Below, piece after piece: positions 1 to 64,000 of a stretch of DNA of 64,000 nucleotides. A model generated the notes under the pieces. The model made no database searches and was not told the DNA's origin. It saw only the letters and a list, made by a program, of their open reading frames with translations. The stretch comes from a virus, in IMG/VR virus record IMGVR_UViG_3300025093_000012, positions 48,838 through 112,837 of that record; one strand, 5' to 3'. Positions within the stretch are counted from its first letter, which is position 1. Every line of letters starts with the position of its first letter. The translations under genes were made by a program, and so were the position numbers.

Positions 1-1
1 G

Positions 2-3000
2 TGTTTCTATGTCTTCAAAAGTCATAAGACTAATGTGGTTCACCTTATGGTTTACACCAAGACCTGATTTTATGTTACCTGCTGAATCATATACATATGG
101 AGCAGCAATAAGACTTTGTGCACTTGGTCCTGCAGCATTTAATGCCTTTGCTCTTTTAATTTCATCTACAGAATTCTTAAAAAGCATAGATGGATCTTGC
201 AATAGTATTTGCTTAAATAAAGTTCTATTCAACCACTCATTGTAGAAGATCTGTTTTAAATTATGATTATCAGGATTATTAGCAATAAGGTTAAGTCTCT
301 CTGCAGACTTCTTAGTTATCTTATTGTTTGTTCCAGTGCTAGTTGCTAATGTTCCTGTAATTCTTTTATCAACGGAGTCTAAGGTTTTGTTATTCTGCAG
401 TATTGTTAAATGCTCATTAAACTCTTGTTCTAGTCTTTCTTTAATTAGATCTCTAACTGAGATTCCTAATTCAGCCTCTATCTCAGCTTTTGTTTTATCA
501 TAATCAAAGTTAGGATCTTCATTTGCTGCTTTCTCAAACATCTCAATGACTTGATCATTAACATCTTTTTGTTCAAAATCTACTTCTTCTGTCACCTCAG
601 TAACACCAAGAGCATCAAACATTTGCTGCTCTACAGAATTCATTTTTCTTAATGTAGCAATGTCAAATGTTTGCTTTCCTTGCAACCATTGTTTTATTGC
701 TCCAGTTCTTACAAAATATTGCGTATCTCCAAGATACAGCATATTGTTATTCTGTTTTGTCTTTGTCTGGCTTATGTCACCACCTAATAAAGCAAGGAGC
801 TCTTCAATAGAATAATTCTCTGAACTTTGAACACCTTGATATTCAATCATATATTTTTCAGAACTTAATTCATTAGACTTTCCTGTTGTATAGATAGATC
901 CTACTACTTGTCTACTTCTATTTAAATCTAATCTTTGTACCTGATCATTACTAAGAATAAAAAGTTGACTCTCATCTTCCTTTCTATTTTCTAAAGTTTT
1001 TCTTGCTTCTGCATTAAGAGCTAAGCCTTGATTTTCTCCTAATGAATTTAATTTAGTAACTCTAGTTTTACTTTTACTAAGTAAGTTTCTACCGTTATAA
1101 AATTTAAATGCTCTACCAGAAGCACTATCATTATACCCAAAAACTTCATCCTCTGTAAACCCTTCTTTCTCAAACTTCTCACGGTTTATTCTTTCTGTTT
1201 CAGTTCTAATTACAGCATCTTCAAAACGTTCAACTGTTTCATCTGTAAGTTCTGACTTACCATTTTTAAGTGCTACTGTCATAAGTACAGGAAGAGGAAC
1301 AAAGTCTGCTGTATTAGATTCTGATATTACAGTTATGTTCTGCAATGATGTTGCATACGGAACTCTTTTACCATTTTCATCTAAATGGTATCTTTCTTTT
1401 AATTCACCAGTGGAATTATTATAGTCAGATAAGTATAAGTTAATTGCCAATGCTTGGAACTCAGCTCCTGAAACATCCCCAAAGGTTTTATTATTTTTAT
1501 TATCCTTTAGTTTATTGTTAGCTTTAAAATTACCATTCTCATCTGCTTCTAGATTAGTATACTTAACACCACCCATTCTAGATATTCTAAGCTTACCACT
1601 AACCACCAAGTCTCTAAATCTAGGATCAGTCAACATAAACTGTTTAGTTAAGAATGGATTATCTAACAATTCATCCATTGCATCTTCTGAGTTCAGTTCT
1701 GCTACTTTCTCTAAATTGTATGTAGGCATCTGATGTGCATAGATCAACTTACCTTCAGCATTTCTAAATACTGTAGCACCAACAGTGCTATCAAAAACAG
1801 CATTTAGTTGTGCAAGCTTCTTAATTCTAAACTTAACATCAGTACCAGTCTCTTGACCTGTTGAAGTATCTTCAGTTACATCTTCTTCTATTTGATCATA
1901 GTAAAGATTTGCTTTTACTCTACCATCTTCAGTTCTACCATGTAAGCTTATTGCAACTCCTATCTCTTGAACATCTTCTAAATTAAATGTAGGTGTAGGT
2001 ACTGATGAAGCATACAATTTCATAAATGTATTCTGATCATCATTCTTATTTGTTACACCATTATTTAGAATTATAAACTTAACTGTTAAAGCAGTAACAT
2101 CTATACCAACTTTGTTAAACAGATCAGAAGATATTTCTCTTGCTGCTTTGTCTAATACTGCTGAGTCAATCTGATCTTTACCAGCTAAAAACTCTATTCT
2201 TTCAAATACAGCCTGTGCACTATTTCTTAATCCTTCTTTATCAGTTAGACCGTCTACTAATGTAGCATAGTGGTCTTGCCAATTATCAATCTGTGTAGAA
2301 GCATCATCTCTACTAGTTGCTTTAAATATATTTACAAGCTTTGCATTCTGATCTACCTCTAATTGATAGTAATCAGATCTTAACTGTGTAAATCCTTTTA
2401 ATACAGCCTGGAAGAATCCTTGACTTCTAACCTGGTCAACATTGTAGTTACCATTTAATAGCTGCTCTAATGTATACTCTGATAAATTAAACTTTGCAAA
2501 TAGATCACCTATAACTGCTCTAGTATCATCATTTTGATTTTCAAAATACTTTAATCTTGCAAGCATTTGATTAGGATCTGTAATCCCAGCCAAAGCTTTC
2601 ATAAATGTATTATAAGTATTTACATAGTTTACTGGTGCTAATGTTTGTTTACCAGTCAATGGATCTATAACACTTTTTAATCTAGTAGCAAAGAATACAC
2701 GGATACCCTTACTTACAGATTTAAACCCACCTATCTCATTTGCAGAAGCTTCAAAGTCCTCATCATTCTTAAGTGATGCATCAAGAGCTAGTGCGTTTCT
2801 ATCTAATACAACTTGTTGATCTTCAATTTGTGTATCAAATAAATTCAATAAATCAGATACAGATTTTCTTACATCATCTTTATATGTACGTAAACCTTCA
2901 TATCTTTCTTCCAACTGATCTGAGTAGTCAAAGAAGTTTTCATCTTCTGCATAATATAAATTACCCTCTTCATCAGTTCGTGCAGGATCTTGTTCTTCTA

Positions 3001-6000
3001 TGTACTCATCAATAACTCTATCTAAAAGTTCTTTTGGATTATACTTACCATTAAAATCATTTGCTTTTGTAAGCTTTTCCTGAGCTCTAAAGAAGTTTGC
3101 AGTAATAGAACCAACTATTGTTTCTGTTTCTTGCTGAGTAAAGTAGTTATTGATATAATATATCTCAGTGTCATCTGTTCTACCAATTAATCTAGAAGAT
3201 GGAATAGGATCTCCTTTACGTATAGCAAAAGCAATATTACTTGGTGCACCTGTTTGTTCAAGAATAGTTGAATCAGTTATAGCTGATTCTGTAAATCTAT
3301 TTTTCTGTATAGGTGCTGCCTTATACTTACCTGTGTTAATGTCATTAAATAATCCTTGTAAGTCACCTTTGCTATATGATAAGAAGATGCTCTTAATAAA
3401 GTCAATAAGTCTTTGGAAAAAACTCTTAACCTCTGTATCAACTTTACTACTTCTTGGATTTATTTTAAATAGTTCAAACTGATCTGCCAAGTACTCTTCA
3501 AAAATTGTACTATCAAGAGTCTTATTATCCATATCAGCATATGTCTGAGACAAAGTTTTCATATAAGCTCTTGCCTCTGCCATGGTTTTCACAAAGACAC
3601 CAGACTCAATCTCATATCCTTTTGAAGTCTTCATTAGAGATCTTACATTATCTCTAGCTATACCTAAGAATTTAGTAATCTCTGCTTCACTAAGCATCAT
3701 TCTAAATACAGCGTGAAATGCTTCATGGTATCTAAAACCTGTTTCTTTACCAACATATAGACTACCTGATAATGCCTCTATACCTTTAGATACTTTACCT
3801 AGTTCTATAACAAAGGCTCCTAATGTAATCCCATTACTAATAAGCCTTCTACCTAAGTCTTCTATATCCTTTATTTGAATGTATTCAGGAAGGTTGTCAT
3901 TAGCCCACTTGATAAACTCATTAATTTCTTCAACATTTCTACCATCAAACTTGTCACTTACTATTTTACCAATAAGTTTTTCTTTTAAAGACTTAATCTC
4001 TTTCTCAAGCTTCTGCACCTCTTCAGAGTTTTTAACTGCATTAAGTGCTTGTAGATTATACTGTCCTTTTGTTTGTCCAGGGTTAGCTTCTTTAAACTCT
4101 TTTATAAATTGATTACGTAAGGATACTCTTAAAGCTTTTAACTCTATTTCTTTTTCTGCAATAAGTGAGGCTAAGTCTTGATTATTATATTCAGCTTGTA
4201 ACCCGTCCTCATCTTTTTGTGTTGCAGCTTCTATTGTGGAATTATCCGTAGCTAGTGCTAGATCAACACCACTTGATAGTTTATATGCTTCAGCAACATC
4301 TTTTTCTATTTGTGATAATGAATCATATCCATCACTGATTATCTTTTTTCTAATATCTTCAATAATCTCTTCAGGAATATTTTCAAAATTATTTTCAAAG
4401 AGTTCATTATATACTTCTTGATTTAATGATATAGGTCCTCCTTCAACTGTATCCTCTGCTTTTGCAACATCTCCTTCTGGAGAAGAACTTTCATACTTAT
4501 TGATAGAGTTCATCTCATTCTTAATAGCATCCTCATTTGTATAGTTAAGGTCTGCAGCTAAGCCCCATTTTAACTCTGGTATTATATTAGCTGATAATCC
4601 TATTCCTTGTAACTCAGATACATTAGATAAGTTTCTTGGTAAGTTAGGTACAAAACTTTGATCATTAAGTTTAATTTTTATACCTGCCTCTTTTGCTTGC
4701 GGGCTATTTTTTATTTTATTATTTATAGCAGTAGCAAAATCAGAAAGAGTTCTTATCTCTGCAAAGTCTGGTGCATTTAAAAATACACTCACTGATTCAC
4801 CTTGCTTGTTTTTTACAGTAACTTCAAAACCACCTCTTTTATTAAACCTCATAAAGACATTTAATCCAGGTTGGCTAGTTTGCACATAAAATATGTCAGC
4901 TATCTTATCAGTGGCTTGATCTCCTAATGTTTCAGGATCAAACTTATCAGTCTTAGTTTTAAACTCACCCTTATCATCAGTTACATTATCTAATAACTCC
5001 TGTTGAGTTTCTTTTATATTAGTTACTACTTCTACACCAGCTTCTTTAGAAAGAGCATCCAGTTTAATTTCAAAGTATGAAATAGTACCATTTGGTAATG
5101 TAACAAACTGTACATATCTACCCATCCCTAATGCTGGTATAGTATCAAACCCATCCCTTCTTAACTGTTCTGCAATAGCTGCGGTTATAGCTTGATCTGT
5201 TACAGACCCAGGTTCTAAATTATCAGTGGGTACTTTTTTAGATATTCTTACACCTCTCTTATCCTTTCTAGTATCATATATAATTGTATACTCTTCACCG
5301 TTGTATGTAAAGGTATTTGATTCTAAATCTTCATATGCCGTAGTTGCAGTCTGTCCACCTTTAAGAACTGGATTACCGTTAGCATTAACTCTCCAACCAT
5401 TGTAACCAGGTGTTATATTAAGTTCTATGTTTTCAAGATCATTAATACCAAAAAATAAAGTAGGTGTACTACCAAGTTTAGATTTAAGTTCTTCTGTAAT
5501 TAATTTAGCTTTTGAATAGTTTCTTCTAACTGATGCAGCTAACTCTTCTGCAGACTGACCTTTGTTCTTTATAAATAATCTTTCTGCTTGCTCTGCAGTA
5601 ATTTTTGTAGCATCAATTGTACTACCATCTACATCTAACAATAATGTTTGATCTATACCTGCCATAATACCTAATGGCTTTCCGTCAGACATAATTGTGA
5701 TTTGGTATTTATTTACACCATATGCTAATAAAGGATTAGCAGCAAAACCTTCATTTACATTATAGGGTTTTACCTTACCAGCTTCAATATCTTTTATTTG
5801 CTGATCATAATTAGGGTTTAACTCAACAAGCAATTCAAGATCTTTAATTTGTGTTGGAGTTAACTCTCTAAGTTTCTTTTCAAAGTCTTCTTTATTGCTT
5901 AAATCTAAATCATCGTATTTACCATGTAATAAAAATCCAGGCATAACTTTAGCACCATTAAAACCATATATAGTTAACGGATAAAACTGTGAAATTTTAG

Positions 6001-9000
6001 TTACTAGTGTACCTACTAAATTAACAGAAGCATCATCAACTCTTTGGAAACCTTGTGCTTCCCATTGCTTCACAGTATAGAACTTCTCTTTTTTAGGTGT
6101 ATTCTTGCTTTGTTCAGCATCAAGCGGCTCTAAGTAAATATTCTTAAACGTAGAAACCATTTTATTAGAAGACTTAACCAGATATTTATTACCTACTGAA
6201 TCTACCACAATATCACCACTCTTCAAAAATTGCCCAGCAAACTTAAATGTTTCATTCTTGGGCATATTGTTTTGGTAATACTTATAAGCTTTCTTAGCTC
6301 TCTTAAATGCATCTTTACCTGTATAACCAAGTTGAATGTATTTACCATTTGGATCTATACTACCAAACTTATCATATAGGTTGTTACCTTTACCGTCTAC
6401 AATTGTATACACTACTTCAGTTTGACCATTGTCATCTACTGTAGTAGTCTTTAGAAGATTGATTCCCATTACATCATCAGAGGCCACAACTTCTTCAGTG
6501 GCATCTAACTTATCTTTTGGTAATGTACCTTTCCCTGCAAACTCAGGAGATACATCAGAATAATCTACATCTAAACGTGTTAAAAGACCATTAGTTCCAA
6601 CTAAGAGTGGGTTACGTGCATTTGCTTTTAACCATTCATCCATTGTAGGATACTCTGTCTTATCTATAGAGTCATCATTCTTATAGAACTCATTCAGCTC
6701 ATACCTTGCTTGTAGTATATTCTTACCACCTTTCTTTGATGCTAACCACTTGTTCTTATCTAAAAATGGTCCATCTGTAACACTGTATGTAGCTTTATAC
6801 TGCTGATAAAGTTTATCAAGTATCTCTTGTGTGTTCTTATCTGAGTTATAAAACTGTTGGTACTTACTTCTACCTACAATACTTTCAAAATCAGGTGTTG
6901 CACCTTCTTCTGTTTCTTGCTGGCTTTCAGCTTGTGTTTCTTGTCTTTGTGCATCTACACTTTCTGCTGTTTCTACACTCTGTGATTTCTGTAAGTCAGA
7001 TATTCTACTTTGTATTCTCTTAAATAATACTGGATCACTTTGAGCAGTAATCTTTCCTTCAGCACTATAGTAGTTAGTAGGTATAATACCTCTTTCTAAA
7101 AATGCAATTGTCTCATCAGGATCAGGCTGCACACCTTCTTCTTCAGATAAAGTCTGTAACCACTGAATACGTATCTTTTTATCTTGGTATCTCTTTAATT
7201 TTAAAGTTTGATTATTCTTATCCGTGTACTTCTCATACACTTCTTTCATTACACCAGAGATTCTCTCAATGTACTCATCCATATATTCAGGATTCATAAG
7301 AGTCATGTGAGCTCTATAATAATCTCCAGCTCTACCTTTCAGATAACCGTAGTCAATAATATCTACTAAAACACTCTTAAGATCTTTACCTTTTAAAGTA
7401 TCTCCTTTTGCATCAGCTAAGAATGCTATATAATCTATAAATGCTTGCTGTAATCCAGAAGACTTAATCTTTCTTCTATCAAATCTACCTATTCTTCTAG
7501 TTTTACCAACACCGTCCTTAGTTCCAAATATAGGTCTACCTTCTTCATCAAGAGCTACAATATCTTGAAACTCAATTCCTTCACTTACAATAGCATATTC
7601 AGGATTAGTTAGTATATCACTTAAGACAGTTAAGAGTTCTAACTTTTTCTTTTTAAACTCAATCTGTTCTTTCTCTTCTTTTGTCTTTCCTTCCTTCTTA
7701 ACCTCTTCCTCTAACAAACCTAACTCTTTTACAAGTTTAGTTGGATCAGTTAAAATATCTATATCTAAAGCTGTAAGAGATTCTAATGCTTCTTGGTTTC
7801 CAAGTTTGGTAAAGATTTCATTAGATCTTATAAGAGATGTTTCAAAAGTATTCTTAGTATATAAAGCCATTTCTCTTGCATGCTTAAATGCAACAGACTT
7901 TAATACTTCCTGCTGATACTCTCTTGTGCCTTTTTCAAACTTATCAGGCCTATATGGGTTTATAAACTCTTCATTAAACTCATCATAGTTTTTCTCAACC
8001 TCATTTGCTCTATCCTCAAACTTATCTAATCTTTTTCTTAATGTAGATGCAGAAGATCTATTGTCTGGAAATGCTTCTTTTAAAGCCTTATCATCCATCT
8101 TCTTCATGTCTTGGATGTAGTCTTTAAATATTCCCATTCTTCCTGTAGCAAGTACAGTATTTAAATGAGAGAAGATTGCTGCATCAGCTGCATCATAATA
8201 ACTTAAAATATCTCCAGCATCTGCTGCTGCAAACATTGTTTGATTATATGCTTTTTGAGTAAGTAGGTTTATTCTATCAGGATTAAAAAACTTATCTGGA
8301 TCAGCATACACATTATTAAGTTGTTCTACAGCATTAGCAATAACTTTTTCTTTATTATCTACAAACTCCTGCCACTGCCCATCCTTCATTATTTTACTCT
8401 TACCCCATCTAAATATATTTGGAACACTGTCCATCATAAATTTCTGAGGGCCTTGAACTAAACCACCCATAAGGAATCCAGACATAAACACTTTAAATCC
8501 TTCACCACTCATTTGTGATCCCATACCTCTACTTACAGCATCCATAATATCTAATGACGGATTTCTTTGTAATGTATCTGTACCTAAGAAAGTTCTTCTA
8601 GCATTATTATAGTTCTCTGTCATTTCTGCTAACTGCATATCAATATCAGCTGATAGATCTAAACTATATAAACCATCGTAGTATGATCTAATTCCAGCAG
8701 ATGATGCTTCTTGAGCTAATTCTTGAAAACCTTCAGCAAAATTTGCTACAGAATATTTTAAACCAGTTGCAGCTAAATGTTTCATAGAACCTCTAGCACC
8801 AGCTTTATACATTCTTCTAAATGTCTCTCCTATAATCCACTCCTTCCCTAAATCACTAAAAGGCTTTTTACCAGCCTTAGTTCCACCAAAGAATATTCTA
8901 CCAAATCTACTGTCTAGTGCATCATCCATTACCCTACCTAAAGGTCTAAAACCTCTCATAGCTGGACCAAGAACTAACTTATTAGATAAGTAAATGATTG

Positions 9001-10429
9001 GTAAGTTTATCATCTGATTAGTAAATGCAGCTTGCCTTGCATCAGACGCAATCATATTCAGTTGCTCTTGTGTTGGAGCACTATTATTATTGTACTTGTA
9101 TATATCTTCATACAATGACATTCTTCTTTCAGCCTCAGTCATACCACCTTCCATCTTAGACTCTGACCACGCTAAGTTAACAGCTCTAATATCTCTATAG
9201 AATCCACCAAGATGAGCATTAGCTCTAGCTATGTTTGTCATGTTCTCTCCAGCTTTAGCTGCAGTTCTGACTTTATGAAAAGAATATAATGTTTCTGGTG
9301 TAAGAAATCTAGCCATACCAAGACCAAGCTTAGTACCACCACTTCTTACAGCAGTATAAAATGATTTAGCTGCATCAAAGTTTTTTAACTTACCCAGCAT
9401 TTTAGAACCAGCTGATGCATATGTTTTTACATCTGCTAATCTAGATAAAGCCTTCACAAATCTACCTGCATTATATGCAGTTCTTGTAGCTAATGCACCA
9501 GCTGTACCACCACCACTAAAGTATGTTGCTAAAGCTAATACAGCTTCTTCTACCATTATGTTAGAGACAATACCAAATGTATAAGCACTATTTACATATA
9601 AATCATTAAAGAATCCTCTTGTACCACCACTAGATGATCTACCAATTCTCATTGCATCATCCATTGCTTGTGCACCTTGCATATCAGATAGACTTGTTCT
9701 TCCTGAAAATGCATCAGCTATAGATCTATAACTAGAAGTAAATGCATCATCAAACATTGAAGAGAATGCAGCACGTGATCTAGTAAAGTTATCCCATTTA
9801 CTAGAATTAGTATTATAGTATGCATCATTATTAGCAAAAGGATGAAAACCTAAATCTTTAAATCTAGGATGATGGTAGTATCTATCCATCTCATACTTTC
9901 TACTATTGTAACTTACAGGATGTGTATATGCAGGAGTTGATGTAGGACTCTCTAAAGCAGAAGTTAAATTTTCACCTGATGCAAAAAATGCTTTTCTACC
10001 TGCTGCAGAATTTAAATTAAAGTTACCTGTATCAGCTTCAAAAGGATTAAATGCATCACCAGCATTTCCTGGATGTGCAGTATTCATATTACTATTAGGC
10101 AATTGAACTGCATATTTAGACATATCAACAGCATGCTGATCAATCATATCTCTAAACGGTTGATCATCAAATGCTGGTTGTGATGCAATTGCAATATCAA
10201 CAGCACCATTAAATGAACTATCATCAACCATTGCTACAGGATCAAACCTGTAAGGAATATCAATAGCTCCTGTTCCAGGACCAACAACATCTTCTGGAAA
10301 ATTATCAACTGCAATTTGATTTGCATCAACAGTTGACTCCATTGGCAAACTTACTTCAGGTGTATTGCTTAATGATGCATCTGGCGTAACATTTGGAGAT
10401 ACAGGTAAATTTTCATTTAATTCTGCCAT
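2..10429 (-). CDS. Giant virion cargo protein, >3476 aa, 3'-truncated by the window edge; probable crAss-like virion RNA polymerase precursor with a zincin metallopeptidase domain
   Basis: ATG at 10429 (MAELNENLPVSPNV...). The ORF track lists no minus-strand ORF in 1-10440, as expected for one frame with no stop; the frame is open where hand-checked (start, ~3700, left edge ...SLMTFEDIET). Contains YHEAFHAVFR (HEAFH 3713-3727) with downstream EEYLADQF. Position after muzzle and cargo genes matches crAss-like RNAP genes. Catalytic RNAP motifs were not seen in the window. Confidence 0.8.
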   Translation of the reverse strand, partial: MAELNENLPVSPNVTPDASLSNTPEVSLPMESTVDANQIAVDNFPEDVVGPGTGAIDIPYRFDPVAMVDDSSFNGAVDIAIASQPAFDDQPFRDMIDQHAVDMSKYAVQLPNSNMNTAHPGNAGDAFNPFEADTGNFNLNSAAGRKAFFASGENLTSALESPTSTPAYTHPVSYNSRKYEMDRYYHHPRFKDLGFHPFANNDAYYNTNSSKWDNFTRSRAAFSSMFDDAFTSSYRSIADAFSGRTSLSDMQGAQAMDDAMRIGRSSSGGTRGFFNDLYVNSAYTFGIVSNIMVEEAVLALATYFSGGGTAGALATRTAYNAGRFVKALSRLADVKTYASAGSKMLGKLKNFDAAKSFYTAVRSGGTKLGLGMARFLTPETLYSFHKVRTAAKAGENMTNIARANAHLGGFYRDIRAVNLAWSESKMEGGMTEAERRMSLYEDIYKYNNNSAPTQEQLNMIASDARQAAFTNQMINLPIIYLSNKLVLGPAMRGFRPLGRVMDDALDSRFGRIFFGGTKAGKKPFSDLGKEWIIGETFRRMYKAGARGSMKHLAATGLKYSVANFAEGFQELAQEASSAGIRSYYDGLYSLDLSADIDMQLAEMTENYNNARRTFLGTDTLQRNPSLDIMDAVSRGMGSQMSGEGFKVFMSGFLMGGLVQGPQKFMMDSVPNIFRWGKSKIMKDGQWQEFVDNKEKVIANAVEQLNNVYADPDKFFNPDRINLLTQKAYNQTMFAAADAGDILSYYDAADAAIFSHLNTVLATGRMGIFKDYIQDMKKMDDKALKEAFPDNRSSASTLRKRLDKFEDRANEVEKNYDEFNEEFINPYRPDKFEKGTREYQQEVLKSVAFKHAREMALYTKNTFETSLIRSNEIFTKLGNQEALESLTALDIDILTDPTKLVKELGLLEEEVKKEGKTKEEKEQIEFKKKKLELLTVLSDILTNPEYAIVSEGIEFQDIVALDEEGRPIFGTKDGVGKTRRIGRFDRRKIKSSGLQQAFIDYIAFLADAKGDTLKGKDLKSVLVDIIDYGYLKGRAGDYYRAHMTLMNPEYMDEYIERISGVMKEVYEKYTDKNNQTLKLKRYQDKKIRIQWLQTLSEEEGVQPDPDETIAFLERGIIPTNYYSAEGKITAQSDPVLFKRIQSRISDLQKSQSVETAESVDAQRQETQAESQQETEEGATPDFESIVGRSKYQQFYNSDKNTQEILDKLYQQYKATYSVTDGPFLDKNKWLASKKGGKNILQARYELNEFYKNDDSIDKTEYPTMDEWLKANARNPLLVGTNGLLTRLDVDYSDVSPEFAGKGTLPKDKLDATEEVVASDDVMGINLLKTTTVDDNGQTEVVYTIVDGKGNNLYDKFGSIDPNGKYIQLGYTGKDAFKRAKKAYKYYQNNMPKNETFKFAGQFLKSGDIVVDSVGNKYLVKSSNKMVSTFKNIYLEPLDAEQSKNTPKKEKFYTVKQWEAQGFQRVDDASVNLVGTLVTKISQFYPLTIYGFNGAKVMPGFLLHGKYDDLDLSNKEDFEKKLRELTPTQIKDLELLVELNPNYDQQIKDIEAGKVKPYNVNEGFAANPLLAYGVNKYQITIMSDGKPLGIMAGIDQTLLLDVDGSTIDATKITAEQAERLFIKNKGQSAEELAASVRRNYSKAKLITEELKSKLGSTPTLFFGINDLENIELNITPGYNGWRVNANGNPVLKGGQTATTAYEDLESNTFTYNGEEYTIIYDTRKDKRGVRISKKVPTDNLEPGSVTDQAITAAIAEQLRRDGFDTIPALGMGRYVQFVTLPNGTISYFEIKLDALSKEAGVEVVTNIKETQQELLDNVTDDKGEFKTKTDKFDPETLGDQATDKIADIFYVQTSQPGLNVFMRFNKRGGFEVTVKNKQGESVSVFLNAPDFAEIRTLSDFATAINNKIKNSPQAKEAGIKIKLNDQSFVPNLPRNLSNVSELQGIGLSANIIPELKWGLAADLNYTNEDAIKNEMNSINKYESSSPEGDVAKAEDTVEGGPISLNQEVYNELFENNFENIPEEIIEDIRKKIISDGYDSLSQIEKDVAEAYKLSSGVDLALATDNSTIEAATQKDEDGLQAEYNNQDLASLIAEKEIELKALRVSLRNQFIKEFKEANPGQTKGQYNLQALNAVKNSEEVQKLEKEIKSLKEKLIGKIVSDKFDGRNVEEINEFIKWANDNLPEYIQIKDIEDLGRRLISNGITLGAFVIELGKVSKGIEALSGSLYVGKETGFRYHEAFHAVFRMMLSEAEITKFLGIARDNVRSLMKTSKGYEIESGVFVKTMAEARAYMKTLSQTYADMDNKTLDSTIFEEYLADQFELFKINPRSSKVDTEVKSFFQRLIDFIKSIFLSYSKGDLQGLFNDINTGKYKAAPIQKNRFTESAITDSTILEQTGAPSNIAFAIRKGDPIPSSRLIGRTDDTEIYYINNYFTQQETETIVGSITANFFRAQEKLTKANDFNGKYNPKELLDRVIDEYIEEQDPARTDEEGNLYYAEDENFFDYSDQLEERYEGLRTYKDDVRKSVSDLLNLFDTQIEDQQVVLDRNALALDASLKNDEDFEASANEIGGFKSVSKGIRVFFATRLKSVIDPLTGKQTLAPVNYVNTYNTFMKALAGITDPNQMLARLKYFENQNDDTRAVIGDLFAKFNLSEYTLEQLLNGNYNVDQVRSQGFFQAVLKGFTQLRSDYYQLEVDQNAKLVNIFKATSRDDASTQIDNWQDHYATLVDGLTDKEGLRNSAQAVFERIEFLAGKDQIDSAVLDKAAREISSDLFNKVGIDVTALTVKFIILNNGVTNKNDDQNTFMKLYASSVPTPTFNLEDVQEIGVAISLHGRTEDGRVKANLYYDQIEEDVTEDTSTGQETGTDVKFRIKKLAQLNAVFDSTVGATVFRNAEGKLIYAHQMPTYNLEKVAELNSEDAMDELLDNPFLTKQFMLTDPRFRDLVVSGKLRISRMGGVKYTNLEADENGNFKANNKLKDNKNNKTFGDVSGAEFQALAINLYLSDYNNSTGELKERYHLDENGKRVPYATSLQNITVISESNTADFVPLPVLMTVALKNGKSELTDETVERFEDAVIRTETERINREKFEKEGFTEDEVFGYNDSASGRAFKFYNGRNLLSKSKTRVTKLNSLGENQGLALNAEARKTLENRKEDESQLFILSNDQVQRLDLNRSRQVVGSIYTTGKSNELSSEKYMIEYQGVQSSENYSIEELLALLGGDISQTKTKQNNNMLYLGDTQYFVRTGAIKQWLQGKQTFDIATLRKMNSVEQQMFDALGVTEVTEEVDFEQKDVNDQVIEMFEKAANEDPNFDYDKTKAEIEAELGISVRDLIKERLEQEFNEHLTILQNNKTLDSVDKRITGTLATSTGTNNKITKKSAERLNLIANNPDNHNLKQIFYNEWLNRTLFKQILLQDPSMLFKNSVDEIKRAKALNAAGPSAQSLIAAPYVYDSAGNIKSGLGVNHKVNHISLMTFEDIET

Positions 10430-10440
10430 AGTATTATGTC

Positions 10441-13400
10441 TTATTGGTTTCCTTGGATTTCGTCAGAAATCTTTTTATTATTCACACCAAGGTTATGTAA
10501 TCTTTGATTTTGAACTATTCTATGTCTATCTAATTGTTTAGCATCAAGATTTAATACAGTAGCTGATACTGGATCAGGAACAATGTTTCCTGTCTTTGGA
10601 TCTACACCATATGTTGTAAATTCTTGTATATATTGTCCTTTGCTATTTTGATATATAGTAAAGTTACCCCCGTTTGCAATAAATGGACTTTCATATCTAC
10701 CGTCTCTAGCAATTGTAGAAGCTACTTGATTTATTATTTGATTATCACTCTTGTATGCATTATTATCATATGATTCAGGATACATAATAGTAATACCATT
10801 TTGCAATAACTTAAAATCATTCTCACTTAAATTACTTTTTCTAGAGTTAATGTAATCATCTGAAAATCTAATATGTCTTGCAGCCACCTGTTGATCTGCA
10901 GGTTGTTCTGGTCCACCTGCTTTTTCTACATAAGTATCATTAATAACAAACCTACTATCAGTTTTATCAGGAAGACCTCTTCTAAGATCTGTAAAAGCTC
11001 CTTCTAAAAATCCTCTTGCTGTTGGATTCTCTTCTATATCAGCATATGGAGTACCACGTTCATCACCAAAAGTAATTCTTAAATCAGCTTTAGGTGTATT
11101 ATAGAATACATTCACAAGATCTTTCATCTGTTCTGTAGCTTGTGCACTTGGAGCAGCAACATCATAAACACTAGAATATTGATTCTCTAAAATCTGATCA
11201 CCGTATTCTGTTTGTCCTAATGTATAAGCTCTTCTATCAAATGTAAGCTCCATATCATCTGCAGCTGCATCATCACCCATAGTATTCATATTAGAAACAA
11301 AATCATCATAAAGAGAATCTGCATCATTAGCTGCTTTTTCATCATTAAATGCCCACCTATTATTCATGACTGTTTCAGCTGTATACTCACTAGTCATTTG
11401 AGTATAACTATCACGGGCCCAGTACTCATATCTTTTTGTCTCTCTATCATCACCAAAGAACCCTCTCTTATCTCTCATCCAGAAAGGATAGTCATCCATA
11501 TCCCAATTATTCGTACTTATAGCTCTATTTATTTGAGCCATATCAGCTGAAGTACCTCTCATTACAGAACTATATATCTGTCTATATTCATCTTTACCAA
11601 CCATCCTATATGTTGGTTGACCATTTGCATCTAACATAGGATGCTCATAATCAGGAGATGACATTATTTCATTAACCTCTTGTGGGCTATGGCCTTGTTT
11701 ATATAATTGTATTTCTCCTTCTGAAAGAATAATCCCTGGTATTTCTTGAATAGGCTTTCCGTCATTACCATTTCCTTTATAACCACTATATCTACCAAGA
11801 TTACCTTGCTCTAATTCATTTGCTAAAGTAAAATCATGAATATTTTTATATATTCTATTTTGTTCATTTTCAGCATCAATCATAACTTGTTGTTGAGTAT
11901 TTAAATCCTCAACATATGCACCTATCTGTTGTGTAATAGCAACACCTTCTGTTGTTTGTGTAAGTGTAGGAAAGTTAAGATTAACTACTGAACCATCTTG
12001 TAGAGTAACATAAGGTGCATCTGAGTCTCCTGGTTTAGTAGTTGTAAAGAAATTAATTAGACCATTAGTTCTATTATCTAAAAACTGAAGATTAGCTTGA
12101 TTATATCCTTCGTATTGTTTTTTAATATCCTCTTTTGTAAGAGTACTACCTGATGGTCTAGCATCATACATTTGATCTATAAATTCATCAGTAACCTCAA
12201 CAGGAGAAAGATCAGCAAACATTTGATCTACTGTACCAACTTTTACTTGACCATTTGGATATTGTGTATTTTGAACAGTATATTCAAACTGTCCACCTCC
12301 TTTATAACCACCTGTACCTTGAAATTCAGCTGGAAGGTTTTGTGCTAAAAACTCATAAAACTCTTTAGAAGTTTTATTATAAGCTCTTGTTTGTTGTATA
12401 GTAGCAGCTTCATTTCTTTCCATCATTGTATGAAGTCCAACTGGATCACCACTTATAGCCTCATCACCAGGTAATTGTATAACACCACCAAACAAATCTG
12501 CAGCTGCTGCTTGATTATCCATATCTTTCAAAGCTACATCATACTCAAACTTTTTAGCCATCTTAGCCATGTCATAAGCATGCTGAGCATTCATTCTAGA
12601 TAATGCAAACTGATGTTGCATTTCTAATTGTTTAAATGGATTAGCTTTTAATGTTCTTTCAGCATCTATCATGCTGTATGCTTTTGCAGCAGCCAACATT
12701 TTAGGAGCCATATTACCACCCATATATGCACTATAAGCTATATTCATAAGCTTATTTACATCATCAGTTGGTTGTCTTACTTCCTTTAGACTTTGCTCAG
12801 TAGCTTTTTTATTTGCTTCAGCAATAGAAAGATTGTATGCATTCAAAGCAAGAGCTTCCTCAGCAGATGAGCCAGGAGTTATATTATTTCTTTTAGCCCA
12901 TTCTTTCCAATTGTTATCTGCTTGTACAGCATTTTCATAAACAGCATTATCATTAACTAGCTTCTTAGTTTGCTCATCAGCATATACCTCAATTGTTTGT
13001 TGAGCCCATGCTTGTTCTGCTTGCTGTCTCCCACCATACTGTTCAGCATTTTCTTTACCAAAATTATATGCTTTAACCTGTGCTTCTAACATATAAGCTT
13101 GACGCACTTGTGGATCTTGCATTACTGTATTTTGAATATACTCAGCAGCTGGATTTGAATAAATAGGAATTGGTTGTTTATTATCATCATAAATTAATGA
13201 GCCATCTTGATTTCTTTGATAACCTGTAACTTGACTTGTAAGAGCATTACCATTCTGTGTAGTAACAATCCAATCACCTTCTAGTGTAGTTTGTTTTACT
13301 TTTAAACCACTGTCTTTTAGTGCCTCAAAAGATTTCTCATATAAATTAGGGTTAGATATATATTTAGGTAAACCCATTGTTTGTGCTTCCTCTGCAGATG

Positions 13401-13863
13401 CGTCTCTAAACTTTTCCATTTGCATCTGTAAACCTTGAACACCAATGTCCCAATACCTATCTCTTGTCTCATCTACACTAGAGTTCTTAAATCTATTAGC
13501 ATTCATCATCTCTTGTCTATAAGACTTAGTGAACGCCATATCTTTTAGAAGTGCTTTATCTTCAAAAAATGGTTTAAACACACCTTTTGCTACATCAACA
13601 TTCTTTTGTAAAGAAAGGTCTAATCCAGAAACCTGCTTAAGACCATTACTAATTCTATTAGCATACTGATCTTGTTTCTCTTTACTATCTTCTCTAGTCA
13701 AAGGTGCATATACAACTTTACTATATAGATTATTCAATGATTGGAAGTTGGTATCATACCTATCCTGCCTAACTGTTAAAACATCAGATAGAAACTTATA
13801 GTCTGGCTTGAATGGCTCCAAGACAGGTATATAATCCGTTACTCCTTTTATATAAGTTGCCAT
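10441..13863 (-). CDS. Large virion cargo/ejection protein (1140 aa)
   Basis: Long ORF with a helical N-terminal half, lying immediately upstream of the giant ORF as in crAss-like ejection/RNAP cassettes. Function by synteny only. Confidence 0.6.
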   Translation of the reverse strand: MATYIKGVTDYIPVLEPFKPDYKFLSDVLTVRQDRYDTNFQSLNNLYSKVVYAPLTREDSKEKQDQYANRISNGLKQVSGLDLSLQKNVDVAKGVFKPFFEDKALLKDMAFTKSYRQEMMNANRFKNSSVDETRDRYWDIGVQGLQMQMEKFRDASAEEAQTMGLPKYISNPNLYEKSFEALKDSGLKVKQTTLEGDWIVTTQNGNALTSQVTGYQRNQDGSLIYDDNKQPIPIYSNPAAEYIQNTVMQDPQVRQAYMLEAQVKAYNFGKENAEQYGGRQQAEQAWAQQTIEVYADEQTKKLVNDNAVYENAVQADNNWKEWAKRNNITPGSSAEEALALNAYNLSIAEANKKATEQSLKEVRQPTDDVNKLMNIAYSAYMGGNMAPKMLAAAKAYSMIDAERTLKANPFKQLEMQHQFALSRMNAQHAYDMAKMAKKFEYDVALKDMDNQAAAADLFGGVIQLPGDEAISGDPVGLHTMMERNEAATIQQTRAYNKTSKEFYEFLAQNLPAEFQGTGGYKGGGQFEYTVQNTQYPNGQVKVGTVDQMFADLSPVEVTDEFIDQMYDARPSGSTLTKEDIKKQYEGYNQANLQFLDNRTNGLINFFTTTKPGDSDAPYVTLQDGSVVNLNFPTLTQTTEGVAITQQIGAYVEDLNTQQQVMIDAENEQNRIYKNIHDFTLANELEQGNLGRYSGYKGNGNDGKPIQEIPGIILSEGEIQLYKQGHSPQEVNEIMSSPDYEHPMLDANGQPTYRMVGKDEYRQIYSSVMRGTSADMAQINRAISTNNWDMDDYPFWMRDKRGFFGDDRETKRYEYWARDSYTQMTSEYTAETVMNNRWAFNDEKAANDADSLYDDFVSNMNTMGDDAAADDMELTFDRRAYTLGQTEYGDQILENQYSSVYDVAAPSAQATEQMKDLVNVFYNTPKADLRITFGDERGTPYADIEENPTARGFLEGAFTDLRRGLPDKTDSRFVINDTYVEKAGGPEQPADQQVAARHIRFSDDYINSRKSNLSENDFKLLQNGITIMYPESYDNNAYKSDNQIINQVASTIARDGRYESPFIANGGNFTIYQNSKGQYIQEFTTYGVDPKTGNIVPDPVSATVLNLDAKQLDRHRIVQNQRLHNLGVNNKKISDEIQGNQ

Positions 13864-13867
13864 ATTA

Positions 13868-13875
13868 CAAAGATA
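13868..13875 (-). promoter_or_regulatory. Bacteroidota sigmaA-type -7 promoter element TATCTTTG
   Basis: Minus strand reads TTTAG-TATCTTTG-TAAT-ATG, a perfect TAnnTTTG in the intergenic gap 4 nt before the start of the 1140-aa gene. Confidence 0.6.
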
Positions 13876-13925
13876 CTAAATTTTTATGGTTTGTCATATT
13901 ATACACAATACACTTTTAAAGTTTA

Positions 13926-16900
13926 CTATTTACCCATTGGCAAGAAAAAATCTCTTAATTCTGCTCCTTTTCTAAGGATTCTCATTTCTCTTCCCATCTT
14001 ACCTTGATATCCTGCATTTGTAATTACATCTTGCTGCTGTCTACCAAATGTAGTTGGTGCAGTTTGATTAGGCATTTTAAATACAGGCCACTGATCCTGT
14101 GGTACACCTGCAGCATCTAGCTTTTCTGTAATAGCAACATACTGATCAACTGCATCTTGTGGATCTTTATAATTAGGATCTGCATAAAATGCTTTAGGAT
14201 CTGTAATATTAATTATACCTCCTGACGCTGGATCAATATCAAACTGAGGATATATACTATTTAGATTTGCTGTATTAGCTCTATTAGTATATGCATTCTG
14301 AAGCTGTGCAGTAATAGCTGCATTTGCTTTTCTCATTGCATTATCATAGTTCTCATCAGTTAGTACAGTGTTATCATATAACTGTTTCTTTTCGTTATTA
14401 TTAAGAAGTTGAGTTTTATACTCTAGCTCTGCATTTTTAACACCTATAGTATTAGCTAGTTGTACATTATCATTTTGAACTTTATTTATTGTATCAGCAA
14501 TAGCTGTATTAGCTTTACCTTGTGCTGCTAGTGCAGCAGACATAGCTCTACCAGAACCAGATCCAAATGCTTTAGCTACTTCTGCAGCTGTAGCTGCTTG
14601 CTCACCTATAGCTGCAATCTCTCTTGTAGGATCTTTAAATACTCCGTCAATTTGTGGTTGGTCATAAAATGGAGCCCAAGGATAACGTTTTTGCAAACTC
14701 AGTTTAGCATCTCTTGCGTTAGCTAAACCTAGTTCATCTTGTAACCAAAATGGAGTATCTTTTTTCTCACCTACTTTTTCTTGAACATCAATTTCCTTAT
14801 CACACTCACAACCAGATGCAGGTGTAGTTACATTTCCTTCAGCATCTTTTACAGCTGCAGTATAAGGTGTCCAAGTTCCTCCAGCTTCAGTACATGCTGC
14901 TTGCATCTCTTCTGCATTTGCACAAGGCACAGCATCCACGGCTTCTGTAGTTTCTACAGTACCCATCAACTCTCTGTTAGTGGTATTACCCCAAAAACCA
15001 TCATCTCCTGAAACCATTCCATCAAATAGTTTATCATCGGCAACACCAGTATTAAAGTACTCTTGAGTTTTATCATCTCCTGCTTCAACATACTTACCAG
15101 CAATAAAACCTGCTTGAGCATGACTAATCATATCCTTATCTAATGGAGTAAAGCCTTGCTCTTCTGCAGCTTGGTTATATCTCCAGTTAGCTCCTTTATT
15201 CTCTCCCTTCTTGTAGTACTTTCCGTCTTTTGCTTTTGTACAACCATCACCTGGACCATCACATGGAATCATTTCAAATGTTCTATCCCAATCTGGTAAA
15301 CTCAAGTATTCTTGATCATACTCTTCATTAAACTTTCTATTCTGAGTTTGGAACTCTACAGTAACATCTACAAATTCTTCTAATGGTAAAACATCTTTAC
15401 CCTGCTCTTCTCTATATTTTTTGTAGAATTCATACATCTTCTTTTGATAGTCTTCATCTACTTTAAAGTTTTCTATCCAATCTTCTTTACCACTTGTAGT
15501 ATATGTGGTTGTAGACTCTTGAGCCTCAGTGTCTACTCTTGATTCATTTATATCATCTAACCTTTTTCGTTCTGCTTCTGTTATTGATCCACTCATTATC
15601 TCTTGAAAGAATTGAGGATTCTTTCTTTTGATTCTTCTTAAATCTTTTGCACTATATTCTACACCATCATAAACAACCCCCATAGATTCTTTCCCTCTTT
15701 GAGCAACAGGTAATCCAGGTTGACCACCATTTAAAAATGACCATTGTGATCCTACATAATATGGGCTGTCAGGACTAACATAATCTAAAGGCACACCTTG
15801 TGTTCTAACTCTATTATTCATAGCCATTTGATCTGACTCATCATCATTAGGTAATCTAAAGTTTCTTGGATCTACATAACCCGTTGGATTACTTTCATTA
15901 GGATTTTCTTGAATGTTATATACATTAGTAATTTGTGGTACATTTGATGATCTATTTGATCCAGTATTTGTTTCATAATCTGGAATTGCATCTTCACCAT
16001 AAATATTCTTATATGCTTGAGTATAACTTGGATCATAGTCACTTGGTGCAGTTCCACCTTCATTTATATGATTTTCCCAAAACTCAACCATTTCAGGATT
16101 AGCTGCACCTGATGCACCTAACATACCCATTTGATCTTCTGGAGAAGGGATCATAGAAGTCATCATAGTATTATAACCATCAATCATATTAGTCATAACA
16201 TTATTATAGTCATCTAACATCATACTCTGATCTGCAATATATTGTTCTAATAACTGTTCTCTTGAAGGTTGAGTAGGATAATTTAATGTACCTGCTACAA
16301 CAGGTTCTGGCTCCATTGGCATAACAACTGCTGTATTATCTGTTTCTGCAACATACTCTGGAATATAATATTGTGCACCTAAATAACCAGCTGTTCTAGT
16401 TATACCTTTTTGTGCTTTAGGTAGTTCTCTACCATACATAGCAAGTAATTTTTCATCTATGCTTGCCTCTTCTGTATTTACAGGACTATCAATCATAGTA
16501 TTGCTTGGTTCACCTTTAATAGTATCTTTAACACCACTTTTAACACCTGTTTTAAATGTATGTGCTAAGGTCTTATTTGCTAATGGTTCTGCTATAGTTT
16601 TTGCAGCAGTTTTGTATCCTGCTTTTATTAGGTTACCCCCTGGGGTTGCTCCTAATATTGCAGATGTACCAGCAGTAGCAAGTTCCTTTTTCATAGTATC
16701 ATAGTCACCATCTTTATATGCCATATAAGCATCACCTGCATCAATAGCTGCACTACCTAGACTTGCAGCTGTACCAAGAACAGGTACATATGAAGCTTTG
16801 TCTAATACATTTTGAATATCATCTTTATTCTCCATGTATGTTTCAGTAGTTGATTTTCCTTTATAGTCAGGAATAAATCCTTGTTCTCCTTTAAGGTAAC

Positions 16901-18554
16901 CTGCAAAATCAAAACCAAACTGAGCTTTCTTCATTCCTTGCATTTCATCCTCATGCAAGTAGCCCATTTCTTTCATACGTAAATGATCTTCATATGTCTC
17001 AGCCATATAACCTTTTCCAGTTTCTGGATCATACATCATATGTGGCTCAAAAGATTCTTCTCCACCCTCTTCTCTTCTATTAAGATACCCTAGATTAATA
17101 TCAAAGTTTCTTTGAAGTTTTCTACCAAACTTGGTGTTATCTAGCAATGCATTAAGACCATAGTTAATTAAGCCTCCTTTTATTCCATCTTTTAATCCTT
17201 GCTTTAAACCAGTACCTAAATCTTGTCTATATTGCTCTTTAGTTTTTCCACCCACTTGACCCATATAGTAATCAGGACTCATACCAAAATACTCTCCAGC
17301 AAAAAAGTCTTGTTTATTTGGAGTAAAGTTTTCAAACTGTGGGCATGTATTATTCTCACAATAGTCTACATAACTTGTATAACCACCCGCATTACCAGGT
17401 CTAGCAAACATTGCATCCATGTTAGTATTATACAATTCCCATGCATCATTTTTTCTGTTATACTGAGTAATCATTTGAGGAACTGTTCTTGCCAAAATAC
17501 TACCAAGTGCAGTTGTACCTGCTACTTTTAAAGATTGATTTAAGTTAGACTTACCTCTGTTAGAACCCATGTATCCAAACTGTGCTTTTGGTAACAGATT
17601 AGATAACTGACCTCCACGTTTAGCCATAGCAGGTTGTTGCATAGAAGGCTGCATAGAAGTCATCATATTAGGTTGCATGTTTGGCTGCATGTTAGGTTGT
17701 TGCATAGCCATCATCTCCTGTCCAGGAGCTGGTGCAGGCATACCTGATTGAGAAGGAGGAAGAACCTGAGCTTGTTCAAGCTGAGCTTGTTCTTGTTCTC
17801 TACGTTGTTGCTCTTCCATCATTTTTTGTGCAGTAAGTATTTGCATTCTGCTTTCAAAAGGAAGTTGTACTAACATCTTCAACTCTGCTTCTTTTCTAGA
17901 AATATTTTCTACTTGTTGTGAGAACTGAATAGGATCAATATTCTTTTCTGTTAAATATGGATATGCAGCTAATGGTACACCATCTTCAAACTCTTTCTTT
18001 GCTTCTTGAAGAAATGCTAGTTGAGATAAAGACCTTTTATTTTTACCCAACATATACTCTGCAGTATCTCTTGTAATAAAATCAGACTGCTCATCATCTA
18101 ATAAACCAATAAAATTATTAAGTTGATATTTTTTAGATATTTCTGCTGGTGTTAATTTCTTTCTTGATTCTAACCCCATCTCTGCAAGTTCATACTTACT
18201 AAACTTCATTGCAGATGTGTCAGAATAAATAAATGATTGAGGTGGTAAATTTAATGGCGTACCCCCTTGATGATGTCTTTTACCTTGAATATCATATAAC
18301 TCAAAGTTACCATCATTATTAAGATCAGTGAGGACGGTTTCACCTTTCTCAGCTTCTAGATTAGCTTCTTCCCTAGGAACAGGATTAATAGAATAATTTA
18401 CTTTAGATGTAGGATCAGGACTAGAAAATGGATCTAAGTGAGGATATGTCACTAATCCATAATTAGATTGATCACCTGTAGTACCACCGTCCTGGTACAC
18501 TTTACCTTCTCTTATAGAAAAGCCTTTTGGTAATTTTTTAATTTTTACTTTCAT
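13926..18554 (-). CDS. Modular virion cargo protein (1542 aa) with repeated AQxG/xGG linkers
   Basis: N-terminal EAEKGE...GKRHHQGG domain, Q/M-rich linker, several small modules and a helical C-terminus. Lies in the cargo-gene region. Confidence 0.65.
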   Translation of the reverse strand: MKVKIKKLPKGFSIREGKVYQDGGTTGDQSNYGLVTYPHLDPFSSPDPTSKVNYSINPVPREEANLEAEKGETVLTDLNNDGNFELYDIQGKRHHQGGTPLNLPPQSFIYSDTSAMKFSKYELAEMGLESRKKLTPAEISKKYQLNNFIGLLDDEQSDFITRDTAEYMLGKNKRSLSQLAFLQEAKKEFEDGVPLAAYPYLTEKNIDPIQFSQQVENISRKEAELKMLVQLPFESRMQILTAQKMMEEQQRREQEQAQLEQAQVLPPSQSGMPAPAPGQEMMAMQQPNMQPNMQPNMMTSMQPSMQQPAMAKRGGQLSNLLPKAQFGYMGSNRGKSNLNQSLKVAGTTALGSILARTVPQMITQYNRKNDAWELYNTNMDAMFARPGNAGGYTSYVDYCENNTCPQFENFTPNKQDFFAGEYFGMSPDYYMGQVGGKTKEQYRQDLGTGLKQGLKDGIKGGLINYGLNALLDNTKFGRKLQRNFDINLGYLNRREEGGEESFEPHMMYDPETGKGYMAETYEDHLRMKEMGYLHEDEMQGMKKAQFGFDFAGYLKGEQGFIPDYKGKSTTETYMENKDDIQNVLDKASYVPVLGTAASLGSAAIDAGDAYMAYKDGDYDTMKKELATAGTSAILGATPGGNLIKAGYKTAAKTIAEPLANKTLAHTFKTGVKSGVKDTIKGEPSNTMIDSPVNTEEASIDEKLLAMYGRELPKAQKGITRTAGYLGAQYYIPEYVAETDNTAVVMPMEPEPVVAGTLNYPTQPSREQLLEQYIADQSMMLDDYNNVMTNMIDGYNTMMTSMIPSPEDQMGMLGASGAANPEMVEFWENHINEGGTAPSDYDPSYTQAYKNIYGEDAIPDYETNTGSNRSSNVPQITNVYNIQENPNESNPTGYVDPRNFRLPNDDESDQMAMNNRVRTQGVPLDYVSPDSPYYVGSQWSFLNGGQPGLPVAQRGKESMGVVYDGVEYSAKDLRRIKRKNPQFFQEIMSGSITEAERKRLDDINESRVDTEAQESTTTYTTSGKEDWIENFKVDEDYQKKMYEFYKKYREEQGKDVLPLEEFVDVTVEFQTQNRKFNEEYDQEYLSLPDWDRTFEMIPCDGPGDGCTKAKDGKYYKKGENKGANWRYNQAAEEQGFTPLDKDMISHAQAGFIAGKYVEAGDDKTQEYFNTGVADDKLFDGMVSGDDGFWGNTTNRELMGTVETTEAVDAVPCANAEEMQAACTEAGGTWTPYTAAVKDAEGNVTTPASGCECDKEIDVQEKVGEKKDTPFWLQDELGLANARDAKLSLQKRYPWAPFYDQPQIDGVFKDPTREIAAIGEQAATAAEVAKAFGSGSGRAMSAALAAQGKANTAIADTINKVQNDNVQLANTIGVKNAELEYKTQLLNNNEKKQLYDNTVLTDENYDNAMRKANAAITAQLQNAYTNRANTANLNSIYPQFDIDPASGGIINITDPKAFYADPNYKDPQDAVDQYVAITEKLDAAGVPQDQWPVFKMPNQTAPTTFGRQQQDVITNAGYQGKMGREMRILRKGAELRDFFLPMGK
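17630..17705 (-). repeat. Degenerate 12-bp tandem repeat encoding (QPNM)n
   Basis: Protein reads MQQPNMQPNMQPNMMTSMQPSMQQP; plus strand shows ggttgcatgttt-ggctgcatgtta-ggttgttgcat. Confidence 0.7.
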
Positions 18555-18556
18555 AA

Positions 18557-21500
18557 TTATACTATTTGTATCTCTGCTCCTGCAGCTACTAGTTGTTTAT
18601 ATGTATTCATATCTATTTCTATCTCTCCACCTGGTTTATAAAAACCTCCTCCAAATTGAGCTGATTGAGTTGTACCAACAACAACCTTATCATCTGGTCT
18701 AAATATACCAGAGTTAGGATCATAGTTACCTTTGTTTCCCGTTATATCAGCATCAGTTGCAGCAAACATATTATCAGCTAAAAATGCATTATTCATTATA
18801 TTAGCTCTTTGCCTATTCTCATTAAATTGTCTAGCTATTCTAGTAACAGGTTTTGCCACATCAATTAGCATATCACTTACCTTGGTATATGTTTGAACTG
18901 GTTTACTATCAGCTACTCTTAACATAGTGTTATATGCTCTAGTTCCAAAACCAGGTCTTTCACTAGAAGCATCTATTAAATCAGCTCTATCAGATCTCAT
19001 CTGAGCTTCTTCTGCCTCTGCAGCATCATAAGCATCCATAGCTGCAAGATCACCATCAAAACCTAATTCCATAGATCTATCATATCTATCTAAGTTTTCT
19101 TGTGTACCTGTATATTCAGGCATTGAATCAACTTGACTTTGTAAGTTAGCTGATGTTTCATCTACCACATCTTGCATTTGTTCTGATGACATAAGAACTT
19201 GCCCATCAGATGTAACCCTACCTTGTCCCTCAGCTATAGTATAGTCCATCATATCTTTTGCTTGAAGAAACTCTTCACTAGGTTCAAAAGAAACATTAGG
19301 TGTCTGAAGCGGATTAGTATTTACTTGATTCATCATTAATGATGGATTCTCTAATCTTTTATTCATATCAGCAGTAAATGCTTGGAACTCATCTAATGAT
19401 CTATTAACAGATTGATTCATTGCATACAACCTAGCATTTGACATAGGTGTATATGTGTCATCTGTTGATTGGCTAAACAATACATTTTGATTTAAGAAGC
19501 CAGCTGGATTATTTAATGTAGGACCTGATGTAAAGAAAGGTGTAGATTGATTTCCTGATAAACTATACCCAGAGAATGTTGGTTGTAAAGTACCTTGTGT
19601 AGGAGCACCAAATTCACCTAATGATTGATACTTTGTTAAACTGCCACCCATCTTTTTTGATGTATCACCTTGTTTTTCTGCTTCATCATATGCTGCGTCT
19701 AGTTTAGCTTTATATGCTTTGTAACCAGGAGTTACATCAGGCAAGCTTTCTACAAAATCTGAATAAGATTTAGTATCACGAACATTAGTATTATCATGTC
19801 TGTATCCATACTTTGTACCTAATCCCATACCATAAAAAACTATTTCATGATCTTTTTCAGCATCTACATTAACCCTTCTAAATACACCAGAGTTTAAAGT
19901 TTTATCACGGTCAGGATTGTCATGAAAATATTTTAAAGGATACCACCAGTCACGGTCCATTCTTATTTTACCTGCATCAACTAATGCTCCATCCTTATCA
20001 TGAACTCTAAAATAATTAGCTTCTGGATCAAAAGACTCACTTAATAAATCATTTTCAGCCCTTACCATATCTACAGTAGGACGTTTCATTTTAGGCATTG
20101 GTCCATCATACAATGGTGGTGCTATAGGTACAGCATTTGTTGTGAATACATCATACACGTTTCCAGTTACATCAGGTGTAGCTGCTACTGCATCAGTATA
20201 TTCATAGGCATCAAGCGCAATACCAGGTGTACCATAAGCAGTATTATAAACTATTGTAGAATCACTAAGCATAGGAGTAATAGTTCTAGCAAAACCAGGC
20301 GGTCTTGTAAGACTAAATCCTACACTAACAGGATCATTTTCCAAAGCTGTTCTGTTATTGTTAATAAAAGTCTGTGCAGCTCCAGCTGTAACACCACCTG
20401 GAAAAAACATCCATCCTGCCCCAGGTGTTCCTGCTGATCCTTCTTCTAAAACTACTTGCCTATTTCTCATTGATTGATTATAATCATTGATAGTAGGTCT
20501 GTCCCTAAATGTTTCTCTAGTTGTTACAAACTTATTTGTATTAGGATTATATAAATCTTCAATAGTTACACCTTTTATACCTGGCACATCAATCATTTCT
20601 ACCTCACCTCTGTTCTGATAATAAGGTAATGAGCCACCATATCTTGCTAAATCATTTGGCATTGGTGGAAGATCCTCTTGTCCTGGTTCATAATCCATCT
20701 CACTGTTTGTAGGAGTTATAACAGGAACTGGAACAGGATTTAATTGTGGTTGTGGTATATTAGTTGGAATAGGTTGAACTGATCTTGATGGAATCTGCAC
20801 AGGTTGATTCATAGGATTCTTCATACTTCTTTGCCACTCAGGTGAATCATCTACACCAGTTGGACGTGAACCTTTATCAAAGTCCTTATCTACAAATATA
20901 CCATCCACACCATCTAACTGAACATTACCAGGTCCTGTAACAAGATAATCATAAGGCACAGAAGAACCATCAGGTCTTTGTGTGTAACCTAAATATTCTG
21001 CATCTGAATATTTTTGTTCTAATAAATCTCCTTGCCCTGGACCTTTTCTGCCAAATGTTTCACCTCTACCTGTTAGATTAAAAAGATCCATATCAAAATC
21101 TTTAACCTTCCCATACATATCTGGTCTGTTCTGTCTTCTTGCCTCAAGGAAGTTCATCATCTCCTCCTCTTGCACTTGTTCCTCATCTTTCAGATATTTA
21201 CCAGGATTATATCCCATTCTGAAGTAGTCTTCCTTGTCATAGTATAGATCTTCACCAGTTGGGTTTCTAACAGTAAACTTCATGTAATCTGACTTAGTGC
21301 CAGGATCATAATAGTTTTCACCTTTAAAACTCTTTACCCCTCTCCCAATAGCATCTGCTAATTCTAAAAATGGATTATCCCCTAAACCAGAAAGTATAGT
21401 TGCTTGATCAGGATTCCTAAATTTATTATTAAAAGCATCTATTTTTTGATTTGCATCATCTTCATCTTCAGCCTCTTCTGTAATATCTGTAACATCTGTA

Positions 21501-21910
21501 TCTTCTGTCTCTTCTTCAGAATCAAATTTTGCATTAAATTCTTCTTCACTTTCACCTTCTGATCTAGTTGTATATACTTTACCATTCCAAGTAAAAGTTT
21601 TTTCACCTGCACTTTTAGCTGAGCTAAAGGCTTGACTAAATGATAAACCTGTTGCAGGATCAACACCACTTTGATTATCATCCTTACCTAGGGTATTCCA
21701 ATTGCCCTCCATATCTACAACAGCAGTTTGTGATACACCATTTGCATCAGTCCACATTGCTATACCATTCTCTATGACGGCATTATCTGGAACACCATTA
21801 CCATCAGAATCAGTTAAGTCAACTTCACTAGATCCTTCATCACCTTGAAATATAGGTAATGAACCACCTAGCTTTGCTAACATTAAATATGGATTGTTGT
21901 AAAAAAACAT
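18557..21910 (-). CDS. Modular virion cargo protein (1117 aa) with repeated xGGSL linkers
   Basis: Long ORF containing LAKLGGSLPIFQG, LARYGGSLPYYQ, KKMGGSLTKYQ and AQFGGGFYKPGGE, an FxxAFxxA..G..FTWNGKVYTT module, and acidic and Pro-rich linkers. Confidence 0.65.
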   Translation of the reverse strand: MFFYNNPYLMLAKLGGSLPIFQGDEGSSEVDLTDSDGNGVPDNAVIENGIAMWTDANGVSQTAVVDMEGNWNTLGKDDNQSGVDPATGLSFSQAFSSAKSAGEKTFTWNGKVYTTRSEGESEEEFNAKFDSEEETEDTDVTDITEEAEDEDDANQKIDAFNNKFRNPDQATILSGLGDNPFLELADAIGRGVKSFKGENYYDPGTKSDYMKFTVRNPTGEDLYYDKEDYFRMGYNPGKYLKDEEQVQEEEMMNFLEARRQNRPDMYGKVKDFDMDLFNLTGRGETFGRKGPGQGDLLEQKYSDAEYLGYTQRPDGSSVPYDYLVTGPGNVQLDGVDGIFVDKDFDKGSRPTGVDDSPEWQRSMKNPMNQPVQIPSRSVQPIPTNIPQPQLNPVPVPVITPTNSEMDYEPGQEDLPPMPNDLARYGGSLPYYQNRGEVEMIDVPGIKGVTIEDLYNPNTNKFVTTRETFRDRPTINDYNQSMRNRQVVLEEGSAGTPGAGWMFFPGGVTAGAAQTFINNNRTALENDPVSVGFSLTRPPGFARTITPMLSDSTIVYNTAYGTPGIALDAYEYTDAVAATPDVTGNVYDVFTTNAVPIAPPLYDGPMPKMKRPTVDMVRAENDLLSESFDPEANYFRVHDKDGALVDAGKIRMDRDWWYPLKYFHDNPDRDKTLNSGVFRRVNVDAEKDHEIVFYGMGLGTKYGYRHDNTNVRDTKSYSDFVESLPDVTPGYKAYKAKLDAAYDEAEKQGDTSKKMGGSLTKYQSLGEFGAPTQGTLQPTFSGYSLSGNQSTPFFTSGPTLNNPAGFLNQNVLFSQSTDDTYTPMSNARLYAMNQSVNRSLDEFQAFTADMNKRLENPSLMMNQVNTNPLQTPNVSFEPSEEFLQAKDMMDYTIAEGQGRVTSDGQVLMSSEQMQDVVDETSANLQSQVDSMPEYTGTQENLDRYDRSMELGFDGDLAAMDAYDAAEAEEAQMRSDRADLIDASSERPGFGTRAYNTMLRVADSKPVQTYTKVSDMLIDVAKPVTRIARQFNENRQRANIMNNAFLADNMFAATDADITGNKGNYDPNSGIFRPDDKVVVGTTQSAQFGGGFYKPGGEIEIDMNTYKQLVAAGAEIQIV

Positions 21911-21929
21911 ATAGTTACAGTTTACTTTA

Positions 21930-21938
21930 ATAATATAC
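21930..21938 (-). promoter_or_regulatory. Putative phage late promoter motif GTATATTAT
   Basis: Intergenic TTTAGTATATTATTAA about 20 nt before the 1117-aa gene; the same motif recurs in five other intergenic gaps. Confidence 0.55.
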
Positions 21939-21957
21939 TAAATTATCAGCAGATATA

Positions 21958-24900
21958 CTAATTATTAGGTGGAGTATTCATTCGGTTCATAACATCTAAA
22001 GCATTCATTTTAGTACCCTTGTAATCATTATAGTACATTCTATTAATCTTATCATATAATTTTTTAGCAGATTTAGATTGTTGAGTATTATCATAAACAC
22101 CACGTACATAGTCATTGTAAAATTGAATTTGATTTTGTAATCCAAATTCACCACCATAAGAAAACATAATAGGACGTAACATAGTTTTAGCAGATCTAGC
22201 CATCATATTTGTAAAAGTATCCCACGCCTCTTCAGTATTATCTTGAAATATCTCCCAATTAGATTTAGGCTCTTCTTTAGTAACAACTTTTTCATCCATG
22301 TTGTCAATGTTAGTTTCACTTAAAGTGACAATAGGTATATGGTTATTAACAAACCTTGCATAATTGTCTGCTTTCTTACCAGGCCTCCAAGTTTTGGCTA
22401 ATGAAGTATAAACATCAAAGTCTTCACTATTTTTATCTTCTCTACTAATTTGTGTTTGGTATCTATTACCTAATATTAATGCTGTAGCTATTGCAGATTT
22501 TTCTGGATCCATTAACTCACTATTATTAATATCAAATTGATGATATTGAGATATTGTATTTTCCCCATCATTATAAGAAAAGACTCTACCTTTAAAATCA
22601 TTTGCTTCAGCTATTTTATACTCGTCAGGAGAAAGTAAATCTATTTCAGCTTGAGATAATTTAGTTTCTATTGGTGTTGTAAAATTAGTTTCAAATCTCT
22701 TATCTGCCTCAGCAAGAAGTTCTCGTTCTCTTGGATCTGTATTACCATCAGCAACTCTTAACTGTGTCCACCCTACACTGCGGTAAGGCTCCTTTCCCTT
22801 TCCTGATATGTTATCATACTTTCTTTCTACAGAACCTGAACTTCCTTTACCAGTTACCGCTTTCCTTATTAATCTACTATAATCTGAAACCCAATTATTT
22901 CTGTCTCCCATACCACTTTCATAACCATATATACCAAATGCAGTAAGTGCTATATCATTATATAAATCACCATCTATATTTAGTATTTCCATCATGTCCT
23001 TTTTATTAGTAGCTAGTGCATTTAAAAAAGGTTTTGTAATTTCATTATATTCTTCAAGTCTATTACCTGCTGTTCCATCTATATAACCACTCTCCTCAGC
23101 AATGTCATTGTTATATTCAAACATTATAGGTTTGTAATTATATAAATTATTTATAGATGTATTTATACCTTGACCACCTTCTATCTCACCAATAACTTCT
23201 CCTTTAGAATTCAACTGATCATATGATGTTTCAGCTTTCTCAATATTTTCTTTAGATGCATACAAATTAAGTTTCCCATTTTCATACACAAAGGCATTAT
23301 CTTTATCTTCAGGTAAGACATACATCATAGTACCCACACCTACATCTGGGTTATCATATAATTCTTGTAAGTCAGTACATTTTCCATTAATACATCCGTT
23401 TGTTAATCTATTGTTGGTTCCGTCATTATCATATAGGTTACTAACTCTACCTCTTGTAACTCCATGAAATGCCATAGATTGACTAATACCATCTTCATTT
23501 TCAAAAGTGAATGAAGGAACATCTGCTCTAGTATCAGCTCCGTATGCTCTACCACCATCAGCTTTTGCAGAAGATATAGTATATACCCCAGCTCCAGTTT
23601 GTTTATTACCACTCTTCCAGTCTACCTTAGTTCTATATCCTGGAACTTTTATAAGCTCATCAATGGTACTAACACCATTATCTTTCATAGCTTCATTAAG
23701 CTCATCCTGAGATAATTGTTTTCCTTTATAGTATACTGCTACTTTAGTTACTGTAGCAGCATCTCCTGTTGCTTGACCAGTTAATACATCATATGATTGT
23801 CTTGGAGTTTCTTCACCTGGATAAAGAAGATGTATCTTACCTTTCTTTTCATCTAAAATTAAATACGCATTAGATGCTGTTCTATTAATAGTAAGTTTCT
23901 GCCCTACTCTTAGATTGTTTTGATTTTGTCTAGATATACCATTATCAGCCATAAGTCTCCCTAGACTAACTCCTTCTTTCTCAGCAATTTTTGTAAGATT
24001 GTCTCCTGCTTTTACTGTATATACTTTTTCTACTTTCTCTTCATCTACACCATACTCATCATTCATACCCTGAACAATAGTTTGAAATTGATCTAACTTA
24101 TTTATTTCTTGTATATTATTCTTTTTACCAGAAACACTACGCCATACACCATTTTCATCTTGTTCTCTTTTTACCCATACTTCATTAACAGGAGTTGTAT
24201 CATTTACAACAACTTCATCTATTGTAGTTATAGGTGATACTGCAGCAGCTTCTTGACTTTTAGTACTTTCAGTTTCTTCATATTGAGAATGTTGAGGAAT
24301 AATCAATTTTTGATTAACTAGTATTAAAGATGGATTAGTAATATTATTTAACTCAGCAATCTCTGCAACAGACACTTTATATCTATTAGCTATTGCACTA
24401 AGTGACTCACCTCTTTTAACTCTGTGTTTTAATACAGGATTGTTTGACTCAGCAATATCTTTACTATTAACGTCAAAAAATACTTGTTCTCCTGGACGGA
24501 TCATACCTTCTCTTCCTCTAAATGTAGGATTCAGATCTACAAGTTCTTTTAATGTAAGACCATTGTCTCTAGCAATTCTACCTAATGTATCTCCTGATTT
24601 AATAGTGTATGAACCACCAACTCTCATTATAACAGGTTCAATTAGTCCACGTTCCTCTAATTCCTTTTTAGCAATAGGAGATATTACACCACCCCTGTTA
24701 TACAAATCAAGTTGTTGCTTGAGTCTATTCATCTTTCTCATAAACTCACCACCACTCTTTTTATCTTCTAATACTCCTTTTCTAAATGTTTCAATATATT
24801 CATCTGGAGTCTTATTAGAATACTCTGCGTTCTCACCATACAATTTTGGGAATACAGTTTCTAATGATTTACCATCTCTAATGTGGTAACCAATATATTC

Positions 24901-27900
24901 TCTTGCTCCTTGTCTACCTAAAAAGTTAGATAATGCAGCAATGTCTAACATTGACATTCCATGATCAACATCTTTGTACTCATTATACACCTCTTCTCCA
25001 GCAAGTAACAATCCTGGAATACCTTCTAATTCACCATAAGCTCTTTTTCTAAATAGATCTTTTTGAAAGTCAGTGTCTTCTGCAAACTCTGCTCTTGTGC
25101 CATCATACTGATCTTTTACCTCACTCCATAACTGACCATATAAACCAGTTGCAGATGATTCAGGATTTAACATTAACACACCATTCAAACTTTCTGTGTG
25201 TCTTATACCACGCTCTAAGTCATCAAAACTTACTGTCTCTTCTCCTTCTTGTGCAGATCTCAAACTGCCTCCACGTTTTTTATTAGTCCAAGATTCTTGG
25301 AATACATACTCTTTAAGTGGAATAGCTCTTACAGAATGTGCATCATGTTCTAATGCTCCTTCAGTCTTATATGTTGCACCTTGATCTCCTGCATGTGAAA
25401 TAAGATCTTTTACATAATTTACTGAAAAAGGAAGTCTTCCCATTTCACGTAACTGTTGTGAGTGAGATAATTCCTCAAGTAAAATATCCATTAAAGCATA
25501 GGGTCCACCTTCCATGTAGTCTTCTGTAATAAATATATTACCTCCAGATGAAGCATCAGTCATAGGATTGACATGAGGAGCAACTCTTGACTCTTGTCCT
25601 GTTAGTCCTGCAGCCACATCCGTAACTTCTTGAAAGCTTGGTGAAAATCCTCCTAAAAATCCAGGTTCATAATCTGCACCTATATTAAGATTAGGTTGTC
25701 CTAGTTGATTCCAAACATCTATAAATCTATCATAAGTACCTTGGTCATATTGATAATCAATACCTTGTTCAAGTAAACCTAATACTCTATTTGTATTTGC
25801 ATCTTCAGTTTGACCATAGTAATCAGTAGTGTATCTTGTACCATCATAAACAAAACTTTGACCTGGTCCAAGATCTTTTCTTGCTTTTCCAAATGCATCA
25901 TCTTTATTAGATGCTTTACTTGTATAATCTTTTGGAGCAGAAATAGCATCAAATTCTCCTGAAAGAAATCCACCAACAGCTGATGCAGCATCTTCATAAC
26001 CTGCACCTCTTGTGTAGTTATATGGATTTGCATATGTTGATGCTAACTTACCTATATCATCATAACCTGTAGCCTCTTCTAATTTATTACTTAAATATTT
26101 ATTTACATCAGAATTTACAAATGCATCTTTAGCTCTATTATATAAAAAAGTCAAACCAAATCCTGTCTGTGCTTTAGGTAAATCACCACCTTCCTGATAA
26201 TACTTATTCATTATATTAATAAAGTTCTGTGGATCTTTAAGATTTAAATACTTACGCATACCAGATAAATCACCAGCTGTTTCAAAATGCTTTAATGTAT
26301 ATGGGTCAGATGGTTTAAGACCAAGTCTTAATCTTTCTTCCATCATTCTAGCTTTAATCTCAGTTGGTTGTGTATAATAACCAAAATCATACCTACCACT
26401 CTTTCCAGATTTACTAGATGATTTTAATAAATCTGTATTTACTAGTCCTTTTAAATCAGATCTTTGTTGTCTGCTTAATCTCCCACTTCCTGCATCCATA
26501 AAATGTGACCACTCATGAATATTTGTACCTTGTGTATTTCCAAAACTGCCAACTCTGTTGGTATAAAATTTATTTCCAAAGTTTCTTCCAGCTGCAGGAT
26601 GAAAATAAATACCTCCTGTATTAAGACTTTTATCTAAATAATTTTTGGTTGCATCAAATCTTCCTTTTAAAGTTCTTGGATAATCGGCAAACATATCTTT
26701 ACCTAATTGTAAGTATGTATTAGAAAATTTATTACCTGGTGCATTAGCAGCAATATCATCTATGCTTGGAAATTTAATATCTGGATACCTACCTAATACT
26801 TGTATACCATCATCTCTTACTGGTCTAGTAATCTTTAGTATATCATCATAACTTTGTCTATAGTTAATCTTATCATGTATAGTAGGTACATAACCTGATT
26901 CTAATGGATTACCTTTTGTAAACATAAAACCAGCAGGTCTATTCTGATTTAAACCTATTCTTAAATTACCTTGATTAAAGTCTCTTGCTAAACGTACCTG
27001 TTCAGTATTTACATATTTTTGATAAGCTGGATCATTTATATAATTCTCTACATATTTAAATGTTCCTTGATCAGTATTTGGTACACCTGATTTTATTTTT
27101 GAACGCTTTATTGCAAGATCAACATCTTTTATAATATTCTTTCCTGCTGTTTTTCCTGTTTGAACAATAGGCTTTCCTGCCTGTACACCTGCTGGAATAA
27201 AAGGTACTGCACCTAATGCATTAAATGCTGCATCAACATACTCTCCTTGTTTTAAATCATCTACAGCAGCATCACCATAACCAAGAAATGCAAATGGATT
27301 TAACACATCAAATGCATAATCATATGGGTTTCTATTTGGTACATCCATAGGAATTCTATCTGGAAGGTCCTGCCCTCTTACTAAATATCCTAATGTTGTC
27401 ATTGGATTTGCTAAATAGCTCATCCCTTTTTCTATTATGGATGGTTCTTCATAAGGTCTTATTTCTCCCTGATCTGGAGGTAAAGGAACTCCTTCCTCTT
27501 CTTGAAGTTGAATATTTGTATCTATTATAGGTGGCATTGCCACTCTTGTATTATCTGAAGGAGCAACATATGGTTCAATACCTAATTGTGCCATAGGCAA
27601 TGATCCACCTTTTTGATTCTTTGGTAATACTAAATACTCAGGACGGTGTGGTTCTCTTCCAAACAACCAGTTGTAATACTCAGCATCATATAACTTTTTT
27701 GTATGTTCTGAAGGTATATAACCGCCATCATCTTGCCAAGTGCCTCCTTGAAATCCATCTACATTATGATAGACAGATTGATTGCTAAATGTAGGATGAT
27801 TAGGTTTCTTCCATTTATCACTACCATGATTATCCTCATCCATTTTTTCAAAGTCACCAGACTTCCAAAAACCTTGTATATCATAAGCACCCATGTCCAT

Positions 27901-28965
27901 CATGATATCTCTACCCTGTCTTGCAGATTCAGACTTAACCCATTCTGTAAACTGTGTTAGCTCATCTTCTGTTAGATCAGTATTATACTTATCACGAAAC
28001 ATCATCTCAGGATCAAAATCACCACCCGCTTGAGCCATAAATAATTCACTCTGTTGAGAATCATCCATAGCAATATTATTTAATAACCAAATAAGATCAT
28101 CTTCTGAGTAGTTTTTTAAAAGTCTATTTTTAAGATAACTACTCTTAGATTTTCTTAATGTTTCTTTATCTATATCCTCTGTACCTGCATCATAAAGACC
28201 TTGTTGAAATAATTCAAACCTAAGAGCATTTAAATCTGATTTATTTTCATCAGGCTCTGTGTCATGACGTGTTTGTCCTTCATAGGTTTGTAGTCTAGAA
28301 ACTAATTCATCTATATCATATTGATTTAATCTATCTCCAGTTTTTCTATTAGGTTTAAAATTTTGTAATTCAGCATGCCCATATTCATGAGCTATTATAG
28401 AACTTCCATCACCATAACCATATTTTTCTGCATCGTCTGAATTATAAATTATAAGGTCATCAGATGGTGAATACATAGAACCATATGCACTATAAGGTTC
28501 ACCTTTATACATTTTTATTAATTGGTCAATAAATCCTGGTGTTCCGCGTTGAACCATATAACCAGTATCAGCTACTTGACTTGCTCTTAAATCTCTCTCA
28601 TCCTCTGGAAAATTATAACCAGATGACTGCAACCTTTCTAAATATTTAGGTGAGTTTATATAATTAAGAGTAAAATCTTTTGCATCACTATTTTGAAATA
28701 CTCTATTTGGATCTTGTGGTTCTAAAGCATCAAATAATTCTCCATAAAAACCTCCACCTCTCTGAACCAACGGAACTTCAAAAACAGAACTACCAGGAAA
28801 TGTATAGTTAGCACCTGGCATCATAACTCTGCTGTTACCTAAATTATCCATACCAAACACAGGAAAGTCTACATCTTTCATAGTTATATTACCTGATGGT
28901 ATTATATTATAAGGATTATTCTTATCCTTACTTGTTCTCTTATATCCGTCTTTACTGTACTTCAT
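21958..28965 (-). CDS. Polyvalent cargo protein (2335 aa): zincin peptidases, lysozyme/SLT-like domains, 3x LysM, L,D-transpeptidase (YkuD-like)
   Basis: HEYGH (28375-28389); HEWSH...PTEIKAR (26503-26517); EELSH...LEHDAH (25462-25476); IRHTES...SSATGLYGQ; LysM repeats YTIKSGDTLGRIA, HRVKRGESLSAIA, YTVKAGDNLTKIA; AFHG...RLTNGCIN; YGYESG...SVGWTQL. Confidence 0.8.
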   Translation of the reverse strand: MKYSKDGYKRTSKDKNNPYNIIPSGNITMKDVDFPVFGMDNLGNSRVMMPGANYTFPGSSVFEVPLVQRGGGFYGELFDALEPQDPNRVFQNSDAKDFTLNYINSPKYLERLQSSGYNFPEDERDLRASQVADTGYMVQRGTPGFIDQLIKMYKGEPYSAYGSMYSPSDDLIIYNSDDAEKYGYGDGSSIIAHEYGHAELQNFKPNRKTGDRLNQYDIDELVSRLQTYEGQTRHDTEPDENKSDLNALRFELFQQGLYDAGTEDIDKETLRKSKSSYLKNRLLKNYSEDDLIWLLNNIAMDDSQQSELFMAQAGGDFDPEMMFRDKYNTDLTEDELTQFTEWVKSESARQGRDIMMDMGAYDIQGFWKSGDFEKMDEDNHGSDKWKKPNHPTFSNQSVYHNVDGFQGGTWQDDGGYIPSEHTKKLYDAEYYNWLFGREPHRPEYLVLPKNQKGGSLPMAQLGIEPYVAPSDNTRVAMPPIIDTNIQLQEEEGVPLPPDQGEIRPYEEPSIIEKGMSYLANPMTTLGYLVRGQDLPDRIPMDVPNRNPYDYAFDVLNPFAFLGYGDAAVDDLKQGEYVDAAFNALGAVPFIPAGVQAGKPIVQTGKTAGKNIIKDVDLAIKRSKIKSGVPNTDQGTFKYVENYINDPAYQKYVNTEQVRLARDFNQGNLRIGLNQNRPAGFMFTKGNPLESGYVPTIHDKINYRQSYDDILKITRPVRDDGIQVLGRYPDIKFPSIDDIAANAPGNKFSNTYLQLGKDMFADYPRTLKGRFDATKNYLDKSLNTGGIYFHPAAGRNFGNKFYTNRVGSFGNTQGTNIHEWSHFMDAGSGRLSRQQRSDLKGLVNTDLLKSSSKSGKSGRYDFGYYTQPTEIKARMMEERLRLGLKPSDPYTLKHFETAGDLSGMRKYLNLKDPQNFINIMNKYYQEGGDLPKAQTGFGLTFLYNRAKDAFVNSDVNKYLSNKLEEATGYDDIGKLASTYANPYNYTRGAGYEDAASAVGGFLSGEFDAISAPKDYTSKASNKDDAFGKARKDLGPGQSFVYDGTRYTTDYYGQTEDANTNRVLGLLEQGIDYQYDQGTYDRFIDVWNQLGQPNLNIGADYEPGFLGGFSPSFQEVTDVAAGLTGQESRVAPHVNPMTDASSGGNIFITEDYMEGGPYALMDILLEELSHSQQLREMGRLPFSVNYVKDLISHAGDQGATYKTEGALEHDAHSVRAIPLKEYVFQESWTNKKRGGSLRSAQEGEETVSFDDLERGIRHTESLNGVLMLNPESSATGLYGQLWSEVKDQYDGTRAEFAEDTDFQKDLFRKRAYGELEGIPGLLLAGEEVYNEYKDVDHGMSMLDIAALSNFLGRQGAREYIGYHIRDGKSLETVFPKLYGENAEYSNKTPDEYIETFRKGVLEDKKSGGEFMRKMNRLKQQLDLYNRGGVISPIAKKELEERGLIEPVIMRVGGSYTIKSGDTLGRIARDNGLTLKELVDLNPTFRGREGMIRPGEQVFFDVNSKDIAESNNPVLKHRVKRGESLSAIANRYKVSVAEIAELNNITNPSLILVNQKLIIPQHSQYEETESTKSQEAAAVSPITTIDEVVVNDTTPVNEVWVKREQDENGVWRSVSGKKNNIQEINKLDQFQTIVQGMNDEYGVDEEKVEKVYTVKAGDNLTKIAEKEGVSLGRLMADNGISRQNQNNLRVGQKLTINRTASNAYLILDEKKGKIHLLYPGEETPRQSYDVLTGQATGDAATVTKVAVYYKGKQLSQDELNEAMKDNGVSTIDELIKVPGYRTKVDWKSGNKQTGAGVYTISSAKADGGRAYGADTRADVPSFTFENEDGISQSMAFHGVTRGRVSNLYDNDGTNNRLTNGCINGKCTDLQELYDNPDVGVGTMMYVLPEDKDNAFVYENGKLNLYASKENIEKAETSYDQLNSKGEVIGEIEGGQGINTSINNLYNYKPIMFEYNNDIAEESGYIDGTAGNRLEEYNEITKPFLNALATNKKDMMEILNIDGDLYNDIALTAFGIYGYESGMGDRNNWVSDYSRLIRKAVTGKGSSGSVERKYDNISGKGKEPYRSVGWTQLRVADGNTDPRERELLAEADKRFETNFTTPIETKLSQAEIDLLSPDEYKIAEANDFKGRVFSYNDGENTISQYHQFDINNSELMDPEKSAIATALILGNRYQTQISREDKNSEDFDVYTSLAKTWRPGKKADNYARFVNNHIPIVTLSETNIDNMDEKVVTKEEPKSNWEIFQDNTEEAWDTFTNMMARSAKTMLRPIMFSYGGEFGLQNQIQFYNDYVRGVYDNTQQSKSAKKLYDKINRMYYNDYKGTKMNALDVMNRMNTPPNN

Positions 28966-31900
28966 TACCTAAATGATACGTTTATTTTACTATTGTTTAG
29001 TTTCAATATCATCTTTCTATTTCCTGAAACTCTCTTTCTTAATACAACTGCATTCCAGTAGTGTCTAAACTTCTTACGTTGGAAGAATGGTTTGTTTAGA
29101 TCTATGTTAGCTAAGTTTAAATCTCTAATGTATCCGTTAAGTTGAGTTATAAATATTGGCTCACTAACATTAGGATCAAACTCACCTCTATTATTAGTTA
29201 CATCCCAGAATTGATTGAATCTATATTTCTGCTCTTCCTTACTATATAGTATTTGAATATCATTAGGTGTAATCTGTGGATACTGAGTAATTAACGGAGC
29301 ATTGTTTTTAGGTGATAAATTTAATGCTAATAATCCTGATACTTGCTCTGTGTTATGTAGAATTGCTTCATCAAAATTATAATCTAAATCATGGAATCTA
29401 TCACCACAATCATTATCTAGATTACCTCTATATATGTATGACTCTAATTGATACTCTATACTTCTTACTGTATTAACTGTTTGTCCAACAGATTCAATTA
29501 GCTCTACCTCCCATGGATAATCTTCTGTATAGTAGTTTGTATATAAGTCACATCTATCGTTATGTTTCCAGATACCACCTCTCTCATTAATAGAAGGGAT
29601 ACAGCATAAATAATCAAATTGACACATTGTAGGGTCAGGATTAACAAATGCTGGATTACCAATACCTGTATCTTCATTATAATATTCTGCTATACCATTT
29701 GGTATATCATCAGGACATGTTCCCAATTGTTGTAAACTTCCAGGTACATATGAATCTGGTAAACTGTTTTCTATATCACAATCACATTCTATCTTTCTAC
29801 ATATACCATTTTTACGGTCACCTAATTGTTCATTACAATCTAATGGATCAGTTAAAATTTCATATGGTGAATCTATTGATATTCTTTCATAACCTTCAGG
29901 ACATGTGCATGTAATAGTAGCACATATATTATCAGCTAACTCAGCTGAAAATGGTGTGATTTCAAGAGGTGTTAAATCTAATCTTTGGAAATTAGTATTA
30001 TTATTAGTTATTATATCAAACTGAGCAGCAGGTGCAGTATTAGTAGGATGACAAAATATACCCCATGACTCACTATTAATTTCTGCTATTCCTTGATTAA
30101 ATGCATCTATGTTCGGTAATCCAAATACAACATTAGGTAAATCTGTTGGAAAAGAACTTCCTTGAAACTGTGAATAGTATGCTGCTCCTGCAGCATTAGG
30201 ATTATCCCCTGCAGCACCATCAGCAAGTTGAATATGTATCCTTCTATACAATGGGTTTGCTGTTCTATCACCTAATGTAGAATTTGTAACATCAGATAAT
30301 TGTTGTTGACCATTATCAAATGCTTCATAAAAGTCAGTACCTTGAGTAGATGAAGTCATTGCATCTGTTCCCCAGTTTGTACTACCTGTATAGTGTGACA
30401 TTGAGATACTATTGGTATTATAGTTCCCCGACATATCTGGTGTAACATTTGAATATGAAGTTCCCCATTGATTAAGACCTATCTGTGCATTACCTGAATT
30501 CATCTCTGGTGCAAATTCTGCAACAAACTCATCTACAAACTGCTGAAATGAATTAAAGAAACTGCTAGTTGATCCTGAGCGGTCAACACTAATTACTATA
30601 TCTACAAGACACTCTGCTTGATCTGATACAGGAACTGGTAGTTCTTCATCAACAATCACATTACCAGGAACTTCAGTTGTCCCTTGTTGACAACATTCAT
30701 TAGTTACGGGATCATAAGTAAATCCAGGAGGACAAGATGGTATTTCATCTAACTCAATATTCTTTGTTGTAAAGAAATGATTTAAGCTAGGTATTGTTAA
30801 ATCAGGATGCCAGTCATGGAATGAAATCCATGCTTTAGCTTTTGGATCATAACTTACCGTCCAAGAAACATCTTTAAAGTATTGCTCATCATCAATGCTA
30901 ATAGGTATAGTATTATCTATAAATTCTCCAGGTATAACTTCTGTATATATACAAGTTGATGTACCAATAGTATCATTAGCATCTGGGCATAAACCAGTTA
31001 CTGTTGGAACAAAACCATTAGAATCAGGAGGACATTCACAATCATATGTAGTAGTATCTCTTCTACAAACTGGACAATCTTCCGTCCCTCCATCTGTACC
31101 ATCCGTATATTCTGTATATCCTTCATCACATCTAAACCCTGTTGTTCCATTCTCACGTAAGAAGTCATTAACATCAGATGACCATAGTTTTGGTAAGCTT
31201 GCCCATGATGTTGCACTTTGAATATCTAACCAATTATCTACATCAATTACAGCAGCAGCTAAAGCTCCAGGTGTTCCCTGTTGATTCAAACCTGTCATTC
31301 TAAATCTAGTACATCCTTGCTGCAACTCATATCTGTATATCCAAGCTTTTGAATATTGTGATGCATTAGCTGCATCTCCTGCAAGCCAAGCAAAGTTTCC
31401 TCCAGCACCTGTTTGACCAGACCAAATGCCAGCTAATCCAACACCAAATAGTGTATTATCATTTGGTTGAACAACTGTTGACCAAACACCACCAATATTT
31501 TCTTCAAATAAAAATCCATTATCAGCAGCTAATAGTATATGTACAGTTTTAGGTACAGGCACATTAACCTGAAACTCAGCTACTGCAAAATTATTTGGTT
31601 CATTACCTGACCCTCTCATTAATGCATTTACTATACCATTTGTATTATTAGCTGGAGTATTTCTCCACCAAGTATTAGATCCGTTATCTGTTATGTAATG
31701 CCATGTATTTGGATCTGCTTGATTACTAGGCATTCCATCAATTGCTACATCATCAATAACAATTGGCCAGTCTCTACCATATCTACTATTACCATAAGAA
31801 GCTAATCCAGCACTTGTACCCACACCAATTGCAGCACCATACTCATAAGTTGTAGTGCTAGTTAAAATAGGTTCTAGTTCATACTCACCTTTACATAATA

Positions 31901-34900
31901 CTTCTCCTGTTACTGGATTAACATTTGTTTCATATCCATCTGGACAACATGCTATTGGATCTGCATTAGAACATTTAGTTATATTAAATACAAAACCATT
32001 ACATGGATCAAATTCTATACAATCTGGATCTAATGCTTGATAATCCTTTTTACAGAAATATACCAAATCATAGTTAGGATCATATACTGATTGACATCCT
32101 ACACCTGCTACAGGATTGTCTATCCATCCTGGACAGTCCTCCATCTCAGGAAACTGAGATAATAAAACAGATGGTAAATATTTATTAAACCACTGTTTCA
32201 TTCCTGCATTAGCAATGTTTTCTAAACCTCTACCACTATATGTAAATATCTTACCTTGTGCTTGTGATATATAATATAATCCTGAAGGTGTATTAATCAC
32301 ACTTCTTGCACTTTCACATGATCCATACTCATGTGCTTCATCTGCATTTACAACATTCTGCATTGGTTGACTAAATAGTCCTCCGTCACCAATAGTAAGT
32401 TTAGTTCCTAAATCTGTTTGCAGTTGATCCACGCCTTGGAACAATGCTGGTGCTAAGTTAGGAAATGTAACAAGTGCACCACTCTTAGAAATAGGTTTAA
32501 TTACATTTACTCTATTCTTAAAGTCTTTGTAATTAAATGGTAAGAACACTCTCCAAAAATCTTTTTTAGCTTCTTTCTGAGCCTGAAGAGAGTATATTAA
32601 TCTTTTAGGGAAATGTGTAAAGCACTTCTCTGCAGTAATAGGATCATAATCTCTATCCTGAATCTGTCCAAAAGATATAAGTTGAGTATTAAATCTACTC
32701 TTACTTAATGAAAAGTCATACTTATAGAAGTTATCCTTTCTAATTATTTTAGAATGGAACATTGCTTCTACATCTGTATACTCAGAAAAGTCATAGTGTC
32801 TTTTCTCATCAGTATCTTCATAGTCTCTTAGACCTATGTTTAGTGTAGACTCAACAAAGAAATCCTGTATACCATTACAATGAGTATACATATATCCATT
32901 CTTAATATGAAATATAGATCTACCACCTCTATCTTGTGTTATACCATCATTAGCATTATTAGGATTACCTATAGCATTCGGTCCTGCAGCAGTTGATCCA
33001 CCACCAATACCACTACCATCACCCGCATTATCACCAGCACCAGCAACTCCATCATTAGCTAAATCATTGTTAGGTCTATCTAAAAAGTGTAAAGAGTTAG
33101 GACTTATAGCATTTAAACCAGCATTACCTTGGTCAAGAAAACCAAGAGTAGTTATATACCTTACTAATTCAGAAAGATCATATTTAGCTGTATTCATCCA
33201 ATATATAGGACGTGGAACATTAGATCTTAATCTATAGTCATATGCAAACATATCTGGTTGTCCATCTAAGAAGTCCCAGAAGAAAGGCATAATAACCTTT
33301 TCAGTATATCTATTTATATATGAATCCCCACCATAAATAATTTGAGTTTGAAACTCAGCTTCTGCTAAACTTGTATCTTCTAAATCATATTTGTACTCTC
33401 CTCTACTGTCTTTTTCTACATTCTCTTGTGTAAAGTAATGTATACATCCTGATGGTATTTGTTTAATTTGATCTAACTGACCGTATTGATTTCTAAATGC
33501 TACCTTAAGAGAAGTGTAGTGTGCAGCAATAGGACGTATTTGCCATTGTGAAGGATTCCACCACCCACCAATAGTTTGATCTGCATTTATTATACCACCA
33601 ATAATAAATCTAGAATTATCCTGTGCAGGTGTTGGTGTTACAAATCCTGCTGCTCCTGGAGGTGCTATTGCTGAAATAGCAACAGTGCTTGGTCTTTGTA
33701 AATTATTGATTCTAATATTAGCTGTTAAGTTTTGTATTGTTGAACCAATATATCTTCCTTTATCAACTAACATTCTGCTTACTTGGCCTGAAGCAGGAGC
33801 ATTTGTGTTTATGTAAAATCCATGACCACTATATTTCCAAGCATAATCTTGTAAGCTAACAAGCTCATATATAGCATCTATAATAACTTGACCGCCTTCT
33901 GCAGTCAATTGCATAAAGTTAAATATACCAAATAATACTTGAACTAATCCAGGAGCTTCTGTAAATCTTTCACCTTCATAAGATTCTTCATTCAGTCTAC
34001 CTATATAACCTCTACGTAATGCAGTTGTTTTTGATGAATCCTGAGCTATTTTTGCATTATCGTATACTACATCTTTTGCAACTTTTGGTGCACCAATAAT
34101 TGTTGCACCTGTAAGTGCTGAATTTAAACCAAGGTTTGGTCCTAAAAATGGAGTGTTTTGTCCAGCTTCATTTGCATTAAGTTGAGTATCAGGATTTAAT
34201 AATGCTAAACCTTGACCAGCAGAAGCAGGAGCACCAGCACGTGCACCACTTTGACTGGTATTAATATTACCAGAAGCTGTAATACCACCTGGAATTGTAC
34301 CAGATGATCCTGAAGTATTACCAAATGAACTACCACCATCTCTTGCATTTTGTTGGAAACCCATGCTATAACCTTGCGGTCTTCCAGTTCTTTGAGTTCT
34401 TTTACCACGCATCTGACCAATAGCATATCCTATACCTACTATGATACCTACCCACATTGCTAAGTTTCTAAGAAGCTTATGTTGTGGATGATTTTCTGAA
34501 GGTCTAAATCTACCTATAGATGAACCTGTAGTTAAACCATAGGTCTTAATCTCAAATGGAGATAAGAATGGTCTATTAAATGATGTATCAGGACCATGAA
34601 ATGTAAATATATTAGCTGCAGTATTAGCAGCAGGGTATGAGTTTGTATTTTGTGGATTTTGATAGTTAAAACTAAAACCTGGATCTCCTGCTAAATATGG
34701 ATCTCCTTGAGCACTATTAAAAGGATAGTTAGCAATGTAACCTACTGTTGCAGTATTATCCTGCTGTCCTTGAGCGTTCTGAGGAATAGTATATTGTCTC
34801 ATATTCCTAGATATACCCTTAGCAATAATAGACTTATTACCTTCTCTAGACCCTACAAGTATTTCATATCCAACAATACCTGGTATAACTGGTCCTGTTG

Positions 34901-36632
34901 GTGTTCCATCATCTGGTGCACACACTTGACCAAAACTTGCACTATATCTTGGTACTTTTATATTTTCAAACTTTACACCAAGAACATTAATTGAGTGACC
35001 ATTATTAGAAGATCTATCTAATATTCCACCAGGACCTGATCCTGAAAATGTTTCATCAGGAAACTTATGGTGTCTAATTGGTTGATTACATAAATCATAT
35101 CTTTCATCACCATCTACTGAATTATATCTTACAGGATCATTAGGGTATCTTTCTGTTGACTCCCAATAAGCCATATGACCTTCAGCAATTACAGTACCGC
35201 AGTCATCTGTAACATTTCCTTCAGTTAGTGATCCTGGATTATTCCAAAATTGATTTGGTTGATTTAATGCAGTATTATATACTTCAAAAGCTCTATCTAT
35301 AACTGTATTATCACATAGACCATTAAGTGAAGCTTGTGCACCTAAATTATTTATATCACCAGCAAGTTCATCTAATTCATATATTGTAGAACCATTTGGT
35401 GCTGTCCAGTTAGTAGGTGGTCTACCAGGTATATGATATGATCTAGACTTCTCACCTGTTTCATAAACAAACCTAATAAAGAAAGCATATACCTCATCCC
35501 TCATGAATGTAGGCTTATTACCTCCTTTCTTGTAGTAATCTGAATCAAATTGAGTTACTGTCCAGTGAGTATGTATTTGATTAGCTATTGGCTGATAGTT
35601 AAAGTCATATCTTTCAGTTGGCCCTTGTCTAATTAAATAATCATTAACTACATACATTTTCTCAGACTTCTCAAAGGCTGGTGTAGTTAATGGTAATGTA
35701 TTTAATGGAACAGTTTTTAATGCTTGATTTATGTAATCAATACTAATAGTACTTTGTTCTGTACTATATATACCCATTTCTTTAGCTTGTATCTCACCTT
35801 GATTATGACTTAGGATAACAAGCTTAAAGTATTCAAATCCTTTATCTAGATTTGTTATTTCTATTTCTAATCCTGATTTTAAATCTTCATGATCAAATAA
35901 AGGCTGTATATTTGATATACCATAAAAATCTCCTACTACTTGATCATTAATAGTGTATGCAATAAATGCTTGGTATGATCCATTTCTTAATTGTCCTCCA
36001 TCAGTAGATTTACTAAGTTTGATGCAAGGTATATCTACTAATGGTGCTAATCTTAATTTCTCACAATCAAGACATATTGTATCTTCTTTTATAACACAGT
36101 CCTCACCTTCTTCAGAAACTACTTCTTGAATATATGGTACATTGTCTATATTTAAAGTTCTTGATGGATTCTTACCGTCATCCCAATACACCTGCCAACT
36201 GCAATCAAAATTTTCTTTAGCAGCCCCAGTGATTAAATGTTGAGTATCAAAATTTAAACAAGGTGTGCTATCAAGAGCTAAACAATCATAACAAGTAAAG
36301 TCATTTACAATAGTTTCATATTTACATTCACTATCATCCCACAACCCTATTTCACTAATTGTATTATTTGTAGAATACAAAACCCACTTATCACCATAAA
36401 GATGTATTGTTCCTATAATAGTATATGGTGCACTGCTACATAACTTATTCCCAGGTTCATTACCTAATGTACCTACATCACCATCCTTAGAATTGTTAAT
36501 AGCATTGATAGCATGGGTCCAGTTTTCTTTACCCACTAAAGAAGTATTTAAATCTTTAGTCATCCCTTTAATAGGAATGTTAGTATCTATCCCACTTGTA
36601 TTTGTTTGTTTTGGAGTCTGCTGCTTGGCCAT
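28965..36632 (-). CDS. Tail muzzle / tail stabilisation protein (2555 aa) with inserted vWA, lectin-like and Cys-rich domains
   Basis: Begins KGMTKDLN..., has YWDDGKNPSRTLNID, FMRDEVYAFFI, WTVSYDPKAKAWISFHDW and a C-terminal beta-rich region; follows the two ring genes as in crAss-like phages. Inserted DRSGS MIDAS motif at 30570-30584. TAATG overlap with the next gene. Confidence 0.75.
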   Translation of the reverse strand: MAKQQTPKQTNTSGIDTNIPIKGMTKDLNTSLVGKENWTHAINAINNSKDGDVGTLGNEPGNKLCSSAPYTIIGTIHLYGDKWVLYSTNNTISEIGLWDDSECKYETIVNDFTCYDCLALDSTPCLNFDTQHLITGAAKENFDCSWQVYWDDGKNPSRTLNIDNVPYIQEVVSEEGEDCVIKEDTICLDCEKLRLAPLVDIPCIKLSKSTDGGQLRNGSYQAFIAYTINDQVVGDFYGISNIQPLFDHEDLKSGLEIEITNLDKGFEYFKLVILSHNQGEIQAKEMGIYSTEQSTISIDYINQALKTVPLNTLPLTTPAFEKSEKMYVVNDYLIRQGPTERYDFNYQPIANQIHTHWTVTQFDSDYYKKGGNKPTFMRDEVYAFFIRFVYETGEKSRSYHIPGRPPTNWTAPNGSTIYELDELAGDINNLGAQASLNGLCDNTVIDRAFEVYNTALNQPNQFWNNPGSLTEGNVTDDCGTVIAEGHMAYWESTERYPNDPVRYNSVDGDERYDLCNQPIRHHKFPDETFSGSGPGGILDRSSNNGHSINVLGVKFENIKVPRYSASFGQVCAPDDGTPTGPVIPGIVGYEILVGSREGNKSIIAKGISRNMRQYTIPQNAQGQQDNTATVGYIANYPFNSAQGDPYLAGDPGFSFNYQNPQNTNSYPAANTAANIFTFHGPDTSFNRPFLSPFEIKTYGLTTGSSIGRFRPSENHPQHKLLRNLAMWVGIIVGIGYAIGQMRGKRTQRTGRPQGYSMGFQQNARDGGSSFGNTSGSSGTIPGGITASGNINTSQSGARAGAPASAGQGLALLNPDTQLNANEAGQNTPFLGPNLGLNSALTGATIIGAPKVAKDVVYDNAKIAQDSSKTTALRRGYIGRLNEESYEGERFTEAPGLVQVLFGIFNFMQLTAEGGQVIIDAIYELVSLQDYAWKYSGHGFYINTNAPASGQVSRMLVDKGRYIGSTIQNLTANIRINNLQRPSTVAISAIAPPGAAGFVTPTPAQDNSRFIIGGIINADQTIGGWWNPSQWQIRPIAAHYTSLKVAFRNQYGQLDQIKQIPSGCIHYFTQENVEKDSRGEYKYDLEDTSLAEAEFQTQIIYGGDSYINRYTEKVIMPFFWDFLDGQPDMFAYDYRLRSNVPRPIYWMNTAKYDLSELVRYITTLGFLDQGNAGLNAISPNSLHFLDRPNNDLANDGVAGAGDNAGDGSGIGGGSTAAGPNAIGNPNNANDGITQDRGGRSIFHIKNGYMYTHCNGIQDFFVESTLNIGLRDYEDTDEKRHYDFSEYTDVEAMFHSKIIRKDNFYKYDFSLSKSRFNTQLISFGQIQDRDYDPITAEKCFTHFPKRLIYSLQAQKEAKKDFWRVFLPFNYKDFKNRVNVIKPISKSGALVTFPNLAPALFQGVDQLQTDLGTKLTIGDGGLFSQPMQNVVNADEAHEYGSCESARSVINTPSGLYYISQAQGKIFTYSGRGLENIANAGMKQWFNKYLPSVLLSQFPEMEDCPGWIDNPVAGVGCQSVYDPNYDLVYFCKKDYQALDPDCIEFDPCNGFVFNITKCSNADPIACCPDGYETNVNPVTGEVLCKGEYELEPILTSTTTYEYGAAIGVGTSAGLASYGNSRYGRDWPIVIDDVAIDGMPSNQADPNTWHYITDNGSNTWWRNTPANNTNGIVNALMRGSGNEPNNFAVAEFQVNVPVPKTVHILLAADNGFLFEENIGGVWSTVVQPNDNTLFGVGLAGIWSGQTGAGGNFAWLAGDAANASQYSKAWIYRYELQQGCTRFRMTGLNQQGTPGALAAAVIDVDNWLDIQSATSWASLPKLWSSDVNDFLRENGTTGFRCDEGYTEYTDGTDGGTEDCPVCRRDTTTYDCECPPDSNGFVPTVTGLCPDANDTIGTSTCIYTEVIPGEFIDNTIPISIDDEQYFKDVSWTVSYDPKAKAWISFHDWHPDLTIPSLNHFFTTKNIELDEIPSCPPGFTYDPVTNECCQQGTTEVPGNVIVDEELPVPVSDQAECLVDIVISVDRSGSTSSFFNSFQQFVDEFVAEFAPEMNSGNAQIGLNQWGTSYSNVTPDMSGNYNTNSISMSHYTGSTNWGTDAMTSSTQGTDFYEAFDNGQQQLSDVTNSTLGDRTANPLYRRIHIQLADGAAGDNPNAAGAAYYSQFQGSSFPTDLPNVVFGLPNIDAFNQGIAEINSESWGIFCHPTNTAPAAQFDIITNNNTNFQRLDLTPLEITPFSAELADNICATITCTCPEGYERISIDSPYEILTDPLDCNEQLGDRKNGICRKIECDCDIENSLPDSYVPGSLQQLGTCPDDIPNGIAEYYNEDTGIGNPAFVNPDPTMCQFDYLCCIPSINERGGIWKHNDRCDLYTNYYTEDYPWEVELIESVGQTVNTVRSIEYQLESYIYRGNLDNDCGDRFHDLDYNFDEAILHNTEQVSGLLALNLSPKNNAPLITQYPQITPNDIQILYSKEEQKYRFNQFWDVTNNRGEFDPNVSEPIFITQLNGYIRDLNLANIDLNKPFFQRKKFRHYWNAVVLRKRVSGNRKMILKLNNSKINVSFR

Positions 36633-36645
36633 TGCTATTTATTTT

Positions 36646-37578
36646 TTATCCTAGTGTAGGATGACTCTTAAACATATTGTAATAATTATGGTACTGTGCT
36701 TTTCTATTAACCTCCCAGATCTTTCTCATTTCTTCAAAGTCAGGAGTATTAATAAATCCTAATGCATTATTTCTTGATGCTCTTAACTTCTGCTGTATCA
36801 AACCTAACTGTTGTCCAACATTTTCACCAGCAAAAACCATATTCTCCAAGATTCTTTCTTTCAATGCATATTCATAATACTCATTACAATAAGGATGATC
36901 TAATACTAATAAATTACCATCACCATCTTCCATAGCACCTTGGTAGCTTATATATACATTACCTGTTTCAAAATTTGTAAGAATATAGTTATCCTTAATT
37001 TCTGCAACGTATCTTGATTGAATATTAACATTTGGACAATCACACTGCACTTTATTAGTTGTACTAAATCTTAAAGGGTGATAGTCTGAATAATGTCTAT
37101 ATTGACCAGCACCCACAAACTGAACAACAATATGTTCATTATATGTTGTAACATCTTTTGATCTACCTCTACCTGATGAAACAGTTGTAGTTTTAGGGCA
37201 TGTTTGTACTACACAAACATCTTTACAATCCGTTGGTGTTACACATTGTGCAGGATCTCCTGGATCTGGAACATACTTAGTATATGTTGTATCAACAGTA
37301 GTACCTGCAGGCATTGTATTATTTACTGAATATGAATTACAACAAAAAGCATAATTTAAATATGCAAAATCAGTAGGTAATTTTGCCTTACCATGTTCAA
37401 TATTTACTACAGTTTCTTTTGTTCTATGTATACGTAAACCTAAATCATAATTAACCCTAGTTGCAACCTTAATAAGTTGCTGTGGTTCAATCATGCCCTC
37501 TAACGCATAAGTTGAAAAATCAATAGAAACATCTTCTAGTAACTGATCAAAGGTTCTATATTTATGTGATACAGCCAT
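36646..37578 (-). CDS. Tail ring / tail tubular protein (310 aa)
   Basis: IEHGKAKLPTDF and ILTNFETGNVYISYQG...DGNLLVLD resemble crAss-like tail tubular proteins; directly upstream of the muzzle gene. Confidence 0.65.
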   Translation of the reverse strand: MAVSHKYRTFDQLLEDVSIDFSTYALEGMIEPQQLIKVATRVNYDLGLRIHRTKETVVNIEHGKAKLPTDFAYLNYAFCCNSYSVNNTMPAGTTVDTTYTKYVPDPGDPAQCVTPTDCKDVCVVQTCPKTTTVSSGRGRSKDVTTYNEHIVVQFVGAGQYRHYSDYHPLRFSTTNKVQCDCPNVNIQSRYVAEIKDNYILTNFETGNVYISYQGAMEDGDGNLLVLDHPYCNEYYEYALKERILENMVFAGENVGQQLGLIQQKLRASRNNALGFINTPDFEEMRKIWEVNRKAQYHNYYNMFKSHPTLG

Positions 37579-38249
37579 TATCTATTAATATTTATTTTAT
37601 TATCAGAATCTTCTGAAGGAACCTTCATTGTATTCAGTAATTGATTTAATACTTGGGTTTCAATCTCAGCAAATAAAAACTCTGGAATAAAAATCTGTTG
37701 TTTATATCTAGGAATGCAATCATCATCAACATCACATGTAAACCCAGATATATCTCCTTCAAATACACCTTCTAATTTTATTGCATCCCACTCCACATTT
37801 GGTAAGTATAAATATCCATTTAAAAACCAATAGTATTTATTTTTATTATATCTAAATGAAGTAGTCTTTGTCATAGATGTATATGTACCAGGACTAGTTG
37901 GCTGTACTTCAATAGATGTATCTATAGAACTTACTGTACGAATTAGTGGTCCCCAATAACCTTCCATAAATGTTGGAAGTTTATCTTTTGTTCTTTTGAT
38001 TGTACAACCACTCTGTATACCACTACAATGAGCTTCTACCTTATCAACCTCTATTAATTCCAAATAGGGAAGAGATTGCCATACACTATTAAACTTCATA
38101 AGTTTATTAGCGTGATCTTGTCTTCTCATGAAGAGCTGTGCATTTTTTAATATAAGGCTATAGATGTATCTATCAGTCATAAATGCATCCTGCACTTCTG
38201 CTTTGATAGATTGTCTTACCCTAGAAACTACTTCTCCTATTGTTGTCAT
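37578..38249 (-). CDS. Tail ring protein (223 aa)
   Basis: MTTIGEVVSRVR..., YYWFLNGYLYLP, ...PSEDSDN; synteny between the IHF-like and tail tubular genes; TAATG coupling. Confidence 0.6.
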   Translation of the reverse strand: MTTIGEVVSRVRQSIKAEVQDAFMTDRYIYSLILKNAQLFMRRQDHANKLMKFNSVWQSLPYLELIEVDKVEAHCSGIQSGCTIKRTKDKLPTFMEGYWGPLIRTVSSIDTSIEVQPTSPGTYTSMTKTTSFRYNKNKYYWFLNGYLYLPNVEWDAIKLEGVFEGDISGFTCDVDDDCIPRYKQQIFIPEFLFAEIETQVLNQLLNTMKVPSEDSDNKININR

Positions 38250-38251
38250 AA

Positions 38252-38773
38252 CTATATGTTTTTCTTATACATATCAGCCACTCTCTTTCTATTTTCCATT
38301 TTAAGATATTTAGTCCACTTTTTAGGGTATTCTTTAGCTACTGCTCTTTTAAACTGTCTAACAGCTTTAAACTGCCATAGCTCTCTATTTTTAAAACGGT
38401 ATTTAGTAGAGTAGTTAGTATAAAATATCTTTGCTACATTACCATCAGTCTCCCAGTTTTTATTCTGCAAAACCTTACCATATTGTTTAGATAGTGCATA
38501 ATCTGTATTCACACTCTTTGCAGCAGGGCAAGTACCTATAAAGATATACCCCAGTGAATCAGGTAGTTCTACACCATCTCTATTTTCTATTACTTCCCTC
38601 CATATTCTTTCATTAAACAGCATAATTATATTTTTTAATTTTGCATTGTCTATTTCAGAATACATTGGGTTTCTTTCTTTAAATTCATTTATTAACTCCG
38701 CATTAAGAAGGCCTAAGACTTTCTCTCTATATCTTGGGGCATTTAAATTGGGTTTTTTAAAATTGTTTATCAT
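38252..38773 (-). CDS. HU/IHF-like DNA-binding protein of the crAss-like structural module
   Basis: IENRDGVELPDSLGYIFIG fits the IHF-like pattern; basic protein. Start moved to ATG 38773 because ATG 38788 abuts the promoter motif. Confidence 0.55.
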   Translation of the reverse strand: MINNFKKPNLNAPRYREKVLGLLNAELINEFKERNPMYSEIDNAKLKNIIMLFNERIWREVIENRDGVELPDSLGYIFIGTCPAAKSVNTDYALSKQYGKVLQNKNWETDGNVAKIFYTNYSTKYRFKNRELWQFKAVRQFKRAVAKEYPKKWTKYLKMENRKRVADMYKKNI

Positions 38774-38789
38774 AGTAATAGCATACATT

Positions 38790-38798
38790 ATAATTTAC
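38790..38798 (-). promoter_or_regulatory. Putative late promoter motif (variant GTAAATTAT)
   Basis: TTTTGTAAATTATAATG in the gap upstream of the IHF-like/ring/muzzle operon; one mismatch to GTATATTAT. Confidence 0.45.
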
Positions 38799-38822
38799 AA
38801 AAAAAAGGTCACTTATTCAAGT

Positions 38823-40004
38823 TTATTCAGGTGAATGTGTAAGTTCACATATCTCACCTTTGTTTGGAGAATGTAATGATAACACACCTGATCTTCTGGC
38901 TCCTACAAACTTATTGTGGTAATGATAGTAATCTGTCTTTGATAAACTTGGTAATATCTTTAACGTAAAACCAGTATTCTCATGCTGTGTTATATACTCT
39001 ATTTTTTTCTTATGGTGGTAGTGTCCAGTATATAGTGTTCTAAATAAAGTCTTACCCCATTCTCTTGGATATTCCATAGAGTATAGCATTAAAGAGTTTT
39101 TAGTATTTACATCTCCATGCTCAAACGCAAAGAAGTTATCTCCATATACAAACACCTTTCTTTCTAAATAAACTACGTCCCAAATAATTTTTGGATCATC
39201 AAAGCATTTAGATAACCCATGTGCTAAGTGAAATGAAGAAAGTCTATCATGATTACCAGGAATATATACAACCTGTAATTCATCACAAAATTGCTTGATA
39301 TAGTTAATACTCCATTGTATAGCATTAAAGGCTTGTACGTAAGCCTGTGTAGCTGTCATACAATTATCTAACGGTGTTCCACTTGTAGTAGTTCCAGACC
39401 AAGTATCCATATTTATTAGATCACCACCTATTACATAATAGATCTTTTCTAAATGATGTGAGCTTGAAGCTCTATTTACAAGATCAATTACAGTTTCTTC
39501 AAAATCTTTGTCAATAGTTTCATTACCCTCTTTACCAAAATGAATGTCCTGTAAAGACAAAACTCCAGCTGTTTTTATTTTACCTGGAGTTTGTAATCTT
39601 TTTGTTGGTTTAAATTTTGAAGGCTTAAAGTCTTTTAAAAGCTCTGCTACATTATCTATATCATTACCCTTTATCTTAGTAACCATTGCAGAAACCCTCC
39701 AATGGTCACCCATCTGCTTATTCCAATAACTAGATAACTTCCACTGTGTAGTATCTATATTTAATATTTCTATAATTTCTTCAGGAGATTTAGGTTCTGT
39801 TGAACTTACAGCTTCCATTTTAGCTTCTCCTTTTTCTAAGTCAAACTCATATGATGAAGATCCTGTTTCACATGCTTCTTGTGACTTGACATAATTTTTT
39901 AATTTCTCATAATCCTCAACTGTAATGTTTAATTTATCAGCACAATATTCAGGTGATTTTTTCCACTTAAATGATGCTTTAATTTTGTTTAAAAATGATT
40001 CCAT
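38823..40004 (-). CDS. Calcineurin-like metallophosphoesterase with possible N-terminal HTH (393 aa)
   Basis: All five motifs present: DIHFG, GGDLIN, GNHD, HGD, GHYH. Confidence 0.85.
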   Translation of the reverse strand: MESFLNKIKASFKWKKSPEYCADKLNITVEDYEKLKNYVKSQEACETGSSSYEFDLEKGEAKMEAVSSTEPKSPEEIIEILNIDTTQWKLSSYWNKQMGDHWRVSAMVTKIKGNDIDNVAELLKDFKPSKFKPTKRLQTPGKIKTAGVLSLQDIHFGKEGNETIDKDFEETVIDLVNRASSSHHLEKIYYVIGGDLINMDTWSGTTTSGTPLDNCMTATQAYVQAFNAIQWSINYIKQFCDELQVVYIPGNHDRLSSFHLAHGLSKCFDDPKIIWDVVYLERKVFVYGDNFFAFEHGDVNTKNSLMLYSMEYPREWGKTLFRTLYTGHYHHKKKIEYITQHENTGFTLKILPSLSKTDYYHYHNKFVGARRSGVLSLHSPNKGEICELTHSPE

Positions 40005-40035
40005 GTGATCTATTAATTATTAATTAAATTGGTTG

Positions 40036-40042
40036 CAAGATA
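40036..40042 (-). promoter_or_regulatory. Host-type -7 promoter element, near match (TATCTTGC)
   Basis: TTTTG-TATCTTGC about 30 nt upstream of the phosphoesterase start and just downstream of a hairpin. Confidence 0.45.
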
Positions 40043-40064
40043 CAAAAAAATGCTGTATAAAGAC

Positions 40065-40092
40065 GGAAACCCCAGATTTCTCTAGGGCTTCC
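40065..40092 (-). terminator. Stem-loop, probable intrinsic terminator after the fibre genes
   Basis: Minus strand GGAAGCCCTAGA-GAAA-TCTGGGGTTTCC followed by GTCTTTAT. Confidence 0.7.
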
Positions 40093-40135
40093 AAACAATT
40101 GCAGAGTTAAAACCAACAAACTATCTCTACTTTTG

Positions 40136-40678
40136 TTATGCTTTTGTTGTTATATAAACTTCCACTGAATCACAATCAACACCACTTACAGCAGCTTGAA
40201 CTTTAAATTTATATGCTGTATTTGGTGTTAAAGATCCAACAGTATATGTTGTTGTAAAAGGAGTCACTGCTTCAACTAATGAATAAGCTCCAGCTGCTTC
40301 TGCTTTATATACTTTTATACCACTAGTTCCTGTAGGAATGCCTGTCCAAAATAATTCAACTGACGTAGATGTAACAGTACCTGAAAATAAATGTGATATT
40401 GCTCCTTCAACACATGCAGGGGTAGCAATAAATAATGCCATTCTTTGTAGAATTAAATCTAACCTATCCCCTTTATTTACACAAAATGTATTACCACTAC
40501 CATTAGATATACAAAATGTATCTTGACACCATTGTACACATTCTGCACATTGAATATCTTCACACACCTCTGTACTTGCATCTCTTTTACAATCTGTATA
40601 ACTACAAGGAGTAGTTAACCCATGATCTTCACAAGCACAGGGTGATGATTTAGTATATCCACATTTATTACAAGCCAT
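40136..40678 (-). CDS. Cys-rich virion fibre/decoration protein with a C-terminal fibronectin type III domain (180 aa)
   Basis: VTSTSVELFW...YTVGSLTPNTAYKFKVQA is an FN3 signature; the N-terminus is Cys-rich and resembles that of the 1186-aa protein. Confidence 0.75.
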   Translation of the reverse strand: MACNKCGYTKSSPCACEDHGLTTPCSYTDCKRDASTEVCEDIQCAECVQWCQDTFCISNGSGNTFCVNKGDRLDLILQRMALFIATPACVEGAISHLFSGTVTSTSVELFWTGIPTGTSGIKVYKAEAAGAYSLVEAVTPFTTTYTVGSLTPNTAYKFKVQAAVSGVDCDSVEVYITTKA

Positions 40679-40696
40679 AATTTTTATTTTTAATCA

Positions 40697-43600
40697 TTAA
40701 CAGGTAGTGTTATTTCTCCAATGTGGTGCTGTTTTATAATATTGTGCTACAGCTTTACCAGTACTACCATTTGCTAAAGCATACCATCTTAAATCTATTA
40801 GTTCTAATGATGCTTGTTCATTAACTGCACCTGTAAGTGATGTATACGCTTTAACTGTATTATCAAACTCAACACCAGTTGTATTATAAATTTTTATTTG
40901 TGATGCAGTTTTAGCTGCTTCAGTACATGCATCAGCTGCATTATTAGAAGTTGGTCTTGCAGGAGCATATAAAGCTGACCCTACTCCCATTCTTTGTGCA
41001 CCTGCACTAGTTGGCTCACCTGCTGATCCTGTTGGAGCTAATCCAAACATTCCTCTAAAGTATGTTGTTATATCAGTATTTGTAACACTATCTAGATCTG
41101 TTCCATTTTCTATATACATGTGAGCTGCTATAAAGAAAGTACTAGCAACATCTTTTAACCCAACCATTGTATTACCTGCACCATTTGTTGTTGTACTGTA
41201 TGGAATGTTTACGGATGCTGTACCTTTTAGTAGATAAGCTTTGAAATCAATTCCAGGATAAGATGTACCAAAGTCATAGTATCTTTCTAATCCAAGACTT
41301 GCACCATAATATTCTTGATCAGTTAATAATGATGAACCTTGCGCAGCAGCAAAAGTTTGTAATGCTACTGCTGAAGTTACACCTGCTGTATCAGAAATTA
41401 AACTTACAACAACTTGACTAACTGAAAATGGTATACTAGTAGATATCCACGGGAAACCAGTTTGTGCTTGACAAGCAATACCCCATGCACTTGTTGGTGC
41501 AGCACCTGATGTAATATCAACTATTGCATCATAATCTTCTTCATATTGAGCAACACCTGTACCACCATTTGTAGTTGGTTCAACTGGACTTGTCCATGCT
41601 GCAGGTGTTGGAACACTAGCTTTACCGTATGTTCCGTTTGCATTTGTTTGACTTACAAAAGATATAATATGTACATCTGGTGGTAATTCAGAACCAGCAC
41701 CAGACCAATAATCTGGAAGTGTAGCACCACTATTCATTATATCTGTATACCAAGCACCTGAAGTTGGGTAACTAATTGCAGCTCCATATGTACCCGCTGA
41801 ATTAAATGATCCTACATTTTCTACACAACCTTTTACATGTTTCAAATAGTCACCTGATTGAGAACCATTAAGTGCTACATAATAAAAGTTTGGTTTAGTT
41901 CCTCCACTAAATCCTGCTCTTACAGCATTAAATGATTTTTTAATATCTCTTGCATTATCAATTGTAACACTATTTGTATCAAAGAATACAATTACATCTG
42001 TACTAGTATATTTAATATTTTCTGCTGGAAGTATTTTAATATATTTTGTTCCAATAGTTGTTCCACATTCATTTGTCAATGATATAACAAAACTATCAGC
42101 AACCATTTTATCATTGTTTTGAGTATACTCATATACTACTTGAGATGAGGTTGGGAATCCTGATTTGAATGCTAATGTACCATGGCTAGGTTGTGTACCT
42201 ATAGACCAAGTAAATGCACCTGATCCAGCTGTATAACCTACTGCATCAACAGTTATTTCTGTTACAACATTTCTTTTAGCGTAGTATACAGGTTGTGGTG
42301 TATCTAAATATAAACCATCACATGTACATGAAAATACTACCTGTGGAACTGTCTTAGCTGTTGAATTAATAGATGCGTAAGCATAGTATAATTGAGAGTT
42401 TGGATCAGTAATAGTTCCTAAAAACTTCCATCCACTGTCCAATGTTGATCTAGTTACACTAGCAGGTGCTAATGGAGAACCTGTTAAACCAGAAATAGTT
42501 AAAGGTATTGTACTCCATTTATCATCTAAAAATTCTCCTTGATGATTCCAACCTGTTACACCAGTGGTAGTTGCTTGAACAACAATAGGTGTATTAGTAT
42601 CATCAAATCCCATTTGCCACTTAGTTTGAGTTGCGCCATCATTATATGTAGCAATCTCTTTTGTTGCAGCTCCTTGTTGTAAAAATGATGTGGCGGTTTT
42701 CCACTCTGTACTAGAAGGTGTATATACAACAGTACTGCAAACTGGTGCAGTTGTAGATACTAACTGTAATGGACATTCAGTTATATGAGTGCTGCCTGTT
42801 TGAGTTACTGTAGTTCTTACTCTATATTGTGTGCTAGCTACAAGATTTGTAAATGATCCTGTAATATTTGTGCCCATATAAGTAAATGAACGGGAATCTT
42901 GTAAAGAACCATTTTTATTTTGTAACTCTACATTAATAATATATCCTTTATTTGCGGGTAATGTGATACCTCCTACTGTAAAAGGAATCTCAGAAGCTGT
43001 AACTGTCCCTATTGTTAAAGTAGGACAAGCCATCTGATTTTCAATACTTATATTCTGTATCTCTTGACAAGTAGTTACCCCATCTGATGCACAAAATTCT
43101 ATACGTAGAGAATAGTTACTTCCTAAGTCAAGATTGCCCATTTCACTAGTAGCAATAACATAGGGTGCATTATTTTGATAATACTCAACATCAACATACT
43201 TTACTAAAGTATTTAAAGAAGAATCAGTAATAGTAACTTTAGTTCCTCTTGAATTACATTCAGTAAATGTTGTTGGTATTTGTGTTTCTTGAAAATCTAA
43301 TATAATACCAGTTGTATTTCCTGTTGGACCTTTTTGAATTGTTCCTACTACTGAGAATGTAATATCTGAACATGTTGGTTTAGCAACAGTTTCATTTAAA
43401 TTTTCTACAGCATTTCTTGTGTCATTCATCGTTAACCACAAGTTTTGGAATGACTGAGCCAAATTTCTTGGTGTAGTAATCCAACCTCTTATACTTGACA
43501 TAGTACCTGTACCACTTAATACAGACCTTTGTGAAAGTGCTGGTGTATATGCTACTGCAGTATTAATTTGTGTTGGGTCACCTAAAACAGTAGTTAGCTC

Positions 43601-44257
43601 TCCATAGCTTTGATCAGCAGCAGCAATAGCTTGTGCCATATCTACAGGTGATCTTGAACCAGTAAAGTTTGGTACAGCAACACGTCCTGGAGTAGGAAGA
43701 CCACCACCTCTGCAACAATTTTGCTCAATATAAGTTACTCTATTCTCTAATAAATCTACTCTTTGATTTAAAGTTGCAATAGAAGAAGCTAATTCACAAA
43801 TTTGTGTTGCTAAGAAATGAGCATATCCTTTACCTGTTGAGGCATCATGCAACACCATAGAAAATACTGGACTAGTACTATTCATGTAATCCATTGCTGC
43901 TTTACGCAAACAATCTGGAACAGGGATGACACAAGAACATGGACTCACAGCTGGGGTTGATTGCTCACAACACTTACACTGTTTATCTATAATATTATTT
44001 AAAAGCTCCTGTATTGTATTAGCTCTACCATATTCAGTAATTAAACATGACTGATTCACAGTTGCTATATCTACTCCTGTTGATGCAGGATTTTCACAAC
44101 ACTCACATAACTTTTCTGCAAGTCTTGCAACTACATCACTAACAGTATCACCTTGACAAATATTAACGCATGTTAAATCTGGTCCTTGCCATATAACACA
44201 GTTAGAAGACGTATTGTCTGTACATCCGTTATTATTATTTGATTTACTAGGTATCAT
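40697..44257 (-). CDS. Putative tail/head fibre protein (1186 aa): Cys-rich N-terminus, coiled coil, FN3/Ig-like domains
   Basis: SSNCVIWQGPDLTCVNICQGD; coiled coil IATLNQRVDLLENRVTYIE; FN3 FTNLVASTQYRVR; Ig-like TQPSHGTL; Thr/Ser/Gly-rich composition. Confidence 0.65.
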   Translation of the reverse strand: MIPSKSNNNNGCTDNTSSNCVIWQGPDLTCVNICQGDTVSDVVARLAEKLCECCENPASTGVDIATVNQSCLITEYGRANTIQELLNNIIDKQCKCCEQSTPAVSPCSCVIPVPDCLRKAAMDYMNSTSPVFSMVLHDASTGKGYAHFLATQICELASSIATLNQRVDLLENRVTYIEQNCCRGGGLPTPGRVAVPNFTGSRSPVDMAQAIAAADQSYGELTTVLGDPTQINTAVAYTPALSQRSVLSGTGTMSSIRGWITTPRNLAQSFQNLWLTMNDTRNAVENLNETVAKPTCSDITFSVVGTIQKGPTGNTTGIILDFQETQIPTTFTECNSRGTKVTITDSSLNTLVKYVDVEYYQNNAPYVIATSEMGNLDLGSNYSLRIEFCASDGVTTCQEIQNISIENQMACPTLTIGTVTASEIPFTVGGITLPANKGYIINVELQNKNGSLQDSRSFTYMGTNITGSFTNLVASTQYRVRTTVTQTGSTHITECPLQLVSTTAPVCSTVVYTPSSTEWKTATSFLQQGAATKEIATYNDGATQTKWQMGFDDTNTPIVVQATTTGVTGWNHQGEFLDDKWSTIPLTISGLTGSPLAPASVTRSTLDSGWKFLGTITDPNSQLYYAYASINSTAKTVPQVVFSCTCDGLYLDTPQPVYYAKRNVVTEITVDAVGYTAGSGAFTWSIGTQPSHGTLAFKSGFPTSSQVVYEYTQNNDKMVADSFVISLTNECGTTIGTKYIKILPAENIKYTSTDVIVFFDTNSVTIDNARDIKKSFNAVRAGFSGGTKPNFYYVALNGSQSGDYLKHVKGCVENVGSFNSAGTYGAAISYPTSGAWYTDIMNSGATLPDYWSGAGSELPPDVHIISFVSQTNANGTYGKASVPTPAAWTSPVEPTTNGGTGVAQYEEDYDAIVDITSGAAPTSAWGIACQAQTGFPWISTSIPFSVSQVVVSLISDTAGVTSAVALQTFAAAQGSSLLTDQEYYGASLGLERYYDFGTSYPGIDFKAYLLKGTASVNIPYSTTTNGAGNTMVGLKDVASTFFIAAHMYIENGTDLDSVTNTDITTYFRGMFGLAPTGSAGEPTSAGAQRMGVGSALYAPARPTSNNAADACTEAAKTASQIKIYNTTGVEFDNTVKAYTSLTGAVNEQASLELIDLRWYALANGSTGKAVAQYYKTAPHWRNNTTC

Positions 44258-44300
44258 ATATATATATTTTTACAGCTGCAAATTAGAACATGTATACATT

Positions 44301-44309
44301 ATAATATAC
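44301..44309 (-). promoter_or_regulatory. Putative late promoter motif GTATATTAT
   Basis: TTTCAGTATATTATAATG upstream of the 1186-aa gene. Confidence 0.55.
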
Positions 44310-44348
44310 TGAAATTTTAATTAACAACCAAGTTGTATTATTACTATC

Positions 44349-44948
44349 TTAACTATCACATTGTGTATTAGTTTCACATTTTTCTTTTTGTTCTTCAGGC
44401 GTTACAGTTATATCAACTCTTTGTTGACTGCAAGCACCTACTGTTTTAATACAGTGACATAGATCTAAAACATGCGTTAGACCACCAGTAAAAGTAAACT
44501 TGTATAAAAAGTATCCATTTGAATCTGTAACACCTACTTGTTTACCATCTATATAAATAGGAAAAGAAGGCATTACATTACCTTGATTATCCTTTACATA
44601 AATATGCAAACACTCATTATCAGTATTTAATCCATTTATTATACACTTGCCACTTCCTGATGAATAACCACAACCAGGTGCTACCCATGTAGGGACAGGA
44701 GTCTGGCCCTCAAACCAATGATATGTAGGATCATCAAATTGATCTTTATAAGCAGCAGTATATACTGGAACTTTATTATCATTCCAATCACATATTTCCT
44801 TTTTAGTAGAAATCTTTTGTAGTTTATCTAAAGGACAGCATGATGTTAAACCATACCTTTTAGATCTCATGTCCCTAAATATTAAATCAGCAAACTCTTG
44901 TTCTATGCTGATTTTCTTTAATATTTCTAGATCACTTTTGTTACTCAT
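44349..44948 (-). CDS. Putative tail hub/fibre-docking protein, Cys-rich, with Ig-like C-terminal domain
   Basis: IYVKDNQG...IYIDGKQVGVTDSNG pattern; position after the auxiliary capsid gene. Likely start is ATG 44948 (MSNKS). Confidence 0.45.
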   Translation of the reverse strand: MSNKSDLEILKKISIEQEFADLIFRDMRSKRYGLTSCCPLDKLQKISTKKEICDWNDNKVPVYTAAYKDQFDDPTYHWFEGQTPVPTWVAPGCGYSSGSGKCIINGLNTDNECLHIYVKDNQGNVMPSFPIYIDGKQVGVTDSNGYFLYKFTFTGGLTHVLDLCHCIKTVGACSQQRVDITVTPEEQKEKCETNTQCDS

Positions 44949-44965
44949 TTTAATAGTTTTAAATG

Positions 44966-45544
44966 TTAGCAACAAACGTCACACGTAATTTTTTTCAATT
45001 TCTTCTTTGCAAAATTATATAATTCTAATCCTTCATTTGGACTCTGGCAATATTCAACTTTAGCTACAGCAGCATCAATAAGTGTTCTTATATATTTCAT
45101 CTCTGCCATTACTTGCTGAAATTCAGAAGAAGGTTGACATGGTTGAACATCCAACTCACATAACTTCTTATAATAAGTTGTAAGAATTTCTGTAACTCTT
45201 AAATGATTATATTCTACATATACTTTATCATTTGGTGATACACTATACTTTATAATGTATATACCATCATTAATAGAACTTCTTGTAGATGAACAGCTTG
45301 TTGTCTGTAATCCCAAAGAACATGCTGTTAGATTTAACCTTCCAAAAGTTTCCCAGTTGCCATCAGCATCTTTAACAATACTTGTTTTAATTAAACGTGG
45401 AGAGTTATATCCTGGTGCTGTTATCAATAGCTCAGCACAATCTACTCCTAGATCTTCATTATAATCACTTGTATCAACTATAGGTAATATCTCACAATTA
45501 GAACTGTGAGGTATATCTAGACTTAAAATATGCTTGCCAGCCAT
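44966..45544 (-). CDS. Putative tail hub protein (192 aa)
   Basis: INDGIYIIKYSV beta domain followed by a helical C-terminus; synteny with the crAss-like hub gene pair. Confidence 0.5.
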   Translation of the reverse strand: MAGKHILSLDIPHSSNCEILPIVDTSDYNEDLGVDCAELLITAPGYNSPRLIKTSIVKDADGNWETFGRLNLTACSLGLQTTSCSSTRSSINDGIYIIKYSVSPNDKVYVEYNHLRVTEILTTYYKKLCELDVQPCQPSSEFQQVMAEMKYIRTLIDAAVAKVEYCQSPNEGLELYNFAKKKLKKITCDVCC

Positions 45545-45577
45545 AGAATTTAATTTTAAAATGCATAGTACTCATTA

Positions 45578-45586
45578 ATAATATAC
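45578..45586 (-). promoter_or_regulatory. Putative late promoter motif GTATATTAT
   Basis: TTTTGTATATTATTAATG directly downstream of a terminator and upstream of the 192-aa gene. Confidence 0.6.
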
Positions 45587-45610
45587 AAAAATTACTTGAT
45601 TAAAGGAAAT

Positions 45611-45640
45611 AAAAAGGGAGCAGATTTTTCTGCCCCCTTC
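45611..45640 (-). terminator. Intrinsic terminator after the 514-aa gene
   Basis: Minus strand AAGGGGGCAGA-AAAA-TCTGCTCCCTT followed by TTTATTT. Confidence 0.8.
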
Positions 45641-45666
45641 TTAATTAATGTATATAGTGTCAACTA

Positions 45667-47211
45667 TTAATAATCACCACCCTTAGCTTCAAGGTCTGCA
45701 GCAGAGCTAACAATACCTGAACCGTCAAGTTTGTGAACACCAGCATCAATTGCAATAGCTAACCAGTCAGCATCTAAACTTGTGATGACTGCAGCAGCAC
45801 CTGAACATGGAACATAAACTCTATATAAGTACTGATCATTATCAAACACACCACTTGGGTTGTTAAATCGTGGAACATTGTGAAGTAAGTTATATACTCT
45901 ATATTTACCTCTACATGGAGCAGAAGTAGCATCTCTTCCTACCTTATCAACAATACCAGCTAATTGTTCAATTTCTCTAAATCTAGCTGAATCTTTGTTA
46001 CCTTGGTTGTAAGGATTTTGCTTGTATCTTTCAGTTAAAAGAATATCTCTAGCAGCAGTTTCTGCAGAAGTTCTTCTTTGTTTGAAATCAGCAACGTTAG
46101 GAGTAGTAGCTCCACCGCCACCATCAGTACCAGCAACAACATCATCTCCAACATTTACAAATCCTTGACATGGGATACATGCTTGACCAGTTTCATCTTG
46201 TAAGCTAGCAATAGCTTTAAGACCACCCATCAAGTAGAAATCTCTTGTATCAAAAGAACAAGAAGAGAACTGAGTTTGTAACTCACAACTTGTTTTAAGT
46301 CTAATAACTACTCTATAGTCAGTAGAAGAAACAATACCGTTTGCAGTACCTTCAGCATTAGGTGCAATTGCAACAAGAACTGGAAGTGCATTAGCACCTG
46401 CAGTAGAACGTACACCTAATCCACCACCTGCATAGATAGCAGTTTCCATAGCTGCTGATGCTTTGTGATAAACAGTTGTAGCATTACCAGAACCGTTAGC
46501 ACCAGAAGACTCACTAACCCATAATTCAGCAGTACCAAATTGGCTAAGAATTGGATCAGCATTAAACTGATCTTTTACATTCATTGCTACAATAGATACA
46601 GGAATACCAGAGTGAGTAACAGTGTTAGCTCCAACAGTAGTTGCTCCTTGAGCTGCACAACACATATCTACACCATTAGCAGGAAGTGTTGCTCCAGCAG
46701 GAGGTAAAGGTAAAGAACCGTTTAAAGAAGCATAAGCATTGTGATTTAAGAATCTTAATGCAGCAGTACCTTTAATATCAATTCTAAAGATTGGATCAGT
46801 ACCACATGGGAAACAAGACTCAGAGAATCCAGTGTTTGCAGTAACTTCACCAATAGTTTCGTGTCTTGTATTTTTAAATTCAATAACTTGAACTGCAGAA
46901 GTTTCATCTTCACATGTAGAAATCCACATATCAGAGATGTACTTCTTAAGAATCATTTTAGATTTAGATGATTCTGCATAACCACCATGACCAGGATTGT
47001 TACCAATTCTGTCATTTGTTTGGAATGATGCTTGAGCAATGTAGAAACCACCTTGTGTAGTAGCTACATCAGCTGCATCCATTACCTTGAAATTGCTGTT
47101 TACAAATGCAACCTCTCCTACAACAGAAAGATCAGCAGATGTTTGCGTATTATCTTGCTCATGGGATGTGGCTAAAAACCCTTTGCAAAACGCATGATTA
47201 AAATAAGCCAT
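45667..47211 (-). CDS. Abundant structural protein, probably auxiliary capsid protein (514 aa)
   Basis: Ala/Gly/Thr-rich, flanked by its own promoter motif and terminator, third gene downstream of MCP as in crAss-like phages. Confidence 0.55.
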   Translation of the reverse strand: MAYFNHAFCKGFLATSHEQDNTQTSADLSVVGEVAFVNSNFKVMDAADVATTQGGFYIAQASFQTNDRIGNNPGHGGYAESSKSKMILKKYISDMWISTCEDETSAVQVIEFKNTRHETIGEVTANTGFSESCFPCGTDPIFRIDIKGTAALRFLNHNAYASLNGSLPLPPAGATLPANGVDMCCAAQGATTVGANTVTHSGIPVSIVAMNVKDQFNADPILSQFGTAELWVSESSGANGSGNATTVYHKASAAMETAIYAGGGLGVRSTAGANALPVLVAIAPNAEGTANGIVSSTDYRVVIRLKTSCELQTQFSSCSFDTRDFYLMGGLKAIASLQDETGQACIPCQGFVNVGDDVVAGTDGGGGATTPNVADFKQRRTSAETAARDILLTERYKQNPYNQGNKDSARFREIEQLAGIVDKVGRDATSAPCRGKYRVYNLLHNVPRFNNPSGVFDNDQYLYRVYVPCSGAAAVITSLDADWLAIAIDAGVHKLDGSGIVSSAADLEAKGGDY

Positions 47212-47272
47212 AATTTTACTCTTTTTTTAGTTAATAAATATTGATATAAACGTGCACCAACATGGTACATTA

Positions 47273-47281
47273 ATAATATAC
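47273..47281 (-). promoter_or_regulatory. Putative late promoter motif GTATATTAT
   Basis: TTTTGTATATTATTAATG upstream of the 514-aa gene, identical over 18 nt to the 45578 site. Confidence 0.6.
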
Positions 47282-47308
47282 AAAATAATTTATAATTTAT
47301 CTCATATA

Positions 47309-48046
47309 TTAATTATTTTTTTCTGCTGAGGTAGAACCTCTTACATATTGATTAATATCATTAATATCACCAGCTATAATTGACACAGCTTCATCAATGA
47401 TTAATTCAACAATATCATCCTTAAACTCACATTCTATATCAGCAGGTGAGGCTACAAGAGTGTAGGGATCTACACAATCTTGTATCTCAATATTTCTTGG
47501 CTGTCTATAATATGTAAGTAAAGGATTTATAATTTCAAAATCTTTTTTATAGATTCTAATTCTATTACCTTGGATTGTGCAATATGTTTCTCCCCATTCA
47601 AAGTCTGGTCTTTTTAAAGGATCTCTCATTATAATATCTACATTAGCTTCTTCAGCTAAGTAAACAGTCATGTCTCTTCCTTTGTCTATTACACCTGCTA
47701 CTTTCTTTACTTTCTCAGTAGGACAGCACTCTGTAAATGCTTCAGTAGTTACTCTCTTATATTCTAAGTAGTTCTCTGGGAAGTTGGTAGACTCAATATA
47801 TGTAGGTTGATTGATAAAAGTTAACCCAACATCTGTTAAAAGAATCTGTAAATCATCAATTCTTCTTTTAGACATCTCATCCCCTTCTTTATACATATTG
47901 TTTCCATGCAATTGTCTTCTACACCATTCAACTTGTGCTTTATTAAAAGATTCAACAATCTGCCAGCACTCTATATTATCATAGTCATTACTAGCAATCT
48001 TATTTAGTCTTTGTTTAAACTTAATCTGTAGTGTAGTATTATTCAT
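47309..48046 (-). CDS. Tail ring protein (245 aa)
   Basis: FNKAQVEW, RRIDDLQIL, YYRQP and CEFKDDIVELIIDEAV resemble crAss-like ring proteins downstream of MCP. Confidence 0.6.
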   Translation of the reverse strand: MNNTTLQIKFKQRLNKIASNDYDNIECWQIVESFNKAQVEWCRRQLHGNNMYKEGDEMSKRRIDDLQILLTDVGLTFINQPTYIESTNFPENYLEYKRVTTEAFTECCPTEKVKKVAGVIDKGRDMTVYLAEEANVDIIMRDPLKRPDFEWGETYCTIQGNRIRIYKKDFEIINPLLTYYRQPRNIEIQDCVDPYTLVASPADIECEFKDDIVELIIDEAVSIIAGDINDINQYVRGSTSAEKNN

Positions 48047-48048
48047 AA

Positions 48049-49122
48049 TTACATGTTCCAGTAGTATTCAACTTGACTCAATAGAGACATTAAGTGTTCC
48101 TCATTTAAAGGATTCTTAACAAATTCTAAACAAGAGTCAGCTGTCTTACCTAGTTTAACGCTTCCAAAATAAATCCATCCATCTGCTTTGTTAGTTATTA
48201 CACCGTATGCACTTGCATCTTTAATAATAGCTTTTAATTTTAAATCCTCCATTGATAATCTTGAAGTATCTAAGAATGCCCTTGCAGATCTTCTTTGATT
48301 TCTATCATGACCATCACCGTGAATAAATGCATCCATGTTTTCATAAATAACATCATTTGCAGTAGATGAATTATACTGAGTACTATTTGCATCACAAATC
48401 TTTGCAACATAGAATAATTTTTTATTCTCTGAATCATACATAGATGTTAATGCTGCTAGTGCTCTGTTTCTTAATTTAGATAATTCAGTTCTTGTACTTA
48501 CCGTATCTTCTAACTTATCTAAATAAAATTTACATCCTGGTTTACCTTTTGCAGCTTTTAAGTTAGGTGCTACAATAGAAAATCCACCAGCTTCAATTGC
48601 ATATAATTTAATTAAATCATAAGGATCTGTAGATGGATCTAAATAGATAGGATCATTACCAACTCTAATGCTAATCTTTCCCCAAAAGCTATGATTGTCA
48701 TGTCTTAAAAGTTTTACCTTATTCCAAAACTCTGGGTCTTCTGGATCAACAATATTAGCTGCTAAATCTCTTTCTAATATAGAAACAGCTTTTCTTATTT
48801 CATTAACTTTTGCCTCTCTCTTATGTGGAGGCAACTTCTTTATTTCAGGTGCAAATTCATTTAAACCTGTTACATATCTTTTGATTCCATTAACCTCAAG
48901 ACATGAAAGTTCTTCTTCATGAATTACTCCTTCAAAAAGTGACATACCATAATTTTCAAGCCCCATGTTTTCACTGGATCTATCAAAGTATGTACGTATT
49001 GCAATTGATTGATTTTTTCCTTGTTGATATTTTTCAATCATTGTTACGTCAGTAATTGGTTCTACTGGTATAGATGTTGTTTCTACTGACTCTGCTGGTT
49101 TTGTGTTTTTTGATTTTGCCAT
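48049..49122 (-). CDS. Conserved crAss-like protein downstream of MCP (357 aa)
   Basis: FW...IYLDPSTDPYDLIK...IVAP...KFYL pattern; position immediately after MCP. Confidence 0.55.
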   Translation of the reverse strand: MAKSKNTKPAESVETTSIPVEPITDVTMIEKYQQGKNQSIAIRTYFDRSSENMGLENYGMSLFEGVIHEEELSCLEVNGIKRYVTGLNEFAPEIKKLPPHKREAKVNEIRKAVSILERDLAANIVDPEDPEFWNKVKLLRHDNHSFWGKISIRVGNDPIYLDPSTDPYDLIKLYAIEAGGFSIVAPNLKAAKGKPGCKFYLDKLEDTVSTRTELSKLRNRALAALTSMYDSENKKLFYVAKICDANSTQYNSSTANDVIYENMDAFIHGDGHDRNQRRSARAFLDTSRLSMEDLKLKAIIKDASAYGVITNKADGWIYFGSVKLGKTADSCLEFVKNPLNEEHLMSLLSQVEYYWNM

Positions 49123-49161
49123 TTTAAAATAATTATTGGTTTAATTTATTTAAAAGATATT

Positions 49162-49185
49162 GGGGAGAGCCCTAAGACCCTCCCC
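49162..49185 (-). terminator. GC-rich stem-loop after MCP (terminator or transcript stabiliser)
   Basis: Minus strand GGGGAGGGTC-TTAG-GGCTCTCCCC then AATATCTTTT (weak U tract). Confidence 0.65.
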
Positions 49186-49201
49186 TCTATCAATATACAT
49201 A

Positions 49202-59027: not shown

Positions 59028-59854
59028 TGCGGATTATCTTTGAGCCACATAATAAGACTTACAACTTCATCTTTTAAATATGGCAGGTCATACATTTTAA
59101 TTTCTTTAATAACAGGCTCCCCTTGATTGTTAAGCTTAGTAATAGGATAGCCATGCTCATTTTCACCTTCTTTTTCAAATAATACATGTTGAATTTGTAA
59201 TTTTCCTATCTTTAATTTAGGATTGTGCTTTTTAATAATATACGCATATAAACTCAATTGAAGGTTATAATGATTAAGATTACAATCATCTAAGTGTGAT
59301 ACAGGATTAAACAATTTAGATGTAATACCTTCCCAATTAGTAAATCCTTTCTCTTTTATTTCTTTATTTGTTTTGTAATCTAAAATGTTTATTTGACCAT
59401 TTACTATTGTAACTAAATCTGCTTGACCACAAACTCCTAGTGACTTTAAATACACAAAGTGTTCTGGATACACACCATCAATTAATTTTTGATCTGGTGC
59501 AATCTTAATACCATTATCATCTACAATAGGTCTTACAATAGGCACTTCAACACCTTCTCTTTCTATTGTATTAAACTCACATAAATTTTCTTCTCTTTGG
59601 TTATGATACCAGTTACCTAATTCAATTGCTCTTTCAGTTTCACCATTCCATGCATCAGTGATTTGTTTAGGTGTCATACCATACCACTTAGATCTTTTGT
59701 TTTTGCTAGACTTAACAGCTTGACTTTTTGCATCAAACTTAGGTTTAAACATCCCAATAAAACTAGTAACACTAGTCCAATTAATTTTATCTTTTTCAAG
59801 ATGCTCATCTAAGCTCTCATAAACATGACCTTTTTCTCTAAATATTACAGGCAT
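59021..59854 (-). CDS. PD-(D/E)XK (RecB-like) nuclease (277 aa)
   Basis: SVTSFI, GNWYH, GQADLV, ILDYKT, QLSLYAY. Confidence 0.85.
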   Translation of the reverse strand: MPVIFREKGHVYESLDEHLEKDKINWTSVTSFIGMFKPKFDAKSQAVKSSKNKRSKWYGMTPKQITDAWNGETERAIELGNWYHNQREENLCEFNTIEREGVEVPIVRPIVDDNGIKIAPDQKLIDGVYPEHFVYLKSLGVCGQADLVTIVNGQINILDYKTNKEIKEKGFTNWEGITSKLFNPVSHLDDCNLNHYNLQLSLYAYIIKKHNPKLKIGKLQIQHVLFEKEGENEHGYPITKLNNQGEPVIKEIKMYDLPYLKDEVVSLIMWLKDNPQC

Positions 59855-59855
59855 A

Positions 59856-60248
59856 TTATTTGTTTTTATTTTTGTTATCTCTCTCCTCTTTCATTCTCTT
59901 CAATTTTTCATCATGCTTCTTTTTATCTTCCATGTTTAAATACAATTGTTTTTTCAATTGATTTTCCATTTCTTCAGGCATAATAGATTTCCATCTACCA
60001 ACTGGGCAATCTGCAGATAATGCTCTTGTCTTAAGAGCAATACTACAGCCACATTCTGAACAACAAGGTTGTGTTCCATTTACAGCACATGATCCACCTT
60101 CTCTATCAAGCAAAGGACATATTTTACACTCTTGCCATCTTAATTTTGCAATAGCTTCAACATCTGCTTTCTTAAACACTCTGTTCTTAATACCTTCAGC
60201 AATCTGATCAAGATTACCAAAAGCAGCTAGTAGTTTATTTATTCTCAT
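59856..60248 (-). CDS. Cys-rich putative Zn-binding protein (130 aa)
   Basis: R...CKICP...CCSECGC...KTR....CPVGRW. Confidence 0.6.
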   Translation of the reverse strand: MRINKLLAAFGNLDQIAEGIKNRVFKKADVEAIAKLRWQECKICPLLDREGGSCAVNGTQPCCSECGCSIALKTRALSADCPVGRWKSIMPEEMENQLKKQLYLNMEDKKKHDEKLKRMKEERDNKNKNK

Positions 60249-60597
60249 CTCTAAACTTCTTTTTTTCTTCTATATTTTGCTCTACCTTTTTAAGTAACTC
60301 TTCCATTGCTTTTAACTTTGCTTTGACTGGTATTGATTTATCATAACCATCAAATGTCATTTTCTCTAAATTTCCTAGTATATCTTTATTTCTCTTTATA
60401 CTTTTTTTTAACTTGCCAACTCTTATTGAAAATGTACCTAAGTTTGGTAGATGAATCTTTGTATGTGTTAAATTAGATAGATTCTTTCTAACTCTATCAT
60501 AAAAAAAATATACAAAGTCTCTCACCAAATCCTTGTGCACTTCAGCTTCTTCAGCAATATCATCATAAAAGTTTTTATAATGTTTTGGATTCAACAC
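60235..60597 (-). CDS. HU/IHF-like DNA-binding protein (120 aa)
   Basis: IAEEAEV.KDLV...KIHLPNLGTFSIR matches the HU/IHF signature. Confidence 0.7.
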   Translation of the reverse strand: MLNPKHYKNFYDDIAEEAEVHKDLVRDFVYFFYDRVRKNLSNLTHTKIHLPNLGTFSIRVGKLKKSIKRNKDILGNLEKMTFDGYDKSIPVKAKLKAMEELLKKVEQNIEEKKKFRDENK

Positions 60598-60946
60598 CTA
60601 ATATTTTATATTCTAAAAACAATGGTCCGTCAATCTGCACATTCATTGCTGAATTAAGTTCAATTGTCTTTTTATTATTACCATTCTTAACTATCAGTCC
60701 TTTCTTTTCTGCTTTGGATAAAGCATTTCTGCAAGACTGCGGGCTTTTAAAAACCCCTCCTTCTGACACTAGATTGCAAAACTTTGTCATCTCAACATTA
60801 CCCTCCATAGCAAGCAGATATAAACAGTTTAAATCTGACATGCTTATTTGAATATCATTAAAGAAACAATAAGTAAGTATCTGAAACTTTACAGCCTCAC
60901 CAATCTCTACTTTTGCCCTCTTGTCTACTTTGTTTACTAAAGCCAT
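60575..60946 (-). CDS. Putative winged-helix DNA-binding protein (123 aa)
   Basis: SPQSCRNALSKAEKKGLIVKNG...IELN is a wHTH recognition helix plus wing pattern. Confidence 0.55.
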   Translation of the reverse strand: MALVNKVDKRAKVEIGEAVKFQILTYCFFNDIQISMSDLNCLYLLAMEGNVEMTKFCNLVSEGGVFKSPQSCRNALSKAEKKGLIVKNGNNKKTIELNSAMNVQIDGPLFLEYKILGVESKTL

Positions 60947-61554
60947 GTTTTTGGTATATCTTTACTTTCTACTAAAGTGTATGAGAAACTATTTCCCCAT
61001 ACATCTCTTGATTTTCTAATAACCTTCATGAACTCTACCCAGTCATCATTAGATGCAATAACCTGACATCCTGCAGACCATTTATCTATTTCAGTAGACT
61101 TTTTACCAGCATATTTAGTAGCCCTATGAATATTGATACCAAACATACCCCTGTCAAGATTTTCTTGATTTAAGTTGTATAGATCATCTCTATTGTTATC
61201 TCTATAAACAACTACAGGTTTAGATTGACACAATGCCTCATATCTACCTTGGTGCTTTCTTATCTTGTAAGAACTTAGATATTGCCCTTCTTTAAGGATA
61301 GCAACACCTTTTTCATTCATTACATTTTCTGTCCAGTGTGTACCTGGATCAGTTGTACATTCAAACTCACAGTATTGCCATCTATCTTTTATCTTATAAG
61401 ATAATGTAATAAGGTCATCAAACTTATTAGTTACTTTATTTTTTGTAAGGGAGTTTCTAATACCAACTATATTGACATTATACTCCCCCCTTTCAAAAAA
61501 TTTATATCCTTTGCGTTGTAGTGCTTGTTTTATGTGATCAACACTATACTGCAC
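60937..61554 (-). CDS. L,D-transpeptidase-like (His/Cys) cell-wall enzyme
   Basis: NIVGIRN...NKFDD...TTDPG...GINIHRA...WSAGCQV (His...S.GC dyad). Likely GTG start at 61554, overlapping the upstream stop. Confidence 0.6.
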   Translation of the reverse strand: MQYSVDHIKQALQRKGYKFFERGEYNVNIVGIRNSLTKNKVTNKFDDLITLSYKIKDRWQYCEFECTTDPGTHWTENVMNEKGVAILKEGQYLSSYKIRKHQGRYEALCQSKPVVVYRDNNRDDLYNLNQENLDRGMFGINIHRATKYAGKKSTEIDKWSAGCQVIASNDDWVEFMKVIRKSRDVWGNSFSYTLVESKDIPKTWL

Positions 61555-61888
61555 TTGAATCACGTTTAAGAGATCTCTTAATTGTTCTTGCTGCTTCAGC
61601 ACCATCCATTGCAGTATTAAACTCAGCTTTCATCTCTGAAGCAGGTTCATCTTCTTCTGGAGAAGGGGCCATAGTTTGAGCAATAAACATCTGTGCTTGT
61701 AATCTTTCAGCACGTGTCTTTTCAATATCTCTTAAAAGCTCTTCATATTCAAGCTGAACTTTTAGAGCAGGAATATTATCCTCATAATATTTGGTAATCT
61801 CCTTTCTTTTAGCGTCCATCTCTTTTTTAGACATAGCAGCTGCATCTAAAGTTTCAGTGTTTTCCTTGGTTTTTTTACTTGTTGCCAT
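61544..61888 (-). CDS. Hypothetical coiled-coil protein
   Basis: Helical ORF; likely start MATSKK at 61888, downstream of a TAnnTTTG element. Confidence 0.6.
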   Translation of the reverse strand: MATSKKTKENTETLDAAAMSKKEMDAKRKEITKYYEDNIPALKVQLEYEELLRDIEKTRAERLQAQMFIAQTMAPSPEEDEPASEMKAEFNTAMDGAEAARTIKRSLKRDSSAV

Positions 61889-61912
61889 TTGAATAAATTT
61901 ATAATTAAGGCA

Positions 61913-61920
61913 CAAATATA
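61913..61920 (-). promoter_or_regulatory. Bacteroidota sigmaA-type -7 element TATATTTG
   Basis: Perfect TAnnTTTG about 25 nt upstream of ATG 61888. Confidence 0.6.
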
Positions 61921-61923
61921 TAC

Positions 61924-61952
61924 AAAAAGTTTAAATAAAAAAAGTTTAAATA
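61924..61952. repeat. Direct repeat AAAAAGTTTAAATA x2 (15-bp period) upstream of the promoter
   Basis: Exact copies at 61924-61937 and 61939-61952. Confidence 0.6.
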
Positions 61953-61957
61953 GATTT

Positions 61958-62620
61958 TTAATGATAACCGTTCAATAATTCTAATAATTCATTTATAGCT
62001 TGATGTCTATGTGAATCTCTTAATGTAGTTTTAAACACATGATTTGATGCTACAAGTTTAGACATATCATGAAAGGCAGAGTGTTGTTTATCTCTTAAAT
62101 CAATTTGATAAGAATCACCACAAAAAATCATCTTAGAATCTTTACCTAACCTACCTATTGCCATTGCAAGTTGTGATTTGGTTAAGTTTTGATACTCATC
62201 AACAATTACTACCGCATCATCAAAAGTACGGCCTCTAAAGTGGGCTAATGATACAAGCTCAATCTTTTCTTCTTTCTCAAGCTTTTCAAGAATAGCTGGC
62301 TTATTATAAACCTTACGCATGTTAGATCTAATAGGAACTAACCATGGCTCCATCTTTTCTCTTTCAGAACCAGGCAAGAAACCATTATCTTCTGTAGAAA
62401 CAGTTGGTCTAGTTATAATTATTTTATTGACTTGTCTTTTAAACAGTAGATCTAATGCTACTTGTACAGCTAATAATGTTTTACCACTACCAGCATTACC
62501 ACAAATAAAGTTATAAGGGTGTTTTAAAATCTCAGTTTTTGCTTTTTTCTGTTCGTTAGATAGACTGAGAGAAAATCTAACATTTCCTTTAGGGGGAGAC
62601 TTCTCTTTATTTTGAGTCAT
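61958..62620 (-). CDS. phoH: PhoH-family ATPase
   Basis: GNAGSGKT, IIITRP, GFLPG, FRGRTF, VDEYQN, RLG..SKMIFCGD..QID. Likely start is ATG 62620. Confidence 0.93.
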   Translation of the reverse strand: MTQNKEKSPPKGNVRFSLSLSNEQKKAKTEILKHPYNFICGNAGSGKTLLAVQVALDLLFKRQVNKIIITRPTVSTEDNGFLPGSEREKMEPWLVPIRSNMRKVYNKPAILEKLEKEEKIELVSLAHFRGRTFDDAVVIVDEYQNLTKSQLAMAIGRLGKDSKMIFCGDSYQIDLRDKQHSAFHDMSKLVASNHVFKTTLRDSHRHQAINELLELLNGYH

Positions 62621-62627
62621 AAGAAGA

Positions 62628-62846
62628 CTATTTTTTGTTTGCAAACTTTTCAGCTCCTGCAATACCAAAAGAACCTAGTACAATCCAGACAAATGAGTTA
62701 TATACAAATTCATTTATCACAAGATCTTTACCAAACCAACCAGTAAGCAGATCTGCAAACATGATTAAACACATTACTAAAAAGGCTATAAATCCTACTA
62801 TGGTTTTTTCATTCCATTCATTGTCATTTCTAAATATATTCCACAT
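62628..62846 (-). CDS. Small two-TM membrane protein, holin candidate (72 aa)
   Basis: Two hydrophobic segments (IVGFIAFLVMCLIMFA; FVWIVLGSFGIAG) and a basic C-terminus; directly downstream of the amidase. Confidence 0.55.
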   Translation of the reverse strand: MWNIFRNDNEWNEKTIVGFIAFLVMCLIMFADLLTGWFGKDLVINEFVYNSFVWIVLGSFGIAGAEKFANKK

Positions 62847-62851
62847 GATAA

Positions 62852-63730
62852 TTACCTTAAGGATACCAACATATCCATTAATTCTTCTTGAGGAAACATA
62901 TCTGACTTATCAGTGCGTACATTAGAGTGTGTCCATACACCTGTTAATTTACCTGCACGTACATCAGCTATGTATTCAAATGCCTCAGCTCCCTTTTCTT
63001 TCACTAGTTTTGGCAGTCCTTTTCTAATATCTATCTCATCACGCTCTCCAATCCAAATAATCCAGTCTCTTAGAACCTCAATTTGTTTATCAGAGTACCT
63101 GTGCCAGGTATCATACCCTCTAAATGGCTTATCTAGCTTAACTAGTTGTGACTCAGCAGCAACTGTTCCTGCATAGGTTTTCCCATCTTTTATGTAGCCA
63201 AAATTGTTAACTTCTACTGCTACAGAGTTTTTGTGCATGTGACTTCTACCTGTACCTAAGTGCCAACCCCAACCACCTTGAGGTGTACACTGTACCAATA
63301 CTCCATCATACTTATCATCATTACCTTTGATTGACTGACCACCAATAAGAAATTCAGTGGCTATACGCCCTCTTGTGTCTCTACCCCAGTGATCAACAGT
63401 TCTAAATGGGTTATGCCATCCTGCTGTGTGGTGTAAGAAAATGTATTCTGGTTTACTGCCCGTCATGTATTCATCAGATGGTAGCATATGACGGTTTACA
63501 ATAAGTCCATTAGGAGTTTGGTATCTAGATTCATCAGTATCTGTAGATGATAATCCCATTGCATCCCATGTCTTTGGTCCTACAATGCCATCTACTACAA
63601 GCTTGTTCTCAGATTGCCAAGCTTTTACTGCTCTTTCTGTTGCTGGTCCAAATATACCATCAGCAACAATGCTTAATACTTCTTGTATCTGCTTAACTTC
63701 TTTTCCTCTAGATCCTTTCTTTAGTAACAT
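62852..63730 (-). CDS. Endolysin: peptidoglycan-binding domain + N-acetylmuramoyl-L-alanine amidase (292 aa)
   Basis: LKKGSRG...DGIFGPATE..VKAWQ...DGIVGPKTW; IFLHHTAG, SVAVEV, TH..VR.DKSD.FP. Confidence 0.88.
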   Translation of the reverse strand: MLLKKGSRGKEVKQIQEVLSIVADGIFGPATERAVKAWQSENKLVVDGIVGPKTWDAMGLSSTDTDESRYQTPNGLIVNRHMLPSDEYMTGSKPEYIFLHHTAGWHNPFRTVDHWGRDTRGRIATEFLIGGQSIKGNDDKYDGVLVQCTPQGGWGWHLGTGRSHMHKNSVAVEVNNFGYIKDGKTYAGTVAAESQLVKLDKPFRGYDTWHRYSDKQIEVLRDWIIWIGERDEIDIRKGLPKLVKEKGAEAFEYIADVRAGKLTGVWTHSNVRTDKSDMFPQEELMDMLVSLR

Positions 63731-63745
63731 ACTTGGTCTTTACTT

Positions 63746-64000
63746 TTAACACTTCCACTTCTTTCTTGCTAGACACGCTCTTTTCTTAGGAGTTTTTCTA
63801 CAATCAATATTAAACTTCTTGATTTGTCCTAAGTTTCTAGCACAGAAAGATCTCTTACGTGGTCCTCCACCAGGTTGTGGAGCTTTCAACTTTGATCCCG
63901 TTTTACGGTTAATCATCTTGCGTCCTTTAGCAGTCAATCCACCTGACTTACTTTTACAACCATTCTTGATTGTACATCCAGACATTGCACCTTTTTTCTT
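63746..64000 (-). CDS. Small basic protein, DUF6321-like; 5' end may lie beyond the window
   Basis: KSGGLTAKGRK..NRKTGSKLKAP...RKRSFCAR...ARKKWKC; the frame stays open to the window edge (KKKGAMSG). Confidence 0.65.
   Translation of the reverse strand, partial: KKKGAMSGCTIKNGCKSKSGGLTAKGRKMINRKTGSKLKAPQPGGGPRKRSFCARNLGQIKKFNIDCRKTPKKRACLARKKWKC

Follow-up and report, generated by a model that had tools for sequence, protein, structure and literature searches.

A conserved Gly-Gly junction peptide in three giant muzzle-adjacent proteins of a marine crass-like phage, possibly a non-cleaved binding tag

Three consecutive genes of a marine crass-like phage encode giant proteins in which nearly every module joint bears the same conserved peptide, and we propose, with a probability of roughly 0.4, that this peptide is a non-cleaved binding tag, a reading that we prefer to that of a protease site. 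We found no paper describing the shared junction peptide. The window, that is, the whole stretch of 64,000 nucleotides that was analysed, is part of the 112.8-kb phage IMGVR_UViG_3300025093_000012. The crass-type major capsid protein, tail ring proteins 1 and 2 and the muzzle protein were all found in the conserved order of the Crassvirales virion module, with Pfam matches to PF23898 (1e-33), PF24228, PF25702 and PF25731 (2e-27), and the portal and terminase were recognised via PHROGs. The motif-bearing genes are the three after the muzzle gene, all on the minus strand, with products of 2335 aa (gene 1, 21958..28965, directly after the muzzle gene), 1117 aa (gene 2, 18557..21910) and 1542 aa (gene 3, 13926..18554). 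The three proteins are probably carried in the phage particle. We read them as modular and polymorphic virion cargo of a marine crassvirus clade that is abundant and whose portal has about 6000 database relatives; in each protein, conserved end pieces enclose exchangeable cassettes.

The motif unit reads [LP]-x-x-[AY]-[KQR]-x-G-G-[SEG]-[LF], with a core of about eight residues, [LP]-x-x-[AY]-[KQR]-x-G-G. It is often followed exactly nine residues on by a second unit, LPKAQxG, which gives a fixed composite of 17-19 residues; of 129 close pairs of halves, 78 have this spacing of exactly nine residues. About 15 residues are conserved, six to seven on either side of the Gly-Gly, among them the hydrophobic anchors L, P, A/Y, L/F and P. 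Two residues before the first Gly stands K (37%), Q (35%) or R (21%), and the residue behind the Gly-Gly varies (S, E, G, Q, T, D). All of the copies listed in the initial annotation are present on the minus strand. In total there are 19 junction sites with 26 half-units (nine sites in protein 1, four in protein 2 and six in protein 3), seven of the sites being tandem pairs; the copies per protein range from 2 to 12, with a median spacing of 270 aa along the chain.

Enrichment was evaluated by a leave-one-out procedure, in which a weight matrix trained on two cargo proteins was applied to the third and to the remaining 95 ORFs of the genome, and the left-out protein was enriched 20-50 times relative to the rest of the proteome. 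The 2335-aa protein gave nine matches of at least 8 bits (3.87 per 1000 aa) against five in about 30,000 aa (0.17 per 1000 aa; Fisher p = 7e-8), while its shuffles gave a mean of 0.74 matches and a maximum of 4. For the 1117-aa protein the figures were four matches against two elsewhere in the proteome (p = 2e-5), and for the 1542-aa protein two matches of at least 10 bits against none (p = 0.002). A further 289 matches were found in 150 diverse relatives of protein 3, against 39 in shuffles. By this measure the motif is real, enriched and confined to the three proteins: as had been noted from the first reading of the sequence, it is not repeated in the muzzle protein (one weak match of 8.3 bits) or in the 1140-aa protein (no match), and the weight-matrix scan found no copy in the 5029-aa RNA-polymerase-like protein of the same genome. 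The signal is that of a degenerate motif and not of a repeat, because exact 5-mers are not significant (10 recur at least three times, and shuffles reach 11). In an expectation-maximisation motif search of all proteins of the genome, Gln-rich low-complexity sequence prevailed and the motif received no clear rank.

Protein 1 unites unrelated functional domains in one polypeptide (LysM, YkuD-like and a block matching PHROG 24249). A conserved N-terminal head of 70 aa (81-84% identity in relatives over aa 1-70, the remainder being at most 54% identical or absent) is followed by variable cassettes, which include two HExxH modules and one EExxH module, by a conserved C-terminal half with three LysM domains and a YkuD-like domain, and by a 65-aa tail. 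The first junction copy (aa 64-73; 28747..28776, minus strand, as are all sites below) lies at the end of the head, and the homology block shared with five relatives stops there, at aa 68-77. The second (aa 308-317, 28015..28044) stands behind HExxH module 1, represented by a tail-protein/zincin-like block at aa 93-301 (Pfam/PHROGs) with its HExxH string at aa 193; the match to PHROG 24249 ends at aa 301. A tandem junction follows at aa 447-465 (27571..27627; 17.6 and 15.9 bits), and another at aa 920-938 (26152..26208) marks the end of HExxH module 2, with an HExxH string at aa 817. The segment aa 573-933 is homologous to the middle cassette of the gene-2 orthologues P0006-P0013, and this match stops at aa 933. 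The tandem at aa 1226-1244 (25234..25290) is located at the start of the conserved C-terminal half, where a homology block with four relatives begins at aa 1214-1222. Three single copies (aa 1399-1408, 1419-1428 and 1444-1453; 24607..24771) come next, the last of them adjoining the first LysM domain (LysM-type match from aa 1452; three domains over aa 1452-1697, Pfam/PHROGs), and the final copy (aa 2265-2274, 22144..22173) lies ahead of the conserved tail, with a separate homology block from aa 2267 in one relative (L008). The initial view that the copies fall between recognisable domains holds for the zincin-like block, the three LysM domains and a YkuD domain just short of its threshold (23.3 bits, cut-off 23.4; the orthologues are clearly above it), whereas the transglycosylase and lysozyme-like labels found no match in Pfam or PHROGs. 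An AlphaFold2 model of HExxH module 2 with its trailing motif, built from nine sequences, had a pLDDT of 30.0; it neither placed the motif nor confirmed a zincin fold.

In protein 2, a variable middle cassette of 330 aa separates two conserved blocks, one N-terminal (aa 1-436) and one C-terminal (aa 752-1117). One tandem (aa 9-27, 21830..21886) sits behind a 9-aa leader and is kept in 13 of 17 homologues. The left border of the cassette is formed by the tandem at aa 419-437 (20600..20656), with 17 homology-block ends clustering at aa 437, and the right border by the tandem at aa 749-767 (19610..19666), with 17 block starts clustering at aa 752. Behind a double copy at aa 1081-1097 (18620..18670) comes a nearly invariant C-terminal tail of 20 aa. 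The AlphaFold2 model of this protein with 17 homologues was too poor to place the motif (mean pLDDT 39.8). Protein 3 carries its first copy (aa 17-26, 18477..18506) between a 22-aa leader and a conserved N-terminal domain of about 220 aa. This domain is a member of a very large family, for which 1551 cluster representatives were found at E <= 0.001, and it always starts right behind a Gly-Gly copy, also when it is internal in other proteins. A pair of copies at aa 308-330 (17565..17633) coincides with a homology breakpoint at aa 321, and single copies at aa 491-500 (17055..17084; breakpoint at aa 484) and aa 541-550 (16905..16934; breakpoint at aa 539) form the left and right borders of a 45-aa mini-module. 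At the latter junction the relative L004 holds a 250-aa insert. Two more copies are found at aa 711-720 (16395..16424) and aa 948-957 (15684..15713). The mini-module also occurs in Methylophilales phage Melnitz, there without flanking copies.

The gene neighbourhoods of relatives were taken from a related-locus search, which returned no loci when run with protein 3 alone. Nine of 18 homology breakpoints against orthologues lie within 15 aa of a copy, where 2.1 would be expected (P = 2e-4), and every heavily recurrent breakpoint falls at a motif copy. Cassettes of 190-330 aa are gained or lost cleanly, with one motif copy more or less, and the short gene-2 orthologues P0004, P0005 and P0014 have no middle cassette and a single copy at the joint. 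The suggestion that the motif doubles as a join point for module swapping is corroborated by these homology blocks, which place module gain, loss and movement between paralogous cargo genes at the motif. As a crossover signal at the DNA level it is unsupported: over the 24 copies analysed, codon identity is 415 with an expectation of 391, and third-base identity among 57 exact copies from other contigs is 0.55. Codon choice among the copies is random, and therefore it is the peptide that is selected and not the DNA; the amino-acid sequence persists, with its synonymous sites randomised. No evidence of selection comes from close orthologues of protein 2, since the motif columns are no more conserved than their flanks (0.72-0.78 against 0.63-0.90). 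Single-linkage clustering of the inter-motif segments chained them into one large family.

The motif is specific to phages. Its exact 10-residue form was found in frame in 58 viral contigs, nearly all of them crassviruses where this could be judged, and is at chance level in 596 Gb of cellular genomes. A general bacterial linker was thus rejected, the approximately two plausible cellular matches both lying on low-GC contigs that resemble mis-binned phage. In this genome, in six related contigs and in the cultured Cellulophaga phage phi4:1, the motif is limited to muzzle-adjacent proteins. The capsid protein of phi4:1 is only 33% identical over a quarter of its length, and a looser form of the motif is present in the two proteins after the muzzle homologue, gp040 of 895 aa and gp041 of 739 aa, with five copies, against none in six other large virion proteins. 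Both gp040 and gp041 are annotated as detected by MS/MS and are the positional counterparts of the cargo described here. No copy was found by the matrix in phi14:2, which has the same host species as phi4:1, and the crass-like phage of a cyanobacterium nearly lacks the strict form of the motif.

We propose that the peptide would act as a short linear binding motif, a handle read by one common partner at every joint while the chain stays intact. A binding character is suggested because conservation over about 15 residues and a fixed spacing exceed most protease sites in length and rigidity. The most likely partner would be a repeated site inside the particle, on the portal wing or the tail barrel, as for cargo protein C1 (gp45) of Bacteroides phage crAss001, and each module of the long, largely unfolded chain might be tethered there and then fed out in order. 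With a copy supplied by each cassette, a protein of any length would stay manageable. The enrichment, the breakpoints at copies, the clean gain and loss of cassettes, the random codons and the confinement to muzzle-adjacent proteins all speak for a binding tag.

Further support may be drawn, by analogy, from crAss001. Like protein 1, C1 is encoded directly after the muzzle gene, and it is a virion cargo protein, a long chain, disordered in part, of which short segments dock on the portal and the tail barrel (PMC10172136). It contains four weak copies (7-8 bits) of the form a[FY]GGxL, which are putative equivalents of the junction motif. One of them sits four residues ahead of the tail-barrel-bound helix at aa 214-245, and another corresponds to the first residues (aa 425-430) of a portal-bound domain (PMC10172136); because this domain is modelled continuously over aa 425-552, its Gly-Gly bond (aa 427-428) is unbroken in the virion. 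On gels, too, the giant proteins of the crAss001 particle migrate close to their full length, in bands of 150, 270 and >300 kDa (PMC6235969). The C1 paper describes no such motif (PMC10172136), and C1 differs from the present proteins in being 842 aa long, without enzyme modules and without the strict LPKAQxG half.

Several observations nevertheless count against a binding tag. The crAss001 copies are weak, and homology between protein 3 and C1 has as its sole support a language-model lead (score 0.93, 180 shared features); BLASTP, hhalign (probability 0.15) and Pfam were all negative, and this homology was rejected. The search for homologues of crAss001 gp45 returned only sequences that are 96-100% identical. 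Crassvirus cargo protein 1 (PF25725) has no match at E <= 10 in the genome and none in 34 diverse relatives of protein 3, and cargo protein 2 (PF25712) has no match at E <= 10 in the genome. Between 2 and 12 copies per protein would be odd for docking to a symmetric structure, and copies at both ends of a cassette are equally expected of a polyprotein with cleavage sites. The initial annotation had also considered a multivalent tag for loading cargo into the head; a general tag of this kind is unlikely, because the 5029-aa polymerase-like protein, expected to be packaged by analogy with crAss001, has no copy.

A less probable hypothesis, which we regard as doubtful, is that the three proteins are polyproteins whose modules are set free by cleavage at the junction peptide, either in the head or, with greater likelihood, once the chains have been ejected; similarly uncertain candidates for the enzyme would be a zincin of the cargo, working in trans, and a protease of the host. 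Such processing is compatible with the half-site at each end of every cassette, each joint rebuilding a full site, and with the short conserved leaders ahead of the first copy in proteins 2 and 3 and the short tails behind the last copy in proteins 1 and 2. These leaders and tails resemble the capsid-targeting peptides of T4, which are cut off, and a Gly-Gly core is common among viral and ubiquitin-like sites. HExxH modules are frequent, being present in 22 of 70 motif-bearing proteins, and the 5029-aa cargo protein carries an HExxH at aa 2235. A conserved zincin-like domain has been described in the literature in the polymerase-associated crassvirus cargo, where cleavage of fused forms is expected, and polyvalent phage proteins are predicted to be self-processed by HExxH-type peptidases (PMC5512222). 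However, no Pfam match to C48, C5, S78, ClpP or MPTase-PolyVal was found in the genome, the cargo trios of L008 and L009 hold 15 and 7 motif copies with no HExxH and no Pfam peptidase, and HExxH is present in just 1 of 150 relatives of protein 3. Conservation over six to seven residues on both sides of the Gly-Gly, with fixed spacing, argues in the same direction, as do the lack of any copy in the fused 5029-aa protein, which is the likeliest cleavage candidate, and the intact Gly-Gly of crAss001 in the particle.

The more specific parallel drawn at the outset, with the Gly-Gly-X sites of adenovirus and ASFV, extends to the Gly-Gly core and no further. Those sites are served by clan-CE proteases, for which no match (PF02902, PF00770) was found in this genome, and the flanking consensus is unlike: the adenain consensus has M/I/L at P4 (M/I/L-x-G-G-x), and the P4-equivalent here is K/Q/R. 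Self-cleavage by acyl shift is excluded because the residue after the Gly-Gly varies and is no consistent nucleophile. A sortase LPXTG signal was rejected, there being no Thr and no membrane anchor and the sites being internal, as was the Bacteroidota O-glycosylation sequon, which requires an Asp before Ser or Thr.

A translocation ratchet, in which a conserved host periplasmic protein would capture each copy leaving the tail tip and block back-sliding, appears improbable, and slightly more so the idea that such a protein pulls hundreds of kilodaltons out of the particle, making the motif the phage counterpart of Tol/Ton boxes. In colicins, short Tol and Ton boxes located in disordered regions serve in this way. 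The spread of the copies along the chain at their median spacing would suit a ratchet, in which each added cassette needs its own copy, as would their restriction to muzzle-adjacent proteins bearing cell-wall modules and the sharing of the strict form by particles as divergent as those of phi4:1, together with its near absence from the cyanobacterial crass-like phage. Phi14:2, however, shares its host species with phi4:1 and yet has no copy by the matrix. A passive hinge or folding insulator is very unlikely. A Gly- and Pro-rich break would let modules unfold and refold separately in the tail with no specific partner; the motif does contain Gly-Gly and Pro, and all four copies of protein 2 lie in predicted coil with pLDDT <50, a weak indication in a model that is mostly poor. 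A hinge needs no fixed sequence, whereas here thousands of divergent proteins have retained L, P, K, A/Y and Q, at a spacing of exactly nine residues. Least likely of all is a functionless recombination scar persisting because cassettes recombine within it: module exchange exactly at the copies and the fair amount of short DNA identity that codon bias alone yields are in keeping with it, but codon identity is no higher than expected, and copies are also kept at joints that are invariant among relatives and at protein ends.

Among known systems, polymorphic toxins have junction motifs such as the VENN of CdiA and pre-toxin motifs, with one junction per toxin and with DNA homology aiding exchange. 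Here, too, constant and exchangeable parts meet at a short conserved peptide, and it is there that cassettes are swapped. In contrast to these toxins, there are up to 12 junctions per protein and no immunity genes, and DNA-level conservation that could aid homologous exchange was not found in codon or third-base identity. MARTX toxins resemble the present proteins in carrying strings of effector modules, in sets differing between strains, within one giant delivered protein. A cysteine protease domain is built into these toxins, and they are cleaved behind Leu within loose linkers; neither such a domain nor such a Leu site was found here. In content, the present proteins resemble the polyvalent proteins of phages and conjugative elements, which combine many unrelated domains per delivered polypeptide with frequent HExxH and extensive mosaicism (PMC5512222). 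No shared junction peptide is named for them, and the word 'linker' is absent from that paper (PMC5512222). The modules described here look directed at the cell envelope (LysM, YkuD) and not at nucleic acids, and the zincin-like peptidase of the polyvalent type (PF18818) has no match here at E <= 1.

The protein that crassviruses package and inject amounts to megadaltons, and the junction peptide offers a concrete handle on how chains of such length are organised, threaded and put to work. The motif occurs in thousands of marine crassvirus proteins and provides a rule for parsing giant orphan proteins into modules and for tracking module exchange between phages. It can be mutated, synthesised, pulled down and searched for in proteomes, and a cultured system exists in the phage phi4:1 of Cellulophaga baltica, in which the five copies lie in two virion proteins confirmed by MS.

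The copies of the short Gly-Gly peptide listed in the initial annotation are all present in protein 1 (2335 aa, 21958-28965), protein 2 (1117 aa, 18557-21910) and protein 3 (1542 aa, 13926-18554), each encoded on the minus strand. They follow the unit [LP]-x-x-[AY]-[KQR]-x-G-G-[SEG]-[LF], to which a second unit, LPKAQxG, is added in 7 of the 19 sites. Close motif pairs are spaced by exactly 9 residues in 78 of 129 cases (669 hits in 259 related proteins), and the tandem form is therefore a single composite element of 17-19 residues, while more distant neighbours have a median separation of 270 aa, which matches module size. Exact words in proteins 1-3 fall below significance on their own. The enrichment over the rest of the proteome is corroborated by a weight matrix built from two of the proteins and scanned over the third and the other 95 ORFs, which gives a 20-50 fold excess (p = 7e-8, 2e-5 and 2e-3). 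Modular 'polyvalent' phage proteins, crassvirus cargo proteins and the junction motifs of polymorphic toxins are already known; a junction peptide shared among crassvirus cargo is mentioned neither in the crAss001 atlas (PMC10172136) nor in the polyvalent-protein survey (Iyer et al, 2017; PMC5512222), and a full-text literature search for LPKAQ returned no relevant paper.

The window covers the rightmost 64 kb of the 112,837-bp virus record, and its minus strand holds every large gene. Pfam and PHROGs assign the terminase (55562-57760), the portal (52720-55491), the crass-type major capsid protein (49202-50836), tail ring proteins 2 (37578-38249) and 1 (36646-37578) and the muzzle protein (28965-36632), all on the minus strand; proteins 1, 2 and 3 follow the muzzle directly, then a 1140-aa and a 5029-aa ORF. 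The same order is found in Bacteroides phage crAss001, where the muzzle is followed by the virion cargo proteins C1 and C2 and by polymerase-associated proteins (PMC10172136). Because their position matches that of the crAss001 cargo genes, proteins 1-3 would be packaged in the virion; the MS/MS-based annotation of the proteins at equivalent positions in Cellulophaga phage phi4:1 points the same way. The family models of C1 and C2 match none of proteins 1-3; what marks these as cargo is gene position, not family membership. The 5029-aa protein is a single minus-strand reading frame, with its 3' part at 2-10429, that continues upstream of the window to G000:44177. Within it lie one HExxH, at aa 2235 (about 3713-3727), and, already beyond the window, the polymerase motif DFDID (aa 3980). 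Two proteins of crass-like phages seem to be fused here, the virion RNA polymerase and the polymerase-associated protein that bears the zincin. The dominant signal in a de novo motif search was a Gln-rich tract close to the C terminus of the portal (aa 774-800, 53092-53172), largely conserved in 22 aligned relatives. Among the tail genes, 38823-40004 matches a DNA-repair exonuclease family (PHROG 704, 5e-44); Cellulophaga phage phi14:2 has a metallophosphatase gene at a similar place.

The proposal that the motif serves as a join point for module swapping is borne out in relatives, where cassettes are gained, lost or moved at the copies. Among 19 database relatives of protein 2, three short ones lack its 330-aa middle cassette and have a single copy where this phage has one on either side, and the relative P0009 carries a 190-aa insert, again with exactly one extra copy. 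In 8 relatives, the gene-2 orthologue has a middle cassette homologous to the second HExxH module of protein 1 (aa 573-933), with the homology stopping at the motif; modules therefore move between paralogous cargo genes. Of 18 clustered homology breakpoints over proteins 1-3, 9 are no more than 15 aa from a copy, against 2.1 expected (P = 2e-4), and both clusters with 17 block ends, together with those with 4-5, are all at copies.

The N-terminal head of protein 1 (aa 1-70, 28756-28965, minus strand) is 81-84% identical in five relatives in which the rest of the protein is at most 54% identical, or is unrelated and replaced, and it is likely the part that engages conserved particle machinery. 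A 65-aa tail is conserved as well. On IMG/VR contig L039, protein 1 is reduced to its minimum: a 416-aa ORF there has the head, a single HExxH module and the tail, separated by copies, and nothing else. The family of the protein 3 N domain counts 1551 cluster representatives of 124-1761 aa, and the domain starts right behind a Gly-Gly copy, whether N-terminal or internal. Protein 2 ends in 20 nearly invariant residues and protein 3 begins with 22 conserved ones, each piece being bounded by a copy; their genes lie 2 nt apart in different frames (junction region 18489-18622), and the two pieces might pair, linking cargo proteins head to tail. Protein 3 also contains a His/Met-rich 45-aa mini-module with a copy on each side (aa 491-550, 16905-17084, minus strand), which has a 49% identical counterpart within a hypothetical protein of Methylophilales phage Melnitz, a phage of an unrelated family (Kyanoviridae) with a betaproteobacterial host, where the flanking copies are absent.

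We tentatively propose, with a probability of roughly 0.4, that the junction peptide is a non-cleaved binding or docking tag. The motif is long, its register rigid, it has several hydrophobic anchors, and copies are limited to proteins encoded beside the muzzle gene. The structure of crAss001 C1 (gp45), which has four weak copies, offers a precedent: its two ordered, particle-bound segments (PMC10172136) both start at or just past a weak copy, and residues 425-430, Gly-Gly included, are modelled as part of the domain docked on the portal, which means that they are uncut. On gels, the giant virion proteins of crAss001 migrate close to their full length (PMC6235969). The residue behind Gly-Gly is variable, which speaks against a cleavage site, a doubtful reading that ranks second, although a half-site at both ends of every cassette is the pattern expected of a polyprotein. 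Also compatible with cleavage is a conserved HExxH in the giant 5029-aa cargo protein; the literature regards this kind of domain as a candidate processing enzyme. Speaking against cleavage, a matrix scan finds zero copies in that fused protein, the cargo trios of two many-copy relatives have neither HExxH nor a Pfam peptidase, an HExxH occurs in just 1 of 150 protein 3 relatives, and clan-CE, prohead and polyvalent-type peptidase models find no match in the genome. A host-side ratchet is improbable and a passive hinge still more so. The least credible reading is a recombination scar: selection acts on the peptide, not on DNA, and a DNA crossover signal is rejected, the same codon being used at 415 of 858 aligned identical-residue pairs from 24 copies (391 expected from genome codon usage) and third positions being only 55% identical among IMG/VR stretches encoding GGSLPKAQxG.

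These 58 stretches, retrieved with a DNA pattern for the exact peptide with every third position free, are all in frame, in long ORFs and with the expected flanks. A crass-type capsid gene accompanies the peptide in 31 of 45 IMG/VR records, and in all 11 that are at least 90% complete. Bacterial and archaeal genomes (596 Gb) give 24 matches to the same pattern, about chance level, and most fall within short or wrong-frame ORFs of GC-rich genomes; just two look real, both on low-GC contigs that are probably phage. The cultured phage phi4:1 has a muzzle homologue of 2289 aa, assigned to one PHROG family with the muzzle here. The two proteins behind it together carry five [AYF][QK]xGG copies; six other large virion proteins have none. 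phi4:1 shares the HExxH module of protein 1, and its locus (NC_021788.1, 20597-49758) includes a partial match to the crass-type capsid (33% over aa 62-209). Its classification is outside Crassvirales (Lightbulbvirus), yet from these sequence matches it looks distantly related to the present assemblage. In phi14:2 g070 (L095:10360-12141), both HExxH modules are preceded by a Gly-Gly joint of another type, GG-x-VDPP-[TS]-K, a single instance of which is present in phi4:1 gp041; crass-like cargo may therefore use several joint 'dialects'. The motif is almost absent from a crass-like cyanophage. The small proteins encoded on two IMG/VR contigs of 4.4 and 7.2 kb (L046 and L061) are strongly basic, measure 256-281 aa and contain 3-5 copies and little other sequence; they may represent a minimal tag carrier.
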